Part shown: positions 1-64,000 of the stretch, in pieces | Position numbering within the stretch: the stretch's first letter is position 1 | How the letters are laid out: every line of letters starts with the position of its first letter | Assembly: GCA_000004985.1 (NCBI GenBank) | Contig: GG738894.1 | Strand: one strand, 5' to 3' | DNA: 64,000 nucleotides | Source of the DNA: Naegleria gruberi | Taxonomy: Eukaryota | Notes under the pieces: model-generated | Database searches by the model: none | What the model saw: the letters and a program-made list of their open reading frames with translations, nothing else | What the model was told of the DNA's origin: nothing | Translations under genes and position numbers: made by a program

Positions 1-1
1 T

Positions 2-1315
2 CCTCTGCCACCATCATTAGGTAATTTCCCTGTAAAGAGAGTTGATGATTATCTTGATAGAGTTCCTGAAAAGTGGAAAAAGACAGGTGGTATATTTATT
101 CCACTCTATCAACGTGAAGCCATGTGGATGGAATTCCTAAATGTAAGCTCTGAACATCCTCATGCTTTGAAGGTTGCAGTTGGTAAAGTGAATGCTTTGA
201 GTGGTGAAATGTGGGATGAAGAAATGAAGGACAGATCTGTTCAGGATTATGTAGTAACTCCATTGCAACCATGGTTGGATGGTATTAATAGTGGAGATGG
301 AACCATTAAACAATTCATTGCCATGCCACTCGGACAAGGATACACTGTCGAATCTCAAGTCACTGGTGAGGATAAAGTAGGAGGTGCTCAAATTATCTGT
401 TTCAATCCAAATGAACAAAAGAGAAAGAGACAATTTGCTCCACAAGAACCAGTCAGAAGTGTTCCTCAACAACCAAAACCAATTTATCAACCACAAGTTT
501 TATTCACACCACCTTCAATGACTTCTCCTCCTCCTCCTACTTCTTTTGGATTCTCAATGGTTTCACCTCAACCACCACAGGGTTATCAACAACATTCTGT
601 TGTGCCATGTTGTGAATTAGTCAACTTGGGTTCATATGAAAAACAAGCTTGTGACTCTATTCAATCTCTTTCCTTTGATTGTTGTGAAAGTGAGGAATCC
701 TATGCTCCTCCATCTGCTCCATCTTATCAAAATTCATACTCTTCACAACCATCATCATCATCATCTTTAGTATCTGATTTATTCTGTGCAACAACCTCTT
801 CAACAGCCACCACTTTATCCAAACCACCATCAAATAGTGCACCAAAGATGAGGAAATCAAGCGATTCAAAATCTGAAAGAAAGAAAGAAAATTCATCAGT
901 ACCTTCTTCTGTTAAGGCTCAAGAATTGGGTCTTGCATCAGGAGGTAAAATGAAACAACAAATCATTGAAGATCCATATGGAGCTGAATTCTGGGACGTC
1001 TCCACCAAGGCAAGAGTTTTCATCCACATTGTAAATAGTGAAATGTTTGCCCAAATTACTGGTGAATCTGTTCCACCAACTCCAATTTCTGCTCAAACCT
1101 ATTCCAGTTATAATTATCCTTGGTTTGATCACTACACTGAAAATGTTGGAACTATTGGAAAGAGTGAAATCTTGTCTGGAGTTAAGAGTGTCAAGCAAAT
1201 CGATGAAGAAAAGTACGCATGGTCACAACAAGATGATTCCACAGTCAAAATCAATAATGTTGTGACACACAAGGAAACATTTGATAAGAATAGTGTTAGA
1301 GATGGAGATTGGTAA
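2..1315 (+). CDS. Hypothetical P/S/Q-rich protein, 5'-truncated by the window edge
   Basis: The frame of ORF 122..1315 stays open back to base 2 (…LGNFPVKRVDDYLDRVPEKWKKTGGIFIPLYQREAMWMEF…), so the gene starts upstream of the window. Poly-P/Q/S low complexity. No family recognised by eye. Confidence 0.45.
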   Translation, partial: PLPPSLGNFPVKRVDDYLDRVPEKWKKTGGIFIPLYQREAMWMEFLNVSSEHPHALKVAVGKVNALSGEMWDEEMKDRSVQDYVVTPLQPWLDGINSGDGTIKQFIAMPLGQGYTVESQVTGEDKVGGAQIICFNPNEQKRKRQFAPQEPVRSVPQQPKPIYQPQVLFTPPSMTSPPPPTSFGFSMVSPQPPQGYQQHSVVPCCELVNLGSYEKQACDSIQSLSFDCCESEESYAPPSAPSYQNSYSSQPSSSSSLVSDLFCATTSSTATTLSKPPSNSAPKMRKSSDSKSERKKENSSVPSSVKAQELGLASGGKMKQQIIEDPYGAEFWDVSTKARVFIHIVNSEMFAQITGESVPPTPISAQTYSSYNYPWFDHYTENVGTIGKSEILSGVKSVKQIDEEKYAWSQQDDSTVKINNVVTHKETFDKNSVRDGDW

Positions 1316-2085
1316 ATGTAAATTATTAAAAACTATGTAATATGTAATTAAGATTAAATTTGTAGGTTGTTTCTTATTTCTAGATATCTCAATTATAGTT
1401 TGGAGTCTTTGAAACAACTTGTATACCGTTGAACAATTCCTCATTCGTTTCAAGGAAGTACATTCTTCGACGAAGAGATATCTACTTTAGTACATTTCAG
1501 TTATTCTTACAAAAGCTATCCTTTCCACTATTCTACTTTAAAATCCAGCAGTGCTTACTTTGAACACCAACAATATTTTATCTGCTTAATACAACCTCTC
1601 CTCTTGGCCTAGGTCATGTTGTGTATTCTGCTTAAAACACTCCAAGGTACAATTTGGTAAAATTCCTTCCAAAATAGCAACTAGGGGACTTTTTACAAAC
1701 AAGGTATCGGTAAAGAGTCCACTCCAATATTCAAGCAAACTTGGAACTGCAGTAAAGGTAGTGTATTGCATCTGGAGCAGGACAGTGTCGCAACTTGGAT
1801 TAACACTACAAACTACACACCTCAGAAAGATACTAAAGCAAGAAATGAGCTAAAACAAAAAATTAGTGTGAAACAAAAAACATGTGCGACGAGAAAAGCA
1901 AGCCAAAAAGAATCGTTTCCTAATCCTTGCTTTAGGTGCGAATAGATTGTAGTGCATGGATATCACGAAGCCCTCCAGGCAAGTCATTTGCTTGTCTATC
2001 CAACAAACGACGAGCACCTTACTTTGACATGATCCTCAACACACACCTCCCTCTCTATTTTATTTGTTAACCACCCTTAAACAAA

Positions 2086-5000
2086 ATGCCTCAAAGTAGA
2101 ACAATTACACCAAATTTTCCCTCCATCAACATGTTCCTATTTCATCGAGAACCGTACTTTTTAGATTCGAGTGAGGATAAAAATCGTATTCAAATCAACA
2201 ACAAGAACAATAATAGGGATGATGGAGAAGCAAAAACAATATTAAGGATGAGAAGTTTGGATGAAACTGTGCGGGATGATGATACGCATTCTTCTTCAAT
2301 ACATCATCAAGAAGCCTTGGAACATGTTTTTGGTAAGACAAGAACATCTTCCGCTACAACGAGAACAGTATCACAAAATTCAAGGAATACTAATTATTTT
2401 AATGCTAATACAATAGCAAAAAGCGAGAATAACAACAACTACAAGAAAAACCTTATTAATCACCTGATAATATTATTATTAATTACACTCTTAGTTGTAC
2501 TTCCAACCTTTGTAGAGTGCCTACATCCATTCGCCACATACAATTGGAACAATGATGATGAGATTTGGTTTGCTCAGTCGGCACCATTTTCTGGCCCTAG
2601 TAGCACAATTGGGACAGGTAAGTAGTATCAACATGTAAATGTTCTATAGTGAGTACTTTAATTAGAATTGAGAAATGGAATATTAGCTGCTTTTAATGAA
2701 ATCAACTCTGTTGGAGGTATATTCGGAAAGAAGAAGCTGAGATTGATCAGTATGGACGATGGCTATGAACCACCCAATACAGTTCGCAACATTAATAATT
2801 TTCTGAATGGAAACAAGACAATATTTGGATTTATTGGAGTGGTAGGCTCACCCACTATTCTTGCAGCCTATGATTTGGTAGTGTCGTCTGGTCTTCCTCT
2901 GATTGGAAGTTACACAGGAGCTACATTTTTGAGACAGCCCTTTCATGCAAATTTTGTAAACATTAGACCATCATACTATGATGAAACAGCTGCAATTATG
3001 GATGTATTGATTGGAAAAAACATGGCGAGGAAAATATCAGTCCTTCATCAAGATGATCCTTTTGGAATTAATGGATATGAAGGAGTTAAACGTATACTTG
3101 ACCATATGGGAATTCCAATGTGTTCATCAGGAAGTTATCAAAGAAACACACTCAACGTTGAGGATGCATTCTACAAGATTGCAAAGTGTGATCCAGATGC
3201 TATTGTTGTAGTGGCACTGTATGCACCAGCAACAAAATTCATCAAAATGGTTACCAACTCGACCCTTTACCGAAAGGATATTTTATTTGCAGCAACCTCA
3301 ATAGCCAGCGATTTAATTGTAAAGGAGCTAGGCCCTGAAATTGCTCCAAGAGTTCTGTTTTCACAAGTTGCCCCTTCTCCAACAGATACATCCTCGACCC
3401 TTGTTAAATCTTTCATCACCGCAAGGAAATCAATAGATTCTAATTTTACACAAGGTACATTTATTGAAATAGAGGGATATATTGCTGGAAAAATGACGTA
3501 TCACTTGCTCCACAGAATAATTGGATACATGTCCCCCAGTAACATGCTGACTAATCTTTACTATTCACAAGAAGTTATGTTTGACAATTTGAAATTAGGA
3601 CCATTCTCTTCAGTGTCTGTCAAGGATCCTGTTTACCTTATTCAAACAAATTTTTCCACTCAATTTGATTGCAATCAAGGCTCAAAATCAGTTTGGAGGA
3701 CGAAAGCTGATTCTAACTTGAATTTCTATAATTATGCACCTCCATTTTCATGGTACACTTCTGGCACATGTATTTCAACCCCAGGCGATGTCATCAATCC
3801 AATTTTATTAGCACAACTTGTTTATAACAATCTAGGATCTTCTAATACCTATCTCACTAACGGAATTAAAGCCGCCTTATCCACTGCATATGTCCAGGGA
3901 AGACCTATACATCTACTAACTCGCACTTACTCAGATTTCCAATCTCTTATTTCCACCACTCAAGATCTCGTTGAAAACTACTATATTACTGCATTGGTTG
4001 GATCTTCTGGATTGGGAGAAGTTATTAGTTTAAATACTTCCTCTATTGATCTATTCAGAGAGATATTTAAAACATCCTTCCCACATATTCCTCTGATTGG
4101 AAGTGTAGTTGACAATCCGTCAATCATGTCAACAACTGGTTCGTTGTTTATCCCATCCATGGTAAACATTAGAAGTACAATCATTGAGGAAATTGGAACT
4201 TTGCTTCAACATGCATTCAAAAGAGGAGTTACCAGAATATCAATAGTGAACTGTCCTGCATACGTCCATATCAACAAAATTTTCAAACTTTTAATGTCAA
4301 AATTGCAACTAACAATTGAGAGTGAGCATGGATGCTCAGATACCATTCTTTTCGATAGCATCTCGATAAACCCACAAGTGGTTCTAGTAGCATGTGCATC
4401 TGCCATTCTCCCTGGAACTCTTTTAAAGTTGGATGCAAGTAGTAATCTTAGACAAGATGCATTGTTTTTTGTTTTGGAAGAGAAGAAAAAGCTAGTCTTG
4501 TCAAGCCTTGAGAGTGGACCTAAAGGTGTACAAAGACCTATCTTATATAGTTCTTCATTCCCAGATCCAAAAATCTCGGCCGTAACCATTGTTTCAAGAT
4601 TTAAATCAACTACACCGCCTCTAACAGATCTTTCTGGGTATTATTCTTCTGATTTGGCTCTTGAAGGATATTTTATTGGAGAGTTTGTTGGATCAATATT
4701 GGGATCAGTTGCAGATTCAGCACCCTCAATAACAGGTCAGGCAATTATTGACTTTATATACAAAAGTCAACAGATAGTGGTGAGAGACCAAAAGTATGGA
4801 TACTTTATTAGAGACAAGAAAAATTCATTGTGCAATATTGGGTCGAGAACAAGATTTCTATTCCAGATAAGAAATTGTTCAACCTCAATACTATCAACAA
4901 CAGGTTTCCAACAACAATCATGTTGTTTACAATCTGTTTTAGAGGATTCCAGTACCCTCAACTTTAGAAGACCAATGCAGTTCGTTAGATTCAAACCAGG

Positions 5001-7125
5001 AGACACTGAACAACTTACCATCGAAGCAATAGATGATTTTGCAAAAGGAGTAATATCTTTCATTAATGATATTAATACCATGGGGAAATATTCATTTGCC
5101 TTTCAATTTCTTACTCAAACTTTTAATGGATCTTCTGATATTCAAATGTTAGCTAACGATTTAACCTCTAAACAGCAAATATTTGGTGTTATCGCTCCAG
5201 ATGTAGATTATGACATTGAAATGTTTACGAACATTAGTTTACCAATTATCGGCCCCAAAACTGCTAACATGCAATACAGAAATTACAAAAAAAATGTAAT
5301 TAACATCTACCCTTCCTTAATAGATGAAATCTTCAATTTGGTTGAATTTTTCCTAAAATTTAGTGACGCAATTACTATTGTTTATGAGTCCTTGGATGTT
5401 AATAATTATGCTCAACCCCAGGTATTGAAAACTATCCAAAATATAATAACTAACAGACAACTTTCAAGAGTTTCCCTCACTTGTATGACTTGTGTCAGTG
5501 ATCAAGCAGGGTCAGTAATAATTATGGCAGAAACAGAAGAAATCATTCAGTTTATTAGAGCAAATCAGAAGATAATGAACAGAGTTGGTTTGATTTCAGA
5601 AGCATATGAAGAGCATGATGATCTTAAAGAGTTGTTGTCCCTTCATTCGAATGTTTACATGTCCACTATAGTATCCCTCACAACAGAAATGACGGGATTT
5701 GTGGAATCTGAATTCACAAAGCATTTTCAAGTTTCGTTTCCAAACGACGTGCCAACAATAGAGTCTATAGATGGTTTCGTTTCCTTTTTGTTTGTTGAAA
5801 AAGTATTTGAGTCATTCTTAGATAGAATACAACCAAGACAACAACAGGCTTTCATTGACAAGATATATAGTCTCTCTGTTTTAGATATTGGTGACATTAC
5901 TCTTGGAAAGTTCACCAATACCTGCAATCAAGGAACAAGAAGATTGTACGTTAGCAGATTTTCCCTTAGTAACACAAGTGAAGTCATAACAGTCACAGAA
6001 CCAAACAGTCTTTTCACAATTTCAACATGTGGGTATAACTTCCCTTCCCCTGCAGTCATGGATTATCTTTATTATATTCTAATTTCTATATTGGCTATAA
6101 TTTTTTTGATTGTAGCCATGGGAATATCAGGTTTATTAATTTACAGACAGTATAAGGCTAAAAAGTCACACCTTCATGCTCCAAAAGGAGGAGTCATTTC
6201 TTTTGCGTTTACTGATATTCAAAATTCTACTGTATTGTGGCAATACAATGAGAAAGCAATGAAATTAGCTCTTGCTATACATAACAAGATAGTTAGGGAT
6301 AATATTAAGAAATACAGAGGTTACGAAGTCAAAACTCAAGGGGATTCATTCTTTGTTGCTTTTAGAAAGATAGAAGATTGTATTAATTGGGCATTCTCTG
6401 TTCAAAGTGATTTATTGAAAGCAAATTGGCCATCTGATATTATTACACAGTATGATTGTAGACCAGAATTTGAGGAAGGAACAAAAGTTTTGATTTATTC
6501 TGGTTTGAGGGTAAGAATGGGGCTTCATTGTGGTCAAGCTGAATATATTTTTGATAAGACTGTGAAAAGACCAGATTACTTTGGCAACACCATTAACCAG
6601 ACTGCCAGAATTCAAGCTCTTGCAAGAGGAGGAGAAATATTATGTAGTGAGGCCATGTTACAAGAAAGCAAATATTTATTTAAAATTTCTGGCCCAAGTT
6701 TCGAGGAGGAATTGTCGCATCAATCCTTAAACATACCAAGAAGAAGCTCTGAATCCACATTGTCAAAGAAGCGTAGATCAGTTGTTCCTGGATCCAATCC
6801 AATCTATACAGCCGAAGATTTTGGATATTGCTCCCTAAAAGGTATTAAGGAGGAAGTCAGAGTCTTTACACTTAAAAATAATGATATGAAACTTAGAGTT
6901 TTTCCACCTATTGGAAGATACAAAAATATTGAGGAAACATCGAACAATACCTTGCGATCGATTGCTTCCGTTCCAACATTTGAAACATCAAGTATCAATG
7001 GAGATGATATCATTGTGCACATTCCTGATCAAGCATCAGACAACCAAAAGAGCAAACCTGAACGGTTGAACACTCAAGCGATTGAACTTCCAGAGATTAT
7101 GATTTCTGGTGTAGATAATAAATAA
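2086..7125 (+). CDS. Receptor-type class III nucleotidyl (adenylyl/guanylyl) cyclase. Two exons (2086..2617 and 2666..7125, intron ~2618..2665).
   Basis: Exon 1 ends GGT|GTAAGT and the acceptor is TTAG at 2664-2665, giving …STIGTG-E-LRNGILAAFNEINSVGGIFGKK in frame. Domain order is N-terminal cytosolic region, a TM (LINHLIILLLITLLVVL), about 1200 aa of ectodomain with two PBP type-I (ANF-receptor/LivJ-like) modules, a TM (ILISILAIIFLIVAMGISGLLIY), then the cyclase catalytic domain (FTDIQNST…KTQGDSFFVAF…GLRVRMGLHCGQAE…GNTINQTARIQ). Confidence 0.75.
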
Positions 7126-7145
7126 AATGGTTTAATGGAAAGAAT

Positions 7146-10100
7146 TTACTCCATTTTCAAAAGTTGACAAAGTCTGTCCAAGTCTGGATGATTTTCCATA
7201 TATGCAACAGTATCTTTTTCAAAGAGAGCAAATAATTCATCATCAACTTCATCGAGTCCCTTATCTCCCAACCCAGGAACATTCAATCTAAAGTATTCAC
7301 ACAAACTCTTTCCTTCCTTAAAGAACTCGAGCTGAGCAGTAGCCATTTTGTGAATTCTATCACTGCTCAATTGTAAGTTTACCACTGAAAGTAGTGTGTT
7401 CAATGTTTGAGAAATACCCTTGAATGCCTTCATGATTGACTTTTTCCTTGGTTTAGTATTAGTTCCTTGTGGACTTAAATTTAAATTGACTTCTTCATCT
7501 CCATCTTCTTCACTATTTTTCCCTGATAATGCTCCTGTTCCCAAACTAACAAAAACAAACTTGTCATGATTAGGGAATATTTGCTTAGCCTCATACATTG
7601 CTAAAATATAATTTTAAAACACAACACTTCTAATTAATACTTACAAAGTTGAATTGGATTATTTGCAACAACTGCACCATCTATAAATTCAGAATCACCA
7701 ATTACTCTTGGCTTGAAGTACATTGGGGCAGCAGAAGTAGCTCTAATAACATCCATAGCTGTAATACCAGCACCTGTGCTAGTACCTCGGTAGAATGATG
7801 GCTGTTTCTTTGATGAGCTTGTTAAAGATGAAGACTCACTTTCCTCTGTGTAGTCATAAGGGTCGCTGTATGTTCTGAAAACAAAGGCTGTTGGCTCATC
7901 CAAGTTCATTTTAGGATTCGAAGATTTGTCCATTGTAGAGACAAGGAATGTAAAAGGTTTCTTTTTGTGAAGAGTATTCAAGTCAACATCTTGAGTAAGA
8001 TTCATTGAGGTCATCTCAAGATGATATCCATCATACCAACTTCTACCTCTGAGGACTTTCATTGTCTTGACAAGAGACTTGTTGTGGGTTGTCTTCAAGT
8101 CAAAAATATTTTTACCAATGTCAATATAATATTCTTTAGCAAGCTTCATTGGAACTCCTCCATTAATAAGCAATGCAACAATTCCACCAGTACTTGTTCC
8201 AGCAACAATGTCAAATATTTCACAAATCTTCTTACCAACTCTTTCTTCAATTACCTTTAAAATCTCAATCAAAATAAGACCCTTCATACCACCACCATCC
8301 ATAGAAAGTACCTTTACAGTTTTGCCTTTCTTTTCCTCTCTGTGTTTGGAAAAGTTGGTAATGATATTGTCATTATCATTTTTCCATATTGGAGATTCTT
8401 CGAGGCCAACTTGTTCATCTTCAATTTTAACGTTAAACAACTTTCTTCTTCTATGAATTCTCTCTTTCAGTAAATCTCTCAAATAGATTGGTTCGGCAAA
8501 GTGAATCTTTGTACCTTCTTTGTGGAAAAATTTACATTTTTGCTTTACAGGATCATACTTCTCTTGCAAATACTTTTCCAACCAAAACTTTCTATCCAAA
8601 GTTTTAAGAATCAAATAATCAAATTTGTATTCCTCCTTAAACTTTGGACACTGCTCAAGAAGAGAATTGATCAAGTTCAATAGGTAAGTGTGGTTCTTGA
8701 TCTCTTGTTTTTGGTGGAACTTTCTGTACTTTTTGAGAATTAATCTCTTTGGAACATAATAAATAAAATTGGTATCTCTATTTCTTTCTTCCTCTATTAA
8801 TAAATCCAAGTAGTCTTCTGGAGTGAAAGGTAAATTTTCTTTGCATGTTGGGGTTGCATCATCAAACTCGTCACCCTCCTTACCTTGTTCGTTTGGAGTA
8901 GCAGGAGATGGTGCTGAGTTTGATACCTTTGCGTGTTCTTTTTCTTCCTTTTCCTCTTTTTCTTTCTTCTTCTTTTCAATATCTCTATATTCTCTATAGT
9001 ATTTCACCAAGGTTTTTGGTAAAACATTCTTACTCTTGAGCTTTTTACCACTTAATTTTTCAATGACTCTTCTAGCAAAGGAAAACGAGTGGTAATTATA
9101 GTAGGAGTATTTCTGTTTGGTATTGTATTCATTGATAATTTGACATGTTGTGTCTAATACTTTGGAAAGTGGTTGTTCAGACAAGTTGAATTCAATTGTA
9201 GGACAGTCAGATAAATCAATCTTATCTGTCGAAAATTGATGGACCAGAGAATCTTCAAGCCAAACATAAATTCTATTAAAAATTTTAACTCCAAATTTGA
9301 TAAAATCTAAATCTCTAATCCATCGATCTGCCATTATTCTAATAGGTTCAAATTTGGTCATGTAGGTATCAATATCCATCATTATAAGTTCAACTTTAAC
9401 ACACTTGATATCAAATTCTGACCCAAAAACTCCAGCAGCATGAGTCAAGTTAAAGCTTTTCACTCTTCTGTGAGCTTTCTTCTTGAGTGGTGATTGCAAG
9501 CTAGGAGTCTTTTTATCTAGGGCGACAACACTACCAGATCTAAGTAAACGAGGAGATACTGGCGAAATTCCTTGGTTATCAAGTTCTTGGAAGGCATTTG
9601 AAGTCACAGGAATAGACCTTGGTGAAAATGCATTAGCTGCCACCAATGGTGAAACTGGAACAAATGGTGAAGCAGAGGGATCAATCATGAATCTAATGTC
9701 ACCATCCCTATTACTAGCCAAAATATCAGTATCTCTCTCAACAGTTGATGGTACACCTGAGGAAATATCGTCTGCTGAATCAAAACGGTTTGTGAGTGTA
9801 ATTTTCTTTGTTGGTGTTTTAAATCCTGGCTCATCAGCAGTGCTGCTGATGATAGAAGCATTCCACAATGTAGCACTATCACTCAATGCCCTACGATGAA
9901 CGTATTGTTCGGAATTATTCTCTGATGAACTTGTTGATGTTACTACTCTTTCCACTTTTCTATTATTTTCTGTACAATTTACTTGTTGGTTTTGAGGGAG
10001 TTCGAGCTGAATTTCATTTGAATCATCTTCCTTAATTGAATTATTTTGTGTATTATCATTATTAATAACGGTTACAGATGACGTTTTTGTCTCATCTTCC

Positions 10101-10150
10101 CCAACTGTCTTGCCTTGCTCCGTAGTACTATGTTGTTGTTGTTGATTCAC
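7146..10150 (-). CDS. Patatin-like phospholipase (PNPLA/iPLA2-like). Two exons with an intron at ~7601..7644.
   Basis: GGGMKG oxyanion motif, the GTSTG (GxSxG) nucleophile and DGAVVANNP catalytic Asp in ORF 7634..10150. The downstream ORF 7146..7598 (…FVFVSLGTGALSG…) joins in frame through GTAAGT…TTTTAG, giving NNPIQL-S-MYEAKQ. The N-terminal 150 codons of the upstream ORF contain no ATG (see the next feature). Confidence 0.8.
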
Positions 10151-11231
10151 CTTGTTCCATCTTGTTTGCCTTATTATTTGTAACGGCTATATTTAAGGCT
10201 GATTGTTGTAGATCCACAGCAAGTGATACGTTTGATGCAAGTGATGGTGTTTTTGAGGTGTTTTTTTGTTTATCCTTGTCAGTAAGACGTCCACCTGCAC
10301 CACCACTAGTATTTGTTGGCGGGAAATTGAGATCCTTATCGTTATTGTTGGTGGTTGATGATGATGTCGATGATGATGATGAATCATTCATACTCTCCTC
10401 ATAGGGAAGAATATAATTTTCATACGGAGTGTAAAAGTAATATTGTTTGCAATAATTTAAATGATCAACTTGATGATGATGATTAGGACTATCATTATGG
10501 GCTGATGATGATGATGAAGCCTTCTTATAGGAACGTGATAAGAATAATTGTTTGGCCTTGAATTCATTATAGACTGTTCCACACATTTCACTGATGAAAC
10601 CATATTGTTGATTCTGCCAAATATTCCTCTTATTATTGGGAAGGATCACTTCATCGAGTTGATTGTGTTGTATCATGTTCGGATAAGTCTCTACCAAATA
10701 TCTGGTAAAATAGACTGGTGATTGGGCAATCTTATTCTTGAGAACATTCAATCGATTAATGTCCTTCTTATGGGCCAGCACAATATCTATATCATGATCT
10801 TCATCATCCTCTTCTTCAATATCATGATCTTCTTCATCTTCTTCTTCTTCGGATGAATCTCTAAAGGCAACCTTCTTATGATGATGATTATTATTATTAG
10901 TAGTAGTAGTAGTACTGGTGATGTTGGAACTATTAGAACTGTTATTACTAAAAATTGTTGGTGCTGTTGGTGTACCTCCTGGTGATTGAACACTAATGTT
11001 GAATAAATTGGCTTCACTATTCGAATTGCTCATTGTTGTGGAGGTGGTAGTAGTACTGGTACTTGTACTAGTAATTGAAGAAGTTGTGGTTGTAATGGAG
11101 GAAGATGATGAAACATGAGGAATTGGTTGATTAAAGGCATCAGCTGAGAGTGGAGTAACTTTGTGTTGTTGCTTGGAAGACGAAGAGGTACTTTCGTCCG
11201 ATTGTTGTTGTGTGTTGTGGAAACTGGTCAT
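10128..11231 (-). CDS. S/T/N-rich acidic low-complexity ORF. Probably the N-terminal part of the patatin gene, separated by a +1 frameshift in a (CAA)n tract.
   Basis: The ORF ends …KMEQGESTTTT* at 10128 and overlaps by 22 nt the start of the patatin frame. That frame is open but ATG-less for about 150 codons, which argues for one gene with a frameshift at ~10130-10150. Confidence 0.4.
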   Translation of the reverse strand: MTSFHNTQQQSDESTSSSSKQQHKVTPLSADAFNQPIPHVSSSSSITTTTSSITSTSTSTTTTSTTMSNSNSEANLFNISVQSPGGTPTAPTIFSNNSSNSSNITSTTTTTNNNNHHHKKVAFRDSSEEEEDEEDHDIEEEDDEDHDIDIVLAHKKDINRLNVLKNKIAQSPVYFTRYLVETYPNMIQHNQLDEVILPNNKRNIWQNQQYGFISEMCGTVYNEFKAKQLFLSRSYKKASSSSSAHNDSPNHHHQVDHLNYCKQYYFYTPYENYILPYEESMNDSSSSSTSSSTTNNNDKDLNFPPTNTSGGAGGRLTDKDKQKNTSKTPSLASNVSLAVDLQQSALNIAVTNNKANKMEQGESTTTT

Positions 11232-11984
11232 GGGTAATGTCAGTTTAAACTGTGGAGGAAAGGGATAATGAAAATGGGTTTCAGTGTGGTTGAATGACCA
11301 GCTCTTTCAACCTAATGAATGGTGTTTCGTACAAAATTGATTCTTTTTTTTTGAGAATGTTTCGTCTACAGTCTAATAGAGTTAGGAGGATGACTGAAGT
11401 AGAAAAGGTGCGTCTTTATGAATTACCGTGAGAGGAGTGAAGGACAACTGAGGTTTGTGCTCAAAAGAGAGTACGGTCTTTTAGGCGTGTGTACTTTTTT
11501 TTCAGTGATGTGAAGAAACCTTTAGAATAAGAATAAGAAGAATCAACAATTATTCATTCAAAATACTCAGGTTCAAGACAGAAAAGCAAAGTAATATAAT
11601 CGACCTATTAATCGTACAAAAAACTGGATCACTTTCATTTGTAATTGTCTCCTTTTTAAATCTGACTTGTGACTTGACTGGGTCTATTTGGTTTGATTCC
11701 ATGTCATGCAATTTTGTAACACAGATATTTATTCCTTGAAGAAAAGTACTACACCAATTGTAATCCATTCCTTTTTCATTTGTATACACTAGAATACTAA
11801 TTGAATTTAATTCACATCTTAAAACTCGCACTCGTGAAACAATTAAAAATTCAAAATAAGCGCTCATGCAGAATTTCCACAAGTTATCTTTAAAATAAAA
11901 AATTTAAACGTTTATTAATCGTATGAACCCGACGGGTTCGTCTTGATGATATTACGAATATTAAATAATAAATTCTTTCTTGTT

Positions 11985-12162
11985 GGGATTGCTTTGTTCA
12001 TTTCTTGTAACTCTGTGGACACAAATACTTGGCTTGAACACCCTATGCTGGAACCCCGGGTAGTATAGGGTACGGTGACTTAACCCGACGTAAGTATTGC
12101 GGCAACACACTGTGGTCTCAGGGTCAACAGTGTAGTTACTGGGTGGTACGACATTTTTTTTG
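11985..12162 (+). ncRNA. Candidate Pol III-type structured ncRNA (7SL/SRP-RNA-like?) ending in T8
   Basis: A locally GC-rich, stop-rich island in an AT-rich intergenic spacer. It contains the hairpin cacactg…cagtgtag, the palindromes ccccggg and gggtac, and a GGTGAC…CCCGACG motif reminiscent of the SRP RNA S-domain. It ends in an 8-T run at ~12155-12162. Identity is not established. Confidence 0.25.
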
Positions 12163-12403
12163 AGACGCTTTAAAATAAAAAATGAATAGAATGAGTCGGG
12201 CATATTTTCAAATGTGGAGGTGCGAAGGGTTGGGATGTCCTACTACTAATAATCATCAAGCTAGGACGGTGGTATCATCGTCGGGTGGTGAGAAGGATCA
12301 TGATTGGAGGCGCACCAATTCAATATTAAAATTATTTAATCTTTTTGATCGGAATAGTAGCAATAGTAGTGGTGGTTATAAATATTGTAAAAATAATTTT
12401 TCC

Positions 12404-13600
12404 ATGATGATGATAAGTTTTGGAGTGATGATCATGTTGTTAATGTCATTATTGAATAGTACGAGTTTTGTGAATGCTGCTGAAGTGCCATTATTATTGG
12501 GAAGTGGATCTTCACTTGTTGAAGAATTTCATAAAGAAGCAGCAAATTATTTTATTGGATACATGAGAAGAAGTGTCGATGTAATGTATGATGCCTCTGG
12601 ATCGGGGACTGGTGTGAAAAATTTATTTAATTCGAATGGAGTTTATTCATTTGCAGCAACTGATTATGGATTAAAGGCAGCTGACAGAAAAATTAATACA
12701 GATGCAAAAGTGTTGCCAATCATGACAACATATATTTCAATAATTGTATGTAGGATAGCGAAAGAAATTAATATTGAACATAATTAGAGTAATATTGAAG
12801 GATTGAAGGGTGGTTATTCAATTACCTTTTCCCAGGAGGCGCTTGTAGGAATATTTAATGGAACCATTTCCAGATGGAATGACCAAACATTGCAATTGTT
12901 GAATCCATCACTTGCACTCCCAAATACATCAATTTATGTGGTTGTTAGAAATGATTCAAGTGGCACTACTGACATGCTCACTACTGGATTATCATCATTT
13001 TCAAAGGAGTGGGCTTCAACATATGGATCGGGAACTTTAATCAAATGGTCATCCCTCTTATCGAACAGAATAATCTATGCAGAGGATGCCAAAGATGTTT
13101 CTTTCATCATTACTAGCACACCAAACACTATTGGGTACTCTACACCTACTACTTTTGAGCAGCATGCTCCAGCAACTATCAAAACAAAATTAGGAGCTTC
13201 TGTCACTCCCTCATCGAGCTATCTAAAAGGTGTAATAACAAGTGGAATATCATTTAATGAGAATTTTATGCATCCTTCTGTGGTTATAGATAGGCCAGAT
13301 ATTTACCCATTCGTTGGTGTTTCTTATATTGTCTATTTGTCATCCACAATGAATGATTGTGTAAAGGCTACTTATTTGGGCAAGCTTTTGGAATATTATA
13401 CTTCAGATAGAGCTACCAAGATTATTGAGGATGCCGCCTTTTCTTCACTCTTCATTGATGCATCTGTAAAGGAAAGATATATGGGATATTTGAAAAATTT
13501 CACATGTAATGGTAAACCTGTACTGAGTTCCAGTTCCATCACTCAATATTCGATAGCACTTTTAATTTTATTGATTATTCAATTATTATGTATTTTATAA
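12404..13600 (+). CDS. Secreted PstS/DING-like phosphate-binding protein (type II periplasmic-binding-protein fold). Two exons with a 42-nt phase-0 intron at ~12746..12787.
   Basis: Signal peptide MMMISFGVMIMLLMSLLNSTSFVNA. PstS motifs DASGSGTG and …GTISRWNDQTLQLLNP…IYVVVRNDSSGTTDMLT. Removing GTATGT…TTAG takes out the stop and restores …VLPIMTTYISII-SNIEGLKGGYSITFSQEALVGIFNGTISRWND. C-terminal hydrophobic tail (SIALLILLIIQLLCIL), which looks like a GPI signal. Confidence 0.7.
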
Positions 13601-13610
13601 GTTATATATT

Positions 13611-14759
13611 TTACAAAACCAAAGCAAATAATGCAACGATAACCATAATTAAGGAAACAAGATGCATACTCAATACATTTGCGCTATTAACTCTTGTATC
13701 GAAAGTGGTATATGTTTGTACATAATCCAAATAACTTGTAACATTTGTATAGATACCTCTATTTGAAACCGATCCTGCAGTTCCACATCCGTTAGGTCCA
13801 AAACTAACAATACCAAAAACAATATAATCATTTGTAGAATTAGGAGCTTTGTAAAATAATGGCCCTCCAGAATCACCTTGACAGCTAGTTATCATTAATT
13901 AATTATTGGAATTAATATTTTCAACTTAAATAATGAGGAATAAATACACCTACCTGTCATGTCCTTTTCCATCGCCAGCACAGATTTGTTTTGGTGATGA
14001 AGCATCCAAGTTAATAGCATTACATTTACTCATATCAACCACAGGTACAGTAACTTTCATCAAATCTGTTGGAAGTGGTTGAGTATCAACAGTTGTTCCC
14101 CATCCAGCAACAATAGATGAGAAACCAATAGGAATTGATCCAATTTCCAAATAGGCAGCCTTAGCTGTTTTACCGTCCAATGTCATTGCTGATTCCAATT
14201 CAAGAATAGCTATATCATTTACAACATTATTATTTGAATCACTATATTGAGGATGGACATGAATGTTCTTTATCTTAATATATTTACGTTGTACATCACT
14301 CACAGAATTTCCACCATATACAGCAATCCAAGGTAATGTATCAGGGGGACTGAAACAATGGGCAGCTGAGAGTAAATATTTGGAATTTATAATTGAAGCT
14401 CCACAAGTGTGACTGTAGCTTTTGGCGCTGATATCATCAGCCTGTTGGAGTGAGACAATGAATGGAAATTCGTTGGTGCTTGCCTTTTCACCATTGGACA
14501 CTTTAGAATCTCTCACTTTAAGTTGTTGAGCAGTTGATAATTTAGATATTAAGGCAACAATACTCAACAGAAGGAGGGCAAGAGTCCTCTTCCTTCCACT
14601 GTTACTACTTCCTCCGATCAACATTGTGTGAATTTTTATTGTTGTTGAAATAATTAAATTGGAAGTGTGAAGGACAAAACCAATCCAAAGATTACTGTGG
14701 AAGAGGAAATAGAGCGTTCTTTTAGGAGATAATTTGATCATTCTTTTATTATATTTCAC
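13611..14759 (-). CDS. Trypsin-like (S1) serine protease. Two exons with an intron at ~13885..13953. The start is probably the internal Met at ~14624.
   Basis: LSAAHC (His), DIAIL (Asp), GDSGGP (Ser) and C-terminal [10 protein letters not shown]. Exon 1 …[10 protein letters not shown] joins [11 protein letters not shown] through GTAGGT…CTAG. Signal peptide MLIGGSS…[19 protein letters not shown]-terminal hydrophobic tail ([16 protein letters not shown]). Confidence 0.75.
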
Positions 14760-14793
14760 AACTATATTGAAGGAACATCATGTGATGACCCAC

Positions 14794-17100
14794 TTAAAAG
14801 TCATATAATTCATTTTCCTTTTGAAGTTCTGTGAGTTTGAGCCACTTTTTGTACTCTGCTGTTTCCTCAAGTCTAGAAAAGGTATCAGATACATTCTTAA
14901 TGACTTCAAAGATGAGGATTTCTCTCAATTCAGAGTAAGGGATTGAGTTTGCAGTTGGTGTTTGCTCACAAACTTGTTTCTTCTCTTCAAACCATTTGTA
15001 AAATGCCTTTTTAGTAGAGTTTGGAAAATTGACCTCAAACTTGGAATAATTTCTCATATAGAGCTCTTCAATTTGGGCAGCCTGTTCGAAAGTTAAGAAT
15101 GAATCTGCAGAATTGACGAGGGAACTTGAACTAAATGTTCGTGAGGTTCTTGAATTGGATGTAGGCAATGAGTCAGTAGATGCTCCCATACTTGATTTCG
15201 ATCTATCATTACCTGAAGATGGGCTTTTCTTATTCTCCAATGATATTAACATTTCATATAACATTACATTTTCAATTGAAAATTCCTTCTTTGCAAACTT
15301 TCTCAATAATTTCATCAAATTCACATCTTCCAATCTGGATTCCAATGTTCTCTTTCCTTTTGGTTCATTGCCTCTGTTTGAAGAAAGTAATTTACTTATT
15401 TTTCTATAAATTTCAATAATCATTGCACTTCCACCAAGAATTAAATAACAAGTCAATGAAAATAGAACTGTCAATACTCCAATGGCAAATTGATTATTAT
15501 ACACTAACAGGGTGATAATTGTGAGTACGAGGAGTAAAAATATGAGTAACAAGTCTATCTTGATATAGAACGGATCATCAAAGAAAAAGTAGTAGTATAT
15601 TCCTTTCTTTTTGATCTTTCTTCGATTTCCAATCATATCCAATAGCAAGAATATTAAACCAATTACAATACATAGAATAATGACAGCACCAAGAGGTGCA
15701 TTTCTGAAATATCCCAAATAGGAAGTAAGGTAAACTTCTTTTTCTAGTATCATGAGAACCGAAGCTCCAAGAGGAATAAAAGGTACTGTTACACTTGTAA
15801 CTAATCCTAACCACTTCTTTCCCAAAAACTTGAAAAATTTGAAATGATCAGATTTTGAAATTATTGTAAACAAATTTCTCAGATAGAAATATCTCACAAC
15901 TGTTATAAAATACAGGAATACAGGATACATTACAACTGCATTGGCTATTCCATTATACAATCGAGTGCAATTGGCAGTAAATACCATAATCTGGAAAATG
16001 TTTCGCATAATAACAAAGAGTGGGCAAAGGTATGGAACAGCCAATCTAATTTTGATGGATTTAGTATTAAATGTCAATAACAGACCAATATAGTAGATAC
16101 ATAGAAAAAAAATTGCATAAACACCTTGGATTTCTTCATATTTAACAGGTTCAAAGGCACAGGTGGAGGATGAACATTCATATACTTCACTGTTCATGTA
16201 AGAAAGGGTGATATTGGAGATTCCAATACTTGAAATTGTTTCGTTTGTATACAATGTGATTTGAGGGTAACTGCTTTGAAGATATTTCACAAAATTATTA
16301 AATTCGAAACTAGAATTTGATAGAGAAATTTTTGATGACCTAAACAGACAATAATCGTGATTCAAATAACATGAAGTACGGTAAGAATCCCCTTTCACTT
16401 CTTCTCTGCACAATCTAATTAATGAATCACATGTTGTAGTGAAGTTGTTAAAATAATCAGTGACACATGAGATTTGGTTTTGATCTAGACTGTTGGAATA
16501 TGAAAAGAACAATGGTGCCAATCTCACAACATTTAAATCTTCAACCTGTAGGTATCTACCTAGCTTGTTATTTCCTCTAATCAACCTCAAAACCTTTGGC
16601 ATTTCTCTGTCAGTTGTTATGATAATTGGACCTTCATTTGATGACCAATAATCAACAAGAATACTTCCAAACACGCAATCAGAGTTGATTCTAACAGCTG
16701 AAAGAATGGAAATAGGTTTGATATCAGCATATGCAGAAGTTGAAATATTATAAATTTCTAATAATGTGTTAAAGGAACTTTCTAATATTTTCAATCGTTG
16801 GTCGGAAACTGAGTAAAAATCAGAATTTGGAGTAAATAGAATGATTCTCTTGTTTTCAAATAGTGATCTTGGTGTAGTAGTTGAATAACCTTTAAGAGCT
16901 ATTGCAATAATAGTTTCATTGGACGAAACTATCTGAATTGGTTGTTGACCATAAATTTCCTTCAATTGACCAATACTCGCTGTCTTTAACCCACAACTAC
17001 AAATCACACAGTGTAGTTGAACTAAACACAACACCAATGAAATCGTAAAGCTGATGTGCATGTTTTTTTGACTTTTCGTTTGGCAAATCTCACATGTCAC
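14794..17100 (-). CDS. Seven-TM protein with a large N-terminal ectodomain and a C-terminal RGS domain (7TM-RGS)
   Basis: Signal peptide, an ectodomain of about 300 aa, seven hydrophobic helices between residues ~330 and 560, then an RGS box (…LLRKFAKKEFSIENVMLYEML…FEQAAQIEELYMRNYSKFEVNF…). Confidence 0.65.
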   Translation of the reverse strand: MTCEICQTKSQKNMHISFTISLVLCLVQLHCVICSCGLKTASIGQLKEIYGQQPIQIVSSNETIIAIALKGYSTTTPRSLFENKRIILFTPNSDFYSVSDQRLKILESSFNTLLEIYNISTSAYADIKPISILSAVRINSDCVFGSILVDYWSSNEGPIIITTDREMPKVLRLIRGNNKLGRYLQVEDLNVVRLAPLFFSYSNSLDQNQISCVTDYFNNFTTTCDSLIRLCREEVKGDSYRTSCYLNHDYCLFRSSKISLSNSSFEFNNFVKYLQSSYPQITLYTNETISSIGISNITLSYMNSEVYECSSSTCAFEPVKYEEIQGVYAIFFLCIYYIGLLLTFNTKSIKIRLAVPYLCPLFVIMRNIFQIMVFTANCTRLYNGIANAVVMYPVFLYFITVVRYFYLRNLFTIISKSDHFKFFKFLGKKWLGLVTSVTVPFIPLGASVLMILEKEVYLTSYLGYFRNAPLGAVIILCIVIGLIFLLLDMIGNRRKIKKKGIYYYFFFDDPFYIKIDLLLIFLLLVLTIITLLVYNNQFAIGVLTVLFSLTCYLILGGSAMIIEIYRKISKLLSSNRGNEPKGKRTLESRLEDVNLMKLLRKFAKKEFSIENVMLYEMLISLENKKSPSSGNDRSKSSMGASTDSLPTSNSRTSRTFSSSSLVNSADSFLTFEQAAQIEELYMRNYSKFEVNFPNSTKKAFYKWFEEKKQVCEQTPTANSIPYSELREILIFEVIKNVSDTFSRLEETAEYKKWLKLTELQKENELYDF

Positions 17101-17371
17101 GTTTCATTGGTAAACATCTTTAAAGGAAACTTTGGTTAAGCTCATGCGTTCATTGCAATTAAATCTCAAGTAAACGGTTCTAGAATCGAGTTGCAAGAAT
17201 ATTCATTTCAAGAAATGAGAAGATTTTAATCTATCCATTGAATGGATGGTTTTATGCCTTCTGCATACGAAGGAATAGGAAGTGATTTTGAACTTGCAAT
17301 TGTTCTCGAATTTTATTCTAAACAATTTCCTGAAACATTCATCAATAGTGTGTTTTCTAAATGAATGTAAT

Positions 17372-17420
17372 GGGGTGTAGCTCACATGGTAGAGCACTTC
17401 TTTAGCATGGAATCCACACA
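17372..17420 (+). pseudogene. Degenerate tRNA-Ala(AGC) fragment, 5' two-thirds only
   Basis: GGGGTGTAGCTCACATGGTAGAGCA matches the tRNA-Ala acceptor and D-arm (with the G3:U70-compatible 5' end). A weak anticodon arm with TTAGCAT loop (anticodon AGC) follows. There is no T-arm or 3' acceptor strand. Confidence 0.35.
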
Positions 17421-17468
17421 TGAGCCAAAGTCGGAAGAAAAAGAGTAAAAAACACTAATTTAAAAAAA

Positions 17469-18320
17469 ATGAGTAAACTTAACAGACAAGATTTTGAAAA
17501 TCATCAATTCATTAATTCGGAGGAAATATTCACTAACAATAATAATAATAATAATATAGAAGAGAAAGTAAAAAAGCATGTAAAACTCGAACAAGAAATA
17601 TTTTCAGATGATATTTGTTTTGAAATAATTTCAATGATTGATGATTCGTGGTTTATTTTAAATAATTGTACTTTAATTTCAAAACAATTCTTTAATGTGA
17701 TCAAGGAACGTTCAAAACTTGTTATTCAATTTAAAAAAAAATTTACAGAGAAACGAGTTGAAATATTAAAGAAAAGTCAATTTATGAATAGTATTGTTAA
17801 TCTTAAATTTTCAACAAATTTGTTTGACTATTTTGAAGAAGCAAAATTTATAAGTGAAATGAAAGAATTAACATCGCTTAATATTAATGGCAATGTAATT
17901 GGTGCAGAAGGAGCAAAATTCATCAGTGGAATGAAACAATTGACATCACTTAATATTTCTTACAATGTAATTGGTGATAAAGGAGCTAAATTGATAAGTG
18001 AAATGAAACAGTTAATATCAATTAATATTTCTTACAATAGAATTTGTGGTGAAGGAGCTAAATTCATAAGTGAAATGAAACAATTGACATCACTTAATAT
18101 TGCTAACAATTCAATTGGCGATACAGGAGCTAAATTCATCAGTGGAATGAAAGAATTAACATCACTTGATATATATAATAATAGAATTGGCAGAGAAGGA
18201 GCAAAATACATTAGTGAAATGAAACAATTGACATCACTTGATATTGGTGGCAATCAAATTGGTGATGAAGAAGTAAAATTGATAAGTGAAATGAAACAAT
18301 TGACATCACTAAGAAAATAA
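17469..18320 (+). CDS. F-box-like plus leucine-rich-repeat (RNI-type) protein
   Basis: N-terminal F-box-like FSDDICFEIISMIDDSWFILNNC. At least eight 24-aa repeats ISEMKQLTSLNISYNVIGDKGAKF (LxxLxLxxNxIGxxGAK). Confidence 0.6.
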   Translation: MSKLNRQDFENHQFINSEEIFTNNNNNNNIEEKVKKHVKLEQEIFSDDICFEIISMIDDSWFILNNCTLISKQFFNVIKERSKLVIQFKKKFTEKRVEILKKSQFMNSIVNLKFSTNLFDYFEEAKFISEMKELTSLNINGNVIGAEGAKFISGMKQLTSLNISYNVIGDKGAKLISEMKQLISINISYNRICGEGAKFISEMKQLTSLNIANNSIGDTGAKFISGMKELTSLDIYNNRIGREGAKYISEMKQLTSLDIGGNQIGDEEVKLISEMKQLTSLRK

Positions 18321-18371
18321 GCTATTGAAAGATTGGAGAAAAAGGTAATTTATTACTAAATGTTAAAACTC

Positions 18372-20936
18372 TTATTGTTTAGGCATTGTATCACAGTAAT
18401 CTGTGTAGAGTGGGATATCTTCCTTAAGACCCTTTCTCTTTCTGATAGATTTGATGAGTTTGTGAACTTTAGATTGAGGATCATAAACATTGTCTTCCAT
18501 AACTTTCCAGTGACTGAAACTACATTGAGGGAAAGCTTGTCCTTGAGTAACACCTCTCAACTCTTCTGTTAAACCGAAACTTTCCAACACAGGTAAATTA
18601 CCAGTTATACTAACGAGAGGAGTACCAATTACCATTTCAGTAGATTTGATAACACCTCTTCTATTAGAAATGACACTATAGACAGAACCCATCACTGATT
18701 GAGGACATTGAACTTCAACAAGATACATTGGTTCAACTAACTTTGGATCAGCTCTCAATTGACTAGCAGTCATGACACGAGATGTTGCTTGGAGAATTTG
18801 ACCAGCTCCACGATGGATAGAATCTGCATGAAGATTACAATCATTAAATTTGAATAAAACACCTCTCATTGCTTCGTCACATAAACCTCCTGAAGAACTG
18901 CTTTGTTGGAAGCTAGTGACCACATATTGTTGAATTTCATTAATATAGTCAACTGACTTGGTTGCATTTACCAAAATGTTACTACCCTTATCAGCTTCAG
19001 GTCCAAAACTCCAAATTCTCTTTGTTATACTAGGATCCCATTCAAAGTCAATTTCTAAAATCTTTGCTCTCTTATTTTGATCATCCATTGGCAATTGACC
19101 TTCCTTAATCATTTCAATTAATTCCTCACTGATTGGTTCAGCTTGCATGTATAAACGATTGTGGCCGTTAGCACTTCTTGCCATGACCATGTCACCATTC
19201 TTATTTGAAACTGTTTCGTGGAAAGTGACAACAGGAGGAGACTTTTTAATTTGAATTCCTCTTGCATATTCTTCTTCTAAATTCTTTAAACAAATTTCCA
19301 AATGCAATTCACCTGCTGTTCCAAGAATATGTTGACCACTATCATTTTGCTTACATTCCAATAGAGGATCACTTTGAACGAGACGTTTCAAACCTTCAAC
19401 AAATCGAGATAAATCAGCTGGATTGACTGGCTCAACTCCCATTTGAACTACAGGACTCACAGAGTATTTCATATTCTTAATTGGCATACATGCAACTTGT
19501 CCTTCTTCTGTCAATGTACATGATTTGATAATGTACTTGTCAAGACCAACAATACCGACGATGGCACCACAAGAAGCTTGAGTGATACTTTCAGTGTTTT
19601 TACCAACCATGACTAACAATCTTTGAATGCTTGTATGGAAAACATCTTTCTTAGCAATTGGATCATAGTTAGGACCCAAAATTCTCACCTTAGTTGATTG
19701 AGTCAAACTACCAGAGAATATACGAGCTAGAGCAATAAAACGACCAACATTATTACTCATACTAGAGCTAGTATTAGAGTGCATAGGTACCATCTTACTG
19801 ACATAGACAACCAGTGGTGCATTTGGATCACATTCCTTAATACCAGTAGCGTATGGATCTGTCAAATCTTCACCAGTGTAGAGGTTATCATACCTGACCT
19901 TTTGAGCCTCTTTAGGAGAAGGTAAATGGTTGATAATCATTTGAACTAGAGGTTTGTGAGCTGGGAGGAACTTTCTCATGATTGATTTAGCTAAAAGTTT
20001 CGGCTCCTTTCTCTTTTCTTCTTTCGTCAGAGGTATAGACAATGCACCAATGATATTTTCCAAATCTGTTGACAAAATACCTTCACTCGAAATTGTATGT
20101 TCTCTAACCAACTTGAAAATCTTGAAAATAGGTTCTAAAATGAATTCACAGAAAGTATGTTTCAATTGTTGACCACTTGTCGATGAATAAGGTTCAGTGG
20201 TAAACTTCTTAGTTGAGTGATCATAATAATTTTCACCCCACAATTTGTTAATAACCTTCTCAACTGGAAGTTTAAACTTCTTGCTATATAATTGAGCGAA
20301 TTGCTCCAAAGTGAAAGCCCAACCCATCTTACCTGATCCAAAAGCAATGTTACAATCAACTGGATCAACAGAAACTGACTCATCAGAGTAAGTTGATAAT
20401 AGAGCATTCACAGACTCGATAATTCTTAAAAAGTTTTGATAACTTTCTTCTTCAGTAAATTGCATTTCTTCAATCAAACGGTCAACCTTGTTAATGAAGA
20501 GAACTGGACGAATTCTTTCTTGAAGAGATTGTCTAATTACTGTTTCAGTTTGACCTCTACAACCTTCAGCAGCATCAACAATCAGCACTGCACCATCAGT
20601 AATTCTCAAAGCTGTACTAACTTCAGATGAGAAATCAATGTGACCTGGACAATCGATCAAATTAACCAAATGATGATCATTCTCCTTGTCTGGATTTTCC
20701 AATACCATACTCAAACTTGTTGATTTAATGGTAATACCCTTTTCAATTTCATTCTTATCTACGTCACAAACTCTCTTCTCACCTGCAGCATCTTCATCCA
20801 CTAAACCAGCTGCTAAAGCCAATTGATCAGTGAGTGTTGATTTACCATGATCAACGTGAGCAATTATACTAATGTTACGAATCTTGTTACTGTCGAGTAA
20901 GAGCCTTTCGAGTATTTCTTTACTGAACTTGACCAT
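18372..20936 (-). CDS. eEF2: Elongation factor 2 (eEF2)
   Basis: 854 aa. G1 AHVDHGKST, G3 DCPGHIDF, G4 NKVDR. The diphthamide-loop sequence is HADSIHRGAGQI. Full collinearity with the EF2 family. Confidence 0.9.
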   Translation of the reverse strand: MVKFSKEILERLLLDSNKIRNISIIAHVDHGKSTLTDQLALAAGLVDEDAAGEKRVCDVDKNEIEKGITIKSTSLSMVLENPDKENDHHLVNLIDCPGHIDFSSEVSTALRITDGAVLIVDAAEGCRGQTETVIRQSLQERIRPVLFINKVDRLIEEMQFTEEESYQNFLRIIESVNALLSTYSDESVSVDPVDCNIAFGSGKMGWAFTLEQFAQLYSKKFKLPVEKVINKLWGENYYDHSTKKFTTEPYSSTSGQQLKHTFCEFILEPIFKIFKLVREHTISSEGILSTDLENIIGALSIPLTKEEKRKEPKLLAKSIMRKFLPAHKPLVQMIINHLPSPKEAQKVRYDNLYTGEDLTDPYATGIKECDPNAPLVVYVSKMVPMHSNTSSSMSNNVGRFIALARIFSGSLTQSTKVRILGPNYDPIAKKDVFHTSIQRLLVMVGKNTESITQASCGAIVGIVGLDKYIIKSCTLTEEGQVACMPIKNMKYSVSPVVQMGVEPVNPADLSRFVEGLKRLVQSDPLLECKQNDSGQHILGTAGELHLEICLKNLEEEYARGIQIKKSPPVVTFHETVSNKNGDMVMARSANGHNRLYMQAEPISEELIEMIKEGQLPMDDQNKRAKILEIDFEWDPSITKRIWSFGPEADKGSNILVNATKSVDYINEIQQYVVTSFQQSSSSGGLCDEAMRGVLFKFNDCNLHADSIHRGAGQILQATSRVMTASQLRADPKLVEPMYLVEVQCPQSVMGSVYSVISNRRGVIKSTEMVIGTPLVSITGNLPVLESFGLTEELRGVTQGQAFPQCSFSHWKVMEDNVYDPQSKVHKLIKSIRKRKGLKEDIPLYTDYCDTMPKQ

Positions 20937-21241
20937 ATTGTAATTATTTTAATAATCTCTGTTTGAATATTGAGCTAAAGAATGAGCTGTTAGTCAATTT
21001 GTTGTTTTTTTTAGTTTGTTTGATGGAGTGAGAATACCTGAGAGCTTGTTTAAATAGAGCTAAATTTGCTTGTTTTCAATTTGAACCTCCACAGCTTCAT
21101 ATTCAGACTTCTGTTTGAATTTGAACCTCTGATTCACTTACGAAAATGAACCTCTTCTTCAATTTCAAATATGCACATTCATTTTCATATTATTTTGAAT
21201 AATTTAAAAATAGAGTGTTGGTTCAAATTCAAGTTATTTTC

Positions 21242-21790
21242 TTATTTTACTTCCGAATTCAAGTGAGCAATGTAAGCTTCCACGGCTTTTGGCAATAAAT
21301 CATAACCATTCTCAACACCATGAATAATTGCCTTCTCAACCAAATGACCAAGTAACAACACAGAACAGTGAATTTCTGTTTCCAAAACATGATAACAACT
21401 ATGTTCGTCAATTGGTTCAATATGTTGATGAGTACTGATCTTTAGAATATCGTGATGACTCAGTGGAGGCATAGTATTACTATTCATGGTATAGTTCAAT
21501 AAATGCTTTTCCTGATGATCGACATAGTGAAATTCTTCCTGACCTAACAAGTGCAACAATGCATGGGGAATGTCATAATCTGGAAATACTTTGGCAGTTC
21601 TCTTGACAATATTGACATCTTCACTTGGAAGTGTTTCAGTTTCAACTTTGTTGAATTTGAGCAGAGGAGCTGTGAATTTATCAAAATCATCAGTAAATAT
21701 TATTTTCCAATATTCTTCTCTACTCAGTGGAATGAGTTTCTTGACGGAGTGTTGACCATGATGATGATGATAATGTTGACTGTAGTGATC
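21242..21790 (-). CDS. Hypothetical His-rich protein. The 5' exon and start are unresolved.
   Basis: An open frame on the minus strand (…HYHHHHGQHSVKKLIPLSREEYWKIIFTDDFDKF…DYDIPHALLHLLGQEEFHYVDHQEKHLL…GVENGYDLL…) that has no in-frame ATG near its 5' end. That suggests an upstream exon. No family recognised. Confidence 0.35.
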   Translation of the reverse strand, partial: DHYSQHYHHHHGQHSVKKLIPLSREEYWKIIFTDDFDKFTAPLLKFNKVETETLPSEDVNIVKRTAKVFPDYDIPHALLHLLGQEEFHYVDHQEKHLLNYTMNSNTMPPLSHHDILKISTHQHIEPIDEHSCYHVLETEIHCSVLLLGHLVEKAIIHGVENGYDLLPKAVEAYIAHLNSEVK

Positions 21791-21969
21791 CTGTGATATT
21801 TAAATTATTATTATTGAAAATGGATGTACGTGATTCGGAAGGCAGTAAAAAGGCAGTAAATTTCGGATCTGTTTTGTGGTATTTTTTTGTTGTTAGAATT
21901 GACAAACACTATGGACAATAATGTAGTTGACAAATTTAATGCATTTTCAATAGACTCTAAAAAGGAAAT

Positions 21970-22512
21970 TTGACAAGCCTACCACAATTTCTTGATTCTG
22001 AATTCATCAAACTATTAATTAATTATAACATTGACTATCGTATTATTGAGCACATGCCTGAAGTTGTAAAAGTAACACCCATTACATCTGAATTTGTGAA
22101 GAAATGGCCACAAGCTTTTACTCTATACCCAGAATTTTATTCAGACGATGTACAATTCATTACAGATAGTAATGTTATGGCTATTGCATTTGCTCGTGAA
22201 CCAGTGCAACTGGAACACTTGGATTTAGTCGCTCAGGCAGGATTGACAACATTGCAGAAAAATTATACACAAAACTACTCACTGGTAAAAAGAGAGAGTG
22301 GGTAGTCTTTAGATGTGATTTTAATGTGTGCTGGTTCTCCTTTTGGAGGTCATTTGGCTGATCTTATTCCAGAACAAGTCTTGTTGGACAGGGATTTCTT
22401 AGTCAACCTTGTCAGGAGAAATGGCTTTGCTTACCAAATGATTCGAGAAATGACGATGGAAGAGGATGAAGATGAAGAATTAGCTATGGAAGCTTTGAAA
22501 TCTTGGGGCTGA
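21970..22512 (+). CDS. Hypothetical protein. Two adjacent ORFs, possibly one gene.
   Basis: ORFs 21970..22305 and 22315..22512 are separated by 9 nt in different frames, with an acidic C-terminus. Low-complexity support only. Confidence 0.3.
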
Positions 22513-22762
22513 TTTGAATCTTCATTACTATATCAATATCATGATGCTAAAATAATTTACAAGATTTTCAAGGAATTATTGAATCAACGTTTGAAGGCTT
22601 TTTACAGTGAAGATTTCTTTATTCCCTCAAGATATTCTTCACTTGCTTTTAAGGTTTAACATTGAATAGGTTCAATATTTGAGAGGATTTATTTCCTTAA
22701 TCATTATGACTATAGAATAGTCTAAAGTAAATATTGCACTTTGCCACACCAATTTAAAAAAA

Positions 22763-24784
22763 ATGTCGCTATTCCTCACGCACTGTTTCCCTCATGCTAG
22801 CTCATGCACCGATCACTATGAATCCGATTCGGAATATGAATGTCGTGACGATCTATTCGATTTAAACAGATTCACACAACCAATTCACGTCGGATTGGAT
22901 TTAACAATCGAAGGTTCAAGAAAATTAGGACACTACCTATTGATCATCATGTGGAGGTTAATATTAAAAAGTCCCATGTTATTCCGAGTGAGAGATGAAG
23001 CGAAAGAACAAGTCAAATTGTTGGAGAAATTTTGTTGCCAGAGACACGAAGAGTTTGCTAGGGAGGTTTGTTGTTCGAATCATCATTTGTTTGAAGATTC
23101 GAGTGTGGAAGTGTTTGATGATATGCAGGTGTGGGCTTCCATGAGAGAAAGTGAAGAAAATGAGACACGGGAATACGAAGGAGAAAAGAGAATTAAATTA
23201 GATGCTGAATCCCTGTCAAAAGTTTATACACTTTCGAATTATTTTGCTACTATTGTTAAAAAATACATATTTGGAGAGTTGGCGAAACATGGCACTGCAG
23301 AGATTTACAAATTTATCACAAAGCAAAATAAGATTGCACTTACATTTAAAATTGAGGAGCTCAGAGATATGGTATTGAAATATTTCGAATATACTCCTTC
23401 AATGCTTCCATTGGAAGATCAGGATGTTAAATTATATTTTATTGGAATGACAGCCTTACTGGAATATTTGGCAGCTGAAATGATTGAATTGGGTGGAAAT
23501 GCCGCTAGAGATGCCCGTCAGGAATATATTACACCTTCTTGTTTTGAAATAGCCACTTCAGGAGATGCAGAATTGGAAAGGACGGTACTATTTCACATGA
23601 ACCATTTGCCTCTCGTTGATTTCAATTATTTTTATGGAGCCAATCAAACAGTATTACCTCCTATTGATGTGAATGAGAAAGCCAATAGTGGAGAGGAATT
23701 TAATTTTACTCAACTACCAACTGAATTACATAACACCATACTCAAAAATGTTTCTTCGTTGGAAGAACTTTTGGAAATGAGATTGGTTTGCAAACAATGG
23801 AACTATTTCATCATGAATGATAATGATATTTGGAAGAGTTTAATTTGTAACAATACGATTTCAGAAGATTTATTCAGGTTCTGTGATTCAACTTTTACTG
23901 TTGGTGAGTTGGAAACTATTTTGAGTAGAGGAAAAGATCTAAAACCTCTCCATTTTGGCCAACAAGTAATTAATCATTTCTATGAGAAGAATGATTGGAA
24001 GTCCCTATACTTTATTCTCGTACGAAGACATTTGACATTTATACGTGATTTGGATTTGATGAAATCAAGAGAATTTTTCGATGAATATTTCAATTACGAT
24101 TCTTCTGTAGAATCATATGACAACTCGAAAAAGAAACTGCAAATTGGAATTACAAAGGGTGTATTTGCGAATTTCAACTTTACAAAACACCTATCATCAC
24201 GTGTTTCGTCTAAGGTTTACATTCCTAAAGATGCTCTTTCAGAATTTTTGAAATTTGGAAATAATTATTCACTAGTTGGTGTGATTGACTTTTCAAAATT
24301 CTCCTCCTTCATTTCATGTCGTTTGTTCCCAAAAAATGGATTATTATATTGCTTTTATCACAAAATCAATCAAGCAGATTTTCTATTCTTTGAGAATTAT
24401 TCTCTTGAATCTGAACAATTAATTGAATTTGAAATCAAAGACAAAAGCTTTGAATTTCCTCAACCAATTAATCCATACCAAGTCTACCATGAACAAATTA
24501 TTGTCAATCAACCTTCATGTTGTCCACTCTTTTACTTGCAGCAAGCACAAGGTCATCGTTCAGGTTGCAATCTAGCCCCAAGCGTTCTATTTAACAATAA
24601 TGAAGACAAACCTGAAACAATGATTCAATCCTACCTCAGAGAGGATGACGAGGATAATATAGTACTGCTATCAGACACCTTGGAGGAATCAGAAGATACT
24701 TTTTCTATTTACATTTCAAGAGAGGATTTAATCTTAAGAAAGTTTGAGAATGCAAAAATTGAATATGTGAAACCAAACTACTAG
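22763..24784 (+). CDS. Histone H2A-like histone-fold domain plus F-box protein
   Basis: Residues ~215-265 (MTALLEYLAAEMIELGGNAARDARQEYITPSCFEIATSGDAELERTV) align with the H2A alpha2-L2-alpha3 and docking region ([40 protein letters not shown]). An F-box lies downstream (LPTELHNTILKNVSSLEELLEMRLVCKQWNYFIMNDNDIWKSL). Confidence 0.65.
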   Translation: MSLFLTHCFPHASSCTDHYESDSEYECRDDLFDLNRFTQPIHVGLDLTIEGSRKLGHYLLIIMWRLILKSPMLFRVRDEAKEQVKLLEKFCCQRHEEFAREVCCSNHHLFEDSSVEVFDDMQVWASMRESEENETREYEGEKRIKLDAESLSKVYTLSNYFATIVKKYIFGELAKHGTAEIYKFITKQNKIALTFKIEELRDMVLKYFEYTPSMLPLEDQDVKLYFIGMTALLEYLAAEMIELGGNAARDARQEYITPSCFEIATSGDAELERTVLFHMNHLPLVDFNYFYGANQTVLPPIDVNEKANSGEEFNFTQLPTELHNTILKNVSSLEELLEMRLVCKQWNYFIMNDNDIWKSLICNNTISEDLFRFCDSTFTVGELETILSRGKDLKPLHFGQQVINHFYEKNDWKSLYFILVRRHLTFIRDLDLMKSREFFDEYFNYDSSVESYDNSKKKLQIGITKGVFANFNFTKHLSSRVSSKVYIPKDALSEFLKFGNNYSLVGVIDFSKFSSFISCRLFPKNGLLYCFYHKINQADFLFFENYSLESEQLIEFEIKDKSFEFPQPINPYQVYHEQIIVNQPSCCPLFYLQQAQGHRSGCNLAPSVLFNNNEDKPETMIQSYLREDDEDNIVLLSDTLEESEDTFSIYISREDLILRKFENAKIEYVKPNY

Positions 24785-25061
24785 CACGAGCCATCAGCCA
24801 AAATTGTTTAATAAATTAAAAAGACTACAGCACCACAGGTTTCCAAGTTGTCTCCAACCTCAGTACTGATGTGGCTCGACGATGCTTAACTTCTCAAATC
24901 GGACAGGATGAGGTGCATTCATCGTGATATGGCCGTAGCCATTCATTTCCTTAATACAATGAATATAAAGAATATTTAACTAATTGGATCAGAAATTTAT
25001 TCATTTTACATATTAACTCGGGCTATATTGTTGAATCTCTTGTTTCACTCTTTAGAAATAA

Positions 25062-25457
25062 CTACAAATCTTCGTCTTCAAATTGTGGAGGTTTGTGATG
25101 ATCTGGATTAACATTTCCAAACGAAGATGAAGAACTACCTCCTCTATTTCCACTTCCATAACCTCCAAATGGTCCAATGGTAGGATAAACTGGATCAAAT
25201 CGAGAACCTGGTAACATCTGAGGAGGTTTCATATCTCCTCCTCCCATTGAAGAAGCAGAAGGAAAATTCGAACGATCATTGAAAATTGGATTATTTGGTC
25301 CAACTTGATTGCCACCAAATCCACCACTCATTGAGGAAGGAGCATTTCCATGTAAAGGTTGAAAACAAGGCAATGGATTTAAATCTTGATCTCCTACTCT
25401 TCTATTATTATTCATCATCATGTTGTTACTATTATTGTTAAAATTATTGTTATTCAT
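25062..25457 (-). CDS. Small N/G/P-rich low-complexity protein
   Basis: 131 aa with a poly-N N-terminus and a Gly/Pro-rich body (…RFDPVYPTIGPFGGYGSG…NPDHHKPPQFEDEDL). It loosely resembles a PI31-type Pro/Gly tail but lacks an HbYX end. Confidence 0.4.
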   Translation of the reverse strand: MNNNNFNNNSNNMMMNNNRRVGDQDLNPLPCFQPLHGNAPSSMSGGFGGNQVGPNNPIFNDRSNFPSASSMGGGDMKPPQMLPGSRFDPVYPTIGPFGGYGSGNRGGSSSSSFGNVNPDHHKPPQFEDEDL

Positions 25458-25501
25458 GTTGTGTTATTCTTTTTGTGTTGAATTCATTGATTGGCATGAG
25501 A

Positions 25502-25582
25502 TTTTTGTGCTATTTAAAGAATTTTGAAAAAGGAATTAAAGTTATTTGTGTTACATATTACAAAAATAACTTTTTGAACAAC
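25502..25582. promoter_or_regulatory. Copy A of an ~80-bp conserved upstream element, 5' of minus-strand gene 25062..25457
   Basis: tttttgtgctatttaaagaattttgaaaaaggaattaaagtt is identical over 42 nt to 26885-26926. The following ~40 nt (…caaaaataactttttgaa) are about 85% similar. It lies 45-125 bp upstream of the ATG at 25457. Confidence 0.45.
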
Positions 25583-25660
25583 ATTTCTACCCAAGAAACA
25601 GATGATACATATAGTCAAAACATTGAAAGTTGCGTTCAAAATGTTCTTGATAAATAGAAT

Positions 25661-26770
25661 TTATTCAAAATCTATTGAGATATCAGAGAGTTGATTGTTA
25701 ATTATTTTGATCAATAAATTAGATTTGAAACTATTGATATTGTGGAAGCGCTTCATATGTTCATACAAAAGATATCTCAATGCATACAAGGTCAGTAGGC
25801 ATTGGTTTTCATTTCCGTGACTATATCCATACCATGGAGTGAACATTACCTTCTTAGTTTTGTGAATAACCCATGGATATTTCTGCCTTTCACTTACACT
25901 CCTAGCAAGTAAATGCCAATCATTTACATTACTCAAGGTGGTGTCACAAACTCCACAAATGTATAAATCATCCAATTTCAAACAATCCTCAATAGTCTCT
26001 TCCACTTCACCAATTGTTTGAACTCTATTTTCTAATTTGTTCATACACTTATTCACAAATATAGTCAAGCTCTGATTATCCAATTGATTAATATTTTGTA
26101 GCAAGAGTTGTACATAAGTTCCATCTGTATACTCCACATAACCATCATTTGTGTCCTTTCTTCTCACAAAACCAAGTCTCATTGGAACTGATCGTCCTGC
26201 TCCTCTCAAAAACACTACAGACAACTCTCCACTGTTGATTAAATCATTAATCACACCTACAACAACTGAATCAAATCCCGTATAAGTTCCAGAATATAAC
26301 GTGAAGAAAACAATATTATATCCTCTCAGAAAGCTCCTCATCACTTGAGGTTGCAAGCTACAAAAACTGGATTCATTAATCCGATCCACCTTCTTGAATA
26401 TACATTTCTGATCGAGCATGAATCTCGTCCAATGTGATTCAGTGGACTCCTCCGAAGTCTTGAATAATTTTGGATTTTTAACATAATAACACAATCTCTC
26501 TTCAATACATTGCATAAAGTGGGCAGGTTCTGATGTATCTGCTTGAATAATCAAGGCTGATTGTAATTCATCAAATTCCTTTATAGTCAATTCATCCAAA
26601 TTGTCAGTGATTGCAAGTGGAACCAGATCAATGTCCTTCCTATCATGAGGTGTCCCTGCATCTAGATTATTATCAATTGTATCGTAATCATCCATTTTTT
26701 TTGTTGTAATATTTATTCTAAAAATAATTTGGCTCCATGGTAACAATTTGAAAGCAGTTACACGCAACAT
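25661..26770 (-). CDS. Hypothetical protein (369 aa)
   Basis: A long intron-free ORF with good codon periodicity. No family recognised by eye (…GYNIVFFTLYSGTYTGFDSVVVGVINDLINSGELSVVFLRGAGRSVPMRLGF…). Confidence 0.5.
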   Translation of the reverse strand: MLRVTAFKLLPWSQIIFRINITTKKMDDYDTIDNNLDAGTPHDRKDIDLVPLAITDNLDELTIKEFDELQSALIIQADTSEPAHFMQCIEERLCYYVKNPKLFKTSEESTESHWTRFMLDQKCIFKKVDRINESSFCSLQPQVMRSFLRGYNIVFFTLYSGTYTGFDSVVVGVINDLINSGELSVVFLRGAGRSVPMRLGFVRRKDTNDGYVEYTDGTYVQLLLQNINQLDNQSLTIFVNKCMNKLENRVQTIGEVEETIEDCLKLDDLYICGVCDTTLSNVNDWHLLARSVSERQKYPWVIHKTKKVMFTPWYGYSHGNENQCLLTLYALRYLLYEHMKRFHNINSFKSNLLIKIINNQLSDISIDFE

Positions 26771-26884
26771 TTCTTTTCATTTGACAAAGACCAACTGAGA
26801 TGACCTTGAGTAAGGAGTTATTAGAATCCAATGAGGATTAAAGAACTACTAAATTCCTTAGTTGTTTCTCCAATTGGATCTTGG

Positions 26885-26966
26885 TTTTTGTGCTATTTAA
26901 AGAATTTTGAAAAAGGAATTAAAGTTCTTTAGTGTGTGCAAATATTTCAAAAATAACTTTTTAAAG
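26885..26966. promoter_or_regulatory. Copy B of the ~80-bp conserved upstream element, 5' of minus-strand gene 25661..26770
   Basis: Same element as 25502-25582. It lies ~115-195 bp upstream of the ATG at 26770. Confidence 0.45.
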
Positions 26967-27306
26967 AGTGTTGGAAATGCAAAGGAGCAAAATATTAGAA
27001 TCGACAACTGACTAGACAATTTCACGTTGAAATTCAATGAGGTCTGTAAATTATTAATTTTTGAATTAGTACCCCAGTAATATTAATAATAATAATACAA
27101 CATTGTAAAGACAATATCTTAATGAGAGTGTCAAAGGAGAATTTATCCAATCATTTTTCCCTGACACACCAAATAAAACTTATCAGTCAGTAGTCAATTG
27201 TGAGACAAATCTCAGACAACCAAATTGAGAAGAATCGACACTCCCCATGGAACACAACTCTCATACTTACCCCTCACCATTTCGTTTGACATCCATCTGT
27301 AAAAAA

Positions 27307-28454
27307 ATGTTAGGCAGTAAGATTTGTCTATTGTTGCTTGCATGTTGTGTTGTTTCCCTACTTTTGGTCAACTTCCAAACAGTTAATAGTTCAAGACCCA
27401 ATTGTTCTGATCCATTACCTAAAGATTCCAGTCAATTTAGAAGAAATACCTTGCAACATGCTCTTGAGGAAGAATCTCTTCTTCAAGAAGATGACATGGA
27501 CCACTTGAACACCTTGAGTGCTGTCACTTTGAAAGGTGGCAGAGGTGGTGGAAGAGGTGGACGTGGTCGTGGTGGTGGTAGAGGTGGTAGAGGAGAGGAG
27601 GTAGAGGTAGAGGAGGACGTGGTTCAAGAGGAAGTAGAGGATCCAGAGGTGGTAAAGGAAGTAGAGGAAGCAAAGGTGGTTCAAGATCATCTTCTGGAAG
27701 AGGAAGTAGAGGAAGTAGAGGAGGTGGAAGAGGTAGAGGAAGCAGAGGAAGTAGAAGTGGATCAAGATCATCCTCAAGATCTGGAAGAAACAGTGGAAAG
27801 AGTAGAGGTGGAAAAGCTTCTTCGTCATCATCATCTGCTTCTTCTAAGGGAGCAAGAAGATCTGCAGCATCCAAAGCTAAAGCTACCAACAAATCACCAA
27901 CCGATTTGGGAAGAGTTTCGGTTACTGCCAGACGAACCTCCAAAACTAAAACAACTCAACAACAACAACAACAAGAATCCAAGGAAACTAAAAACAATAG
28001 AACCAAATCAGGAGGAGAAGGTTTACATATTCCATTTACAATGGAAGCTCTCAATATCATGTTCAAGGCCAAGAAGAAATTTGACGGATTTTTGGGACCT
28101 CACACTCAAAGACTTCCTCCAATTCCATTCGTTTCTGATAAACAAACATCTTGTGTGGCATGTAGAGTTGATTGCCTTAAAAGATGGAATGGTTTGGATA
28201 GACGTTCCATTTTTAGTAAGTGTAAGAAACAATTTTACTATTATGGATGTGAAAAAATTGCTCCATGTTTGAGAACGAGAGGAAATGGAGCAAATTTAGA
28301 GGAAGTTGAAGGTATGTTAGGTATTTGTTATGATAGAAATGGTTGTGAATTGGACAGACTTGTCGCCACTCAATATGTCAAACTTTATGGAATTGAAAAT
28401 GCGTCGAGAAGAATTGCAGCTGATATCATGTCTGAAAATCAAGATACTCAATAA
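27307..28454 (+). CDS. Secreted RGG/SR-rich protein with a C-terminal Cys-rich domain. A +1 frameshift sits near 27586-27600.
   Basis: Signal peptide MLGSKICLLLLACCVVSLLLVNFQTVNS. Frame 1 runs to …GGRGGGRGGRGRGGGRGGRG and then decays into EEVEVEE… The coherent continuation (…GGRGSRGSRGSRGGKGS…SKGARRSAASKA…CVACRVDCLKRWNG…CEKIAPCL…GICYDRNGCELD…) is in frame 3. That frame is open from ~27586 to the stop at 28454. Confidence 0.5.
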
Positions 28455-28655
28455 ATTAGTTTGAATTGTAGTGAAATAATTGCCAAATATTCAAGATTTA
28501 GCTTATTAGAAACTTTATTCTAAAACGCACTAAACTAAAAGGAATTGCATATTAAATCGCTCAATACGCTCGTCGTTCTACCGTTGGCCCCGTTGTTAAC
28601 TTGGGAAGTAAAGGTCTATTTCCACTCTCGTCAATTTAACATTCTTACAAAAAAA

Positions 28656-29720
28656 ATGCTGAAATATTTAGCTGTCATTTGTCTTGTATTTTTTAGTTGT
28701 CATCTTGTGGCTGCAAAATTGCAAGTTACACCAAATAATGAACGTGGCATCAAGGTAGCAAATGGTCAAACTGCTGGTGAACACGAATTTCCTTTCATTG
28801 TTTCCATTCAAAAACAACTTTCGTCCGGAGCTTTCGAACATCTCTGTACAGGAAGTATCCTATCGAGTACATTTGTATTGACAGCTGCTCACTGTTTAGA
28901 CTCATCTACAACACTTGTTGTTGTTTACGGAACTTATGACAATACATGTTCAGATAATTGTAAATACATCAAAGTCAAAAATCAAATTGCTCATCCTTCC
29001 TATCAGAAAGGAACAGAAAGAAATGACATTGCTGTATTTGAACTTGAAAGTGCATTGCCAATTGATGATTCAACTGTTAGTACAGTTTCTATTGATGCAA
29101 ATTCAATTGCAATTCATGATGAGGAAAGTGATTCTTCTAGATTAGTTTTAATTTCTGGTTGGGGAGCTTTGAATTCTAACTTGGATTATCCTAAAAAGTT
29201 ACAAAAGGCATCTGTTCCAATTGTTAAAATGTCATATTGTAATAATTTGAATTTGGGTGGAGTTGATATTGAACAAATTTGTGCAGGAGCTGGAAATGGT
29301 AAGTTTTTACAATTTTAGAAAGTGAATTTCAATAATTTTCATAGGAAGGGATGCTTGCAGTGGAGACAGTGGTGGTCCTTTATTTAGAAAAATATCTTCC
29401 TCTTCAAAATATACTCAATTTGGTGTTGTAAGTATTGAAATACTTTACAAAAAATTATTGAAATATTGTAAAATATTGTAAAATAGGTTTCGACTGGTTA
29501 TGAAACTTGTGGAGCAACTGTTAGTAGAGGACTCTATTCGAATACCACTTTCTATCTATCATTCATTCAAACATACGTCCCAGGAGTTTCTGTTAATCAA
29601 GATTCGGATACTGTCAATCCAGGAGATATTGGAACTGGTAATACTGGAACAGGTTCTCAAATTGTATATACCTCACTATCATTTATTGTACTTTTATTCA
29701 TAATTTCACTAATTTTCTAA
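28656..29720 (+). CDS. Trypsin-like (S1) serine protease. Three exons (~28656..29298, 29345..29427, 29487..29720).
   Basis: Signal peptide MLKYLAVICLVFFSCHLVAA. TAAHC (His), NDIAVF (Asp). Exon 2 encodes [14 protein letters not shown] (Ser) after GTAAGT…ATAG. Exon 3 encodes STGYETCGATVSRGLYSNTTFYLSFIQTYV after a second GTAAGT…AATAG intron. C-terminal hydrophobic tail (SLSFIVLLFIISLIF). Confidence 0.8.
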
Positions 29721-29753
29721 GTTATTTGAAAAACAAAACACTTTACAAAAAAA

Positions 29754-30916
29754 TTAAAGAGAATTCAAAATTTCTTCAGCAGTTTTTTCCACCTCTTGTC
29801 TATTCAAAGTATTAACAATGTAAACTCCCTTCACTTGTTTATGTGAATCGGCTTTAATAAATCTACTCATGAGAAAATCCTTCACTTGATTGACTTGTTC
29901 TGAGCTTTTCACAAATTCTGGAAAGAGAGAGGAAAAGACAACTTTTTGTCTGTGAATGATTTCTTCCAAAATGTCAAGTTTTGTAAAGATTAGAAAGATT
30001 GGAACAGTGGTTGATGAGATAACGTCCTTGAAACATTTCAAACTCTCATTAGCTCTGTTGAAATTCATTTTCCGATATACATATTCGAATAGAGGTAATA
30101 AACTTACCTATTTTCATTCTGATCTTCATAACAATATTGAAAGCATTCACTTAATGAAACCATGAAAAAGATAGCATCTGGAAGAGGATTTGCACTAATT
30201 ACATGTTTCCATTTCTTTCTCTCATTTCTTTGTCCTCCTGTATCTGTTCTAAATTCGTAAAATATTGAATTACCCAATTAGTTAATAACATACATGGTCA
30301 ATTTGAAATTTTTAAATTCAGTTGATCCACAATTTACAATTCCGACTGTCTTTTTCTGTAATCTTGCCAGATCCTCAATTGTTGGCTCATAATTATTCGA
30401 AAGTAGAATTCTCTCACTATTCTTAAAGAAATATTGATGATTTCCTGCGAGATGAAGGAGAGGATACAGTTCTGGATTGTCAATCACATCACAAACTGCT
30501 GGATTTTTCAATAATTTGATAAAATTCTTGCAATTCTTCAACAACACCTCCAAATGTCTCCTTTCAAAATGACTGTCAACATAATTTTCCACTAGGTGAG
30601 CTAATTGCTTGACAATATTTTCATCATCACCTGTAATATTCCTTCTAACCTGCGCATTTGTTGTAATATTCACCAAATTTTGAAGAACACTATATTGAAT
30701 ATGTTCGGAATGAATTTTCAAATTCTTATCAACAACAACTTGATTGGAAATTAATTGTCGTGCAAATGATGATTTGCCACATTCACCAGTTCCCAGAAAT
30801 ACAAACGACTTGTTGATGAATGAGCACGATGGAACAATTCCAGTAAAGAAGGTGAAGGGAGGAGAGGGCTTGTTCTTCATTTTGTTTTTTTTTGTATAAT
30901 TGTAAGTGGGCGGCAA
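29754..30916 (-). CDS. Divergent heterotrimeric G-protein alpha-subunit-like protein. Three exons (30294..30916, 30108..30248, 29754..30054).
   Basis: P-loop FLGTGECGKSS (compare GAGESGKST). Switch II/G3 TDTGGQRNERKKW after a GTATGT…TTTAG intron. G4 FTKLD and C-terminal NRANESLKCFKDVISSTTVPIFLIFTKLDILEEII (compare NRMHESLKLF…ILFLNKKDLFEEKI) after a GTAAGT…AACAG intron. No N-terminal MGC. Confidence 0.7.
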
Positions 30917-30969
30917 TCCTTAGAGCTACTTATTCGATTCTTTATTTATGGAAATGAAGAGTGGTGAAG

Positions 30970-32818
30970 TTATTCCTTCCTGCACAACATAAAGATGTGC
31001 TCTGGATTCCTAGAGAACATTTTTTCAATTCTGTACTGTCTTTGACTAATGCTGGTAATTTCTACAAATTTTGTACAATCTTCATTATTTCCAGGGAATC
31101 TACCAGTCGCAAATGTTGTTCCCATACCATTAACAATTATTGTATAGTTTGTTCCACATATTATTTGTTTGATACCTTCTGATACGAGTGCATGAGGCAA
31201 TAGATTTGTAACTTCGAATAGACGGCACTGAGAAGTCTTATTTCCAATACCCAATTGACCATTAAAATTCAATCCAGCTGCAAACACTCTTTGGTCAACT
31301 GTCATGCAAAATAAATGACTTGATCCACAAGAAACATCTACTAACTTGATATTTTGGCCATCTACATTGAATTGATTAGGGTGAACATATTTCAACCAGT
31401 GGATAGAGGAAGAAGCTCTACTAGCTGAGGATTTAGAGGAAGCTGCTGAGGAAGGTTTTTCATGATTATAAGGAAGGAATTTAGGTATTAATGGCTGCAC
31501 CAACTTTCCTTGAAATGAGAAATCAACTTTTACATCCAATTCTTCTCCATTCTTCCCAGGTTCCAAATTAATATCCACTTTAACAAACTTTTCCACCACT
31601 TTTTCAGATACAGAAAATTGAGCCTCTGTTGGACGATAATTGTTCGCGACGAATGTACCATTAGCAATTACACCAGTCATTCCACAACCACATAGCCATA
31701 ATTGACCATGCTTTGCCAGGAATGCAGAATAATCACTTCCACACATTATTCCATCAATCTCAACAAATGTTTTCTTTGTTCTCAATCTTCTGTATTCCTC
31801 GGTTTCTTGTTGTGTTTCTCTCATAATTTCTACCAATCTTGGTCTGGGAACATACTTAAGTTGAGCCTTTTCTGTTTGTGATAAATCCCCTTTGATATCC
31901 AAAAATCCAAGAACTCCTAGTTGACCTTGAGAACCATTTCCGAATCCATACACTAATCCAGTATCCGTAAGGCAAATAGTATGATGATCACCACAAGCAA
32001 CCTTAGTAATTCTAATATCTCTATTAATGAAATCCTCAACAACTCGTGGCACATTTTCATTTTCGAAATTTGAATGACCAAGTTGCCCATATTTTCCATA
32101 TCCAAAAGTATGTACATTTCCCTCGTCTGTAACTATAGCAGAGTGATGTTTGCCAACAGCAATATCAATTGCTCTATCCATGATTAGAACTGGTTTCCTC
32201 ACAAATGGTGCCTTTGTTCCTGTTGAATCTTCATATCCATCACCAAGTTTTCCGAACTCTGCATCTCCAATACTATATACAAATCCATCCCCTGTTGTTA
32301 TTTCATTCAATACAAACAAAATACATAGTATAATTATTAAATAAATATTTGGAGAGATACTTACTTGTTAGGATTAAGCAATGTTTAAATCTTGTCTCAA
32401 TTTTAGTAATTTTATAAGGAGGAATCACAGTGTCTTCCACTTTCAATGAATATCCAAATGGACGAAGTGGAAAATACACTTTATAATCGGGATCATACAA
32501 CCTTCTCTCCTGAATTCTTTTCTCTGTCCACGGTAATGGATAGGTCTCTTCCTGCCATTTTCCTCTTGATTTTGGTGGTTTTGCATTAGGATCAATCATA
32601 ACCATCTTTCTCGAAAATTCAGCTCTAAAATCACTAGACTCCGAAAATGAACAACCCAACTCTCTTTGTTTTGGATTTTCCAATAAGGTTAAAAGTAAAC
32701 TCAAATCCTCCTCCCTTATAGATGATGCTGTCGATGTCTCACTGACATAGGAACGAACTGAATGAGCAGAGTGAGAAGACGACGATCGATTTGAACGAGC
32801 AGATCCAATTGAACTCAT
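30970..32818 (-). CDS. RCC1-repeat (regulator of chromosome condensation-like) protein. Two exons with an intron at ~32292..32364.
   Basis: Repeated FGxGxxGQLG blades (FGYGKYGQLGH, FGNGSQGQLGV, AAGLNFNGQLGIG). The Ser-rich N-terminal exon (32365..32818) joins through GTAAGT…AACAG (…LILT-R-DGFVYSIGDAEFGKLGDG). Confidence 0.75.
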
Positions 32819-33108
32819 TTTTTTGTAGTTTTTGGCGGGAAATTTTCAAACCAACAACAAACCACAACATCATTAAACAAACAAGCACAAGCATTATAAA
32901 TGTTTGAAAAAAACAAATCCAATAACTAAGGTCTGCTCAATAAATTGTTTTGTATTCAACACACATTTTATTTACCCTTTGATGCACAGAAGTGAATCAT
33001 GTCATCCTGTCATTTCAAGACCCGAGTCACTCCATAAAAATATTAAAAGGTAATCCATGACATTTCACTATCAAATTTCTCATCACAATAAAAAATATTA
33101 ACAACACA

Positions 33109-34257
33109 ATGAATACAGGCAAGTGGCTCGTCCTCTCCTTGTTGTTTGTAGTTTTGTTGGCATGCGCTTCCTTCGCCTCTGCTCAACAAGCTGAAACACA
33201 AGCTGTCATCAAAACAACAGCAGCTCCAGCTGTCAAACCAACAACAACAGCTGTCAAACCAAAAGTTGTTGCTAAAAAGAAGAAAACTGCCAAGAAATCA
33301 AAGAAGGCTCAAAAGAAGAAGGTAAAGAAAGCCAAGAAGGCCGCTAAGAAGGCAAAGAAGGCTAAAAAATCAAAGAAATCATCAAAGAAGACTTGTGCTA
33401 GAGTTGTCAAGAGATTTAGAAAGGCTTCCGGAAAATTGAGAAAAGCTTTGAAGAAATCCAAAAAGTCTGTAAAGAGACTCAGATCCCGTGTTCAAAAGTT
33501 GAGACTCAGATTGAAGAAGTGTGGAAAGTCTGTCAAGAAAGCTAAGAAGGCTGTCAAGAAGGCCAAAAAAGCTGCCAGAAAGACTAAGAGATCCAAGAAA
33601 TCCAAGAAGGCAAAGAAATCAAAGGCCAGAAAATTGAGAAAATTGAGAAGATGTGCCAAGAAGGCTAAATCCTTGAAGAAGAGAAAGGCCTGTAGAAAGG
33701 CATTGAAGAGAGTTAGAAAGCTCAGAAAGTTGAGAAGATGTGCCAAGAAGGCTAAATCTTTAAAGAAGAGAAAGGCTTGTAGAAAGCTCTTGAGAAGAAT
33801 CAGAAAGCTCAGAAGATTGAGAAGATGTGCCAAGAAGGCCAAGACTTTGAAGAAGAGAAATGCCTGTAAAGCTGCTTTGGCTAAACTCACCAAGAAGGTT
33901 AAGAAGGCCAAGAAGGCTGTCAAGAAGGCCTCTAAGAAATCAAAGAAGTCAAAGAAGACTGCCAAGAAATCAAAGAAGGTTGCCAAGAAAGTTGTTGCCA
34001 AGAAGCTCACTGTTGAACAAAAGAAGGTTGCTGTTGCCGAAGCTATCAAGAAGGCTATCAGAGCTGCTGCTAACAAGGTCAAACAAGCCAAGAAGATTGC
34101 TGCCAAGAAGGTCACTAAAAAGACTGCCAAGAAGCAAACCAAGAAGACTGCTAAGAAGTCCAAGAAGGCTGCCAGAAAGACCAAGAAATCAAAGAAGACC
34201 TCTAAGAAGCAATGGAGAAAGTTGGTTAAGAGATTGACCAAGCTCTACAAGTGCTAA
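33109..34257 (+). CDS. Secreted highly basic Lys/Ala-rich protein with Cys-containing tandem repeats
   Basis: Signal peptide MNTGKWLVLSLLFVVLLACASFASA. About 45% Lys. Three tandem copies of a ~30-aa unit RKLRKLRRCAKKAKSLKKRKACRKALKRV. The overlapping minus-strand ORFs are artefacts of the repeat. Confidence 0.6.
   Translation: MNTGKWLVLSLLFVVLLACASFASAQQAETQAVIKTTAAPAVKPTTTAVKPKVVAKKKKTAKKSKKAQKKKVKKAKKAAKKAKKAKKSKKSSKKTCARVVKRFRKASGKLRKALKKSKKSVKRLRSRVQKLRLRLKKCGKSVKKAKKAVKKAKKAARKTKRSKKSKKAKKSKARKLRKLRRCAKKAKSLKKRKACRKALKRVRKLRKLRRCAKKAKSLKKRKACRKLLRRIRKLRRLRRCAKKAKTLKKRNACKAALAKLTKKVKKAKKAVKKASKKSKKSKKTAKKSKKVAKKVVAKKLTVEQKKVAVAEAIKKAIRAAANKVKQAKKIAAKKVTKKTAKKQTKKTAKKSKKAARKTKKSKKTSKKQWRKLVKRLTKLYKC
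33630..33860 (+). repeat. Three tandem ~90-bp coding repeats inside the K-rich gene
   Basis: aaattgagaagatgtgccaagaaggctaaatc[c/t]ttgaagaagagaaaggc[c/t]tgtagaaag… is repeated three times with few substitutions. Confidence 0.6.
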
Positions 34258-35706
34258 ATTATTGGCCAATGTGTTAAATTATTAATTTTTCCCTAACTGA
34301 ACTAAATGTAATACAATGCTATTGAAAACAGACCTTGTTAGGAATTTATCTTTCTTGTTTTGTTCTTTGAGCTTGTGAAGTAATTGCACTTTTGCAAACT
34401 TTCAAACAACTTATCGGAATAACTTCTAATTGACTGCTAATATTTTCAAGAAACAAATAAGATGTTGAAATGATTCTTTTGCAAGTAGGGTTCTCAACGA
34501 TTGAGGTCGATATTAGTACCGGTTATCACTATTTCCATAAGGAAAGAGATCAACACCTAATAAAGACCAAGGAGACAAACAGTGACTAGAATTGAGCAAA
34601 TTCTTACTGAAATTTTGTGTTATCCCAACCAAATGAGCAATAATAATCTTCAAACAAAATAAAATAAGAAGAGATAACTACCATAGTTTGGTTCCCAACT
34701 TTTCAAAAATCAAATAGGGATTTCATCTTTTTCATGCAAAGAACTGTCTCTGCCAAGAAAACACTTCAATAACTACTTTATTGGTGGAGAGGACCTGAGG
34801 AGATTGTTGATGTATAACATATTTCTCTCAATGATAATTGGAAGACAGTTGCTTCCGATGCATTGATGATGAAGGTAATATCTGTTCAGGACAAGTTGAT
34901 AATGGTCAAAGACCAACACTGAAAACAAGCCTTAGAAAAAAAACTGAAAAAAACAACAACATATCATTTTGCAGTGCAGTTCGTTTCTCTTGATAACATT
35001 GTTATTAACCCTAACACCTACAACAATAACTGGTTAACTTGCTCTCTCCCGAATAAGATCACTTTAGTGGTGCGTCATCATTATCACCACACTGGTGATC
35101 CACAACAAGAAACAAACTCTCAATAACAAACAACAAAAACGCTTCATCAACAAATTGGTATTGAAGGTTCAGTGCGTTTCCTAATTTCTTAAGCTTGCCA
35201 AATACGTGCATCATTAAACCTATTGACCTGCAACAATCACACAAAAGAACTAGCTGTCATACCCAACATTAGCACCCTTACTTATTCTAGCATCCTAATA
35301 AGTCCATCAACATCACCAAACAAGGCAGAGAATCGTTTTAAGGTTCCATCATTTCAATATTGACATACAACACTTGCAAACAAGGCTATTGAGACTCTGT
35401 TAAAGCATTGCATGTGCTTTGTTTTCAAATCATCTGCATGGATCAATTTTTCTTAATTTTATCATCCAAGATTCACTAAATTCCACGACACAACAAAATA
35501 TCGTCACTCTCTGTGCTTTAACAATTATAACCAAGCACGAGGAAGAAGTAAAAGAGAACTGATTCAGAAATAGAATAGGTCGTACTGTTAGAAACAAGTA
35601 GAGTCGTCATATACATGAAAAGTAGTGAATTCAAGTATTGCTTTTTAATTGATTTGAAAGAAAAAGAAAACGAATTTAATCCTAAACATTCAACCACTTC
35701 ATCGAC

Positions 35707-36630
35707 ATGAAAGACTCACAACAACAGCAGCAACCAGCACAGCCCCAACCTTTGAAATTTATTCAAGTCTCGAATGTGAAAAAGAAACCAGTCCAACGAA
35801 AAAAGTACTATCCCACAAAGAGTAACAAAAGGCAGCAGGGTAGTAACAAATCATCAACAAGCAATCAAACATGTAGTCAAGAAGGTCATTCACAACATGA
35901 GCAAGCATCACATTCTCATGTACACTCGACAACTACATGTTCCTCATCTAGCTTATCCAGAAGTATTTTACATGGGATTGGATCTTCCGAGGTTAATTAT
36001 ATGAATGGAAATAATGACGATTCAACCAGCTCATTGGATGCTTCTTCATCTTTACACATGTTGCAACAACATCCAACAAGCAATTCTAAAGGACCGTCAT
36101 TGCATGTGTTCAACAACAATACATTGGATGAAACATCTAAACATAGTGATTCGAGTAGTGTAGGAATTGAACATTGCATGCATGGAAGAAATTCAACATC
36201 ATCTCCTGCTAGCAACATGTTATCCACATCCATCAATAATAACAGCAATAATATTCATTTTGTGATGGAGGCATCTCCCAAGTACATAACTCATGTGGCA
36301 AAGAAGAGGAATACTCTTGCCAAGGACAATCTCATCAAGGTTTTACACTTGTCACAAGTACAGGCATGCCGAGTATTGGGATGTAGTTTGTCCACATTAA
36401 AAAGAAGATTTGGAGAGGTTAAACAGGAATTGGGAATGGAGAAATGGCCCTCCTATTATGATGATGTGAGACATTTACCGATATTTCCCAAACTTTACCC
36501 AATGTCTCTGCAATTCATTATGAATGAGCATGACTGCTCTGATTTGCCACAGGACTGCAACCTAATATTTGAGCACGCTGCACAATTAAGCTCAACCTTT
36601 CCAAAACCATTAACTTCTCCTGAGGATTAA
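35707..36630 (+). CDS. RWP-RK domain transcription-factor-like protein (paralog 1)
   Basis: The C-terminal domain IKVLHLSQVQACRVLGCSLSTLKRRFGEVKQELGMEKWPSY matches the RWP-RK consensus (L…A..LG.S.T.LKR.CR..GI.RWP.RK). Gln/Ser-rich N-terminus. Confidence 0.6.
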   Translation: MKDSQQQQQPAQPQPLKFIQVSNVKKKPVQRKKYYPTKSNKRQQGSNKSSTSNQTCSQEGHSQHEQASHSHVHSTTTCSSSSLSRSILHGIGSSEVNYMNGNNDDSTSSLDASSSLHMLQQHPTSNSKGPSLHVFNNNTLDETSKHSDSSSVGIEHCMHGRNSTSSPASNMLSTSINNNSNNIHFVMEASPKYITHVAKKRNTLAKDNLIKVLHLSQVQACRVLGCSLSTLKRRFGEVKQELGMEKWPSYYDDVRHLPIFPKLYPMSLQFIMNEHDCSDLPQDCNLIFEHAAQLSSTFPKPLTSPED

Positions 36631-37519
36631 TCTTTGTGCTTCATCTTTTAAAGGATGTTCATGCGAGAAATCAAAAACAGATTCGATTTGAACTTTGGTA
36701 TTTAATATGCACAATTGGATCACCAATTACGGAATGTTGCCAATAATGATACATTGTTTGACAGTTTGCATTTTTGTTGAAGTTGCAGAAACCAACAATG
36801 AGCCAAATCTGACAATGTTATTTGGAAGGTTCAACATTTGGTTGTATTATCTATCATACCACTCCTAAAAAGGAGGTGCTTAGTTATGAGTTGCCATGGC
36901 TTAATATACAAACATACTTTTGGGAAATAGGAAAATTATTAAATTTGGTGATGATGCTTTTTCGTATGCTGACAAAATGCGCGGAGTGAATCAACAATAC
37001 ATATCTATGAGCTAAATCTCTTTGGATTTTCCAACATGTGCTTTATCTATTGCTTTCTAAAATAATATTTGTTTTAAAGTTCATAGGTAGGGCAAAATCT
37101 ATTGTGCCATTCATTCCTATTAGGTAATCAGCTTTTCTTCCTTATTGAAATAATGGACTTTGAGCGAAAAAGGACTCACATTAATGTAGAAAAAATTGTC
37201 ATTATTATTATCATCTTTCATTTTTCCTTTTTCCTTAACCCCCAAAAGTCCTTTTTTAAACTACTCACGGAGAGAATCTAGATTCTGTAGCGGCTGAATT
37301 TTTACACTAAGGAACAGAAGTAACATAAATGTTAAGCTATTAGTGTAAAGTTGCTGGGGCACAACCGCAAAAGGCTGTCCAAGTTTGCTCAAGTCCTTGA
37401 AAGCAAGCAGCATAAAAATTCGAGCTGCTTCTTTTGTTTTTTATGCATCAGCAGGAGCAACAATCATTTCAAAACAAATACCTCAATATTTTCCATTCTG
37501 ATACCTTCATCTCCTCAAT

Positions 37520-38023
37520 ATGCTAACTACCCTCACAACATCCAGTAATTTAAAGATAGATGGAAATTTGCAGATTGATTCACTTCCTTCCTCACTCCTT
37601 GTATCAACACAACCTCAGCACCATCAACAACAACAGGATAATTTATCTAGCTATAGCATTACAGTGTGGAGAAAATCCTCTCACGACTCTTCATTTCACA
37701 CCAAGATTGTTGAGAGAAGAAAACATGAGAGAAGAAACAAACTCATCACTCGAAAAGAAATGATTAAAGTATTGCACCTCTCTCAAAATCAAGCATGCAA
37801 AGTATTGAATTGTTCATTGTCGACTCTCAAGAGAAGATTCTACCAATTGAAAGATGAAATTGGACTCGATAGATGGCCTCAATACTTTAAAGAGGTGAGG
37901 CATTTGCCAATCTTTAATCAAATGTATCCAATGTCTCTTGAATTCATCCTCAATGATCCAAATACATGTCAACAAGATGAAACCATTAGTGATCCAGAAG
38001 AGTTTGATGATACTTCTAATTAG
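37520..38023 (+). CDS. RWP-RK domain protein (paralog 2). The 5' extent is uncertain.
   Basis: IKVLHLSQNQACKVLNCSLSTLKRRFYQLKDEIGLDRWPQYFKEVRHLPIFNQMYPMSLEFILND is about 65% identical to the C-terminus of 35707..36630. Confidence 0.6.
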   Translation: MLTTLTTSSNLKIDGNLQIDSLPSSLLVSTQPQHHQQQQDNLSSYSITVWRKSSHDSSFHTKIVERRKHERRNKLITRKEMIKVLHLSQNQACKVLNCSLSTLKRRFYQLKDEIGLDRWPQYFKEVRHLPIFNQMYPMSLEFILNDPNTCQQDETISDPEEFDDTSN

Positions 38024-38147
38024 AGACATGTGGATTATGATGTTTACAAGTTTTATAGAAACAAGTGGTGGTCTAATACCAAATGATGATCTCATTGAAG
38101 GACTTTATTTACACAACAGCATGAAAACAATGATTGTGTTTAACAAA

Positions 38148-38971
38148 CTACTCTTTAAAATAGGTATCAAACTTGTCCTTAAGCATGTCCAAATTGGATC
38201 CAAAGAATGCGCACATTTGTTCCAAATCAAGAATTTGACCCTTGTCTATACGGTCCATGAATCTGTAATCATCCAAATTCATCACTGTGTTTGGATCTGC
38301 TCGAATTGGAGGATAAATTGGTGGCTTTGCAGAGTATTCACCCTCTTCATTGATCATGTGAGATCGATCAGAGCTGAAGGATTTCAAAAATTCACATGCT
38401 GGAACAATTCTAAACTGTTATCATTAAGCAAATAATGAAAGAAATCACAAACAACTTACCTTTAAGCAATTCATCAATTCGCAGAGTCTCTTACTTGGAT
38501 TCCTTATCATGAAGGTCAATAAAAAGGAATTTACAATATAACTTTCAAATGTAGATGGAAAATCCAAGCGAGTGTCCATGTCATAGACTGTTGATTGTTG
38601 AGTTGCAGAATTTTTGTGTACCAAAATGACATGATAATCTATTGAGCAGTATTTTAAATATTAAATATTTTGTAAATAATTTTTAAATATTAAATAATTA
38701 TTAATAGAATAATTAAATAGATATTAAATAAAATTCGATAATATGAAAACTAACCCCAAATAATCAAACCACCAGTATCATTTTGATACCACATTGGCAG
38801 TAATTTCTCATCCGATGAAAGAAACATGACAAAACATGAATCTAATTCATCATTGGATTTCTCATCCCGAATATATTCACATAATTTATAGATATTCTCC
38901 TCACAATAGCAGTGAGTGTAGATTCTTTCCGATTTCTTGCCTTTAATTCCGAGAGGATCACGTTCTTCCAT
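38148..38971 (-). CDS. NTAQ1: Protein N-terminal glutamine amidohydrolase (NTAQ1/WDYHV1). Three exons (38755..38971, 38460..38638, 38148..38414).
   Basis: Exon 1 YTHCYCEENIYKLCEY…LIIWG, exon 2 DYHVILVH…DTRLDFPSTFESYIV…, and exon 3 …SSDRSHMINEEGE…PPIYPPI…NLDDYRFMD are collinear with human NTAQ1 (CYCEENIWKLCEY…VIWDYHVVLLH…DLDTVLPFPCLFDTYV…ASDRSHMKD…PPPYPCI…NLNDFISMD). Introns are GTTAGT…CAATAG and GTAAGT…AACAG. Confidence 0.8.
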
Positions 38972-39009
38972 TTTTTTTTGAAAATCGCTTTGAATTGTAA
39001 ACTTTTTTT

Positions 39010-40080
39010 CTATTTGATGGACACGAGAGGGAGGAAACCTTTACAATTTTGAGATTTACATTGGCACTTGCGTTGAGAAAATTGTAAATTTGCTGATTCA
39101 TTGTTTTGTAAAGTATTGCCCTCACCATAGTCAAATGTCAGTTCAGTATTTTCTGGAATATCTTTGGCAGCAAAGAAGAATAATCGTGGATGATCTTCTG
39201 AGCATGTTCTTAGGACTCTCCATGTGAGATTTGGATCACAACTGTGATTGAAAAATCTACTCACATTTCCAAACTTTTCTGCATCAATATTTAATCGTCT
39301 AGTTTCGTATTTTTGTTTGGATTCTAATGCCTGTGAAATGTGAAAATATTCCTTGATAATCAACAGGTAATGATGTTTGTCCTGTATGCTCGAATTTAAA
39401 ATCTCATTCGATTCTTTGTCTGAAAGAACTTTTCCAATATATTCACTAATGAACTCTCCCTTTTGTATGAAATTTTTGCATTTCACTCCAAATCCAACAC
39501 ATTCTCCAATTGAAAATAAATATAATGGTTTGTCAATAGTTCCCAAATAGTGAATGGGAGTAATTCTATTCCTACATCTAGTGGAATCACAACTGCAATC
39601 ATCTGAGCATTCAATAATTGGAAATGAATAATCCAAATCTAATAATCCATTTTCAGGTTTTAAAAAGTGTTTGCCATTGTGATAATTTCTAGCAAAACAT
39701 GAGCAATCCATTGTTGAGCATGAAATCTTTCTAACAACAATATTCGAATGAGATGAAATTAATTTGTTACAATCACAGACAGAATTGGTCAATTCATCAT
39801 TCTTATTATCCTCATTTTCCTCATCAAGTAATTGAAAATCATCACCTATTATGTCTTCACTCCAATAATTTTCAATAATATATGTAAAATCATTCAATAA
39901 AATCTCATCATGATTTGAATAATTAACAATTTTTAAATCTTCCTTTCCGAGTGAGATATCCACTCGATTGTGAATGATTTTCCTCCACCGAGAGCACACT
40001 CTAGCACAATTATACAAGACAAATGCTTCACAATATTGTGAGAAAAAAAGAATGAGGAGTGTGGAGGAAAATTGTTTCAT
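39010..40080 (-). CDS. SUV39-type SET-domain histone-lysine methyltransferase with an F-box-like N-terminus
   Basis: Pre-SET Cys cluster (CDCNKL…CSTMDCSCF…CSDDCSCDSTRCRNR). SET motifs GFGVKCKNFIQKGEFISEYIG and RFFNHSCDPN, then ELTFDYG. Post-SET CQCKSQNCKGFL. Confidence 0.8.
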   Translation of the reverse strand: MKQFSSTLLILFFSQYCEAFVLYNCARVCSRWRKIIHNRVDISLGKEDLKIVNYSNHDEILLNDFTYIIENYWSEDIIGDDFQLLDEENEDNKNDELTNSVCDCNKLISSHSNIVVRKISCSTMDCSCFARNYHNGKHFLKPENGLLDLDYSFPIIECSDDCSCDSTRCRNRITPIHYLGTIDKPLYLFSIGECVGFGVKCKNFIQKGEFISEYIGKVLSDKESNEILNSSIQDKHHYLLIIKEYFHISQALESKQKYETRRLNIDAEKFGNVSRFFNHSCDPNLTWRVLRTCSEDHPRLFFFAAKDIPENTELTFDYGEGNTLQNNESANLQFSQRKCQCKSQNCKGFLPLVSIK

Positions 40081-40193
40081 TTTTTTTGTAATATTTTCTG
40101 GTATCTAAGTTTGTTATTAATTGTTCAAGTACTTTTCCAGGATAGAGATGGAAATAATATTGTAATAATATTAATCCGTTTAACATGGAATTT

Positions 40194-41343
40194 TTACATA
40201 AATAAGCACTTTTTGGAATTTTGCTTTGGCTTAATCAATTTCTGTTTAAGAGATTCCAAATATTCCACATCAAGTTCAATAATATTCTTTAACAGTTTTA
40301 AACCCAAATCGGTTCCGCTTAGTAATCTCACACAATCTAAGAATATTTCTTCCACATTTATGTTAAACTTGGCACTTGTCACAGAGGTATTTAACAATTC
40401 ATATTGACTAATCTTGTCATTCACAACTTGTTTAGCTTTCTCAGTAATTTCCCTCTTTTCTTCCTTCTCTTCTTCTGTGAAATCATCAACCTTATTCAAT
40501 GCAAAAATTATTGGAATACTTTTTAATTGTTCGATTCCTCTAACTCGAGCCATGAATTCCATATGATATCCTAAAGAGCAATCATCTATTGAACTAGGAT
40601 CTGTCAGAGAGCAAACAACTACAATACAATTGGAATTACAAAGGCATTGCTCTTTAAATAAATTACTTTCATACTCCTCATGTCCATCTACGAGAACTCC
40701 AAAATTTTGTAAATAATTGTTTTACTTACAGAAATCGAAAATATTAAATAAATATTGATCTCCACCAATTTCCACATATTTTCTGTAATTATCATCAATT
40801 GTTGGGGTGTTGTGTTCAAGGAAATTTCCCTGAATGAATTGAATAATTAGCGAACTTTTACCTAATTATTTCGAATAGGTTTAATTCAATAATAAACTCA
40901 CCAACTCCTCCATCTCCAAGGAGAAGAATCTTAATTTCTTCATCATGATATTCATTTTCATTTCTAGTGATGGGAACTGTACTTAAAAATTGTTTCGTAT
41001 AAAGTGTTAGAATAATCTTTCTTCGGAGATTTCCTATTTCCACCATTTGATTTTTAACTTGATCAAATTCTTCTCTGTTTTTCTCTTTAATTCTAACTTG
41101 ACTTTCGAATAATTTCCACCAAATATTGTTGAAATATTCTTGCATTTCACAAGATAATGACTTGTTAATGCTTGTGAATGTCATCAGAAATCGAAGATTT
41201 TGCGAATAATTGATGTGTAAATTATTCGGATCAATGATAAATGAGAGAATACACAAGAGAAGTTCAATTGGAAGAGATGAGAACCGAGTTGTTTTTCGTT
41301 TGGCCATTTTTTTTAATGAAGAATTCAATAGATGAAAATCCAA
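40194..41343 (-). CDS. Ras-family small GTPase with a ~145-aa F-box-like N-terminal extension and a C-terminal CaaX. Three exons (40902..41343, 40730..40861, 40194..40687).
   Basis: P-loop GDGGVG|GKSSLI is split by a GTGAGT…AATTAG intron. Switch I PTIDDNYRK. G3 DFYGHEEY spans a GTAAGT…CGTAG intron. G4 NKVD, and the C-terminus ends …KKCLFM (CaaX). The N-terminus LPIELLLCILSFI…NIWWKL is F-box-like. Confidence 0.7.
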
Positions 41344-41452
41344 CCTAATTTGAGATCCAATTTTGATTAAACAATTGTAGGTAATGGACTCAGGTCTTTA
41401 AGCCTTATTCCCAGCAATTAAGAAAATATTTAAAGAAGAAAAATACAGCACA

Positions 41453-43375
41453 TCATTTATGCTTGGCTCTTACTAATTCTAATAGTATAGATATATTTGA
41501 TAGGGTTGAGAAATGACTTCTGGTGTTGAATCTAATGCATTCATGACATAAACTATTGAGAAATGAATTAATATCATCATCAAGTAATTCCCCAATCAGA
41601 AAATCTTGGAGCATTCTATCAAGATGTGACTCTGTAATAGTTGATTCATCGTTTTCAATATCAATATCAAGCCTCTGGTTGGCTGTAATGTACCTTTCAT
41701 ATAATTCCTCCATATAGATAACCATATTTTCGGCAAAGCAAACCAAGTTTATGTTCTTCTGATTCTTTTCATGTGTGTGTAATAAGTGAAAAAGGAGAAG
41801 AACAATAGCATCAAATGATTTCAGTAAGAAATCAAACACTACAAAATCTGATTTGGTGAAAGTGCAGTTTCGAAAGTATTTCTTAAACTTAAATAAAAAT
41901 CCCACATATCTCTGACAAGTCAATGCATCAATTTGGGTTAGGTTTTCAGGTACTGAAATTGGTTTCCAAGGATATTCTATCATATGCAATTTCAATTCCT
42001 CTACTAATGTTGTATCTTGAAAGTAATTACTATGTTGATGTTCCCTGGCGGAATAGATTAATTTCTCATATAATATATCAATCTCATCCTCATTTGAAGG
42101 TTTTGGTGAGAGTATTACCTTCAACATGGATTCATATAAGTCCTTATGATTTTGTTCCAAGGAATTCTGTGAAACTTTTGCACATTTCTTATTGCTCATT
42201 ATTATCAAGAAATGATAAATTCCCATAACACTATTTTCATCAGTAAAATCTGGAGGGAAAATGGGAATGAGGTTTCTTTTGCATTCAAATAGTTGTTCGC
42301 TCCTTCCTTCATGAAACCATTCAGTGAACACTTTGAAAGTCTTGCACCCCAAATCCTCGATTTGACTCCTTACACCACTGCTGGAATTAAATAACTCTCT
42401 GATCTTTAAAAGCAGTCCCTCAACATGCATATCATTACTGGTTATGAATTGTTTCAATACTTTACATTCTTTAATGAGAGGGGATAAAGTATTAATCCTT
42501 TGTACTGCCTCTTCAATAGATTTATAATGGGTCAAACAAATCCTCAAACCACTGCAAGAGGTGAAGAATTCAGAGATCATTTGTAATAGTATAATATGAA
42601 AATAAGGTTTTGAAAAAGTCACTTTTTCAATTTGATTTTCGTGTTCGATTCTAGATATTCCATTCGAGTTGTAGAACTTTTTACAATAAGAATCAATTAA
42701 CTCCAATAAATGATTGAGTGTTGTAAAATATGAATACCTGTTTTTAAAGGAAAATAATTGATACACATTATTTTCACTAAAATACGAAAAAAAATGAACT
42801 ATTCTAAAGAGCTCAGTTGACTCATCACCAAACTCAAATCCAAGTTCAATAACATTCTTCTTATTTTGGAAAAAAAATTCATTCCACTCATCTATTCTAT
42901 TTGTTGATATTTGTACATTTACAACACAGCCATATGAATTTGATTCAACATTGAATCTTGTAATTGAATAGATAGAATCTATTTGTCGGAAATTAGAAAA
43001 TATATTGTCAAAAACAGATGAATGTCTAATGTATCTCTTTTCTAATCTTTCCCCACTACTCGCATTAAGCATGCAAAAGTATAATCGTATCGATTTTGTA
43101 ATATTGTCGATGATTGATCTATCTTCCGATAGTGTGTATTCACATTCTTTAGGAACCACTTTTAATCCGCTAGAGAATGAACAATTATAAGACTCAAATG
43201 CGTTACAGTGTTGATAATGACTTCTCATTAAGATTTGAAGCTCCCACACCTTGCTTGGAGTACGAGTGTACACTTTCGAATTATGAAATATAAAGTAGTT
43301 TTGGCCATTACTTCCTGGTGCTTTTACCGAGAATAAAAGCTTATAAGGTGCCCGTGGTGTAGAATCACAATCCAT
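41453..43375 (-). CDS. Hypothetical protein (640 aa)
   Basis: Long intron-free ORF. No family recognised by eye. Confidence 0.5.
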   Translation of the reverse strand: MDCDSTPRAPYKLLFSVKAPGSNGQNYFIFHNSKVYTRTPSKVWELQILMRSHYQHCNAFESYNCSFSSGLKVVPKECEYTLSEDRSIIDNITKSIRLYFCMLNASSGERLEKRYIRHSSVFDNIFSNFRQIDSIYSITRFNVESNSYGCVVNVQISTNRIDEWNEFFFQNKKNVIELGFEFGDESTELFRIVHFFSYFSENNVYQLFSFKNRYSYFTTLNHLLELIDSYCKKFYNSNGISRIEHENQIEKVTFSKPYFHIILLQMISEFFTSCSGLRICLTHYKSIEEAVQRINTLSPLIKECKVLKQFITSNDMHVEGLLLKIRELFNSSSGVRSQIEDLGCKTFKVFTEWFHEGRSEQLFECKRNLIPIFPPDFTDENSVMGIYHFLIIMSNKKCAKVSQNSLEQNHKDLYESMLKVILSPKPSNEDEIDILYEKLIYSAREHQHSNYFQDTTLVEELKLHMIEYPWKPISVPENLTQIDALTCQRYVGFLFKFKKYFRNCTFTKSDFVVFDFLLKSFDAIVLLLFHLLHTHEKNQKNINLVCFAENMVIYMEELYERYITANQRLDIDIENDESTITESHLDRMLQDFLIGELLDDDINSFLNSLCHECIRFNTRSHFSTLSNISILLELVRAKHK

Positions 43376-43759
43376 TTTTTTGTCAAAAACGTACTAAGGG
43401 AGTCAACAAAATTACTCTAGAATTAGCTTCAATAATCATACTAATTATCATGAAAGTGTATCATGTTTTTACAGACAGTAGAAGCCCTGGACATAGAGGT
43501 TAAGAATTACAAATTAAGAAAACAATCTATGAAAAGATCTACACAGTGTTGTGTTCATTCGTCGTCAAGGTGGATTCTAAAATGATTGTATGAAATTAAA
43601 CAGATACAAAGCCTAATTTTAAATTCTATATTGGAGTGCTCAATATATTAAAAGAAGCAGATGTCATCAAATTGAAATCTAAATGTTTTGGTTGCTATTG
43701 AAACTAAAGTCTGGTGAAAGAAAATGTTTATAATTATATGATCAACCACTAAATACTCA

Positions 43760-45106
43760 CTATTCGTCAGCTTCCTCTTCTTCTTCCTCTTCTTCTTCAT
43801 TGTCACTTCTCTTACGTTTGTACCCCATCGATTTGAGAGCTTGCTTTGCCTCTTCCTCTTCCTCCTCATTAACTTCCTCATCATCAATAAACGTATCATC
43901 CTCAGACCCATCTTCATCATCATAGTCATCATCAACATGACGGAAAGGAATCCATTCATCAGCATTTGACATAAATTCGTTTGCATTTTTTCCAAAGGCA
44001 ATTTGGAAGAATTGGTAAATCAAACCTTCCTTAATGGCTTGTGGAGGATGACTGGGAAATTCTTGTTTCAATATTCCTGAAATGTCAGAAGAGAAAACAA
44101 AGCTTTGAACCAAGTCAAGAAGGGTTCTAGATATTTCACATGTGAACTCAGTATCAAAATATCCATGTTGATTGGACCTCTTTGAATGTTTGAACGCTTC
44201 CTTTCCATAAACTGAAGCACTCTCAATATAAGTATTATTGCTTCTATAAGAATCCAACTTATCCTCAAAATTTGTTTCAATAAGGAGGGGATATCCACAG
44301 TTGAGGAAAACAACAACTGAATTTGTGAATGTCTTTTCTTCAGATTCGGTATCCTCTCTCGTTTCCAAAACATACACACCTTTCAATTTCTTATATAATT
44401 TAGGTACTAATACTGCTGGTATCTCATGACTTTCCGAGCCAACGTTGAAATAAATAGTGTCATTCTCATCTAGTAACGATTTGTACGACTCTTGAATTGA
44501 AATTCCTGTTTTAAGAAAACCAATCTTTTCTATTACAGATTCCAATAGTGAAACATCCTTACTCTTACTAAAATTGTCCATTAACCTAACAACCTTCTCC
44601 TTGACAATAATGTCATCACCATTTCCCTGACATTTGACAAAAAGTTTCAACACATCTCGTAGGTTTGTTGGTGGTCTTATGATTGTTTTATCCTCATCTT
44701 CATCATAATCTTTCTTTCTCTTCTTCTTCTTTTGCTTTCGTTCAGATCTCTCAGCTCCTTTTTCAACAAGTTTATCCTTCTCAACAAAAGCATTGATGGC
44801 CTTTTGCAAATCATCAACTTGATCCAATTCAAGATTTCTCATCAGAAAATCTCTGGTAAATCCATCAGAATTGAAAACATTGTTAAAAGTTTTGGAAATT
44901 AAAAACGGTTGAGTAATTGACCAATTGCAATGGTGTGTGAATTGCAAAATACGTAAACACACCAGTTCATCGAAACAAGCAGATACTTGTGAAGCCATTT
45001 TTTTCTGAAAATCTTTCCATGTTTTGTCGGAAATTGATTTTACAATCGCAAATTGTAACATTTCAATCTTGATTATCTTCATCCACAAATCAGATGATGT
45101 AGTCAA
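43760..45106 (-). CDS. Hypothetical protein with Lys-rich and acidic C-terminal tracts (448 aa)
   Basis: Long ORF with a C-terminal KKKKRKKDYDEDEDK … EEEEEEEEEADE tail. The overlapping minus-strand ORFs 43648..44001 and 44068..44379 are out-of-frame artefacts. Confidence 0.5.
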   Translation of the reverse strand: MTTSSDLWMKIIKIEMLQFAIVKSISDKTWKDFQKKMASQVSACFDELVCLRILQFTHHCNWSITQPFLISKTFNNVFNSDGFTRDFLMRNLELDQVDDLQKAINAFVEKDKLVEKGAERSERKQKKKKRKKDYDEDEDKTIIRPPTNLRDVLKLFVKCQGNGDDIIVKEKVVRLMDNFSKSKDVSLLESVIEKIGFLKTGISIQESYKSLLDENDTIYFNVGSESHEIPAVLVPKLYKKLKGVYVLETREDTESEEKTFTNSVVVFLNCGYPLLIETNFEDKLDSYRSNNTYIESASVYGKEAFKHSKRSNQHGYFDTEFTCEISRTLLDLVQSFVFSSDISGILKQEFPSHPPQAIKEGLIYQFFQIAFGKNANEFMSNADEWIPFRHVDDDYDDEDGSEDDTFIDDEEVNEEEEEEAKQALKSMGYKRKRSDNEEEEEEEEEADE

Positions 45107-45347
45107 GATAATTACAATGAATAATTTCCTTTGAATAAATTGTTAACAAAATTTATTAACAATTATGGCACCAAGAAATTTTGACCAAATCAGAACCATG
45201 TAATACTACTAACATTTTAATACCCCAATGGACAAATCGTTATTATCATTATTATGCAGCGATCGATCGATATCAGGAAAACTAGTATTTAATTTCTTAA
45301 ATAACAATTAAAAAATACAACAACTTGTTTTAATATTATTATTTAAA

Positions 45348-46051
45348 TTGATCATCATGAGTTTGGCAACCAAATCACTCGGAAAACTCTCAAGAAATAG
45401 AGCCATCTTCTTTTGTTGTGATGTACAAGAGAGATTTAGAAGTTTAATTCATAATTTTCCATCCGTACTCTATGTTAGTAGTACAATGAATCAGGCTAGT
45501 TCTATCATGGATATCCCATTTGTTTGTACTGAACAATATTCAAAGGCTTTCGGAAAAACTTGTCCTGAAGTTGGATTGCCAACCGATAAGCCAAATTATC
45601 ACTTGTTTGAAAAGAAGAAATTCTCAATGTTGACTGATGAAGTGAAGGAAGTAATGAAGAATAATCCAAATCGTGATCAAGTTGTATTATTTGGTATTGA
45701 AGCTCATGTTTGTGTTTTGCAAACTGCTTTGGATTTATTGGAAGCTAACAAGGAAGTTCACATTTTGGCTGGTAAGTAATTTCGAGAGGATATTCAATAT
45801 TAATAATGAGGAATTAATCTTGATATGAATTAATAATATGAATTATATAGATAGATGGTACTTCTTCCCAAAGAACATTTGACAGAAGTGTTGCTTTTGA
45901 AAGATTGAGACAATCTGGAGCTTTTATCACCTCGTGTGAATCAGCTCTTTTCCAAATGATGGGTGGAGCCGATTATGAAAAGTTTAAGGAAGTAAGCTCA
46001 TTGATGAATCCACAAAAAGCTCAATTACGTCCTTACCAAGGTGAATTCTAA
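45348..46051 (+). CDS. Isochorismatase-family hydrolase (ISOC2-like). Two exons (45348..45771 and 45855..46051).
   Basis: FFCCDVQERF…VLFGIEAHVCVLQTALDLL…VHILAG, then GTAAGT…ATAG, then DGTSSQRTFDRSVAFERLRQSGAFITSCESALFQMMG. This is collinear with ISOC2 ([27 protein letters not shown]). Confidence 0.7.
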
Positions 46052-46412
46052 TAATTCATTCACTAACTATTAGTAGCAAATTAAAAACAATTGTAAATAC
46101 ACAAATCTCTATCTTCCTCAATAGACATACTCTTCAAGTCCACACAATAGTCCAACTTTCCAATCATCAAGTATGAGCTCTCTCTATCCTTAACACCGCT
46201 TCACCTTTTCTATCACCGACACTAAAGATTTAGTAAAATTTAAGAGAACAAAAAAATAGGCGAAAAGCTGAGAGCTATCCACGCATTGTTTTTGCATCGT
46301 TTTTGCATCGTTTTGAAAAAAGAGAGTACTGCTAGTGTGTGGTTATTAAAGTTTACTAGGTGATTTTATAAATTGAACATAATAATCGAATACAATTGCA
46401 TCAATAATCGGA

Positions 46413-47351
46413 ATGAACAAGGAAAAGAGTTATAGTCATATTATTGCTGGTGGTGTATCGGGAGTTGCTGCTTCACTTGTTACCCAACCTTTGGACGTAT
46501 TAAAAACGAACTTGATTGGTGCTAGAGAAAAATTGAAGGTCTCTGATATAAATGCTAAGGGAAAACTTCAAGGATCAATTTCCTTCATCAAATCAATTTA
46601 CAATAAGGAGGTAAGTCTATTCCGAACATTTTTCAATATTGAAAATATGAAGGGTATAGTAGGATTATGGAGAGGAACAATTCCTACATTTTGGAGATAT
46701 TTACCAGGAGGTGCAATGTATTTTGGATCAATTCACTTCCTTAGAAATGGTCCACTGAATAAGAATAATGGTTTTCCTCAAACTGTCAATGATTTCTTAA
46801 TTGGTGCCATTTCTAAGAGTTCTGCCACCATTGCTACAATGCCAATACTGGTTGTTAAAACAAGATTTGAAAGTATACATGCTATGGAAAGTACAAAATC
46901 AAGAGGATTAATAAGTACAATTACAGAAATTCACAAACAACAAGGGATGAGAGGATTATTTACTGGTGTAGTACCAACACTGATTAGAGATATACCTTAT
47001 AGTGGACTTTTCTATGTATTCTATAGACAAACCAATGATTTTTTAACATGGTTCAAATTGGGATCTACTGATTCTAATCAATTAATTAGTATTGCAGCTG
47101 TTAGTTCAGTCATTGCTGGAGCAACTGCTACCTTAATTACACATCCATTCGATTTAGTTCGTACTAGAATGCAATTACCAAACCAAGGAGGATATAATGG
47201 ATTTATGGATGCATTAATAACAATTCCAAAAGAAGAAGGATTGAGAACACTCTTCTTTAGAGGAATAATTCCAAAAATTCTGAAAAGAGGTTTAGCCCAC
47301 GCTATTTCATGGTCTCTGTATGAATCGACAGTCAAAGTTGCCACCCAATAA
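46413..47351 (+). CDS. SLC25A38: Mitochondrial carrier family protein, SLC25A38/Hem25-like (glycine carrier). Probable 42-nt in-frame intron at 46611..46652.
   Basis: Three carrier repeats with QPLDVLKTNL, VVKTRFES and HPFDLVRTRMQL, plus RGLFTGVVPTLIRDIPYSGLFY, which resembles SLC25A38. GTAAGT(46611)…GAAG(46652) is stop-free and a multiple of 3. Removing it restores the …SIYNKE-GIVGLWRGTIP carrier motif. Confidence 0.75.
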   Translation: MNKEKSYSHIIAGGVSGVAASLVTQPLDVLKTNLIGAREKLKVSDINAKGKLQGSISFIKSIYNKEVSLFRTFFNIENMKGIVGLWRGTIPTFWRYLPGGAMYFGSIHFLRNGPLNKNNGFPQTVNDFLIGAISKSSATIATMPILVVKTRFESIHAMESTKSRGLISTITEIHKQQGMRGLFTGVVPTLIRDIPYSGLFYVFYRQTNDFLTWFKLGSTDSNQLISIAAVSSVIAGATATLITHPFDLVRTRMQLPNQGGYNGFMDALITIPKEEGLRTLFFRGIIPKILKRGLAHAISWSLYESTVKVATQ

Positions 47352-47622
47352 TTATATGAATAATAATCCGTACTTGTAAATAATTATAATAATCGAGAAT
47401 TAACCTTTTTTCAATTAAATGAAATTTATTTGATTTTCACACTATACTCATTCAACATTTTCAACAGTTCAAACACAATTTTAAATCTGAAAGCTCAGAA
47501 AGGTCCATCAACCAAGATCTATTAAATTGGTTTGAGGAAAAAAGTTTTTTTTAGATTTTTCAAAAAGAATTAAAAAAATACAAGCAAGCGTCACCTTTAT
47601 TTCATCACCATTAAAACAAAAA

Positions 47623-48528
47623 ATGGAATTTAGATTACTTTCACCGGAATTGTCTCTCTCATCACGTGCTGAAGATTATGAAGCTGATGAAGAGGAAAAT
47701 CTTGAATTACCATCAAGTCCTCTTTTTGAAATTACGGAACAAGGAGTTGGAGTTTTGGATCATGATGATTTTTCAAAGAATGAATTTGATGTTTGTTTGA
47801 TTGGTGTTTTTGGAGCCGGAAGTCAATTTGTGAAAGGAGCTTTAGTGGAAAGAGTTGATGAATTAAAGCTTGTTCATGTTGCTTCTATCAGAAGTCAAGA
47901 AGATGCTCATACATCAAAGAAAGTGAAACGATCAAAGGATGAAATTGTAGATAAATTGTATTTGTACTCTGATCATGGAATGAAGGTTTTGATCATTGAT
48001 AGTGGAAGTGTAATTGAACAAAAACATAATGCCCAATATTGTACTGTATCAGAAAATCATCAAAAGGCCTATACAACCTATTTGTATTCTCAACTTTTGA
48101 TTGAAAAGGTTAAAGCAAAGAGATTTGTCATTCTTGATAGTATTTTGGCCAGCTCATTTACTATTGCTGATAGAAGAAATGCTAGACCACCACTTTTGAG
48201 ATGTTTGAGAACAACAGCTGACAGAAAATTAACATCACTCTTTTTACCACCAAATTTGGAATCACCAAACTTGATGACTGGTCTTTCTGGTACCATTTTC
48301 TCAATGCTTGAAAATCGAGGATTGAATGGTGTTTTACTTTGTTCATTGGAAGAAAATCACGGTTTAGAACAAGTAACTATGAAAGCTTTTGAAACACCAG
48401 TGTTTGCCTTATTAGTTAAAGAACATTCCTCAACAATGCAAGTTCCACTGTCTCCTCTCTCTCCAAACTCATTGGTAAAATACAAAACACACAAGTCAAG
48501 TGTTGAACATCAATCACTCTACTTGTAA
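47623..48528 (+). CDS. Hypothetical protein (301 aa)
   Basis: Intron-free ORF. No confident family assignment. Confidence 0.45.
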   Translation: MEFRLLSPELSLSSRAEDYEADEEENLELPSSPLFEITEQGVGVLDHDDFSKNEFDVCLIGVFGAGSQFVKGALVERVDELKLVHVASIRSQEDAHTSKKVKRSKDEIVDKLYLYSDHGMKVLIIDSGSVIEQKHNAQYCTVSENHQKAYTTYLYSQLLIEKVKAKRFVILDSILASSFTIADRRNARPPLLRCLRTTADRKLTSLFLPPNLESPNLMTGLSGTIFSMLENRGLNGVLLCSLEENHGLEQVTMKAFETPVFALLVKEHSSTMQVPLSPLSPNSLVKYKTHKSSVEHQSLYL

Positions 48529-48569
48529 TATTTACCTTAGAAATCTTGTAATAAATAAGATCAAAATAT

Positions 48570-49742
48570 TTATTCATAAATTGGAACATAGTCATTAATA
48601 CGGCTCTTCATGTTTTGTGAGATACATTCACAAATCCACAATAAGTTATTAATTTCTTGTTCTCTCAATTTAACAAATGAATAGAAAGAGGCATAATGGA
48701 ATTGTTGTTCGAATGAGGACTTGTTCAATTCAACAGCTCTCTTCTTCAAGAGAGATTCCAAGCTAGTTTGTTTTGTAACACTTTGCAAAGTTTCATAGAA
48801 ATATGGATATGGTTTCAGAATTTCGAGCATTGCTGAGTCATCATCAACTTCAGCCAATTTGTCTTGAACATCATAGAGTTCTCCAAAGTTTGGATACAAC
48901 TTCTTTCTTTCATCCTTTGGCAATTTGTTAGCAGATTCTTCTCTAACAGCATATGATTGTCTAGTAATTGTTAAAACAGCACGATCTGCTTCAAATTCCA
49001 AAAGTGGACACATAACTTCAGCAGTGGTTCCACCAATTGATTGACAAAAGTCATAGAAAGATTCCAAATAATTCTTTTGAAGTAATCCACGCAAATAGTC
49101 AGTAGAATATTCATCAAAGTCACGTGTTTCAGTCTTTGAGAAGAATTTACCAATTGGACTATCGATCAAAACCAATTCGTACATATCTTCAATTGATGTA
49201 GCAGCAGTGATAGCACCAAGAGATTCGAACATTCCCAAAGGATGACACTTGTACAAAATATCCAAAGCACCCTTTCCGTTTCTAACAGCAGAAACTAACT
49301 TTAAAACGTTGAGAATCATATAATCATAAATAATATAATCCAAGAATTGAGAAAGTGGAGGAACAGCTTGGAAACGGAATTCATTGAATTCTCTAACAAG
49401 CTTTTCGGTGGCCTTTTCAACAATAATAGTAGCAGTAAGACCGGCTTCATTTTGAAGGAAACTACCATAGTCAGTACCCGACAAGTGGAGTTTAATATCT
49501 ATTTTAAATATTCATCATCATCAATTATTATTATAATAACAAATACACGTTAATAATTCATCATCAAATTTTCCATCATCAAAAGATTTTTTTACTATTT
49601 AGAGGGGAGGTTATCGTCAAGACTTACCTTCCAAACTATCGCATTGAACCAAGTTGTTATAGTCTGATTGTCTGAGAATACCGTCTCTACAGCCTTGAAT
49701 AACACCTTCAAGGAAACCGTCGTCAATGTTGAATGTGAGCAT
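48570..49742 (-). CDS. ATP6V0D: V-type proton ATPase V0 subunit d. Two exons (49628..49742 and 48570..49498).
   Basis: Exon 1 [39 protein letters not shown], then GTAAGT…AAATAG, then [20 protein letters not shown]…CHPLGMFE…[29 protein letters not shown]…[16 protein letters not shown]. Collinear and about 50% identical to human ATP6V0D1. Confidence 0.85.
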
Positions 49743-49963
49743 TTTTATTGTTGTTGGGTTATAAAAATATTTTAAAAAAATCAAATTTTTAATTTTGGCC
49801 TTCTTTACAAAAATAAACACGGAGAAGAACGGAGTGTGTTTTCCTCTTCCGAAAGTCATATTGTTGGAATCGATTGTTGGAAGGTTATTGGATTTGAGCA
49901 GTGTTGTTCTCTATTAACTATGACAAATATTCAAGAATTCTATTTGCCTCAATAACAGTAAAA

Positions 49964-52900
49964 TTACTCATTGTTTTGAGAGTGAGCAATGTAATAGTCT
50001 AAACTTTCCAATAATCCACCATTTTCTGGTTTACCTTTCCCTGATAGTTCACGTGCTTTAACAGTTCTAGAAAGTAAGAGATGGAAAAAGTTTCCTCTGT
50101 CTCTTGTCATGTTGGCATAAAAATCAGAACCAAGGAATCCTCCAAAATCAGTGACAACTTGGTATGTGTATTTACTACGAGTGTCATTGATTCTTTCTAC
50201 GATAAACAGAGATTTGATCTTGGCTCTTACTTGTTTGGAATTTTCTGGACATTTTGGATGAGCTACTGATTTTTGGAGGCAAATATATGTGTTAGTATTA
50301 GGTCTGTATGTGCAACACATGGCTGTGAGGAAATCACGATTTGAGTTTGGCCAAGCCATTGAATAAATATCACTAAAATTATTAATATTAATTTGAAAAT
50401 ATTCATAATTAAACTTACTGGTAAATGACACTGTAGAAATGTCTACTTGAGGCAGTGTCAATTTGCTTGGATGTTAAAATGGTTGGATCTCTCATGCACA
50501 AATATTCAGGATCTATCCACATGTTGAAAACAGAATGATTGGAATATTCCAAGTGTCCAGTGAATTTCACAGCAGTATATTTCTTCTTGCTATCCAAGTG
50601 AATGTGAGCACCCTTTGGACTAATATACACCTTTCCCAGAGTTTGATCAGATTCTAATTGTGACCATCCAACAAATTCCATAGACTGATCAATGGCCGTA
50701 TCAAAATCGCTATTGATAAATAGGTGATCAGTTGGATCCAATAGAACATCTCCACACTTGCTACAGGTTTTTCTATTTCTGAGCTCATTTTCTTGTTCTT
50801 CCTGTAGAGTTTCCTCAAAGAGATTGAGTGGATTTGAGTCGGATTTTTCTTGTTCCTGTGGAGTTGACTCACGTTTTAGGAATCTCAGATAGAAAGTAGG
50901 ATCTGACTTGGATTTGTTCTCGACCCATTTCTTGAAAACTTTGGAAGCAACAAACTTTGGGAAGAGAGTTTGTCTCATCTCATCCAAAGCAAGATCCAAA
51001 CTAGTCTCAAAGAGATAGGCAGGGCAAAATATCTTTGAGTATTCTTTCCACTTGGTAATGAATTCTTCCTTCTTTGGTTTGAGGAATTTGACTTTAGAAT
51101 TATCTGAAAAGTATTGTTGAACAATCTTTTCTGCCATTTCATATCGTTGAGAAGTTGTTGGTACGAGTTGATATTCCATTACAGTTTCAAAGAATGTTAT
51201 TGTGTCCTGTTGATTGGTGGTTGCCAGATAATCTTTCATTCTACTAATGAACGAGAAATCTTGAAGTAAAGTTTCAAAATGATAGGATCCTGGTTTGTAG
51301 AATTCGCCTTCCGTTAAATTTTTCAGAGTGTCATCCTCTTGTTTCAATTCCTGACCAAAGAGTTGTACCAAGTATTGAATTGATTGACCTTCAGCATTTT
51401 GTAAATCTAAATATTTAGAAAGAGGGAATAATATTCTGGCTGATTTGAAATTGCCTTGTTTCAATGCAACATGGAGTGGTGTATCCCAGTCTGAATTCTG
51501 GAAGAAGGCACAATCTGGATTGACAAACAAAAGTACAAATGTTAGCTCTGGATGATTGTGTGCTACTGCTACATGGAGAGGAGTATTTCCTTCTCTATTT
51601 TGTGAAGAGCTGAGTCTTCTTACAATTTCCTCTGGGAGGACACTCAAAATCTCACCCACTGAATCAATATATCCAAATTCTGCACAAATATGGAGACAGT
51701 TATTCTTATTTTCATCTTCAATTTCTATTGCCTTGAGTTTGTAATTGTTGGCATCGAAAATTTCTGTATTCACCTTCTTATCGGTCAGGTCCATCAATAT
51801 TTGATTCAGAATGGCTGGGTGTTGTAAAGCAAGAAATATTGGAGTTTCTCCTCTCGAGTTTGGAATTGTCAAATCACACATACATCTCTTTACAAGGAAG
51901 TGCACACTTGTAATTAAATCCTTCTTGATGGCAATGTGGATTGGTGTATTCTTCTCTGGGCCGACTTGAGTATTGACATTGGCCTTACCATCAGCAAATA
52001 AAACAGTAGCAGCTTGGAAATTTTGTGATTCCATGCAAAGGTAGAATGGAGAATTGTCTTCATTGTCCTGCAAATTAACGTTTGCACCCTCTCCAATTAA
52101 ATATTGAAGAATGGCTGCAGTTCTATGTGGACTCACATTACAAGCATAAAACACTGCAGTTCTACCTCTCTTGTCTCTAAATTCCAAATCGGCCCCAAAC
52201 TCCTCACAGAGAAGACGAATAATTTTGATATTTTCATGAGCTACGGCTGTCATTAGGAGAGTTCTTCCTGTTTGCTCTGAAATAAATTCAGAGTCAATGT
52301 CAAACTTTCCACTAATTGTGGTTTCCTGTTGTTGTGACTGCTTCTTTGGTTCTATGTTGGTCGAGCTGACTGCTCCATTCTGTAATTCATTGGTTGTCTG
52401 ATTGGTACTATTGACACTATTAGTGCTACTACCACTATTGGTCCTAGAGTGTTCTGGAGATGTTTTTTCATGATTGTTTCCCGTTCCATTTGTTGATTGA
52501 TTCGAATCTTCATTAGAAACTTTCTTCTTTTCCTCTCTCAGTATTTTTTCCAACTTTTCCACTTGATGTTCAGAAATCAATCGATGCAACATTGTAATTA
52601 ATTCATGTTTTGGATCATTATTAACAGGAGTAACATTGACCACAACTTGTTGGGTTGATGTAACAATTGACTGAGCTGGTGGATTTTTATCCTTCTTTCT
52701 ATTCGTAACTCCTCCATTAGTATTAACACCAACTGTACTACTTGTAGTGCTTGATGTACTACTTCTCTTATTGGACTGAATAGCAAGTGAAAGAGTTGAA
52801 AATGGTAATACAGTACTACTTGTAGTTGGACCCGAGCAAATAATGAGAGAATCTCTAATCTTTCTTCCGGAAGATGTAATTCCCAAATCATAGGGATCTA

Positions 52901-53615
52901 TCTGTGAATGAGGAAAGACATTCTCCTCTGTGGTACTTCTCGTACTTATATCACTCATACTATTGTGAGGATTTGAATGATTAGAACTTTCCTGATTTTC
53001 ATGATTAGAAGCCACCTGATTGAGAAGACTAATTTCGGAGGGTGGAGTTGGCAAGGATGAAGTAATAACGAGTGGTTTCCTCGTGCTAGTTGTATTGGAT
53101 GTTAGGGCTGTTGATGATGATGCAATTGTTGCTGATGATGAATTATTGTTATTATTAATTTCATCATTTTGTGATGATGAAAGTGTTGATGATGATGATG
53201 ATATTGGATAGACAACACCCAATTCCGTGACAATCGATGAGGAAGAGGATGAATTGGACGATGATTGGTGTTCTATTAAATTATTCCCATTCATATCTTC
53301 CAATGAAGTTGAAACACTTTGATAGAGAACAGCTGCTGATACGTCCTTTATAGTTCTATTGATTATTGTTGTTGGTGTTGTTGTTGTTGTTGTTGGAATG
53401 GAAGAAGATTCTGAATTATCATCATGATGTTGTGAACAATCAAGTTTTTTCATAGCGTCAACATGATGATGATTAGGTGATAAGGAAGAAGATTCGCCTC
53501 CTTTACTACTCGAGGAATCGTCAGGAATAGCAGACGAAATATTGCCTTCTGTGCCGCTGCAGCTTGTCAATGATGACGTTGGCATTGATGTTATCAGAGA
53601 ATCATCATTACTCAT
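49964..53615 (-). CDS. Ankyrin-repeat, RGS and START (StAR-related lipid transfer) multidomain protein. Two exons (50419..53615 and 49964..50372).
   Basis: Ser/Thr/Asn-rich N-terminus. About 10 ANK repeats (GRTLLMTAVAHEN…TPLHVAVAHNH…TPLHVALKQGN). An RGS box (…FETLLQDFSFISRMKDYLATTNQQDTITFFETVMEYQ…). A START domain that spans a GTAAGT…TTTTAG intron (…MWIDPEYLCMRD…-HDIYSMAWPNSNRDFLTAMCCTYR…VTDFGGFLGSDFYAN). Confidence 0.7.
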
Positions 53616-53998
53616 TTTTTAATATTATGAAGAGGTATTTCCACTTTGTTATTATCCCACCCTTCGATTTTTGACAATTGAAAGATGTAATGATAGTTGG
53701 AAGTTTGTTTGTTGAAGCAAGTTTAGTTTCGAATAGATTTGTTTCTTTGTTTCTTTGACAAGGTTTATTCTTGATTGTTTTTATGGAGAAATGATTAGTT
53801 TTAAAAGATGTTCCTCAAAGTAAGTGAGTGTATAATAATTTGTAAAGATTCAGTGTAATACTTTACAAAACTTGTCATTCCGTTCAATATTCTCAAAAGA
53901 GATGTGAATAACAGTTAAATTGGCCTCTTTTGTTTCCAAGATTTCAATTGTCACAAAAGGCGCCGTTACAAACCGTTACACAAATTTTTGAATTTAAA

Positions 53999-55360
53999 AT
54001 GAAAATCTGCCAGCTATCATTCTCATCAACAAACAACAAAAAAATGTCTAACAAGCTTTTTGGATCCAAACAACAACACTCCTCTCCACCACCAGCATTC
54101 TACTACAATCCAAACTCTGAGAATATTCCTCCATCCAATGTTCTCACCAGTCCACGTAAGAATGCCAATACTCCACAAAAAGTTTCCACACCAAGAAAAA
54201 TGTTGGCCAACATGAAAGCTAAAGTTCTCCGTAAGCCATTCACTGCTACCGAAGAAGAGAATTATCAAAATGATGCTACTAGCACTTCATCATCTGGTTC
54301 AGCTGAAGAACAAGTTCCAGTCACTCCACAAAGAAGAAACACTTGTGAAGATGAAATTGTTTCAATGGATGAAGCTTTGGCTAAACGTTCACCAGAGGCC
54401 ATTCCAATTTCTATGGATGATTCCTCACACAAGATTGTCCAAGTTGAAAAGAAGCTTTTGAAGAAGGCCTCTGCAGCTCAATTGGAAATCTCCTCTGATG
54501 ATGTCAATTTGGAAGAAGTCCACAAGGATCTTGTCAACATGTCTGAACAATTAAGTGCCTGTGTTTTCGATAAGCAATTCAGTGATTTTGTTATTCAATG
54601 TGGTCCAGGTAATGCTACCAAGTATTACGTTCATCGTTTCATTCTCTCAAGCCGTTCAGCATACTTCCGTGCCTTGTTGAGCTCAACTGCCTCAGTTACA
54701 GGTGATATCCAATCTAATAAGCAACGTTACACTTGGGAACGTGAAGATATTCATCCAGAAATCTTTGGAAGAGTTTTGGAATACATGTACACTGGTCAAA
54801 TCAAATTGAGATTGGACAATGTTTTGGATGTCTTTGTACAATCTGAAGAATTTGGCATTCCATGTTTGAAGAAGTTGTGTGAAAATTACTTGATCGCCCA
54901 TGGTGACTATGAAAATATGGCTCAATTGTTGGAAATGGCCATTGAAAATAAGGCTCAAGAGTTGGTCAAGCACTGTTACAAGTACATTGACGAACATATT
55001 AAGAGAGTTCTCAAGTCTGAAACTATTAAGAATGTCAAGACATCAACCATTATCCAAATCATTTCTCGTGATTCGCTCCAATTGGAACCTTTGGAAGAAG
55101 TTTTGGTCTTTGAAGCTGTTCAAAAATGGGCTGAATTGAGAAAGCATTTGCCATTCGAAACTCCAAATATTTCAAAGATTATTGAACACGTTAGATATCC
55201 ATTGATGAGTTCTGAACAATTGGCCAACGTTGTTGAACCAACTCAACTTGTTCCTCAACATCCATTGTTATTCGAAGCTTACAAGTATCACTTGGTTAAG
55301 GATAAGAGCTCTAATCAAGCTCCAAGATTCAGAGCTAGAGCTGGTGCCTCTTCTCAATAG
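53999..55360 (+). CDS. BTB/POZ (plus BACK-like) domain protein
   Basis: BTB domain FSDFVIQCGPGNATKYYVHRFILSSRSAYFRALL…IHPEIFGRVLEYMYTGQIKL. Start is ATG 53999 or 54044. The ORF-track start at 53930 is TTG. Confidence 0.65.
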   Translation: MKICQLSFSSTNNKKMSNKLFGSKQQHSSPPPAFYYNPNSENIPPSNVLTSPRKNANTPQKVSTPRKMLANMKAKVLRKPFTATEEENYQNDATSTSSSGSAEEQVPVTPQRRNTCEDEIVSMDEALAKRSPEAIPISMDDSSHKIVQVEKKLLKKASAAQLEISSDDVNLEEVHKDLVNMSEQLSACVFDKQFSDFVIQCGPGNATKYYVHRFILSSRSAYFRALLSSTASVTGDIQSNKQRYTWEREDIHPEIFGRVLEYMYTGQIKLRLDNVLDVFVQSEEFGIPCLKKLCENYLIAHGDYENMAQLLEMAIENKAQELVKHCYKYIDEHIKRVLKSETIKNVKTSTIIQIISRDSLQLEPLEEVLVFEAVQKWAELRKHLPFETPNISKIIEHVRYPLMSSEQLANVVEPTQLVPQHPLLFEAYKYHLVKDKSSNQAPRFRARAGASSQ

Positions 55361-56107
55361 ATATTTTCGTAAGATTCCAATTTTACCTACACTCAAATAA
55401 TTGAACATCTCCAAATGGAGGAGATGTTTGTAAATAGATCATTCATGATCATCACCATCAAATTATTACATCTAGGAAACAAGATGGCACTTGGCAATTA
55501 ATCTTGTCAATTTCCAATCTTTAATAAATCTCTCTAGGAATTACAAATTAAATCAATATTTGCTTCTTCTTTCAATGAAATGCATACACATATGGTGAAT
55601 CATCATGTTGCACCACATTGTTTCACATTCTCCAATTTTGTAGTTATTCAAAGAAGAAACAACTGTAGTTTGTTGATCCTTCAAATATTTTTGTAAAATG
55701 TAGTGTTCACTTCATCCTTTCCAAACTATGACCAATATTGATTGGAATGATGATTAATTCTCCCTTTAAACAATAGTGATAAACTCGAATGTCAGCACAT
55801 CTCTCCACTATTAGTTGTATTGAGAAGGTATTTGCTTTATCTAACACAATGATGACAATGATGACGAAGGTCCTTACATTTGAAGTAATATTTGAAAATT
55901 CAATAATTCGTCGTCTGTTATTATTGAAGAAGGCTTGCAAATGGCCACCTCAAAAAAGACGCGAAAATTTTCATATCATCATAACGGTAATTTTTCATTG
56001 AAGGGTTGTAGGGAAGGTTTTGGTAAAATTCAATGCATTGATAACGTGCTTTGTTAGCCAACCCAATAAAAAAATTTAAAAAAAAAATATTTTACATCAT
56101 AACACAA

Positions 56108-56965
56108 ATGTACTCCTTCGCTACTCTCTACAAACCAGTCAAGAGCATCCTCTCCACTGATTCTGCTGACAAGGTTTCCATCTCTGTTTCCACCAAGGCT
56201 AACCCAGACTTCTCTGTTGCTGTTAGAGGTGCTAGAGCTAACGCTGATGGAAAGGTTGAATCCTCTCTCTCATGGAGCCAAAAGCTCAAGCAAGGTGGTG
56301 TTGCTTACACTGTTAACGGATCTTTGGATCAAGATGCCACTGTTGGTGTTACCGTTGTTGCTTCTGGTGTTGCTAAGGGTTTGAATGCTGATCTCTCAAG
56401 CAAGATGAAGACTGCTTGTGCTGATAACAAGGTCACTGGTAATTTGGATTACACTGCTGAAAAGTTCCACTTGACTGGTAACTTTGACCATACTTGTGGT
56501 GGTGCTCTCCTTTTGACTGCTACTGCCACTGCTCAAGTTGTTGAAGGTTTGGTTGTTGGTGGTGATGCTCAAATCAAGGCTTTGCCAAAGGAAGCTAACC
56601 CACTCAAGAAGTACACTGTTGGTGCTAGATACTCCATGAAGAATATTGATGTTGCCACACAATTGGAAGATTCTTTGAAGAAGATCAGAGTTGGTTATGC
56701 TCAAAAGATTGACGATAGTGTCTCCGTTGCTGGTGAATTTGCTCACGAACTTAAGAGTGACAAGGCTCCAGTTTTCACTCTCGGTACTCAATACAAGATT
56801 GATAGCGATTCTTCCATCAAGGCTAACATTAACACTAAGGGTATTGCTAATGCCACTTACTCTTTGACTGTTAACCCACGTTTGACTACTTCTATTTCTG
56901 CTGAAGCTGATGTCTTTGCTAAGAATGTTTCAAAGGTCGGTCTCTCCATCAATTACAGTGCTTAA
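56108..56965 (+). CDS. VDAC: Mitochondrial outer-membrane porin (VDAC)
   Basis: 286 aa beta-barrel. KAPVFTLGTQYKIDSDSSIKANINTKG closely matches Dictyostelium porin (APSFNVGTQYKIDSASLLKAKVNN). Start taken as ATG 56108; the ORF-track start at 56051 is TTG. Strong codon bias. Confidence 0.8.
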   Translation: MYSFATLYKPVKSILSTDSADKVSISVSTKANPDFSVAVRGARANADGKVESSLSWSQKLKQGGVAYTVNGSLDQDATVGVTVVASGVAKGLNADLSSKMKTACADNKVTGNLDYTAEKFHLTGNFDHTCGGALLLTATATAQVVEGLVVGGDAQIKALPKEANPLKKYTVGARYSMKNIDVATQLEDSLKKIRVGYAQKIDDSVSVAGEFAHELKSDKAPVFTLGTQYKIDSDSSIKANINTKGIANATYSLTVNPRLTTSISAEADVFAKNVSKVGLSINYSA

Positions 56966-57129
56966 ATTTACAACCTAGATTAAAAACTAAATTATAAAAC
57001 AAATAAAGCTGAGTAGGGAGCTTTGTGTAAAATAAGAGCCAACGATTGTTATTTACAAAATAATTTATTTTCTTTTACATCTGTTCCTGTATCAGTATTT
57101 ATTTACCTTTTGATTAGTGTTGAATCGAT

Positions 57130-57220
57130 GGTGAGTTGGTCGAGTGGTCTAAGACGACACGTTAAGGTATGATTAATACCGTGTTCCGCAAGGGCGTGGG
57201 TTCAAATCCCACACTCATCA
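57130..57220 (+). tRNA. tRNA-Leu(AAG) with an 11-nt intron (approximate coordinates)
   Basis: Type II tRNA. Acceptor GGTGAGT/ACTCATC with one G-U pair, and discriminator A. D-arm GTC-GAGTGGTCTAA-GAC. Anticodon stem ACACG/CGTGT with loop TTAAGG-[TATGATTAATA]-C, the intron sitting after position 37. Long variable arm. T-arm GTGGG-TTCAAAT-CCCAC. Confidence 0.7.
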
Positions 57221-57422
57221 GTTTTTAATTTAATGATCAAAATAAAATTTTATCTTCATTGCCATCAAAAATCATTTTAGTACTTTGTCAATCTTATTTC
57301 CTCTCACACCATTATTGTAGCGCGGAAGCAAGGTAATCCATCGAAAATCAATGGTGAGGTTGAACACGTGTTCAGATCATCAAACAAATATCAAGAGCTC
57401 GGAAAATTGCGATATAAAAAAA

Positions 57423-58274
57423 ATGTCTAAAAAGCAAACTACTGAAAAAAAGAGTGAACCTACAGTTGAAAAAACCACTGTCACCTCTGTTGGTAAATCA
57501 ACAAAGGAAGTTGTTAAAGGAAAGAGTTGGGGTAGAATTATTTTTAGTTCATACATTACTCTTGTAGTATTGTTGATTTTATTCTTGATCCTTCACCTCG
57601 CACACAATCACTTGGTTTACCAATCAAATCTTGTCACTCAACATGACTCTAGATTGAAGAGATTGTACAAGGAAGGAGAAAGAGCTGCACCTCTCTTCTC
57701 TCAAAATGTTAATGTTCTTCCACCTGCCATTGTTAATCCAATCAATCAAGTCATCAGATTAATTAATGATAATCCAAAAGTTAAAGAATTGAATATTAAT
57801 ATTCCTCTCTTCCCAATTAATGAATTTGTTGAAATTAATATTAGAGTTTCTTCAATCCCATTCATTGCTTTACTCATTGCTTTTGCCTACACAATGACTT
57901 CTAAAGTTCCAGTCATTTTGGGTCAAATCATTGAAGGAAATGGTAAATTGGACAATGATACTCCAAGAGAACAACAATCCAAGTTGACTGGATTCGGATC
58001 AAGAGCTTTGGGTGCTCACAATAACGCATTCGAAGCTTTGATTGGTTTTGGTATTATTGTTGCTGTCACTTTGCTCAGAATTAATGGTGATTCTAGTGAA
58101 CGTGCCTCATTGTTGGCTCTTTCATTGGTTAAGGAATCAATTTGTTTCATTGCTGCTAGAACTGTCTTCCAAATTGTTTATGTTTTGGGTTTCCCAGGAT
58201 TTATTAGAACTTTGGTTTGGGCTTTCGGATGGATTTCTGTTCTCTCATTGTACATTCAAAATGCTGTTTATTAA
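57423..58274 (+). CDS. MAPEG-family (microsomal GST/LTC4-synthase-like) membrane protein
   Basis: Four TM segments. …DNDTPREQQSKLTGFGSRALGAHNNAFEALIGFGIIV… matches the MAPEG motif (ER..RAH.N..E..P.F). Confidence 0.6.
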   Translation: MSKKQTTEKKSEPTVEKTTVTSVGKSTKEVVKGKSWGRIIFSSYITLVVLLILFLILHLAHNHLVYQSNLVTQHDSRLKRLYKEGERAAPLFSQNVNVLPPAIVNPINQVIRLINDNPKVKELNINIPLFPINEFVEINIRVSSIPFIALLIAFAYTMTSKVPVILGQIIEGNGKLDNDTPREQQSKLTGFGSRALGAHNNAFEALIGFGIIVAVTLLRINGDSSERASLLALSLVKESICFIAARTVFQIVYVLGFPGFIRTLVWAFGWISVLSLYIQNAVY

Positions 58275-58393
58275 ATTGTTAAATTATAATAATTGATTGA
58301 ATACAATTAACAAAAAAAAAATAACAAGTTCTTTCAAACTTTACCTAGAGTCATATTATGTTTTCAGATGTAATCATTTTTATTTTTCAGCAA

Positions 58394-58467
58394 GCCTTCC
58401 TAGCTCAGTTGGCAGTAGCGCTGTCCTAGTAAGACAGAGGTCTTGGGTTCGATTCCCAAGGGAGGCA
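58394..58467 (+). tRNA. tRNA-Thr(AGU) (approximate coordinates)
   Basis: Acceptor GCCTTCC/GGGAGGC with one G-U pair, and discriminator A. Anticodon stem CTGTC/GACAG with loop CTAGTAA (U33, AGT, A37). T-arm TTGGG-TTCGATT-CCCAA. The D-stem has one mismatch. Confidence 0.55.
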
Positions 58468-58916
58468 AATTTTTAACAGGTTTATTCAACCCACAACAAG
58501 CTAGATTGCAGCACGGGATCCCGCCTAAACTCGGAAATATTTCAACCAATTCTCTAAGAAATCTACCATCTTTCAGCAATTCCACACCATACAATCTTAA
58601 TTGTTCTTCTGGAATTGTTTTGAGAGCCATAATGATTATTTCTCTATCATCTCTGCACTCTAATGGTAACTGATGTAAGGGCTGGGTCACTCCAGACAAA
58701 CTTTCAAGCACTAACTCTCTATCTTGTAATAATTTCTTTGGAAAATGATTGAGAATGTACTAAGGTTTGCTTTTAGATTTTACCATTCTTGTCAATTCCT
58801 TATTCTTGTATCGCTCGCTTAGTGAATAGTAGGCATGTGGACACACAGATAAAACTGTTTCGACAAATACATTATTGTACACCAGGTCTGAAATTATATT
58901 GGACAAAATTAAGGGT

Positions 58917-59924
58917 TCAAAAAAGAAAAATGATGGATACTCTACCTTTTGGCATAAAGTAGAAAATATAATATCCAAGAGAGTTATGTTTTGCAACTAG
59001 TTGCAATAGAAAATCAACATTTTTCCACACAATACGCGGAAGATGGGCTATATCACTTTCGCTCCTCGATACACAATTCGTAACAATTTCCAAGTTTGAT
59101 CTCCATATTTCTGGAACTTGTGAAAGAGGTAAATGGCTTTTCGAAAACCTTTTTACAATTTCAAAGTTTTCACAATATTTCTTTGGAAATTGTAAGAAAC
59201 TTTCTGGATTGGCTCGTGTACATTTTTCAATAAAACTGTAATCATTCCTCAATCTTTCAGATAATTTACCAATGAAAGAGGTATTGTATCGTTTAGCTCT
59301 GATAACTATTTCTCCATCATCAAGAAAATCTTCCAAATCCTTATAGGCAACATAGTATTGAAATTTCATCACTTCCAACATGATTTCTCTATCCTTTTTA
59401 AATTGGATTGGTAGAAAACCATAGGGCAGCTGACTCTTAACTGCTCTCAACACAATTCTCCTATCCATTTTCATATTATCTGACAAATATTGATAGGAAG
59501 TAAAATTTGAATTTACAGCTTGGTAAGCAATTTGAAAATCATCACAAAATGCATGACCTTTCGGTAAAAACTGTAGACTAGAACCATTTTTCGAAACAGC
59601 AGCAAGTACCACATCATAATCATTACAAAAATTAGTAAATTTACATAAATAACCGGCCCACGATTTTACAAGTTCCATTGCAACAAATTTTTCATTCAAT
59701 AGCATGGGAGGAATAATTAAACGTCTGATGGCTCTCTTCTTTCGGGATTTTCTAATATTAACTAAAATCATTTGATAATTGACATGAAGAGCTACTGCTT
59801 CTTCAGATTGTTCTTGAATTTTGTCTTGTAATACATTGTAAAGTTTAGAATGATCATTGTGCATTGGCTGACCTGTATTTTCTAAATGTAAAGCAATATC
59901 TGAATAGTGATTGTTGTGAATCAT
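58917..59924 (-). CDS. DUF4116-repeat protein (hypothetical)
   Basis: Repeats of the form VVLAAVSKNGSSLQFLPKG…IVLRAVKSQLPYGFLPIQFKKDREIMLEVMK are typical of DUF4116. Confidence 0.5.
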   Translation of the reverse strand: MIHNNHYSDIALHLENTGQPMHNDHSKLYNVLQDKIQEQSEEAVALHVNYQMILVNIRKSRKKRAIRRLIIPPMLLNEKFVAMELVKSWAGYLCKFTNFCNDYDVVLAAVSKNGSSLQFLPKGHAFCDDFQIAYQAVNSNFTSYQYLSDNMKMDRRIVLRAVKSQLPYGFLPIQFKKDREIMLEVMKFQYYVAYKDLEDFLDDGEIVIRAKRYNTSFIGKLSERLRNDYSFIEKCTRANPESFLQFPKKYCENFEIVKRFSKSHLPLSQVPEIWRSNLEIVTNCVSRSESDIAHLPRIVWKNVDFLLQLVAKHNSLGYYIFYFMPKGRVSIIFLF

Positions 59925-60154
59925 TTTTTTTTAATTGAAATTTTAAATTTTGGAGAAATAGTAAGACGAAATTGACTTTTTTATTATTAGAATTGAGTGG
60001 ATATTTGAGGATGCATTAAAGCAGCTTTCTAACATTTTCTAATGTTTGTTCGCAACCCAGTTGTAGTCTATGGGTCAATACAACTAAATTGTGGAAGATA
60101 ACTTAATATTCATTGCAAGAAATGCGAGTTCAGCATCAGAAACTTAAAGTTGGA

Positions 60155-60853
60155 TTAATATAATACAAATTGAAAATAATTCTTTGCTTCAAGTAATAAT
60201 TTGTCTAATGGAATAGGATCAAACGAATCATTTGCAATCTTTTTGGGGAAAAGTGAAGACATTTCATCACAATTATGAGAGCTCGAATAGGTCAATCCTG
60301 GCATTCCATAAAATGCTTGAGAGTCGGCATTTCCAAGGTAAAGGAATTCGAATTTGTTAATTAATAAAATGATAATATCAAAATCTAAATCCACTTTGTG
60401 GTAGAGACATATTTTCCCACATTTTCTATATTCGATAGTAAATTGATCCAATCTATCAATATTGTTTTCACTGAAATATAGTGAGTTTGGTTCAAGGAAG
60501 TGAATCTTGTTCACTATTCCAACAAATGAATCGCTTTCTCTTATAAACTCATCCAAAATTTCAATAGCCAGTTTAGAATAGGATTTCTCACATTTTTCAT
60601 CAAGTAGATTATGGCTAGGACCAACTTCCAAACACTCATGATGAGAATCAACAAACAAATGTCTATAATTAATGACTGGCAAATGAGCAAAACATCCCTC
60701 ATTACAAACATGCCTTGCCAGTTTCTTTTGAAGCATTACGAAACTTTCTTTTCCATTATTATTCGAATTAATATTTTCATCATCATCGTCATCATAACTA
60801 ATAATCATCAAATCAGAAAATGGTGATGGCAAATCATCCTGAATTATTAACAT
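60155..60853 (-). CDS. Hypothetical protein. The 5' end abuts the N gap.
   Basis: 232-aa ORF whose start lies 17 nt from the gap at 60871, so it may be truncated. Confidence 0.4.
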   Translation of the reverse strand: MLIIQDDLPSPFSDLMIISYDDDDDENINSNNNGKESFVMLQKKLARHVCNEGCFAHLPVINYRHLFVDSHHECLEVGPSHNLLDEKCEKSYSKLAIEILDEFIRESDSFVGIVNKIHFLEPNSLYFSENNIDRLDQFTIEYRKCGKICLYHKVDLDFDIIILLINKFEFLYLGNADSQAFYGMPGLTYSSSHNCDEMSSLFPKKIANDSFDPIPLDKLLLEAKNYFQFVLY

Positions 60854-60870
60854 TTTCCTCCGTTTGTTAT

Positions 60871-60920
60871 NNNNNNNNNNNNNNNNNNNNNNNNNNNNNN
60901 NNNNNNNNNNNNNNNNNNNN
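60871..60920. other. Assembly gap (50 N)
   Basis: Run of N. Confidence 1.
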
Positions 60921-61909
60921 CGGATAGAGATGGAAATAATATTGTAATAATATTAATCCGTTTAACATGGAATTTTTACATAAATAAGCACTTTTTGGAA
61001 TTTTGCTTTGGCTTAATCAATTTCTGTTTAAGAGATTCCAAATATTCCACATCAAGTTCAATAATATTCTTTAACAGTTTTAAACCCAAATCGGTTCCGC
61101 TTAGTAATCTCACACAATCTAAGAATATTTCTTCCACATTTATGTTAAACTTGGCACTTGTCACAGAGGTATTTAACAATTCATATTGACTAATCTTGTC
61201 ATTCACAACTTGTTTAGCTTTCTCAGTAATTTCCCTCTTTTCTTCCTTCTCTTCTTCTGTGAAATCATCAACCTTATTCAATGCAAAAATTATTGGAATA
61301 CTTTTTAATTGTTCGATTCCTCTAACTCGAGCCATGAATTCCATATGATATCCTAAAGAGCAATCATCTATTGAACTAGGATCTGTCAGAGAGCAAACAA
61401 CTACAATACAATTGGAATTACAAAGGCATTGCTCTTTAAATAAATTACTTTCATACTCCTCATGTCCATCTACGAGAACTCCAAAATTTTGTAAATAATT
61501 GTTTTACTTACAGAAATCGAAAATATTAAATAAATATTGATCTCCACCAATTTCCACATATTTTCTGTAATTATCATCAATTGTTGGGGTGTTGTGTTCA
61601 AGGAAATTTCCCTGAATGAATTGAATAATTAGCGAACTTTTACCTAATTATTTCGAATAGGTTTAATTCAATAATAAACTCACCAACTCCTCCATCTCCA
61701 AGGAGAAGAATCTTAATTTCTTCATCATGATATTCATTTTCATTTCTAGTGATGGGAACTGTACTTAAAAATTGTTTCGTATAAAGTGTTAGAATAATCT
61801 TTCTTCGGAGATTTCCTATTTCCACCATTTGATTTTTAACTTGATCAAATTCTTCTCTGTTTTTCTCTTTAATTCTAACTTGACTTTCGAATAATTTCCA
61901 CCAAATATT
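60921..61909. repeat. Exact duplicate of 40139..41127 (offset +20782), bounded by N gaps
   Basis: Every block I compared is identical to the original, including the exon 2 region. It carries exons 3 and 2 and part of exon 1 of the F-box-Ras gene. The first base after the gap differs (cgg versus agg). Confidence 0.8.
60976..61909 (-). CDS. Partial second copy of the F-box-Ras-like GTPase (exons ~60976..61469, 61512..61643, 61684..gap)
   Basis: Identical sequence to 40194..41127. Truncated by the gap at 61910. Confidence 0.6.
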
Positions 61910-64000
61910 NNNNNNNNNNNNNNNNNNNNNNNNNNNNNNNNNNNNNNNNNNNNNNNNNNNNNNNNNNNNNNNNNNNNNNNNNNNNNNNNNNNNNNNNNNN
62001 NNNNNNNNNNNNNNNNNNNNNNNNNNNNNNNNNNNNNNNNNNNNNNNNNNNNNNNNNNNNNNNNNNNNNNNNNNNNNNNNNNNNNNNNNNNNNNNNNNNN
62101 NNNNNNNNNNNNNNNNNNNNNNNNNNNNNNNNNNNNNNNNNNNNNNNNNNNNNNNNNNNNNNNNNNNNNNNNNNNNNNNNNNNNNNNNNNNNNNNNNNNN
62201 NNNNNNNNNNNNNNNNNNNNNNNNNNNNNNNNNNNNNNNNNNNNNNNNNNNNNNNNNNNNNNNNNNNNNNNNNNNNNNNNNNNNNNNNNNNNNNNNNNNN
62301 NNNNNNNNNNNNNNNNNNNNNNNNNNNNNNNNNNNNNNNNNNNNNNNNNNNNNNNNNNNNNNNNNNNNNNNNNNNNNNNNNNNNNNNNNNNNNNNNNNNN
62401 NNNNNNNNNNNNNNNNNNNNNNNNNNNNNNNNNNNNNNNNNNNNNNNNNNNNNNNNNNNNNNNNNNNNNNNNNNNNNNNNNNNNNNNNNNNNNNNNNNNN
62501 NNNNNNNNNNNNNNNNNNNNNNNNNNNNNNNNNNNNNNNNNNNNNNNNNNNNNNNNNNNNNNNNNNNNNNNNNNNNNNNNNNNNNNNNNNNNNNNNNNNN
62601 NNNNNNNNNNNNNNNNNNNNNNNNNNNNNNNNNNNNNNNNNNNNNNNNNNNNNNNNNNNNNNNNNNNNNNNNNNNNNNNNNNNNNNNNNNNNNNNNNNNN
62701 NNNNNNNNNNNNNNNNNNNNNNNNNNNNNNNNNNNNNNNNNNNNNNNNNNNNNNNNNNNNNNNNNNNNNNNNNNNNNNNNNNNNNNNNNNNNNNNNNNNN
62801 NNNNNNNNNNNNNNNNNNNNNNNNNNNNNNNNNNNNNNNNNNNNNNNNNNNNNNNNNNNNNNNNNNNNNNNNNNNNNNNNNNNNNNNNNNNNNNNNNNNN
62901 NNNNNNNNNNNNNNNNNNNNNNNNNNNNNNNNNNNNNNNNNNNNNNNNNNNNNNNNNNNNNNNNNNNNNNNNNNNNNNNNNNNNNNNNNNNNNNNNNNNN
63001 NNNNNNNNNNNNNNNNNNNNNNNNNNNNNNNNNNNNNNNNNNNNNNNNNNNNNNNNNNNNNNNNNNNNNNNNNNNNNNNNNNNNNNNNNNNNNNNNNNNN
63101 NNNNNNNNNNNNNNNNNNNNNNNNNNNNNNNNNNNNNNNNNNNNNNNNNNNNNNNNNNNNNNNNNNNNNNNNNNNNNNNNNNNNNNNNNNNNNNNNNNNN
63201 NNNNNNNNNNNNNNNNNNNNNNNNNNNNNNNNNNNNNNNNNNNNNNNNNNNNNNNNNNNNNNNNNNNNNNNNNNNNNNNNNNNNNNNNNNNNNNNNNNNN
63301 NNNNNNNNNNNNNNNNNNNNNNNNNNNNNNNNNNNNNNNNNNNNNNNNNNNNNNNNNNNNNNNNNNNNNNNNNNNNNNNNNNNNNNNNNNNNNNNNNNNN
63401 NNNNNNNNNNNNNNNNNNNNNNNNNNNNNNNNNNNNNNNNNNNNNNNNNNNNNNNNNNNNNNNNNNNNNNNNNNNNNNNNNNNNNNNNNNNNNNNNNNNN
63501 NNNNNNNNNNNNNNNNNNNNNNNNNNNNNNNNNNNNNNNNNNNNNNNNNNNNNNNNNNNNNNNNNNNNNNNNNNNNNNNNNNNNNNNNNNNNNNNNNNNN
63601 NNNNNNNNNNNNNNNNNNNNNNNNNNNNNNNNNNNNNNNNNNNNNNNNNNNNNNNNNNNNNNNNNNNNNNNNNNNNNNNNNNNNNNNNNNNNNNNNNNNN
63701 NNNNNNNNNNNNNNNNNNNNNNNNNNNNNNNNNNNNNNNNNNNNNNNNNNNNNNNNNNNNNNNNNNNNNNNNNNNNNNNNNNNNNNNNNNNNNNNNNNNN
63801 NNNNNNNNNNNNNNNNNNNNNNNNNNNNNNNNNNNNNNNNNNNNNNNNNNNNNNNNNNNNNNNNNNNNNNNNNNNNNNNNNNNNNNNNNNNNNNNNNNNN
63901 NNNNNNNNNNNNNNNNNNNNNNNNNNNNNNNNNNNNNNNNNNNNNNNNNNNNNNNNNNNNNNNNNNNNNNNNNNNNNNNNNNNNNNNNNNNNNNNNNNNN
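61910..64000. other. Assembly gap (2091 N)
   Basis: Run of N to the window end. Confidence 1.

What the first reader, a model, noticed from the sequence alone, without database searches (positions are those of the whole stretch)
25470..26990. Conserved ~80-bp element repeated in the 5' flanks of two tandem minus-strand genes
tttttgtgctatttaaagaattttgaaaaaggaattaaagtt is a 42-nt perfect match, followed by about 40 nt of imperfect match ending caaaaataacttttt. It occurs at 25502-25582 and at 26885-26966. Each copy lies ~50-200 bp upstream of the start codons at 25457 and 26770. The copies are direct repeats, 1.38 kb apart. This fits a shared promoter module or a duplicated gene-plus-promoter unit. 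The spurious ORF 25475..25657 runs through copy A.
Basis: seen in the sequence. Interest (0 to 1): 0.5.

Follow-up and report, generated by a model that had tools for sequence, protein, structure and literature searches.

The report
Duplicated TATA-box promoter segment, Naegleria
An ~80-base stretch containing a TATA box occurs twice, 1.4 kb apart, in front of two unrelated neighbouring genes of the amoeba Naegleria gruberi; it is most likely a young local duplication of promoter DNA and is fairly ordinary.

Summary
The repeat is real: 46 nt (42 perfect) + an unalignable 7/11-nt linker + 24 nt (22 identical), at 25502-25578 and 26885-26965, direct, 1383 bp apart. It is the only non-coding exact repeat of 20 nt or more in the window. 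The organism is Naegleria gruberi NEG-M, not a dictyostelid. The copies bracket gene B (start 26695, not 26770), a member of a family seen only in Naegleria and Willaertia. Copy A lies 44 nt upstream of gene A, a PI31 C-terminal-domain protein. A and B are unrelated, so this is not a gene-plus-promoter duplication. Each copy carries TTTAAATA/TATTTAAA. The same motif lies 23-32 nt upstream of two 5S rRNA genes whose upstream regions are otherwise unrelated, and it is about 2-fold enriched in non-ORF DNA. Outside a 17-nt mutated patch the copies are 59/60 identical, so the perfect 42-mer reflects youth and does not show constraint. No conserved RNA fold, Rfam hit, terminal inverted repeat or target-site duplication was found. 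There were no hits in JGI metagenomes, IMG/VR or prokaryotic genomes. Best reading: a young local duplication of a TATA-containing promoter-proximal segment, serving as core promoter for gene A and possibly B. A genome-wide copy count could not be made. Low interest.

The parts
25502..25547 (.). Copy A, block 1 (46 nt; the first 42 are identical to copy B). Contains the TATA-like octamer.
   Evidence: (family D4)
25548..25554 (.). Copy A linker GTGTTAC. It cannot be aligned with copy B's linker and forms the centre of a 12-of-13-bp hairpin present only in copy A.
   Evidence: z = -3.1
25555..25578 (.). Copy A, block 2 (24 nt, 2 mismatches to copy B). Contains a run of five T (25572-25576) near its + strand end.
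   Evidence: (family D7)
26885..26930 (.). Copy B, block 1 (46 nt).
   Evidence: Identical in the 98%-identical ENA metagenome contig L004.
26931..26941 (.). Copy B linker AGTGTGTGCAA. It is hypervariable: 3 of the 6 differing alignment columns between NEG-M and the ENA strain in 26742-27246 fall at 26937-26942.
26942..26965 (.). Copy B, block 2 (24 nt).
25511..25518 (-). TATA-like octamer (TTTAAATA on the minus strand, TATTTAAA on the plus strand), 54 nt upstream of the ATG of gene A. Predicted minus-strand transcription start is near 25488.
   Evidence: Spacing calibrated on the 5S rRNA genes. Enrichment in non-ORF DNA.
26894..26901 (-). The same TATA-like octamer in copy B, 199 nt upstream of the ATG of gene B (26695) and 353 nt upstream of gene C (27247, + strand).
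25490..25494 (.). ATTGG (CCAAT on the minus strand), 7 nt from copy A. The same pentamer sits at the same spacing next to copy B (26873-26877). This may be an extension of the repeat or chance.
26873..26877 (.). ATTGG, part of CCAATTGG, 7 nt from copy B.
25062..25457 (-). Gene A: a 131-aa protein consisting of a PI31 proteasome-regulator C-terminal domain only.
   Evidence: PF08577, E = 1.4e-14. Its paralogue P0007 is annotated with the same start.
25661..26695 (-). Gene B: a 344-aa member of a family seen only in Naegleria and Willaertia, bracketed by the two copies.
   Evidence: AF2 model pLDDT 85.5. Weak ThuA-like / class-I glutamine-amidotransferase fold hits.
24822..24940 (-). 5S rRNA gene. 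It is context only, but it calibrates the TATA box: TTTATA lies at -30 to -25, and a T5 terminator follows its 3' end.

Best explanation
The two copies come from one young, local duplication of about 81 bp (perhaps 89-93 bp) of promoter-proximal DNA in Naegleria gruberi. The duplicated piece carries a TATA box (TTCTTTAAATAG on the gene strand) plus about 60 bp of upstream sequence. In copy A the TATA box would bind TBP 54 nt before the ATG of the PI31-C gene. That would set a transcription start near 25488 and a leader of about 30 nt. Copy A fills 40% of the 203-bp gap between genes B and A, and holds the only match to the TATA-like octamers scanned in that gap. Copy B lies in the same orientation 199 nt before the ATG of gene B. 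It may serve as B's promoter, or it may simply be what remains of the original A-C intergenic region. Because the copies exactly bracket gene B, the simplest history is as follows. Genes A and C were once divergent neighbours sharing one element. A 1.3-kb segment carrying gene B was then placed between them, and the element was duplicated at the junctions. Shown: the repeat itself, its uniqueness in the window, the gene context, the TATA motif and its calibration. Inferred: promoter activity, the start sites and the insertion history.
For: The repeat is real and unique in the window. Both copies have the same orientation upstream of minus-strand ORFs. The TATTTAAA/TTTAAATA octamer is enriched in non-ORF DNA: 10 observed against 4.4 expected, with 7 of 500 Markov-1 simulations reaching the observed count. 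That count includes the two copies under study, which share one origin. Other intergenic copies of the octamer lie about 90-260 nt upstream of ATGs. Two 5S rRNA genes with non-homologous upstream DNA both carry this kind of motif 23-32 nt before their known 5' ends: TTTATA at -30 to -25 in the window, and TATTTAAATA at -32 to -23 in L005. This supports the motif being a working TATA box in this genome, with normal spacing. Copy B's two blocks are unchanged in a second strain. The neighbourhood is a mosaic of recent segmental duplications. The F-box + 5S block 22261-24956 has a paralogue on another scaffold, with its breakpoint 16 nt beyond the 5S gene. A B'-A' gene pair lies elsewhere on the same scaffold. 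Gene B belongs to a lineage-specific multigene family.
Against: There are no transcription-start or expression data. Between copy B's TATA box and the ATG of gene B lie three upstream ATGs and a 72-nt net length polymorphism (74 nt in L004 replace 2 nt in the window). That makes a long, unconstrained leader, so copy B may not be B's core promoter. TATA boxes are nearly palindromic, so the motif does not fix the strand. Outside the 17-nt patch the copies are 59/60 identical, so nothing requires selection. A and B show no functional link that would call for co-regulation. An 81-bp junction duplication is far longer than ordinary target-site duplications.
Confidence: 0.5

Rival explanations
1. 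It is a neutral footprint only. The 81 bp were copied as a by-product of the rearrangement or repair event that placed gene B here (a long junction duplication or a templated repair patch). At least one copy has no regulatory role, and the perfect 42-mer simply reflects a young age.
For: Outside the 25544-25560 patch the copies are 59/60 identical, similar to the paralogue and strain divergence of 97-98%. The differences cluster in one patch, and in copy A they all increase hairpin complementarity. That looks like a single complex or template-switch mutation rather than graded constraint. The same patch in copy B changed again between strains. The copies exactly bracket one gene from an expanding lineage-specific family. 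Nearby segmental-duplication breakpoints are documented.
Against: Copy A supplies the only match to the TATA-like octamers scanned in the 203-bp gap before gene A, at a workable distance. So at least that copy very probably acts as a promoter, and the two readings overlap rather than exclude each other.
Confidence: 0.3
2. It belongs to a dispersed repeat family of the Naegleria genome (MITE, SINE, solo LTR or similar), and two members happen to lie here.
For: The full genome could not be searched. A paralogous B'-A' locus exists and probably holds further copies.
Against: There are only two copies in 62 kb, both within 1.4 kb. Apart from the orthologous copy B in L004, none occurs in about 12 kb of contigs fetched from ENA metagenomes, mostly N. 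gruberi-like. The element has no terminal inverted repeats and no flanking target-site duplication: the flanks are GAGA|...|CAAC and TTGG|...|GAGT. I saw no tRNA-like boxes or poly(A) tail by eye. A 25-mer from the element gave 0 exact hits in JGI metagenomes or prokaryotic genomes, and a 35-mer gave 0 in IMG/VR.
Confidence: 0.08
3. Each copy is a tiny plus-strand transcription unit: TATA box, start about 30 nt downstream, an AT-rich RNA of 30-40 nt, and a T5 terminator. It would be read by RNA polymerase III, like the neighbouring 5S gene, which also has a TATA box at -30 and a T5 terminator.
For: The layout fits. TATTTAAA lies at 25511 and 26894, homology ends 2 nt after a T5 run, and an inverted CCAAT lies upstream. 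The 5S gene shows that TATA at -30 and T5 are both used in this genome. Copy A's central part forms a hairpin.
Against: The hairpin is not kept in copy B (z = +0.5 and +0.6). Full-length folds differ between the copies. No Rfam family matches above noise; the best hit is mir-239 at 22.9 bits against a threshold of 49. The supposed promoter is better preserved than the supposed RNA. An RNA of 30-40 nt is shorter than known Pol III products, and I saw no internal control boxes or PSE-like element by eye.
Confidence: 0.06
4. Copy A lies inside an intron of a single B+A gene, as in the public fused gene model (409 aa), so it is not upstream of any gene.
For: The JGI/NCBI model EFC40217 (P0006) joins B residues 1-287 to A residues 11-131, through GTATGG (around 25838) and AG (around 25424).
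Against: The supposed intron removes B's last 57 residues (288-344), which hold many of the columns invariant across B, its paralogue and P0002 (WYGYSHGN...QLSD). B has its own stop codon, and its end matches the ends of its homologues. At the paralogous locus the same two genes are annotated separately.
Confidence: 0.05

Closest known systems
TATA-box core promoters of RNA polymerase II genes, and promoter duplication or capture during local gene rearrangement
   Same: A TATA-like octamer lies at the gene-proximal end of a short upstream segment, in the same orientation before two ORFs. The motif is enriched in intergenic DNA. Its spacing to a known start, about 25-32 nt, could be verified on the 5S genes of the same organism.
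   Different: No start site has been mapped. The two driven genes are unrelated. The distance to the ATG differs four-fold (54 versus 199 nt). Nothing shows that the 60 bp upstream of the TATA box binds any factor.
Target-site or junction duplications flanking inserted DNA (transposon TSDs, long L1-type TSDs, duplications at segmental-duplication junctions)
   Same: Two direct repeats exactly bracket a discrete 1.3-kb segment holding one intronless gene of an expanding family.
   Different: The repeat is 81 bp, against the usual 2-20 bp. There is no transposase, no terminal repeats and no poly(A) remnant, and no empty site was available for comparison.
Upstream TATA elements of Pol III genes (5S rRNA here; U6-type genes elsewhere)
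   Same: The same motif is involved, and the plus-strand reading ends in a T5 run.
   Different: No recognisable RNA gene follows. I saw no PSE or internal control region by eye, and no conserved structure was found.
Dictyostelid promoter or upstream elements
   Same: AT-rich intergenic DNA with a TATA box and T-runs.
   Different: Wrong organism. The window is Naegleria gruberi (Heterolobosea), so that comparison does not apply.

Membership tests
TATA-box core promoter | TATA-like motif present | tested here: met
   TATTTAAA/TTTAAATA at 25511-25518 and 26894-26901.
TATA-box core promoter | The motif is used as a TATA box in this genome, with about 25-32 nt spacing to a start site | tested here: met
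   Two 5S genes with non-homologous upstream DNA carry TTTATA (-30 to -25) and TATTTAAATA (-32 to -23). The octamer is enriched in non-ORF DNA, 10 against 4.4 expected, though that count includes the two copies themselves.
TATA-box core promoter | A transcription start 25-35 nt downstream of the motif for genes A and B | not testable with these tools
   No RNA data were available. N. gruberi contigs could not be retrieved.
Duplicated gene-plus-promoter unit | The genes downstream of the two copies are paralogues | tested here: not met
   BLASTP of A against B gives E = 0.41 at best. A is PI31_Prot_C. B has no Pfam domain and a different fold.
Duplicated gene-plus-promoter unit | Homology extends beyond the element into the transcribed region | tested here: not met
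   Alignment of 240-nt flanks shows identity collapsing at both edges.
Dispersed repeat (MITE / SINE / solo LTR) | Many copies at unrelated sites | tested here: inconclusive
   Two copies in 62 kb, both local. Among the five fetched loci only the orthologous copy B in L004 matches. There were 0 hits in JGI metagenomes, IMG/VR and GTDB genomes.
Dispersed repeat (MITE / SINE / solo LTR) | Terminal inverted repeats and a target-site duplication around each copy | tested here: not met
   No inverted-repeat pair sits at the element ends. The flanking bases differ.
Structured small RNA gene | Match to a described RNA family | tested here: not met
   Rfam with the E-value threshold on 24700-27300 gives only sub-threshold miRNA noise at the element.
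Structured small RNA gene | Secondary structure shared by the copies | tested here: not met
   RNA folds differ between the copies. The hairpin scores z = -3.1 in copy A but +0.5 and +0.6 in copy B and in L004.
Junction / target-site duplication of an inserted segment | Direct repeats exactly bracket a discrete segment | tested here: met
   The copies flank 25583-26884, which holds only gene B with its 78-nt 3' flank and 189-nt 5' flank.
Junction / target-site duplication of an inserted segment | An empty site (one copy, no gene B) in a related genome | not testable with these tools
   The only related contig covering this side (L004) starts inside gene B and already has B, copy B and C. No contig from an outgroup covered the locus.
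Dictyostelid promoter element | The host is a dictyostelid | tested here: not met
   The window's proteins are identical to N. gruberi NEG-M entries EFC40149 and EFC40217.

The most novel reading that the evidence does not exclude
Each copy is a miniature plus-strand transcription unit (TATA box, start about 30 nt downstream, T5 terminator). It would produce a 30-40-nt AT-rich RNA whose centre mutates unusually fast, which would be a previously unknown class of very short Pol III-type transcripts in Naegleria. A less exotic version is an 81-bp portable promoter cassette, duplicated when gene B was inserted, that now drives both genes.
Probability: 0.06. Interest if true: 0.55.

Novelty: new member of a known kind. 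Interest (0 to 1): 0.2.

Why it matters
Little is known about what makes a Naegleria promoter. A 2026 review of transgenic approaches in pathogenic free-living amoebae states that it is unclear which nucleic acid elements are needed for transgene expression (PMC13315211). A compact 80-bp TATA-containing segment found in front of two genes is a cheap candidate minimal promoter to test in N. gruberi transfection. The in-genome calibration, the same motif 23-32 nt before two independent 5S genes, is a small but usable fact. The locus also illustrates promoter duplication alongside insertion of a lineage-specific gene. Beyond that it is an ordinary local duplication.

Tried and rejected
(1) Retrieving N. 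gruberi DNA outside the window failed. The look-up of encoding contigs found nothing for the window's proteins or their NCBI counterparts. Only ENA metagenome contigs were obtained (L001-L005).

(2) The element is not found in public collections. A 25-mer gave no exact match in JGI metagenomes or GTDB genomes, and a 35-mer gave none in IMG/VR. A protein-based scan of JGI metagenomes for gene B relatives also found nothing.

(3) I tested a 'PI31 gene fission with promoter copy' idea, in which gene B would be the missing N-terminal FP domain of PI31. It is rejected. There is no Pfam or PDB sequence hit, and a confident AF2 model (pLDDT 85.5) weakly resembles ThuA-like / class-I glutamine amidotransferase folds instead. 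The first AF2 run, with 3 sequences, was unusable (pLDDT 42).

(4) The structured-RNA reading is rejected on the Rfam and fold results.

(5) The bacterial-type promoter/terminator scan was uninformative, as expected for a eukaryote.

(6) Literature searches for Naegleria promoter motifs, small RNAs or these gene IDs gave nothing specific.

(7) The 3' flank of the 45%-identical gene B homologue contig L001 shows no trace of the element, but noncoding conservation is not expected at that distance.

Full report
**Observation.** The repeat is as described.
- The 42-mer occurs exactly twice, at 25502-25543 and 26885-26926, both on the + strand. No shuffle of the window produced a match, even with 3 mismatches allowed.
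- Homology continues for 4 nt with 1 mismatch, then breaks in a linker of 7 versus 11 nt that cannot be aligned. It resumes for 24 nt with 2 mismatches (25555-25578 versus 26942-26965) and then stops.
- An ATTGG pentamer lies exactly 7 nt before both copies, so the original unit may have been about 90 nt.
- An exhaustive scan for exact repeats of 20 nt or more found no other non-coding pair in the window. The others are a 988-bp perfect duplicate at the scaffold end and tandem repeats inside two genes.

**Organism and genes.** The window is not dictyostelid.
- The ORF 22763-24784 is identical to N. gruberi NEG-M protein EFC40149. The annotated protein EFC40217 is built from the two genes next to the repeat. 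The window is the last ~62 kb of a 499,907-bp scaffold.
- Gene A (25062-25457, minus strand) is a 131-aa protein consisting of a PI31 proteasome-regulator C-terminal domain.
- Gene B (25661-26695, minus strand) has no Pfam domain. It belongs to a small family of about 30 representatives; the ten whose sources I looked up are from Naegleria, Willaertia or unnamed metagenome and Logan assemblies.
- With a 28-sequence alignment, AlphaFold gave a confident model of B (pLDDT 85.5). Its best PDB matches are weak, to ThuA-like / class-I glutamine amidotransferase folds. It is not the FP domain that PI31 normally carries.
- A and B are unrelated.
- B starts at 26695, not 26770. The public models start at MDDYD, and in a 98%-identical strain the upstream ATG runs into two stop codons.
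- The public fused B+A model would place copy A in an intron. That 'intron' deletes B's last 57 residues (288-344), which hold many of the family's invariant columns, and the paralogous locus is annotated as two genes. I treat the fusion as a modelling artefact.

**Anatomy relative to genes.**
- Copy A fills 81 of the 203 bp between B's stop codon and A's ATG. Its gene-proximal end is 44 nt from that ATG.
- Copy B lies in the 551-bp divergent gap between B (minus strand) and C (27247, plus strand), 189 nt from B's ATG.
- The two copies exactly bracket gene B with its short flanks.

**The TATA box.**
- Each copy holds TATTTAAA/TTTAAATA (25511, 26894).
- In the window this octamer occurs 17 times, 11 of them outside ORFs. 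Several lie 54-260 nt before an ATG.
- In non-ORF DNA it is about 2.3-fold over a Markov-1 expectation: 10 against 4.4, with 7 of 500 simulations as high. That count includes the two copies under study.
- The 5S rRNA gene at 24822-24940 has TTTATA at -30 to -25. The ENA contig L005 carries the paralogous F-box + 5S block. Its homology to the window ends 16 nt beyond the 5S 5' end, yet its unrelated upstream DNA has TATTTAAATA at -32 to -23.
- Two independent upstream regions therefore place this motif at the canonical distance from a known RNA 5' end. That is good evidence that it works as a TATA box in Naegleria.
- Applied to the element on the gene strand, it predicts starts near 25488 for gene A (leader about 30 nt) and near 26871 for gene B (leader about 175 nt, containing three upstream ATGs).

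**Conserved or merely young?**
- The differences between the copies are confined to 25544-25560. Outside that patch 59 of 60 positions agree. A test of the 42-mer against the rest of the alignable columns gives only p = 0.06.
- In copy A the patch differences all raise the complementarity of a 12-of-13-bp hairpin (z = -3.1). Copy B has no significant hairpin (z = +0.5), and neither does copy B in the second strain. This looks like one complex mutation at a quasi-palindrome, not a conserved structure.
- The ENA contig L004 is 98% identical to window 26441-30607. Both of its copy-B blocks match the window's, apart from the first base of block 2. Three of the six differing columns in 26742-27246 fall at 26937-26942. 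So the centre is a mutational hot spot.
- The identity level of the rest matches the local paralogue and strain divergence (97-98%). Selection is not needed to explain the perfect 42-mer.

**Other readings tested.**
- RNA gene: there is no Rfam family above noise, no shared fold, and the putative promoter would be better preserved than the putative RNA.
- Mobile element: there are no terminal inverted repeats, no flanking target-site duplication and no further copies in the DNA I could reach. A 25-mer or 35-mer from the element had no exact match in JGI metagenomes, IMG/VR or GTDB genomes.
- Gene-plus-promoter duplication: rejected.
- PI31 gene fission: rejected.

**History.**
- The neighbourhood is a patchwork of recent segmental duplications. 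The F-box + 5S block (22261-24956) has a 97% protein-identity paralogue on another scaffold. A B'-A' pair (EFC40135 and EFC40136, B' 97% identical to B) lies elsewhere on the same scaffold.
- If the segment between the two copies is removed, A and C become divergent neighbours about 400 bp apart, with the TATA box 54 nt before A.
- The simplest story is that gene B was placed into that gap and the element was duplicated at the junctions. That would leave a copy of A's promoter segment in front of B.
- This is inference. No empty site could be examined.

**Verdict.** The finding is a real, statistically unambiguous, two-copy local repeat.
- Most likely (about 0.5) it is a young duplication of a TATA-containing promoter-proximal segment. 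Copy A would act as the core promoter of the PI31-C gene. Copy B is possibly, but not demonstrably, used by gene B.
- A purely neutral footprint (about 0.3) overlaps with this reading.
- A dispersed family (0.08), a mini RNA gene (0.06) and an intronic location (0.05) are less likely.
- The element is undescribed but of a known kind. Interest is low, apart from its use as a candidate minimal promoter in an organism where promoter requirements are still unknown (PMC13315211).

Noticed in passing
window 24822-24940 (-), and L005 around 2650-2800: A chromosomal 5S rRNA gene lies 122 nt after the stop codon of gene A, with a T5 run right after its 3' end. This gene and its paralogue in L005 both have a TATA-like motif 23-32 nt upstream, although their upstream sequences are otherwise unrelated.
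   Followed up: partly
window 22261-24956 versus L005 107-2784: The F-box gene plus the 5S gene form a 2.7-kb segmental-duplication block, with a paralogue (P0003) on a 394,700-bp scaffold. Homology ends 16 nt beyond the 5S 5' end, and in L005 a different plus-strand gene follows.
   Followed up: partly
window 60922-61909 versus 40140-41127; N runs 60871-60920 and 61910-64000: The last 988 bp of the scaffold, after a 50-N gap, are 100% identical to 40140-41127. This is probably an assembly artefact at the scaffold end. The window is padded with N after 61909.
   Followed up: no
window 27247-28454 (+), around 27594: Gene C (arginine/glycine/serine-rich, with a cysteine-rich C-terminus) is split over two reading frames in NEG-M, but is one intact 402-aa ORF (P0005) in the 98%-identical ENA contig L004. 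No NEG-M protein for it was found. This is either a frameshift error in the repeat region or a pseudogene.
   Followed up: partly
window 26739/26742; L004 300-373: In gene B's 5' leader, 74 nt in the ENA strain replace 2 nt in NEG-M (a net gain of 72 nt). The extra piece contains GTGATGA...TGATGA...CTGA motifs that loosely resemble box C/D elements. It has no other copy in the window.
   Followed up: partly
window 25424-25838 (-): The public gene model EFC40217 (409 aa) fuses gene B to gene A through a predicted 414-nt intron. That intron removes B's last 57 residues (288-344), which hold many of the family's invariant columns, so the model is probably wrong.
   Followed up: yes
outside the window, same scaffold (EFC40135 / EFC40136): A second, adjacent B'-A' gene pair (B' 97% identical to B) exists on the same 499,907-bp scaffold. 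Judging by UniProt accession order it lies roughly 25 genes away and may be inverted. Its DNA could not be fetched.
   Followed up: partly
window 25661-26695 (-): Gene B belongs to an uncharacterised multigene family seen only in Naegleria gruberi, N. fowleri, N. lovaniensis, Willaertia magna and unnamed environmental assemblies. Its predicted fold weakly resembles ThuA-like / class-I glutamine amidotransferases.
   Followed up: partly
L003 2038-2730: A 74%-identical F-box orthologue from the same metagenome (ERZ929261) is followed by a different plus-strand gene. Synteny downstream of the F-box gene is therefore not conserved in that more distant Naegleria.
   Followed up: partly
window 57129-57221 (+): A tRNA gene for which ARAGORN reports an undetermined anticodon ('tRNA-???'). 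At 93 nt it probably contains an intron. Rfam also calls it a tRNA.
   Followed up: no
window 17834-18310 and 33628-33877: Tandem repeats inside two ORFs (spacings in multiples of 72 nt, and about 87 nt, ~80-85% identity).
   Followed up: no

What the first reader, a model, noticed from the sequence alone, without database searches (positions are those of the whole stretch)
33109..34257. Secreted, extremely lysine-rich protein with Cys-containing tandem repeats
A cleavable signal peptide is followed by ~350 aa of about 45% Lys/Ala/Arg, including three near-identical 30-aa repeats that each carry two Cys (…RRCAKKAKSLKKRKACRK…). A histone-H1-like composition on a secreted protein suggests a polyanion-binding extracellular protein (DNA, polyphosphate or matrix) or an antimicrobial or spore-coat component. 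The repeats are similar at the DNA level, which points to recent expansion.
Basis: seen in the sequence. Interest (0 to 1): 0.5.

Follow-up and report, generated by a model that had tools for sequence, protein, structure and literature searches.

The report
Naegleria secreted super-basic helical protein
This is a real gene of the amoeba Naegleria gruberi, with counterparts in N. fowleri and N. lovaniensis, encoding a protein with an export signal whose body is half lysine/arginine (net charge about +170); it probably sticks to negatively charged material such as bacterial prey, but its role is untested.

Summary
Window 33109-34257 (+) is a 382-codon ORF with one Met. It has a classical signal-peptide-like N-terminus (ASA|QQ), a 30-aa neutral Thr/Pro linker, then about 330 aa with K+R 49%, Ala 16% and D+E 0.8% (net +172, 40.6 kDa). 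Three 29-aa repeats each carry a C-x12-C pair.

The organism is Naegleria gruberi NEG-M, not a dictyostelid.

The gene is real:
- A 99%-identical allele differs by 5 synonymous changes, 1 non-synonymous change and one in-frame codon.
- Codon bias matches highly expressed genes.
- Orthologs lie near the same RWP-RK genes in N. lovaniensis (502 aa) and N. fowleri.

The orthologs conserve the signal peptide and A-x-A|Q site, the linker, the C-terminal KLYKC, the charge density (K and R exchange freely) and a 100-degree apolar periodicity. The triple Cys repeat is specific to N. gruberi.

HMMER searches found nothing, but the libraries also lack the annotated N. lovaniensis ortholog, so those nulls are uninformative. 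No Pfam, PDB or fold relative was found.

Best reading: a secretory-pathway polycation that binds polyanions electrostatically, most likely bacterial prey. An adhesive or wall role is the main rival. It is a genus-level orphan family of moderate interest.

The parts
33109..34257 (+). Complete single-exon CDS (382 codons plus TAA) of the polycationic secreted protein
   Evidence: ORF list and translation. An in-frame stop lies upstream and there is only one Met. A 99% allele shows 5 synonymous and 1 non-synonymous substitution plus one in-frame codon indel. Orthologs are at L012 552-2060 and L013 583-2083.
32819..33108 (.). 290-bp intergenic region shared with the divergently transcribed RCC1-domain gene; presumed bidirectional promoter (inferred)
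   Evidence: The neighbouring ORF starts at 32818 on the minus strand. This region carries 1-nt and 2-nt indels between alleles, unlike the CDS. Promoter function was not tested.
33109..33183 (+). Signal peptide, aa 1-25 (MNTGKWLVLSLLFVVLLACASFASA), predicted cleavage ASA|QQ
   Evidence: This is the only strongly hydrophobic segment of the protein (KD 19-residue window maximum 2.54 at residue 7). The n/h/c architecture and A-x-A|Q are conserved in N. lovaniensis and N. fowleri. N-terminal similarity gives z=11-12 against shuffles. SignalP was not available.
33184..33273 (+). Near-neutral Thr/Pro/Ala linker, aa 26-55 (QQAETQAVIKTTAAPAVKPTTTAVKPKVVA)
   Evidence: Net charge is only +3 over 30 residues. 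The VKPTT motif is conserved in the orthologs. AF2 pLDDT is below 50 for residues 34-46. Its role as a spacer that keeps positive charge away from the signal peptide is inferred.
33274..33390 (+). First poly-lysine block, aa 56-94 (KKxKK-type low complexity)
   Evidence: Sequence and short-period TRF rows.
33391..33627 (+). Basic Leu/Arg-containing helical region with Cys96 and Cys138, aa 95-173
   Evidence: Cys positions. AF2 helices with pLDDT 85-94. Hydrophobic moment up to 0.71.
33628..33714 (+). Repeat unit 1 (aa 174-202, RKLRKLRRCAKKAKSLKKRKACRKALKRV), C182-x12-C195
   Evidence: TRF period 87. Unit alignment. The AF2 helix break at 186-188 lies inside the Cys pair.
33715..33801 (+). Repeat unit 2 (aa 203-231), C211-x12-C224
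   Evidence: Against unit 1 it differs at 14 of 87 nt: 6 synonymous and 3 non-synonymous codon differences.
33802..33888 (+). Repeat unit 3 (aa 232-260), C240-x12-C253
   Evidence: It shares 20-21 of 29 aa with units 1 and 2.
33889..34212 (+). C-terminal polybasic Lys/Ala/Val/Thr region, aa 261-368
   Evidence: Composition and short-period repeats. Apolar periodicity peaks at 102.5 degrees with p about 0.005.
34213..34254 (+). Conserved C-terminal motif WRKLVKRLTKLYKC ending in a terminal Cys
   Evidence: It aligns with RKLVFRLKKLYKC in N. lovaniensis and RKLVFKLRKLYKC in N. fowleri. The C-terminal 24 aa give z=6.5-7.1 against shuffles.

Best explanation
This is a genuine protein-coding gene, probably highly expressed, that is conserved in the genus Naegleria.

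The product enters the ER through a cleavable N-terminal signal peptide. A 30-residue neutral Thr/Pro linker follows. Then comes a roughly 330-residue polycation (K+R about 49%, almost no acidic residues, net about +172) that is predicted to be all alpha-helical, with a narrow Ala/Leu/Val stripe.

In N. gruberi the centre holds three 29-residue helix-turn-helix modules. Each turn is bracketed by a C-x12-C pair that could form a disulfide staple in the oxidising secretory pathway.

The protein most likely works by non-specific electrostatic binding and condensation of polyanions outside the cytosol. My preferred target is the anionic surface, and after entry the nucleic acids, of bacterial prey, in the medium or the phagosome. 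That would make it an agglutinating or bactericidal 'polycation', possibly also a precursor cut into many cationic peptides.

Shown:
- the gene, its anatomy and composition;
- conservation of the signal peptide, the termini, the charge and the helical periodicity;
- the codon bias.

Inferred: signal-peptide cleavage, disulfides, secretion, the ligand and the biological role.
For: Reality of the gene:
- Between two alleles there are 5 synonymous and 1 non-synonymous substitution and a 3-nt indel in the CDS, against 1-2-nt indels in the flanks.
- Orthologs lie in N. lovaniensis (L012 552-2060, 502 aa) and N. fowleri (L013 583-2083), linked to the same tandem RWP-RK genes.
- Against shuffles, similarity gives N-terminus z=11-12, C-terminus z=6.5-7.1 and middle z=8.7.

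Secretory targeting:
- The n/h/c layout and A-x-A|Q site are conserved in three species although the body diverges fast.
- The N-flank is positive and the first 30 mature residues are nearly neutral.

Electrostatic mode of action:
- K+R is 46-50% and D+E at most 1% in all three species.
- K and R exchange freely (K .37/R .09 against .26/.25), so charge rather than lysine chemistry is conserved.
- Mean hydrophobicity is very low (H -0.6 to -0.9). This argues for polyanion binding rather than membrane insertion.

Helicity:
- AF2 predicts an all-helical protein with pLDDT 80, with breaks at 186-188, 215-217 and 244-246, in the middle of each C-x12-C.
- Apolar residues show 100-102.5 degree periodicity in all three orthologs (p from 0.01 to below 0.0025).

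High expression:
- AAG .77, AGA .97, TTG+CTC .97 and GCT+GCC .92, like VDAC and the V-ATPase subunit and unlike other neighbours.
- The orthologs show the same contrast with their neighbours.

Precedents:
- Excess positive charge is reported as necessary and sufficient for killing by cationic peptides, with signal peptides protecting the producer (bioRxiv 10.1101/2023.03.09.531820).
- Naegleria is already known to make antimicrobial peptides from multipeptide precursors (cited in PMC5850478).
Against: - There is no experimental or expression data for this gene or its orthologs in the searchable literature.
- SignalP and TM predictors were unavailable, so an uncleaved signal anchor is not excluded.
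- There is no anionic pro-piece of the kind that usually neutralises cationic host-defence peptides during export.
- Typical membrane-active antimicrobial peptides are far more hydrophobic.
- The AAG bias could partly reflect avoidance of poly(A) tracts (longest A-run 6) rather than high expression.
- AF2 used a single sequence and pTM is 0.34, so the tertiary arrangement and Cys-Cys proximity are unverified.
- The number of mature Cys (9 in N. gruberi, 8 in N. lovaniensis) and their spacing are not conserved apart from the C-terminal Cys and one RRCAK motif.
Confidence: 0.42

Rival explanations
1. It is a structural or adhesive extracellular polycation. Once secreted, it binds acidic polysaccharides or negatively charged surfaces and acts as a natural 'poly-lysine' glue. 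Possible sites are amoeba-substrate adhesion, the surface coat, the cyst wall or the ostiole plugs. The conserved C-terminal Cys and the other Cys would give intermolecular disulfide cross-links.
For: It shares the anatomy used for the best explanation: signal peptide, extreme charge, conserved terminal Cys. The very low hydrophobicity suits matrix binding better than membrane attack. N. gruberi has an odd number (9) of mature Cys. Secreted lysine-rich polycations that act on acidic wall polymers are known in plants (PMC10707938, listed; abstract only read).
Against: Free K-to-R exchange between species argues against lysine-specific cross-linking chemistry. The known Naegleria wall polymers (beta-glucan/chitin-like, from my own knowledge) are neutral. 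Strong growth-type codon bias is more typical of trophozoite-phase abundant proteins. There is no carbohydrate-binding domain.
Confidence: 0.25
2. It is a luminal counter-ion or packaging protein of an acidic organelle such as an acidocalcisome or lysosome-related organelle. It would be sorted through the secretory pathway and retained to condense polyphosphate or another stored polyanion.
For: Signal peptide plus conserved charge density and helix-forming sequence. There is no pro-piece, which would be tolerable if a polyanionic partner neutralises it in the lumen.
Against: No sorting motif was recognised and no transmembrane or retention signal is present: the C-terminus is KLYKC, not KDEL or KKXX. 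No precedent family was found in Pfam, PDB or fold searches.
Confidence: 0.1
3. It is not secreted. The N-terminal hydrophobic segment would be an uncleaved membrane anchor, and the polybasic domain would stay on the cytosolic or nucleoplasmic side. There it would bind ribosomes, RNA, chromatin or acidic lipids, like the ER protein RRBP1/p180 with its N-terminal anchor and basic tandem repeats.
For: The hydrophobic stretch can be read as 19 residues (W6-S24), long enough for a membrane span. The positive-inside rule would favour keeping a +172 domain cytosolic. The weak PDB sequence hits are to RNA-binding ribosomal tails (eL24, bS20c).
Against: The N-flank is positive and the 15-30 residues after the hydrophobic core are near neutral, with a conserved Glu; this predicts translocation of the C-terminal side. 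A-x-A|Q is conserved in all three species. The strongly hydrophobic core is only 13 residues. No Pfam match to the ribosome-receptor repeat or any other family was found.
Confidence: 0.1
4. It is not a functional gene: a stop-free frame produced by AAG-rich low-complexity DNA.
For: The same DNA has shadow ORFs in other frames (33492-34241 on the minus strand, 249 aa; 33860-34237 on the plus strand, 125 aa). Protein-library searches returned nothing.
Against: The ORF, signal peptide, linker and C-terminal motif are conserved across species. Allelic substitutions that are synonymous in the main frame change amino acids in the +2 shadow frame. All amino-acid classes show coherent codon bias. The library nulls are explained by library content.
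Confidence: 0.02

Closest known systems
Linker histone H1 C-terminal tail and H1-like polycations (for example kinetoplast KAP proteins, Chlamydia Hc1; recalled from knowledge)
   Same: Lys/Ala-dominated, nearly acid-free sequence of high net charge, expected to fold only on a polyanion. Polyanion condensation is the presumed mechanism.
   Different: No winged-helix globular domain and no Pfam Linker_histone hit. Proline is almost absent from the basic part (0.8% overall, all in the N-terminal linker), so there are no S/TPKK motifs. It carries a conserved ER signal peptide and Cys residues. The helical 100-degree periodicity is unlike H1 tails.
Cationic antimicrobial, venom and 'polycation poisoning' peptides (LL-37, crotamine; bioRxiv 10.1101/2023.03.09.531820)
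   Same: A signal peptide plus excess positive charge. That paper reports charge as necessary and sufficient for killing through condensation of anionic cell components. Amphipathic helical periodicity is shared.
   Different: It is ten times larger (40-56 kDa, +172 to about +250) and far less hydrophobic. It has no anionic pro-piece and no sequence or fold relationship. Activity is untested.
Naegleriapore multipeptide precursors (Herbst et al. 2004, as cited in PMC5850478)
   Same: Same genus. They are secretory-pathway precursors with internally repeated Cys-containing units that yield antimicrobial polypeptides.
   Different: Naegleriapores are saposin-like six-Cys folds. No saposin or any other Pfam domain is present here, and the repeat here is a 29-aa C-x12-C basic hairpin.
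Disulfide-stapled helical hairpins (CHCH twin CX9C proteins; plant alpha-hairpinins CX3C...CX3C; recalled from knowledge)
   Same: Helix-turn-helix predicted, with Cys on both sides of the turn.
   Different: One C-x12-C pair per hairpin instead of twin CX9C or CX3C pairs. It is secretory rather than in the mitochondrial intermembrane space. No sequence match. The disulfides are not demonstrated.
RRBP1/p180 ribosome receptor (recalled from knowledge)
   Same: An N-terminal hydrophobic segment followed by a long, highly basic, repetitive, helical region.
   Different: The flank charges and the conserved A-x-A|Q site predict cleavage and translocation here. There is no homology.

Membership tests
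Linker histone H1/H5 | Central winged-helix globular domain (Pfam Linker_histone, PF00538) | tested here: not met
   Pfam scans of the whole protein and of the core, at E up to 10, gave no such hit. The orthologs gave none either.
Linker histone H1/H5 | Lys/Ala/Pro-rich tail with S/TPKK-type motifs; nuclear protein without a signal peptide | tested here: not met
   The composition is Lys/Ala-rich, but Pro is 0.8% and confined to aa 40-52. A conserved hydrophobic signal peptide is present.
Cationic host-defence (antimicrobial) peptides (functional class) | Secretory signal, net positive charge, amphipathic structure | tested here: met
   Signal peptide by rules and by conservation. Net charge +172. 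Apolar periodicity of 100-102.5 degrees is significant in three orthologs.
Cationic host-defence (antimicrobial) peptides (functional class) | Substantial hydrophobic fraction, small size, and often an anionic pro-piece | tested here: not met
   Mean Eisenberg hydrophobicity is -0.6 to -0.9 in 18-residue windows. The mature protein is 357 aa. D+E is 0.8% and there is no acidic region.
Cationic host-defence (antimicrobial) peptides (functional class) | Demonstrated killing or binding of microbes | not testable with these tools
   This needs recombinant protein and bacterial assays.
Saposin-like naegleriapores | Saposin B-type six-cysteine domain | tested here: not met
   No Pfam SapB hit. The Cys pattern is C-x12-C in 29-aa units.
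CHCH / alpha-hairpinin disulfide-stapled helical hairpins | Twin CX9C or CX3C motifs facing each other on two helices | tested here: not met
   There is only one Cys on each side of each predicted turn, at C-x12-C spacing, and no Pfam CHCH hit.
RRBP1/p180-type ER-anchored basic repeat proteins | Uncleaved N-terminal anchor with an acidic or neutral luminal N-flank, a cytosolic basic decapeptide repeat, and a Pfam ribosome-receptor repeat | tested here: not met
   The N-flank carries Lys and the site A-x-A|Q is conserved. No Pfam hit. Topology itself was not tested experimentally.
Naegleria genus-specific secreted polycation family (defined here) | Signal peptide KWLV..LL..C.FA.A|Q, VKPTT linker, more than 300 aa with K+R 46-50% and D+E at most 1%, C-terminal RKLV.(R/K)L.KLYKC, linkage to the tandem RWP-RK genes | tested here: met
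   All features are present in the window gene and in L012 552-2060 and L013 583-2083.

The most novel reading that the evidence does not exclude
Naegleria species, including the brain-eating N. fowleri, abundantly secrete a protein-sized polycation of 40-56 kDa with net charge +170 to +250 and no neutralising pro-piece. It would act as a natural poly-lysine: a flocculant or 'polycation-poisoning' weapon against bacterial prey, or an electrostatic glue for adhesion. That would be a class of extracellular effector not described for protists. N. gruberi would have reinforced it with three disulfide-stapled helix-turn-helix modules.
Probability: 0.3. Interest if true: 0.6.

Novelty: new variant of a known kind. 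Interest (0 to 1): 0.4.

Why it matters
If the protein is truly secreted and abundant, it would be one of the most highly charged extracellular proteins known. It could serve as a simple model for three questions:
- How a eukaryote translates and translocates more than 300 residues of near-continuous positive charge. The genes avoid A-runs longer than 6 and use AAG for 77-87% of Lys codons.
- How a phagotroph uses bulk charge against prey or for adhesion.
- What the conserved counterpart does in the pathogen N. fowleri.

There is also a practical lesson. Standard HMMER and BLAST pipelines and clustered protein libraries miss this family entirely, and only synteny recovered the orthologs. Genus- or lineage-wide 'orphan' calls for low-complexity proteins should therefore be distrusted.

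Tried and rejected
Protein-library searches
- The word-indexed search found nothing, and its 8000-candidate list was saturated by K-rich words.
- The exhaustive phmmer search over 1.84 billion representatives found nothing.
- I first read these as 'orphan'. I then showed that phmmer scores the 99% allele at 2e-174.
- That allele and the annotated N. lovaniensis ortholog are both absent from the collection. The nulls therefore reflect library content and are not evidence of absence.
- For the same reason I dropped an early idea that the gene is unannotated in the N. gruberi reference. Even annotated N. gruberi neighbours are missing from the gene-position index, so annotation status cannot be determined here.

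DNA collection scans
- The viral-contig scan and the metagenome-contig scan with back-translated peptides gave 600 low-complexity matches each, none confirmed.
- A degenerate DNA pattern for C-A-K-K-x-K-x-L-K-K-x3-C in metagenomes gave 6 matches. All were chance, with stops around them and no K-rich context.

Synteny
- Working through the RCC1 neighbour, orthologous loci in N. lovaniensis, an N. fowleri-like assembly and another relative have unrelated genes at the corresponding position.
- This is a synteny breakpoint, not evidence of absence. Synteny through the RWP-RK neighbour succeeded.
- Further RWP-RK-containing contigs (L014-L016) held no K-rich ORF.

Family, structure and alignment searches
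- Pfam, PDB sequence searches and Foldseek against PDB gave only sub-threshold hits to designed helical bundles, coiled coils and ribosomal tails. I rejected these as compositional.
- Whole-protein BLASTP between orthologs gives no alignment because of low-complexity masking.
- The afdb50 fold library was unavailable.

Other
- A first, coarse amphipathicity spectrum was not significant. A finer scan restricted to the polybasic part was significant.
- Literature searches for the gene, its orthologs' presumed locus tags, Naegleria secretome or cyst-wall proteins, and lysine-rich Naegleria proteins found nothing on this protein.
Full report
**What is in the sequence**

Window 33109-34257 (+) is a 382-codon ORF ending in TAA. 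It begins at the first ATG after an in-frame stop, and that Met is the only one in the protein.

The N-terminus reads MNTGK-WLVLSLLFVVLLA-CASFASA|QQ: a short basic n-region, a 13-residue hydrophobic core, and a c-region with Ala at -3 and -1. It is the only hydrophobic segment of the protein.

The remaining 357 residues have K 38.9%, R 10.1%, A 16.0% and D+E 0.8%. That gives 40.6 kDa and net charge +172.

The order of parts is:
- a near-neutral Thr/Pro/Ala linker (aa 26-55);
- a poly-Lys block (aa 56-94);
- a Leu/Arg-containing basic region with C96 and C138;
- three tandem 29-aa units (aa 174-260, nt 33628-33888), each with C-x12-C;
- a long Lys/Ala/Val/Thr region;
- the C-terminal WRKLVKRLTKLYKC.

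TRF reports the 87-nt period with 2.7 copies at 86% match. The units share 20-26 of 29 residues and 77-84% of nucleotides. Units 1 and 2 differ at 6 synonymous and 3 non-synonymous codons.

**Whose genome**

Six neighbouring ORFs are identical to GenBank proteins of Naegleria gruberi strain NEG-M, on a 499,907-bp scaffold. Examples are EF2 EFC40215, the SET protein EFC40221 and the RWP-RK protein EFC40153.

The surrounding gene set fits a heterolobosean amoeba, not a dictyostelid. It includes receptor-type adenylate cyclase, RCC1, VDAC, a mitochondrial carrier and DUF4116, at about 35% GC with long intron-poor ORFs.

**Is it a real gene?**

Four lines of evidence say yes.

(a) A metagenome contig (ENA ERZ929261, locus L001) carries the same gene order and a 383-aa allele.
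- In the CDS there are six substitutions, five synonymous and one Ala-to-Thr, plus one inserted AAG codon.
- The 290-bp upstream and about 140-bp downstream flanks carry four substitutions and 1-2-nt indels.
- Two of the substitutions that are synonymous in the main frame change residues in the overlapping +2 shadow ORF.

(b) Codon choice is uniformly of the 'highly expressed' type.
- The gene uses AAG .77, AGA .97, GCT+GCC .92, TTG+CTC .97 and GTT+GTC .89.
- This resembles VDAC and the V-ATPase d subunit in the same window.
- It differs from the neighbouring regulatory genes, where AAG is .23-.54.

(c) Orthologs exist (next section).

(d) The shadow ORFs on the other strand and in the other frame are by-products of AAG-rich DNA.

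**Homologs**

Both HMMER-based library searches returned nothing, and so did the viral and metagenome scans.

These nulls are not informative:
- phmmer gives E=2e-174 for the 99% allele when tested locally.
- That allele is not in the collection.
- The annotated N. lovaniensis ortholog is not in it either.

Synteny through the upstream RCC1 gene led to orthologous loci that contain unrelated genes at the corresponding place. That marks a synteny breakpoint.

Synteny through the downstream RWP-RK gene succeeded:
- In N. lovaniensis (L012, PYSW02000034.1) and N. fowleri (L013, VFQX01000051.1), a K/R-rich ORF lies about 8 kb upstream of the RWP-RK ortholog.
- The tandem RWP-RK pair is collinear with window 36301-36540 and 37721-37954.

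The N. lovaniensis protein is 502 aa. The N. fowleri gene is interrupted by one extra A in an A-run, which is probably an assembly error.

The three proteins share:
- the signal peptide (KWLV..LL..C.FA.A|Q);
- the linker motif VKPTT;
- an RRCAK motif;
- the C-terminus RKLV.(R/K)L.KLYKC.

Against composition-preserving shuffles, the N-terminus scores z=11-12, the C-terminus z=6.5-7.1 and the middle z=8.7.

Charge density is conserved (K+R 46-50%, D+E at most 1%) but the basic residue is not: K .37/R .09 in N. gruberi against K .26/R .25 in N. lovaniensis.

Strong codon bias relative to neighbours is also conserved, and no A-run exceeds 6 nt.

The triple 29-aa repeat is specific to N. gruberi. 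N. lovaniensis has a single RRCAKRA copy without the second Cys, and an unrelated C-x13-C near its C-terminus.

**Structure**

AlphaFold2 on the single sequence predicts an almost entirely helical protein (mean pLDDT 80, pTM 0.34).
- The linker is disordered.
- Helix breaks fall at 186-188, 215-217 and 244-246, the centre of each C-x12-C.
- The repeats thus form 26-residue helices joined by 3-residue turns, with one Cys on each side of every turn.

A disulfide staple across each turn is plausible in the secretory pathway. It is not demonstrated, because coordinates and Cys-Cys distances were not available.

Apolar residues recur with 100-102.5 degree periodicity in the polybasic part of all three orthologs (p from about 0.01 to below 0.0025 against shuffles). 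Mean hydrophobicity is very low.

The picture is a helix with a thin Ala/Leu/Val stripe and an otherwise fully cationic surface. That form is expected to be stable only when the charge is neutralised by a polyanion (inference).

Pfam, PDB sequence and Foldseek/PDB searches return only sub-threshold compositional hits.

**How it most likely works**

Four conserved elements point to a secretory-pathway protein whose function resides in bulk positive charge presented on helices:
- an ER signal with a signal-peptidase site;
- a neutral spacer that keeps positive charge away from that site;
- a long acid-free polycation whose K/R identity is free to vary;
- a terminal Cys.

The mechanism would be electrostatic binding, bridging or condensation of polyanions.

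For a bacterivorous amoeba with apparently high expression of this gene, I consider bacterial prey the most likely target. The protein could agglutinate or kill bacteria in the medium or the phagosome, perhaps after cleavage into many cationic peptides.

Two precedents support this:
- Excess positive charge is reported to be necessary and sufficient for killing by cationic peptides, and signal peptides shield the producer (bioRxiv 10.1101/2023.03.09.531820).
- Naegleria is known to produce antimicrobial peptides from multipeptide precursors (PMC5850478 citing Herbst et al. 2004).

The rivals are:
- an adhesive or wall-matrix polycation;
- a luminal counter-ion for polyphosphate;
- an uncleaved anchor with a cytosolic RNA- or chromatin-binding domain, as in p180.

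The flank charges, the conserved A-x-A|Q site and the 13-residue hydrophobic core argue against the p180-like rival.

None of the functional readings is tested, and no literature on the gene was found.

**Comparison with known families**

In composition it is closest to histone H1 tails and H1-like polycations. It fails the defining tests for that family: it has no globular domain and no Pro-rich motifs, and it has a signal peptide.

In function it is closest to cationic host-defence peptides. It departs from them in size, hydrophobicity and the lack of a pro-piece.

It is neither a saposin-like naegleriapore nor a CHCH/alpha-hairpinin protein.

It is best described as a Naegleria-genus family of secreted super-basic helical proteins. 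That makes it an extreme variant of the 'secreted polycation' theme rather than a member of any described family.

**Verdict**

Interest is moderate at 0.4. In its favour are the striking extreme composition, conservation in a human pathogen and signs of high expression. Against it, this is a low-complexity protein whose role rests on inference.

Noticed in passing
window 33109-34257; L001 1161-2312; L012 552-2060: The protein collections behind the homology tools lack this protein, its 99% allele and the annotated N. lovaniensis ortholog. phmmer would score the allele at 2e-174. 'No homolog' results for such low-complexity proteins are therefore artefacts of library content.
   Followed up: yes
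L013 about 1235-1245 (N. fowleri VFQX01000051.1): The N. fowleri ortholog is split into two frames by one extra A in an A-run (CCAAAGAAAAAAGAGAG against CCAAAG-AGAAAGAGAG in N. lovaniensis). The record's gene model appears to bridge it with an intron (457 aa from 1501 nt). This is probably a homopolymer error of the nanopore-based assembly.
   Followed up: partly
window 30970-32818 (-): An RCC1-repeat gene is transcribed divergently from the target. It appears as two ORFs (171 aa and 449 aa) that overlap by 17 nt at 32303-32319, implying a short intron. Its ortholog in N. lovaniensis is 611 aa. Its own N. gruberi product did not appear among the homology hits, where the best was 62% identity.
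   Followed up: partly
window 32819-33108 compared with L002, L003 and L005: There is a synteny breakpoint exactly between the RCC1 gene and the target. RCC1 and the G-alpha gene (window 29766-30880) are collinear with N. lovaniensis and N. fowleri-like loci, but the other side differs completely.
   Followed up: yes
window 35707-36630 and 37520-38023 (+): Two tandem RWP-RK-domain genes lie here. The pair is conserved in N. lovaniensis and N. fowleri (L012 10001-10975 and 13498-13914), there with a UDG/GRF gene inserted between them.
   Followed up: partly
window 34258-35706: A 1.45-kb stretch downstream of the target has no ORF of 60 aa or more that looks coding, no Rfam hit and no gene called in the allele contig. 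This is unusually long for this gene-dense region.
   Followed up: partly
window 24822-24940 (-): A solitary 5S rRNA gene (Rfam 96.9 bits) sits between protein-coding genes.
   Followed up: no
window 57129-57221 (+) and 58394-58467 (+): Two tRNA genes. The first is 93 nt with an undetermined anticodon in ARAGORN, probably because it contains an intron. The second is tRNA-Thr(AGT).
   Followed up: no
window 18375-20936 (-): This EF2 gene is one of four full-length paralogs in N. gruberi that are at least 90% identical, two of them on this same scaffold (cluster 1). Its codon bias is weaker than that of VDAC.
   Followed up: no
window 33492-34241 (-) and 33860-34237 (+): Shadow ORFs (249 aa Phe/Leu-rich; 125 aa Arg/Leu/Pro-rich) are created by the AAG-rich coding sequence. 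Allelic changes are non-synonymous in the +2 shadow frame.
   Followed up: yes
window 60871-60920 and 61910-64000: Runs of N: a 50-nt assembly gap, and 2091 nt at the end of the window that are padding or a scaffold end.
   Followed up: no

What the first reader, a model, noticed from the sequence alone, without database searches (positions are those of the whole stretch)
35707..38023. Tandem pair of RWP-RK domain genes, each preceded by a long ORF-free upstream region
Two paralogs about 1.8 kb apart share a ~65%-identical C-terminal RWP-RK-like DNA-binding domain (…LSTLKRRF…(K/R)WP(S/Q)Y…HLPIF…YPMSL(Q/E)FI(M/L)N(E/D)) but have unrelated low-complexity N-termini. RWP-RK factors are characteristic of plants, algae and dictyostelids. 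Each gene lies downstream of an unusually long non-coding region of moderate GC (34260-35700 and 36640-37520).
Basis: partly seen in the sequence, partly recalled or inferred. Interest (0 to 1): 0.5.

Follow-up and report, generated by a model that had tools for sequence, protein, structure and literature searches.

The report
Neighbouring RWP-RK regulator genes in Naegleria
The window comes from the amoeba Naegleria gruberi, and the finding is two adjacent, already annotated genes for small DNA-binding regulators of the RWP-RK family, a family already published as one of the largest regulator families in Naegleria, so the finding is real but ordinary.

Summary
ORF A (35707-36630, 307 aa) and ORF B (37520-38023, 167 aa) share a 77-aa C-terminal domain (61% identity, E 3e-35). 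Their N-termini are unrelated and S/N/Q/H-rich. Pfam RWP-RK matches B above the curated cut-off (33.4 vs 29.3 bits) and A just below it (26.6 bits, E 5.6e-6).

The two proteins are exact matches to Naegleria gruberi NAEGRDRAFT_72000 and NAEGRDRAFT_72001. Herman et al. 2021 list RWP-RK as the third-largest transcription-factor family in Naegleria (26-27 genes in N. fowleri, 39 in N. gruberi), and they list the N. fowleri orthologues of A and B as RWP-RK.

What this analysis adds:
- A and B belong to a subfamily whose named members are all Naegleria or Willaertia, with weaker relatives in Acrasis. It has four extra residues before the WP, no "RK", and a conserved C-terminal extension (RHLPIF..YPMSL.FILN).
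- A and B are old paralogues that stay linked in three Naegleria species although the flanking genes differ.
- The ORF-free stretches upstream of A and B are the two longest in the window. Long upstream spacers recur for nine subfamily genes (median 898 vs 217 nt, p = 5e-5).

Most likely these are conditionally expressed helix-turn-helix transcription factors with large regulatory regions. Their biological role was not tested.

The parts
34258..35706 (.). 1449-nt non-coding spacer upstream of gene A: presumed promoter or 5' leader
   Evidence: It contains the longest ORF-free stretch in the window. It has no Rfam, tRNA or repeat feature. The 98%-identical contig L003 shows frame-breaking indels and 1.10% substitutions here, against 0.54% in the A coding sequence. 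GC content is 33.6%. A weak 27-nt A/C-rich block at 35127-35153 matches the regions upstream of A in N. fowleri and N. lovaniensis (81% identity, E about 0.01).
35707..36630 (+). Gene A, a single-exon ORF of 307 aa = N. gruberi NAEGRDRAFT_72000 (EFC40153.1 / D2VSN2)
   Evidence: ORF; exact sequence match. Orthologues are N. fowleri FDP41_006135 and N. lovaniensis C9374_008547.
36301..36531 (+). Extended RWP-RK domain of A (aa 199-275). The Pfam core is aa 204-249 (36316-36453). The subfamily C-terminal extension SYYDDVRHLPIFPKLYPMSLQFIMN is aa 249-273 (36451-36525).
   Evidence: Pfam 26.6 bits, E 5.6e-6. BLASTP against B. Alignment A1. AlphaFold2 model with helices at fragment residues 14-20, 25-32 and 36-50 followed by three short helices, mean pLDDT 76.
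36631..37519 (.). 889-nt non-coding spacer between A and B: presumed promoter or 5' leader of B
   Evidence: It contains the second-longest ORF-free stretch in the window. The only Rfam match is below threshold, and there is no tRNA or repeat. There is no remnant of the UDG gene that occupies this interval in N. fowleri and N. lovaniensis.
37520..38023 (+). Gene B, a single-exon ORF of 167 aa = N. gruberi NAEGRDRAFT_72001 (EFC40154.1 / D2VSN3)
   Evidence: ORF; 100% identical to P0013. The orthologue is N. fowleri FDP41_006133.
37727..37957 (+). Extended RWP-RK domain of B (aa 70-146). The Pfam core is aa 76-121 (37745-37882). The C-terminal extension QYFKEVRHLPIFNQMYPMSLEFILN is aa 121-145 (37880-37954).
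   Evidence: Pfam 33.4 bits, above the 29.3-bit cut-off. In the AlphaFold2 full-length model, pLDDT is 85-96 over aa 71-130 and 84 over aa 131-140, while the N-terminus (aa 1-70) scores 51-72 and has no secondary structure.

Best explanation
A and B are two paralogous, single-exon genes of Naegleria gruberi (NAEGRDRAFT_72000 and NAEGRDRAFT_72001). They encode small sequence-specific transcription factors of the RWP-RK family, in a subfamily seen so far only in Heterolobosea. Each protein has a disordered, S/N/Q/H-rich N-terminal region, inferred to be an activation or interaction region. A short basic stretch follows (KKRN in A, RRKHERRNK in B), inferred to be a nuclear-localisation signal or a DNA-contacting arm. 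The C-terminus is a compact domain of about 75 aa. Three helices form a helix-turn-helix unit, with the conserved S-T-L-K-R-R-F helix as the likely DNA-reading helix. An invariant W-P turn follows, and then the subfamily-specific segment RHLPIF..YPMSL.FILN, which is predicted to fold back as three short helices. The 1.45-kb and 0.89-kb non-coding regions upstream of the genes are inferred to hold their promoters, control elements and possibly long 5' leaders. This would mean the two regulators are switched on conditionally, for example during starvation-induced differentiation, rather than expressed constitutively. Shown here: gene identity, family and subfamily membership, predicted fold, conserved A-B linkage, and the unusual size and non-coding nature of the spacers. 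Inferred: DNA binding, nuclear role, regulatory function of the spacers, and any biological process.
For: Identity: exact matches to the annotated N. gruberi proteins.

Family: PF02042 matches in A, B and 27 of 28 relatives. A subfamily profile reaches a plant RWP-RK protein at E 2e-9. The N. fowleri orthologues are listed as RWP-RK transcription factors in PMC8296547 Table S3.

Subfamily: 42 cluster representatives score 99 bits or more over the whole 96-position profile, including the extension. Below them, apart from two fragments (P0021, P0050), scores drop to 75 bits or less, where most matches cover only the core and a minority cover the whole profile weakly. All named strong hits are Naegleria or Willaertia; weaker whole-profile hits include Acrasis. 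The spacing from T-L-K-R to W-P is 13 residues in the subfamily and 9 in other hits.

Constraint: the domain is 70-76% identical between N. gruberi and N. fowleri orthologues, while the N-termini barely align.

Spacers: they are the two longest ORF-free stretches in the window. Indel pattern shows they are non-coding. Upstream spacers of nine subfamily genes in four genomes have a median of 898 nt, against 217 nt for 23 other intergenic intervals in the same loci (one-sided Mann-Whitney p = 4.9e-5). The regions upstream of the N. fowleri and N. lovaniensis A and B orthologues keep alignable blocks of 124-305 nt at 66-72% identity, while a control spacer of similar size keeps none.
Against: There is no expression, DNA-binding or localisation evidence for these two genes, and no paper in the searched library names them.

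The R and K of the RWPxRK motif, usually taken as part of the DNA-binding signature, are absent. A scores below Pfam's curated cut-off.

Structural matches to helix-turn-helix domains are weak, and no RWP-RK structure was found among solved structures by sequence.

No shared sequence motif was found in the nine upstream regions, so their regulatory role rests on their size and on partial conservation only.

The nine upstream spacers are not independent observations, because some belong to orthologues.
Confidence: 0.8

Rival explanations
1. The pair is a sex- or gamete-differentiation module, analogous to MID and VSR1 of volvocine algae. Under this reading A and B would form homo- and heterodimers that select alternative cell-type programmes in a cryptic Naegleria sexual cycle, and their conserved linkage would reflect a mating-type-like locus.
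For: In green algae, small RWP-RK proteins control gamete identity, and MID and VSR1 associate physically (PMC10629530). B has a comparably simple build, with a short variable N-terminus and a C-terminal RWP-RK domain. A-B linkage is kept in three Naegleria species while the flanking genes differ. A second same-strand pair exists in N. fowleri.
Against: There is no evidence of allelic idiomorphs: the only other allele available (contig L003) is 98% identical and collinear. The subfamily has many members per genome, so nothing singles out this pair. The MID-VSR1 interaction uses the MID N-terminal domain and a separate VSR1 domain, not the RWP-RK domain, and no such domains were detected here. 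Adjacent genes can also stay linked by chance.
Confidence: 0.06
2. The long upstream stretches are not regulatory DNA of A and B. Instead they hold something unannotated, such as a non-coding RNA gene, a short or intron-rich gene, or the decayed remains of a lost gene such as the UDG gene that separates A and B in N. fowleri and N. lovaniensis.
For: N. fowleri and N. lovaniensis carry a 1.5-kb GRF-zinc-ribbon/UDG gene between A and B. The GC content of the spacers (33.6%) is near the window mean and above the middle of the range seen in other ORF-free gaps.
Against: tblastx and blastn find no UDG remnant in 36631-37519. The only Rfam match is far below threshold (17 bits against a gathering score of 55), and there is no tRNA or repeat. 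Indels between strains break any reading frame upstream of A. Long spacers recur upstream of other subfamily genes in different genomic contexts, which points to a property of the genes and not to a local relic.
Confidence: 0.1
3. The domain no longer binds DNA. With the R and K of RWPxRK lost and a new C-terminal extension gained, these small proteins might act as protein-binding partners or dominant-negative inhibitors of canonical RWP-RK factors.
For: Only W and P of the motif are invariant; the R..RK positions vary or are lost. The extension is highly conserved and is predicted to pack on the domain. Canonical RWP-RK paralogues coexist in Naegleria, for example V212_g4821 with SRWPYRR.
Against: The putative recognition helix S-T-L-K-R-R-F is the most conserved part of the domain and keeps its basic residues. 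In oomycete RWP-RK proteins the first R and the K of the motif are also reported as less conserved, while W and P are buried scaffold residues (PMC7399023). So loss of RK does not by itself argue against DNA binding.
Confidence: 0.08

Closest known systems
Naegleria RWP-RK transcription-factor family as catalogued by Herman et al. 2021 (BMC Biol 19:142, PMC8296547, Table S3)
   Same: It is the same family and partly the same genes. The N. fowleri orthologues of A and B (Nfowleri986_g10375 / g10377; 30863_g7764 / g7766) are listed there as RWP-RK. The table gives 26-27 genes in N. fowleri and 39 in N. gruberi.
   Different: In the text searched, the paper counts and lists the domains but does not describe the subfamily features, the gene pairs or the long upstream spacers. 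The RWP-RK gene it highlights as up-regulated in virulent amoebae (V212_g4821) is a different, canonical-motif paralogue.
Chlamydomonas/Volvox MID and VSR1 (RWP-RK regulators of gamete identity; Geng et al. 2023, PMC10629530)
   Same: B in particular shares the simple build of a short N-terminal region and a C-terminal RWP-RK domain with no other Pfam domain. The algal case is also one of two RWP-RK proteins acting together.
   Different: No orthology is shown. The motif and helix spacing differ, and the FILN extension was found only in Naegleria, Willaertia and, more loosely, Acrasis proteins among named hits. No link to a mating-type locus or to sex is known for Naegleria.
Plant RKD and NLP/NIN proteins (canonical RWP-RK family, PF02042)
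   Same: The core is homologous: Pfam hits, and the subfamily profile finds a Vaccinium RWP-RK protein at E 2e-9.
   Different: The canonical spacing is T-L-K-R + 9 residues + W-P followed by x-R-K. A and B have 13 residues and (S/Q)-Y. No PB1 or other NLP-type domain was detected.
Bacterial LuxR/GerE/NarL-type tetrahelical helix-turn-helix DNA-binding domains
   Same: They are the best structural neighbours of both models, for example ChrA, DegU, DosR, GerE, NarL and VqmA.

Membership tests
RWP-RK domain family (Pfam PF02042) | Score at or above the curated Pfam gathering threshold (29.3 bits) | tested here: met
   B scores 33.4 bits and passes. A scores 26.6 bits (E 5.6e-6), just under the threshold, but is 61% identical to B over the domain. 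Of 28 subfamily members, 27 match at E <= 1e-3.
RWP-RK domain family (Pfam PF02042) | The name-giving R-W-P-x-R-K motif | tested here: not met
   A has K-W-P-S-Y-Y and B has R-W-P-Q-Y-F. Across 18 subfamily sequences only W and P are invariant. The Pfam match ends at profile position 43 of 49, shortly after the WP. The motif is partly retained (W-P, with R/K before it), but the R-K is missing.
RWP-RK domain family (Pfam PF02042) | Canonical spacing between the conserved (S/T)-L-K-R helix and the W-P | tested here: not met
   The spacing is 13 residues in A, B and 71 related matches, against 9 residues in 55 other matches, including a plant protein; N. fowleri V212_g4821 also shows the 9-residue spacing on reading its sequence. 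This amounts to a four-residue insertion.
RWP-RK domain family (Pfam PF02042) | Homology to plant or algal members detectable by profile search | tested here: met
   The profile of alignment A1 finds a Vaccinium darrowii protein with three matched stretches, one showing the RWP-RK core motif TLKRNCRRLGIYRWP, at E 2.2e-9 in 1.84 billion proteins.
RWP-RK domain family (Pfam PF02042) | Helical helix-turn-helix-like DNA-binding fold | tested here: inconclusive
   The AlphaFold2 models are confident over the domain (B up to pLDDT 96), and most top neighbours are helix-turn-helix regulators, but all lie below the usual significance levels. No solved RWP-RK structure was found by sequence.
RWP-RK domain family (Pfam PF02042) | Sequence-specific DNA binding and transcriptional regulation | not testable with these tools
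   This needs protein-binding microarray, DAP-seq or reporter assays.
NLP/NIN subfamily of RWP-RK | C-terminal PB1 domain and N-terminal nitrate-responsive region | tested here: not met
   A and B have no significant Pfam hit other than RWP-RK, even at E <= 1.
MID-type sex or mating-type determinants | Residence in a mating-type or sex-determining region, and sex-limited presence | not testable with these tools
   Only one other allele (L003, 98% identical) is available. No mating system is defined for Naegleria.
Heterolobosean FILN-extension RWP-RK subfamily (defined here) | VLHL.Q.QA...L.CSLSTLKRRF + 13-residue spacing + WP + RHLPIF..YPMSL.FILN | tested here: met
   A and B carry all elements. 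There are 42 cluster representatives scoring 99 bits or more. Named members are N. gruberi, N. fowleri, N. lovaniensis and Willaertia magna.

The most novel reading that the evidence does not exclude
The A/B pair, and the similar same-strand pair FDP41_006179/006178 in N. fowleri, could be a conserved two-factor switch built from a Heterolobosea-specific RWP-RK variant. In this reading the conserved RHLPIF..YPMSL.FILN extension is a dimerisation surface, and the partners form homo- and heterodimers that choose between cell fates: amoeba, flagellate, cyst, or a cryptic gamete programme. This would parallel MID-VSR1 in green algae. If RWP-RK factors controlled life-cycle transitions in a lineage this far from plants, that role would date back towards the last eukaryotic common ancestor.
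Probability: 0.06. Interest if true: 0.65.

Novelty: already known. Interest (0 to 1): 0.2.

Why it matters
The main value is a correction of context. The window comes from Naegleria gruberi, not from a plant, alga or slime mould, and RWP-RK factors are one of that organism's largest regulator families. That contradicts the common description of RWP-RK as plant-specific (still repeated in PMC7399023), but the point was already made for Naegleria in 2021.

The incremental results may help anyone studying gene regulation in Naegleria, where the regulators of the amoeba-to-flagellate switch are unknown (PMC12183034). They are:
- a recognisable Heterolobosea-restricted subfamily with a degenerate motif and a new C-terminal extension;
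- recurrent gene pairs of this subfamily;
- unusually long upstream spacers in otherwise tightly packed loci.

None of this changes current understanding.

Tried and rejected
1. Synteny. tblastx and tblastn of the N. fowleri and N. lovaniensis loci against the window found only the two RWP-RK domains. The RCC1-like gene at 30970-32319 (-) is not the orthologue of the RCC1-like gene upstream of A in N. fowleri (22% identity, repeat-level similarity only).

2. UDG remnant between A and B: none found.

3. RNA genes, tRNAs and repeats in the upstream regions. There is one Rfam match far below threshold (sR36, 17 bits against 55), and no tRNA, meaningful repeat or tandem repeat.

4. Shared cis-motif. 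Counts of 7- to 9-mers across nine upstream regions did not exceed a first-order Markov null. Direct blastn of the region upstream of A against the region upstream of B gave only chance-level matches.

5. I first concluded that gene A was missing from the N. gruberi annotation, because the best database hit was a 98% metagenome protein. An exact look-up showed that it is NAEGRDRAFT_72000, hidden inside that 90% cluster, so I withdrew that conclusion.

6. An apparent duplicated domain in N. fowleri was an artefact of two loci stored in one file (resolved).

7. Solved structures by sequence: nothing significant. The AlphaFold-database fold library was not available.

8. Literature searches for the gene identifiers, for RWP-RK in other excavates and for Naegleria differentiation regulators found nothing specific.

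9. The bacterial promoter and terminator scan was not run because the sequence is eukaryotic.
Full report
**Observation**

A is at 35707-36630 (307 aa) and B is at 37520-38023 (167 aa). BLASTP of A against B gives one significant alignment: 47/77 identities (61%), 84% positives, E 3e-35. It covers A aa 199-274 and B aa 70-146, and nothing aligns in the N-termini. All quoted motifs are present: LSTLKRRF, (K/R)WP(S/Q)Y, HLPIF and YPMSL(Q/E)FI(M/L)N. The N-terminal parts are low complexity. A aa 1-198 is 21% Ser, 10% Asn and 9% Gln. B aa 1-69 is 19% Ser, 12% Leu, 10% Thr and 10% Gln.

I measured the claim about long ORF-free upstream regions. The window has 47 stretches with no open frame of 80 or more codons in any of the six frames. 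The stretches 34255-35685 (1431 nt) and 36628-37501 (874 nt) are the longest and second longest; the median is 139 nt. Their GC content is 33.6% each. The window mean is 34.3%, and ten other ORF-free gaps range from 24 to 35%.

**Source and identity of the genes**

The window is eukaryotic, about 34% GC. B is 100% identical over its full length to a Naegleria gruberi predicted protein on a 499,907-bp scaffold. An exact-sequence look-up identifies A as NAEGRDRAFT_72000 (EFC40153.1, UniProt D2VSN2) and B as NAEGRDRAFT_72001 (EFC40154.1, D2VSN3). The locus tags are consecutive, and both entries are named only "predicted protein".

I had first thought A was unannotated, because its best hit was a 98%-identical metagenome protein. 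That protein is simply the representative of the 90% cluster that contains the N. gruberi entry.

**Family**

Pfam RWP-RK (PF02042) is the top hit for both proteins. B scores 33.4 bits, above the curated cut-off of 29.3. A scores 26.6 bits (E 5.6e-6), just below it. Both match profile positions 2-43 of 49. Of 28 full-length relatives, 27 match PF02042 at E <= 1e-3. A profile built from 18 domain sequences (alignment A1) and searched against 1.84 billion representative proteins found 188 proteins at E <= 1e-3. One of them, a Vaccinium darrowii protein with three matched stretches and the RWP-RK core motif TLKRNCRRLGIYRWP, scored E 2.2e-9.

**What is already published**

Herman et al. 2021 (BMC Biol 19:142, PMC8296547) curated Naegleria transcription factors. 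Their Table S3 lists RWP-RK as the third-largest DNA-binding family, with 27, 27 and 26 genes in three N. fowleri strains and 39 in N. gruberi. The same table lists the N. fowleri orthologues of A and B as RWP-RK: Nfowleri986_g10375 / g10377 and 30863_g7764 / g7766. Their domain sequences are identical to those of P0004 and P0007. The main text notes that one RWP-RK gene is up-regulated in mouse-passaged virulent amoebae. That gene, V212_g4821, is a different paralogue with a canonical SRWPYRR motif.

It is incomplete for Naegleria, and that gap was already filled in 2021. No paper in the searchable library names the two N. gruberi genes.

**The subfamily**

The profile search shows a clear step. 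Forty-two cluster representatives score 99 bits or more and match the whole 96-position profile. Apart from two fragments (P0021 and P0050), scores then fall to 75 bits or less, and most of those matches cover only the RWP-RK core.

Seventeen strong hits carry an organism name. They come from N. gruberi, N. fowleri, N. lovaniensis and Willaertia magna. Weaker whole-length relatives include Acrasis kona proteins. The rest are unnamed metagenome proteins.

The subfamily consensus is VLHL(S/P)Q.QA...L.CSLSTLKRRFYELK.E.G...WP......RHLPIF...YPMSL.FILN, with 21 invariant columns. It differs from canonical members in three ways:
- Thirteen residues, not nine, lie between T-L-K-R and W-P. That is a four-residue insertion, seen in 71 matches against 55 with the canonical spacing.
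- The R-K after W-P-x is replaced, mostly by aromatic or polar residues.
- A conserved segment of about 25 residues follows the W-P.

**Predicted structure**

AlphaFold2 predicts the A domain as three helices, then the WP turn, then three short helices (mean pLDDT 76). For full-length B, it places the confident region at aa 71-140, with pLDDT block means of 85-96 for aa 71-130 and 84 for aa 131-140. That region includes the extension. The N-terminal 70 residues and the C-terminal tail are unstructured, with pLDDT 51-72.

**Relationship of A and B, and their linkage**

Over the domain, A is 76% identical to its N. fowleri counterpart and 73% to its N. lovaniensis counterpart. B is 70% identical to N. 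fowleri FDP41_006133. A against B is about 60%. In a neighbour-joining tree of 41 domains, the A orthologues and the B orthologues form separate clades, with other paralogues branching between them. The alignment is short, so this is indicative only.

The A orthologues also share short N-terminal motifs, (L/M)(K/R)FI(Q/H)VS and I(H/R)FVME, in otherwise unalignable sequence. A and B are therefore old paralogues and not a recent tandem duplicate.

Both genes lie on the same strand in N. fowleri (L001) and N. lovaniensis (L002), but there a GRF-zinc-ribbon/UDG gene sits between them. N. gruberi has no trace of that gene in the 889-nt interval. None of the other neighbours is shared between N. gruberi and the other two species. 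The only thing conserved around the pair is the pair itself.

Local clustering of the subfamily recurs:
- FDP41_006179 and 006178 are adjacent on the same strand in N. fowleri.
- NAEGRDRAFT_71772 and 71777 share a scaffold in N. gruberi.
- C9374_008542 lies five locus tags from the A orthologue in N. lovaniensis.

**The upstream regions**

They contain one Rfam match far below threshold (17 bits against a gathering score of 55), no tRNA, no meaningful repeat and no tandem repeat.

A metagenome contig, L003, is 98.0% identical to window 31949-37148. In the region upstream of A it differs by indels of 1, 2, 4, 16 and 17 nt and by 1.10% substitutions. The A coding sequence shows 0.54% substitutions and a single in-frame 9-nt indel. 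This is the pattern expected of non-coding DNA.

Long upstream spacers are a property of the subfamily and not of this locus alone. The nine values are 1449 and 889 nt here; 898 and 787 nt in N. fowleri; 993 and 648 nt in N. lovaniensis; 2241 and 890 nt for the second N. fowleri pair; and 961 nt for a relative of NAEGRDRAFT_71772. Their median is 898 nt. The 23 other intergenic intervals in the same loci have a median of 217 nt (one-sided Mann-Whitney p = 4.9e-5). Orthologous spacers are not independent, so the p-value is optimistic.

Between the sister species N. fowleri and N. lovaniensis, the regions upstream of A and B retain alignable blocks. Upstream of A there are blocks of 276 nt at 66% and 124 nt at 72%. 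Upstream of B there is a block of 305 nt at 67%. A control spacer of similar size retains none, and the spacer between A and UDG retains only 48 nt.

I found no motif shared among the nine regions. The only match between N. gruberi and the other species is a 27-nt A/C-rich block at 35127-35153, which is marginal (E about 0.01).

**Interpretation**

The best-supported reading is that A and B are conditionally expressed, sequence-specific transcription factors of a Heterolobosea-specific RWP-RK subfamily. In this reading, disordered N-terminal regions serve as effector parts, and large upstream regions carry the regulatory input. Gene identity, family, subfamily, predicted fold, linkage and spacer properties are shown by the analysis. 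DNA binding, regulation and biological role are inferred from what is established for RWP-RK proteins in plants and algae (PMC7399023, PMC10629530).

Three rivals remain open at low probability:
- A MID/VSR1-like cell-type switch, attractive because two RWP-RK factors act as partners in volvocine algae. Nothing here singles out this pair among the many subfamily members in each genome.
- Unannotated features inside the spacers.
- Loss of DNA binding following loss of the R-K residues.

**Verdict**

The finding is real and correctly interpreted, but ordinary. The genes are annotated, the family is published for this genus, and the orthologues are listed by name. The subfamily definition, the recurrent pairs and the long upstream spacers are modest additions. 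Interest is low (0.2). The most novel reading that the evidence does not exclude is a conserved two-factor life-cycle switch, with a probability of about 0.06.

Noticed in passing
window 33109-34257 (+): A 382-aa ORF with a hydrophobic, signal-peptide-like N-terminus, followed by an extremely lysine-rich sequence (KKAKK... runs) with regularly spaced cysteines. An 87-nt unit (29 aa, RKLRRCAKKAKSLKKRKACRK...) is repeated 2.7 times at 33637-33868. It has no Pfam hit. It is 99.5% conserved in metagenome contig L003. The 249-aa antisense ORF at 33492-34241 is Phe/Leu-rich and is probably a mirror artefact of the Lys codons.
   Followed up: partly
window 38148-38971 (-): An N-terminal glutamine amidase gene (Pfam Nt_Gln_amidase), split into at least two exons (ORFs 38750-38971 and 38148-387), lies tail-to-tail immediately downstream of B. 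The 165-aa + strand ORF at 37938-38435, which overlaps the end of B, is probably spurious.
   Followed up: partly
window 39010-40080 (-): A Pre-SET + SET domain protein (histone-lysine methyltransferase type) with a weak F-box-like match at its N-terminus.
   Followed up: no
window 28545-32818: This stretch holds a trypsin-like protease ORF (28545-29315 +), a G-protein alpha subunit fragment (30278-30916 -) and an RCC1-repeat gene (30970-32319 -, possibly continuing into 32303-32818). The RCC1 gene is not the orthologue of the RCC1-like gene that precedes A in N. fowleri.
   Followed up: partly
window 60870-64000: The window contains 2141 N, the first at 60870, and positions 62001-64000 have no called bases. 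This is an assembly gap, a scaffold end or padding.
   Followed up: no
window 57129-57221 and 58394-58467 (+): ARAGORN reports a tRNA-Thr(AGT) and an odd 93-nt tRNA-like call with an undetermined anticodon, possibly an intron-containing tRNA or a false positive.
   Followed up: no
L002 (N. lovaniensis PYSW02000034.1), about 13756-13976: The B orthologue has a one-nucleotide frame break inside the RWP-RK domain (GGG-ATGG, where N. fowleri has GGGAATGG). It is annotated as a 138-aa protein without a Pfam hit. This is either an assembly error or a pseudogene.
   Followed up: partly
L005 (N. fowleri VFQX01000051.1) 5760-11529: This is a second same-strand pair of subfamily genes, FDP41_006179 (8001-9713) and FDP41_006178 (10604-11529). 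Their upstream spacers are 2241 nt and 890 nt, and a further 1754-nt spacer precedes the next gene, which has an RGS domain.
   Followed up: partly
P0053 and P0055 (metagenome or Naegleria-like proteins): In some long relatives an hhFILNE-like motif (VSYLLNEQVKDP, MSFILNEGVKDP) lies about 300 residues downstream of the RWP-RK core, not directly after it. The FILN motif may therefore be a separable module.
   Followed up: no

What the first reader, a model, noticed from the sequence alone, without database searches (positions are those of the whole stretch)
40194..41343. Ras-like GTPase with an F-box-like N-terminal extension and a CaaX tail
After splicing two 40-42-nt introns, the gene encodes about 145 aa that include an F-box-like segment (LPIELLLCILSFI…WWKL), followed by a complete Ras-family G domain (GDGGVGKSS, PTIDDNYRK, DFYGHEE, NKVD) ending in CLFM. 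An F-box fused to a prenylated small GTPase is an unusual architecture. It could tether SCF activity to membranes or put the GTPase under ubiquitin control.
Basis: partly seen in the sequence, partly recalled or inferred. Interest (0 to 1): 0.6.

Follow-up and report, generated by a model that had tools for sequence, protein, structure and literature searches.

The report
Naegleria Ras GTPase with cryptic F-box
This is an already-annotated Naegleria gruberi Ras-family gene from an amoeba-specific subfamily whose conserved N-terminal extension is probably a very divergent F-box, a GTPase-plus-ubiquitin-ligase-adaptor design already described for other GTPase families in this organism.

Summary
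A minus-strand gene (ATG 41307, stop ending at 40194, GT..AG introns of 40 and 42 nt) encodes 343 aa, identical to Naegleria gruberi XP_002672966.1, "ras family small GTPase". Exon 1 holds both the LPIELLLCILSFI segment and the start of the P-loop, so the fusion is not a gene-model artefact.

The Ras domain is solid (Pfam 89.8 bits; best solved relative Rap1b), and the tail is polybasic plus CLFM.

The F-box call is only partly supported. Pfam F-box-like scores 13.5 bits against a cutoff of 24.3. No relative, and not the family consensus, reaches the cutoff (best 21.4). Fold searches are inconclusive. However, the extension is conserved in at least 20 paralogues and orthologues in N. gruberi, N. 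lovaniensis and Willaertia magna. Most give sub-threshold F-box hits at the same site. Profile-profile comparison with verified F-boxes gives 94% probability (score 41.6 against a shuffle maximum of 13.8). A weak signal survives removal of helix 1.

The architecture is not new for Naegleria. Herman et al. [quoted passage not shown] Modest interest.

The parts
40194..41307 (-). Whole coding region of the Ras-family gene, ATG to stop (343 aa; XP_002672966.1)
   Evidence: Splice model and translation. Exact match to the annotated N. gruberi protein.
40902..41307 (-). Exon 1 (aa 1-135 plus 1 nt): the N-terminal extension plus beta-1 and GDGGVG of the P-loop
   Evidence: One uninterrupted ORF. This shows that the extension and the G domain are one gene.
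40862..40901 (-). Intron 1, 40 nt, GTGAGT..TAG; phase 1, inside the P-loop Gly-Lys junction
   Evidence: Retaining it gives a stop after 19 codons. Removing it restores GxxxxGKS.
40730..40861 (-). Exon 2 (KSSLIIQF...NIFDF plus the first base of the Tyr codon): end of the P-loop, switch I (PTIDD), beta-2/beta-3, Asp of DxxG
   Evidence: Aligned to Rap1b.
40688..40729 (-). Intron 2, 42 nt, GTAAGT..TAG; splits the Tyr codon of DFYGHEE
40194..40687 (-). Exon 3: rest of the G domain (YGHEE, NKVD, SAK), C-terminal helices, polybasic stretch, CLFM, stop
41236..41274 (-). aa 12-24, LPIELLLCILSFI: F-box helix-1 signature. These are the best conserved positions of the extension (L12 invariant; E15, I20, L21 conserved in at least 90% of sequences).
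   Evidence: Pfam F-box-like profile positions 1-21. hhalign: 56% identity to Skp2 helix 1. Conservation in A5. AF2 helix at 14-24.
41104..41235 (-). aa 25-68: loop insertion (aa 25-36), then the putative F-box H2 (LRFLMTFTSINKSL) and H3 (YFNNIWWKLFE)
   Evidence: hhalign aligns SINKxF to VCKxW and FNxxWW to D..LW in register. With H1 deleted the score is 16.5, against a shuffle maximum of 13.2. AF2 helices at 34-47 and 53-71.
40942..41103 (-). aa 69-122: family-specific helical linker (two long helices, with a conserved (L/M)(K/R)RK(I/V)LL motif) and a low-confidence loop before the G domain
   Evidence: Alignments A1, A4, A5. AF2 helices at 75-91 and 94-109, pLDDT below 50 at 112-122. No Pfam match.
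40317..40941 (-). aa 123-303 (introns included): Ras-family G domain. G1 GDGGVGKS, switch I T156, G3 DFYG with His182 in place of Ras Gln61, G4 NKVD, G5 SAK.
   Evidence: Pfam Ras 89.8 bits at aa 126-301. Rap1b E = 3e-21. Motif table.
40236..40316 (-). aa 304-330: family-specific C-terminal helices with the conserved LxLLKxxIxxD motif
   Evidence: Alignments A1 and A4. AF2 helices at 305-318 and 320-330.
40197..40235 (-). aa 331-343: polybasic stretch (KPKQNSKK) and the CaaX box CLFM (40197-40208). X = Met predicts farnesylation.
   Evidence: Sequence. CaaX ending in Met is conserved in most of the family. The prenylation rule comes from established knowledge of CaaX prenyltransferases.
60922..61909 (-). 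988-bp copy, 100% identical to 40140-41127 (3' flank, exons 3 and 2, and part of exon 1), lying between a 50-N gap and terminal N padding. It is the source of the 122-aa model NAEGRDRAFT_72016.
   Evidence: P0011.

Best explanation
The locus encodes one member of a heterolobosean-specific, heavily duplicated subfamily of Ras-like GTPases. The subfamily is found in N. gruberi, N. lovaniensis and Willaertia magna.

All members share four parts:
1. An N-terminal all-helical extension of about 110-150 aa.
2. A Ras/Rap-like G domain.
3. A conserved C-terminal helix.
4. A polybasic stretch plus a CaaX box that mostly ends in Met.

The first roughly 60 residues of the extension are most likely a strongly diverged F-box. 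Helix 1 (LPxEIL..ILSF) is canonical. A 10-30-residue insertion follows it. Helices 2 and 3 have degenerated to SINKxF and FNxFWW.

Inferred mechanism:
- The protein is farnesylated and sits on a membrane.
- The F-box binds Skp1, and through it possibly Cul1-Rbx1.
- The G domain has His182 where Ras has the catalytic Gln61, so it is probably slow at hydrolysis and largely GTP-bound. It would serve as the partner-recognition module.
- The protein would therefore act as a membrane-anchored SCF substrate receptor, be turned over itself through SCF, or both. This would be the SCF counterpart of RhoBTB-Cul3.

Shown here: the gene structure, the single-gene fusion, the Ras domain, conservation of the extension across the family, and the statistical similarity to F-boxes.

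Inferred only: Skp1 binding, prenylation, nucleotide state, and any ubiquitin-ligase role.
For: Gene model and identity:
- Splice model, translation and exact database match.

Ras domain:
- Pfam Ras 89.8 bits.
- Rap1b E = 3e-21.

The extension is a conserved family feature:
- It aligns across 13 N. gruberi paralogues from Table S8.
- It aligns across database members from three species.
- Its most conserved positions are the F-box helix-1 signature residues L12, E15, I20 and L21.

Recurrent sub-threshold F-box-clan hits, always at the same N-terminal site:
- Window protein 13.5 bits.
- XP_002668120 14.7 bits, spanning profile positions 2-38.
- P0044 21.4, P0050 19.3 (F-box-like_2), P0037 16.6, P0052 16.0, P0068 15.6, P0077 12.2, P0151 11.9.
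- Family consensus 21.3 bits, E = 2e-4, the top Pfam family.

Profile-profile comparison (hhalign):
- Family profile A5 against a Pfam-verified F-box reference: 94.2% probability, P = 1.1e-7, score 41.6, spanning H1-H3.
- 150 column shuffles give 8.3 +/- 1.5, maximum 13.8.
- With H1 deleted from both profiles: 16.5, against shuffles of 7.1 +/- 1.6, maximum 13.2.
- With the window protein left out: 88.7% probability.
- Against a Naegleria-only reference: 87.1% probability, P = 4e-6, 49 columns, none of 100 shuffles reaching it.

Other support:
- Four of the six PDB sequence hits to the A5 profile are helix 1 of the MAX2 F-box.
- AF2 predicts helices where H1, H2 and H3 should lie, with pLDDT 70-85.
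- Real F-boxes fused to GTPases are common in this genome (PMC8296547; confirmed with Pfam).
- Gln61 is replaced by His, Pro, Ala or another residue in most of the family.
Against: - No Pfam F-box model reaches its gathering score for this protein, for any relative, or for the family consensus.
- The first family profile (A2, N. gruberi only) found no F-box protein in the PDB at E <= 10. Its hhalign signal vanished once helix 1 was removed.
- Against canonical human, yeast and plant F-boxes alone, only helix 1 aligns (21 columns).
- Foldseek found nothing in the PDB.
- The curators who re-annotated all Naegleria Ras-superfamily genes did not label this gene or its paralogues as F-box.
- There is no experimental or co-folding evidence of Skp1 binding.
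Confidence: 0.55

Rival explanations
1. The N-terminal extension is a lineage-specific helical domain that is not a functional F-box. The LPxEIL..ILSF helix would then be a remnant of an ancestral F-box that no longer binds Skp1, or a convergent amphipathic helix. In this reading the extension regulates the G domain, for example by autoinhibition, dimerisation or effector docking. The protein would be simply a farnesylated, membrane-bound Ras paralogue in the expanded Naegleria signalling repertoire.
For: - All curated F-box thresholds are missed.
- Similarity to canonical F-boxes is confined to helix 1.
- There is a long insertion between H1 and H2, and the H2 Trp and the Cys/Val signature are lost.
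- Structural searches return generic helical bundles.
- About 50 further conserved helical residues (aa 69-122) have no F-box counterpart.
- The expert re-annotation does not label it F-box.
Against: - The best conserved positions of the extension are exactly the F-box helix-1 contact residues.
- A signal remains in the correct register after H1 is deleted, and no shuffle reaches it.
- F-box-clan models are the only Pfam families that hit the extension repeatedly across divergent members.
- Bona fide F-box-GTPase fusions are abundant in the same genome.
Confidence: 0.38
2. The locus is a decaying paralogue or an artefact. It would be a non-functional product of birth-and-death evolution in the Ras expansion, or a gene model distorted by assembly problems, and its architecture would carry no functional meaning.
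For: - The closest relative is only 38% identical, and no one-to-one orthologue was seen.
- The accession occurs only once in Table S8.
- Switch II is unusual (DFYGHEE).
- A 100% identical partial copy sits at the scaffold end between N runs.
- Herman et al. note recent birth-and-death in related Naegleria GTPase clades.
Against: - The 343-codon frame is intact, with two canonical GT..AG introns that precisely restore the G1 and G3 motifs.
- G1, the switch I Thr, DxxG, NKxD, SAK and the CaaX box are all preserved.
- The model is identical to the reference annotation.
- The main copy lies inside contiguous sequence with normal neighbours.
- Table S8 does not flag it.
Confidence: 0.05

Closest known systems
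[quoted passage not shown] 2021, PMC8296547, supplementary text 4 and Table S8)
   Same: Same organism and same layout: an N-terminal extension beginning LPxE(I/L)L, a helical linker, a small-GTPase domain, and often a CaaX tail (for example Rac XP_002671699.1 ...CIIC and XP_002676320.1 ...CLIQ). These groups are likewise lineage-specific and duplicated. Their F-boxes align to this family's extension across H1-H3.
   Different: Those proteins have Rab, Rho, Ran or G-alpha type G domains. At least some pass Pfam F-box thresholds (32-37 bits). This gene has a Ras/Rap-type G domain, fails the thresholds, carries a loop insertion in the putative F-box, and is listed there as plain 'Ras'.
TbFRP of Trypanosoma brucei and other Euglenozoa (FYVE + F-box + Ras-like GTPase; PMC3593210)
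   Same: An F-box placed N-terminal to a small-GTPase domain in another member of Discoba. Its authors link the F-box to rapid turnover of the GTPase.
   Different: TbFRP has an N-terminal FYVE domain for PI3P-dependent membrane binding and a Rab18/Ypt6-like G domain. Here there is no FYVE domain, membrane attachment would be by CaaX, and the G domain is Ras/Rap-like. The TbFRP authors found no Naegleria orthologue.
RhoBTB proteins (Rho-like GTPase + BTB domains; Cul3 adaptors; PMC10413933, PMC5442418)
   Same: A small-GTPase domain fused in one polypeptide to a cullin-RING-ligase adaptor module. The G domain is atypical. This is the best-studied working model for a GTPase that is also a ubiquitin-ligase substrate receptor.
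   Different: The adaptor module is BTB (Cul3), not F-box (Skp1-Cul1), and it lies C-terminal to the G domain. RhoBTB has no CaaX box. It is an analogue, not a homologue, outside the G domain.
Prenylated F-box proteins: human FBXL2 and FBXO10, yeast Rcy1p (PMC9988375, PMC11042265, PMC2175155)
   Same: An F-box plus a C-terminal CaaX box that places SCF activity (FBXL2, FBXO10) or a Skp1 complex (Rcy1p) on specific membranes.
   Different: Their substrate-binding parts are LRR or other domains, not a GTPase. FBXL2 and FBXO10 are geranylgeranylated, whereas X = Met here predicts farnesylation.
Rap1/Ras/M-Ras small GTPases
   Same: These are the best solved relatives of the G domain (Rap1b E = 3e-21, about 30-35% identity). 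They share G1, the switch I Thr, DxxG, NKxD and SAK, and a polybasic-plus-CaaX tail like that of K-Ras4B.
   Different: This protein has a 123-aa N-terminal extension, a C-terminal helical extension of about 30 aa, switch II DFYGHEE in place of DTAGQEE (His at the Gln61 position), and an insertion of about 11 aa between G4 and G5.

Membership tests
Ras family small GTPase (Pfam PF00071) | Profile score above the curated gathering threshold | tested here: met
   89.8 bits against 21.6, aa 126-301, profile positions 1-159 of 162. All 13 paralogues also match.
Ras family small GTPase (Pfam PF00071) | Nucleotide-binding motifs G1 GxxxxGK[ST], switch I Thr, G3 DxxG, G4 NKxD, G5 SAK | tested here: met
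   GDGGVGKS (131-138), T156 in PTIDD, DFYG (178-181), NKVD (244-247), SAK (284-286).
Ras family small GTPase (Pfam PF00071) | Catalytic Gln at the Ras-61 position (needed for intrinsic and RasGAP-stimulated hydrolysis) | tested here: not met
   His182 occupies this position (DFYGHEE). Most family members have Pro, His, Ala or another residue there. This does not exclude membership, since Rap has Thr, but it predicts atypical hydrolysis.
Ras family small GTPase (Pfam PF00071) | C-terminal CaaX box that is actually prenylated | not testable with these tools
   The CLFM motif preceded by KPKQNSKK is present. CaaX ending in Met is conserved in the family. The modification itself needs an experiment.
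F-box domain (Pfam PF00646 / PF12937 / PF13013) | Profile score above the curated gathering threshold | tested here: not met
   Window protein 13.5 bits against 24.3. Best relative 21.4 (P0044), and F-box-like_2 19.3 against 21.6 (P0050). Family consensus 21.3.
F-box domain (Pfam PF00646 / PF12937 / PF13013) | Helix-1 signature L-P-x-E-(I/L)-(I/L)-x-x-(I/L)-(F/L)-x-(Y/F)-L | tested here: met
   LPIELLLCILSFI at aa 12-24. It is 56% identical to Skp2 helix 1 in hhalign. L12 is invariant, and E15, I20 and L21 are conserved in at least 90% of the family.
F-box domain (Pfam PF00646 / PF12937 / PF13013) | Helices 2 and 3 (V-C-K-x-W ... L-W) following helix 1 in register | tested here: inconclusive
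   hhalign aligns SINKxF and FNxxWW to them across an insertion of about 15 aa. With H1 deleted the score is 16.5, P = 0.005, above all 150 shuffles. The N. gruberi-only profile gave background, and canonical-only references align H1 only.
F-box domain (Pfam PF00646 / PF12937 / PF13013) | Three-helix F-box fold superposable on solved F-box structures | tested here: inconclusive
F-box domain (Pfam PF00646 / PF12937 / PF13013) | Binds Skp1 | not testable with these tools
   There is no complex-prediction tool and no experiment here. See the next steps.
Naegleria F-box-GTPase fusions (Herman et al. 2021) | A Ras-superfamily G domain plus an N-terminal extension identifiable as an F-box, in Naegleria | tested here: inconclusive
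   The G domain and the conserved extension are present. The extension aligns to the labelled Naegleria F-boxes at 87% probability. [quoted passage not shown]
RhoBTB | Rho-type G domain followed by tandem BTB domains | tested here: not met
   No BTB hit in Pfam, and the G domain is Ras/Rap-like. I considered RhoBTB only as a functional analogue.

The most novel reading that the evidence does not exclude
A whole clade of at least 20 farnesylated Ras paralogues in Vahlkampfiid amoebae (Naegleria and Willaertia) are cryptic F-box proteins. They would be membrane-anchored SCF substrate receptors in which a Ras-type G domain, probably locked in the GTP state because Gln61 is lost, selects the targets. 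That would extend GTPase-coupled ubiquitination in Naegleria to the Ras family, the one large family for which it has not been reported.
Probability: 0.4. Interest if true: 0.5.

Novelty: new member of a known kind. Interest (0 to 1): 0.3.

Why it matters
[quoted passage not shown] That would strengthen the published suggestion that GTPase-dependent ubiquitination is an important regulatory mode in these amoebae.

It would also show that standard domain searches under-count F-boxes in this lineage, because the domain here carries a loop insertion and degenerate helices 2 and 3.

For general biology the value is modest. The gene is already annotated. The architecture has precedents in Naegleria, in trypanosomes (TbFRP) and, by analogy, in RhoBTB and FBXL2. 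Naegleria still lacks routine genetic tools to test function.

Tried and rejected
1. Exon 1 belonging to a separate upstream gene. Rejected: exon 1 itself contains beta-1 and GDGGVG.

2. Word-indexed homologue searches. These returned almost only generic G-domain hits and missed the paralogues. The exhaustive phmmer search and the published Table S8 were needed instead.

3. AF2 with the paralogues taken from the paper. I rebuilt the alignment from database hits.

4. Family profile A2 against PDB sequences. No F-box hits; the top hits were apolipoprotein A-I at E about 0.05, which is noise.

5. Foldseek against the PDB with the N-terminal model. Zero hits.

7. AFDB50 fold search. The library was not available.

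8. A local cluster of related genes. Rejected: the neighbours are SET-domain, RWP-RK, mitochondrial-carrier, DUF4116 and unannotated ORFs.

9. The second copy at 60.9-61.9 kb as a real tandem paralogue. More likely a redundant contig, because it is 100% identical, truncated, and bounded by N runs.

10. Stitching an upstream out-of-frame ORF onto the SET-domain neighbour to complete its F-box. Borderline only (24.2 bits against 24.3) and with no evident intron, so left unresolved.

Full report
WHAT IS THERE

The finding lies on the minus strand of an AT-rich eukaryotic window (30-37% GC). Reading the reverse strand and splicing it explicitly gives:
- ATG at 41307.
- Exon 1 at 41307-40902.
- A 40-nt GTGAGT..TAG intron at 40901-40862.
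- Exon 2 at 40861-40730.
- A 42-nt GTAAGT..TAG intron at 40729-40688.
- Exon 3 running to a TAA that ends at 40194.

The product is 343 aa. Both introns are needed to rebuild invariant GTPase motifs. Intron 1 interrupts the P-loop (GDGGVG|KSS). Intron 2 splits the Tyr codon of DFYGHEE. If intron 1 is retained, the frame stops after 19 codons.

The spliced protein is identical, residue for residue, to Naegleria gruberi NEG-M XP_002672966.1 / EFC40222.1 / UniProt D2VSN6, annotated as "ras family small GTPase".

The sequence settles this directly. Exon 1 contains the LPIELLLCILSFI segment and also beta-1 and the first half of the P-loop (KILLLGDGGVG) in one open frame.

THE G DOMAIN AND THE TAIL

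- Pfam Ras (PF00071) scores 89.8 bits against a cutoff of 21.6, over aa 126-301.
- The best solved relatives are Rap1b/Rap1A (E = 3e-21), then M-Ras and K/H-Ras.
- G1 (GDGGVGKS), the switch I Thr (T156), DxxG, NKVD and SAK are all present.
- The Ras Gln61 position is His182. Across the family this position is mostly Pro, His, Ala or something else. From established Ras biochemistry, this predicts poor intrinsic and RasGAP-stimulated hydrolysis.
- The C-terminus is a polybasic stretch followed by CLFM. CaaX boxes ending in Met dominate the family. By the known prenyltransferase rules this predicts farnesylation.

THE N-TERMINAL EXTENSION IS A FAMILY FEATURE

Herman et al. 2021 (PMC8296547) re-annotated more than 350 N. 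gruberi Ras-superfamily genes. Their Table S8 lists this accession as "Ras" with no extra domain.

The same table holds many "Ras" entries with exactly this layout. Thirteen of them align along their whole length, through these parts:
- LPxEIL..ILSF
- FQSLNK
- YFNEFWW
- ELKRKILL
- the G domain
- LxLLKxVIxxD
- a polybasic stretch plus CaaX

An exhaustive phmmer scan of 1.84 billion representative proteins added members from N. gruberi, N. lovaniensis and Willaertia magna, and from unnamed environmental assemblies. The closest relative of the window protein is only 38% identical, so it is a divergent paralogue without a close orthologue.

This is therefore a Vahlkampfiid-specific, much-duplicated Ras subfamily with conserved N- and C-terminal extensions.

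IS THE EXTENSION AN F-BOX?

Direct HMM evidence is below threshold everywhere:
- Window protein: F-box-like 13.5 bits, E = 0.061, cutoff 24.3, and only profile positions 1-21 of 47 are matched.
- Relatives: 11.9 to 21.4 bits.
- Family consensus: 21.3 bits, E = 2e-4.

The first family profile (N. gruberi only, A2) found no F-box protein in the PDB. Its hhalign match to a Pfam-verified F-box reference set (A3, verified) was significant: score 33.2, against shuffles of 9.1 +/- 1.8. But that signal vanished when helix 1 was removed.

A taxonomically broader profile (A5) behaved better:
- 94.2% probability, P = 1.1e-7, score 41.6, against shuffles of 8.3 +/- 1.5 with a maximum of 13.8.
- The alignment now spans H1, H2 (SINKxF aligned to VCKxW) and H3 (FNxxWW aligned to D..LW), across a loop insertion of about 15 residues.
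- With helix 1 deleted from both profiles, the rest still aligns in the same register. The score is 16.5, P = 0.005, above all 150 shuffles, whose maximum is 13.2.

Robustness checks:
- The result holds with the window protein left out (88.7% probability).
- It holds against an independent reference made only of the Naegleria GTPases that Table S8 labels F-box (87.1% probability, 49 columns, none of 100 shuffles reaching it).
- Against canonical human, yeast and plant F-boxes alone, only helix 1 aligns.
- The window protein on its own reaches only 44% probability, on helix 1.

Other observations:
- With A5, four of the six weak PDB sequence hits are helix 1 of the MAX2 F-box (E = 1.7).
- The best conserved positions in the extension are the F-box helix-1 residues L12, E15, I20 and L21.

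STRUCTURE

- AF2 with the family alignment gives a moderately confident model (pLDDT 71.9 for the full length, 74.4 for the N-terminal domain).
- The extension is all-helical, with helices at 14-24, 34-47, 53-71, 75-91 and 94-109. It is followed by a low-confidence linker, the G domain, and two C-terminal helices.
- The helices fall where F-box H1-H3 are expected.
- Foldseek found nothing in the PDB.
- The AFDB library was unavailable.
- Structural evidence is therefore inconclusive.

WEIGHING IT

The F-box reading is the best single explanation. It rests on family-level statistics, not on any curated threshold. I put it at about 0.55-0.6 for "homologous to, and working as, an F-box".

The main rival, at about 0.38, is a lineage-specific helical regulatory domain that at most keeps a relic of helix 1.

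A pseudogene or annotation artefact is unlikely, at about 0.05, given the intact frame, motifs and splice sites.

MECHANISM (INFERRED)

- Farnesylation plus the polybasic stretch would place the protein on a membrane.
- The F-box would recruit Skp1, and perhaps Cul1-Rbx1.
- The Gln61-less G domain, probably GTP-bound most of the time, would be the partner-binding module.
- The protein would then be a membrane-anchored SCF substrate receptor, would be controlled by SCF-dependent self-turnover, or both.

Precedents for each element exist:
- RhoBTB as a GTPase fused to a Cul3 adaptor (PMC10413933, PMC5442418).
- FBXL2 and FBXO10 as prenylated SCF receptors (PMC9988375, PMC11042265).
- Rcy1p as an F-box-plus-CaaX protein (PMC2175155).
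- TbFRP as an F-box-GTPase in trypanosomes, where the F-box was linked to rapid turnover (PMC3593210).

NOVELTY

The architecture is not new for this organism. [quoted passage not shown] They also note that one Rab-like subgroup carries a CaaX box. Table S8 shows F-box-labelled Rac proteins ending in CaaX.

What is not in that work is an F-box label on any Ras-family member. The only extra domains noted there for Ras are ANK repeats and BTB. So the increment is a probable, cryptic extension of a known theme to one more GTPase family. I classify this as a new member of a known kind, of modest interest.

SIDE OBSERVATIONS

- Window 60922-61909 is a 988-bp, 100% identical copy of 40140-41127, lying between a 50-N gap and terminal N padding. 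It explains the separate 122-aa "predicted protein" NAEGRDRAFT_72016 (P0011). It looks like a redundant contig at the scaffold end.
- The downstream SET-domain gene (39010-40080, XP_002672965.1) has a sub-threshold F-box-like match that lacks helix 1. An upstream out-of-frame ORF reads like the missing helix. Stitching the two gives a borderline score of 24.2 bits against a cutoff of 24.3.

Noticed in passing
window 60922-61909 (compare 40140-41127); N runs at 60871-60920 and 61910-64000: A 988-bp stretch is 100% identical to the 3' two-thirds of the Ras gene. It is bounded by a 50-N gap and by N padding to the end of the window. It carries the ORF 60976-61344(-), which NCBI lists as a separate 122-aa 'predicted protein' NAEGRDRAFT_72016 (P0011). 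It is probably a redundant contig at the scaffold end rather than a real duplication.
   Followed up: partly
window 39010-40186, minus strand (SET-domain gene XP_002672965.1 and its 5' flank): The neighbouring Pre-SET/SET methyltransferase gene has a sub-threshold F-box-like match (19.9 bits) covering only profile positions 9-37, so helix 1 is missing. An out-of-frame ORF just upstream (40028-40186) reads HLYPGKVLEQLITNLD, which resembles F-box helix 1. Stitching the two gives F-box-like 24.2 bits and F-box 19.2 bits. No GT..AG intron is evident, so there may be a frameshift or a mis-modelled 5' end. An F-box plus SET protein would be unusual.
   Followed up: partly
window 35707-36630 (+) and 37520-38023 (+): Two nearby ORFs each carry an RWP-RK DNA-binding domain (26.6 and 33.4 bits; cutoff 29.3). 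They may be exons of one gene or a tandem pair.
   Followed up: no
family-wide (alignments A1 and A4); window aa 182 = nt 40680-40682: The Ras Gln61 position is rarely Gln in this subfamily. Many members have DTAGPEE, the window protein has DFYGHEE, and some have lost DxxG altogether. This suggests that much of the clade is hydrolysis-deficient, or even a set of pseudo-GTPases.
   Followed up: partly
window aa 304-330 = nt 40236-40316: A conserved C-terminal helix motif (LxLLKxxIxxD) lies between the G domain and the polybasic/CaaX tail. It is shared by Naegleria and Willaertia members and has no Pfam match. Its function is unknown.
   Followed up: no
window 41453-43375 (-) and 43760-45106 (-): The two large upstream ORFs (640 and 448 aa) have no Pfam match at E <= 0.1. 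The 640-aa sequence is not in the protein collection as an exact match, so its annotated model probably differs, for example by introns.
   Followed up: no
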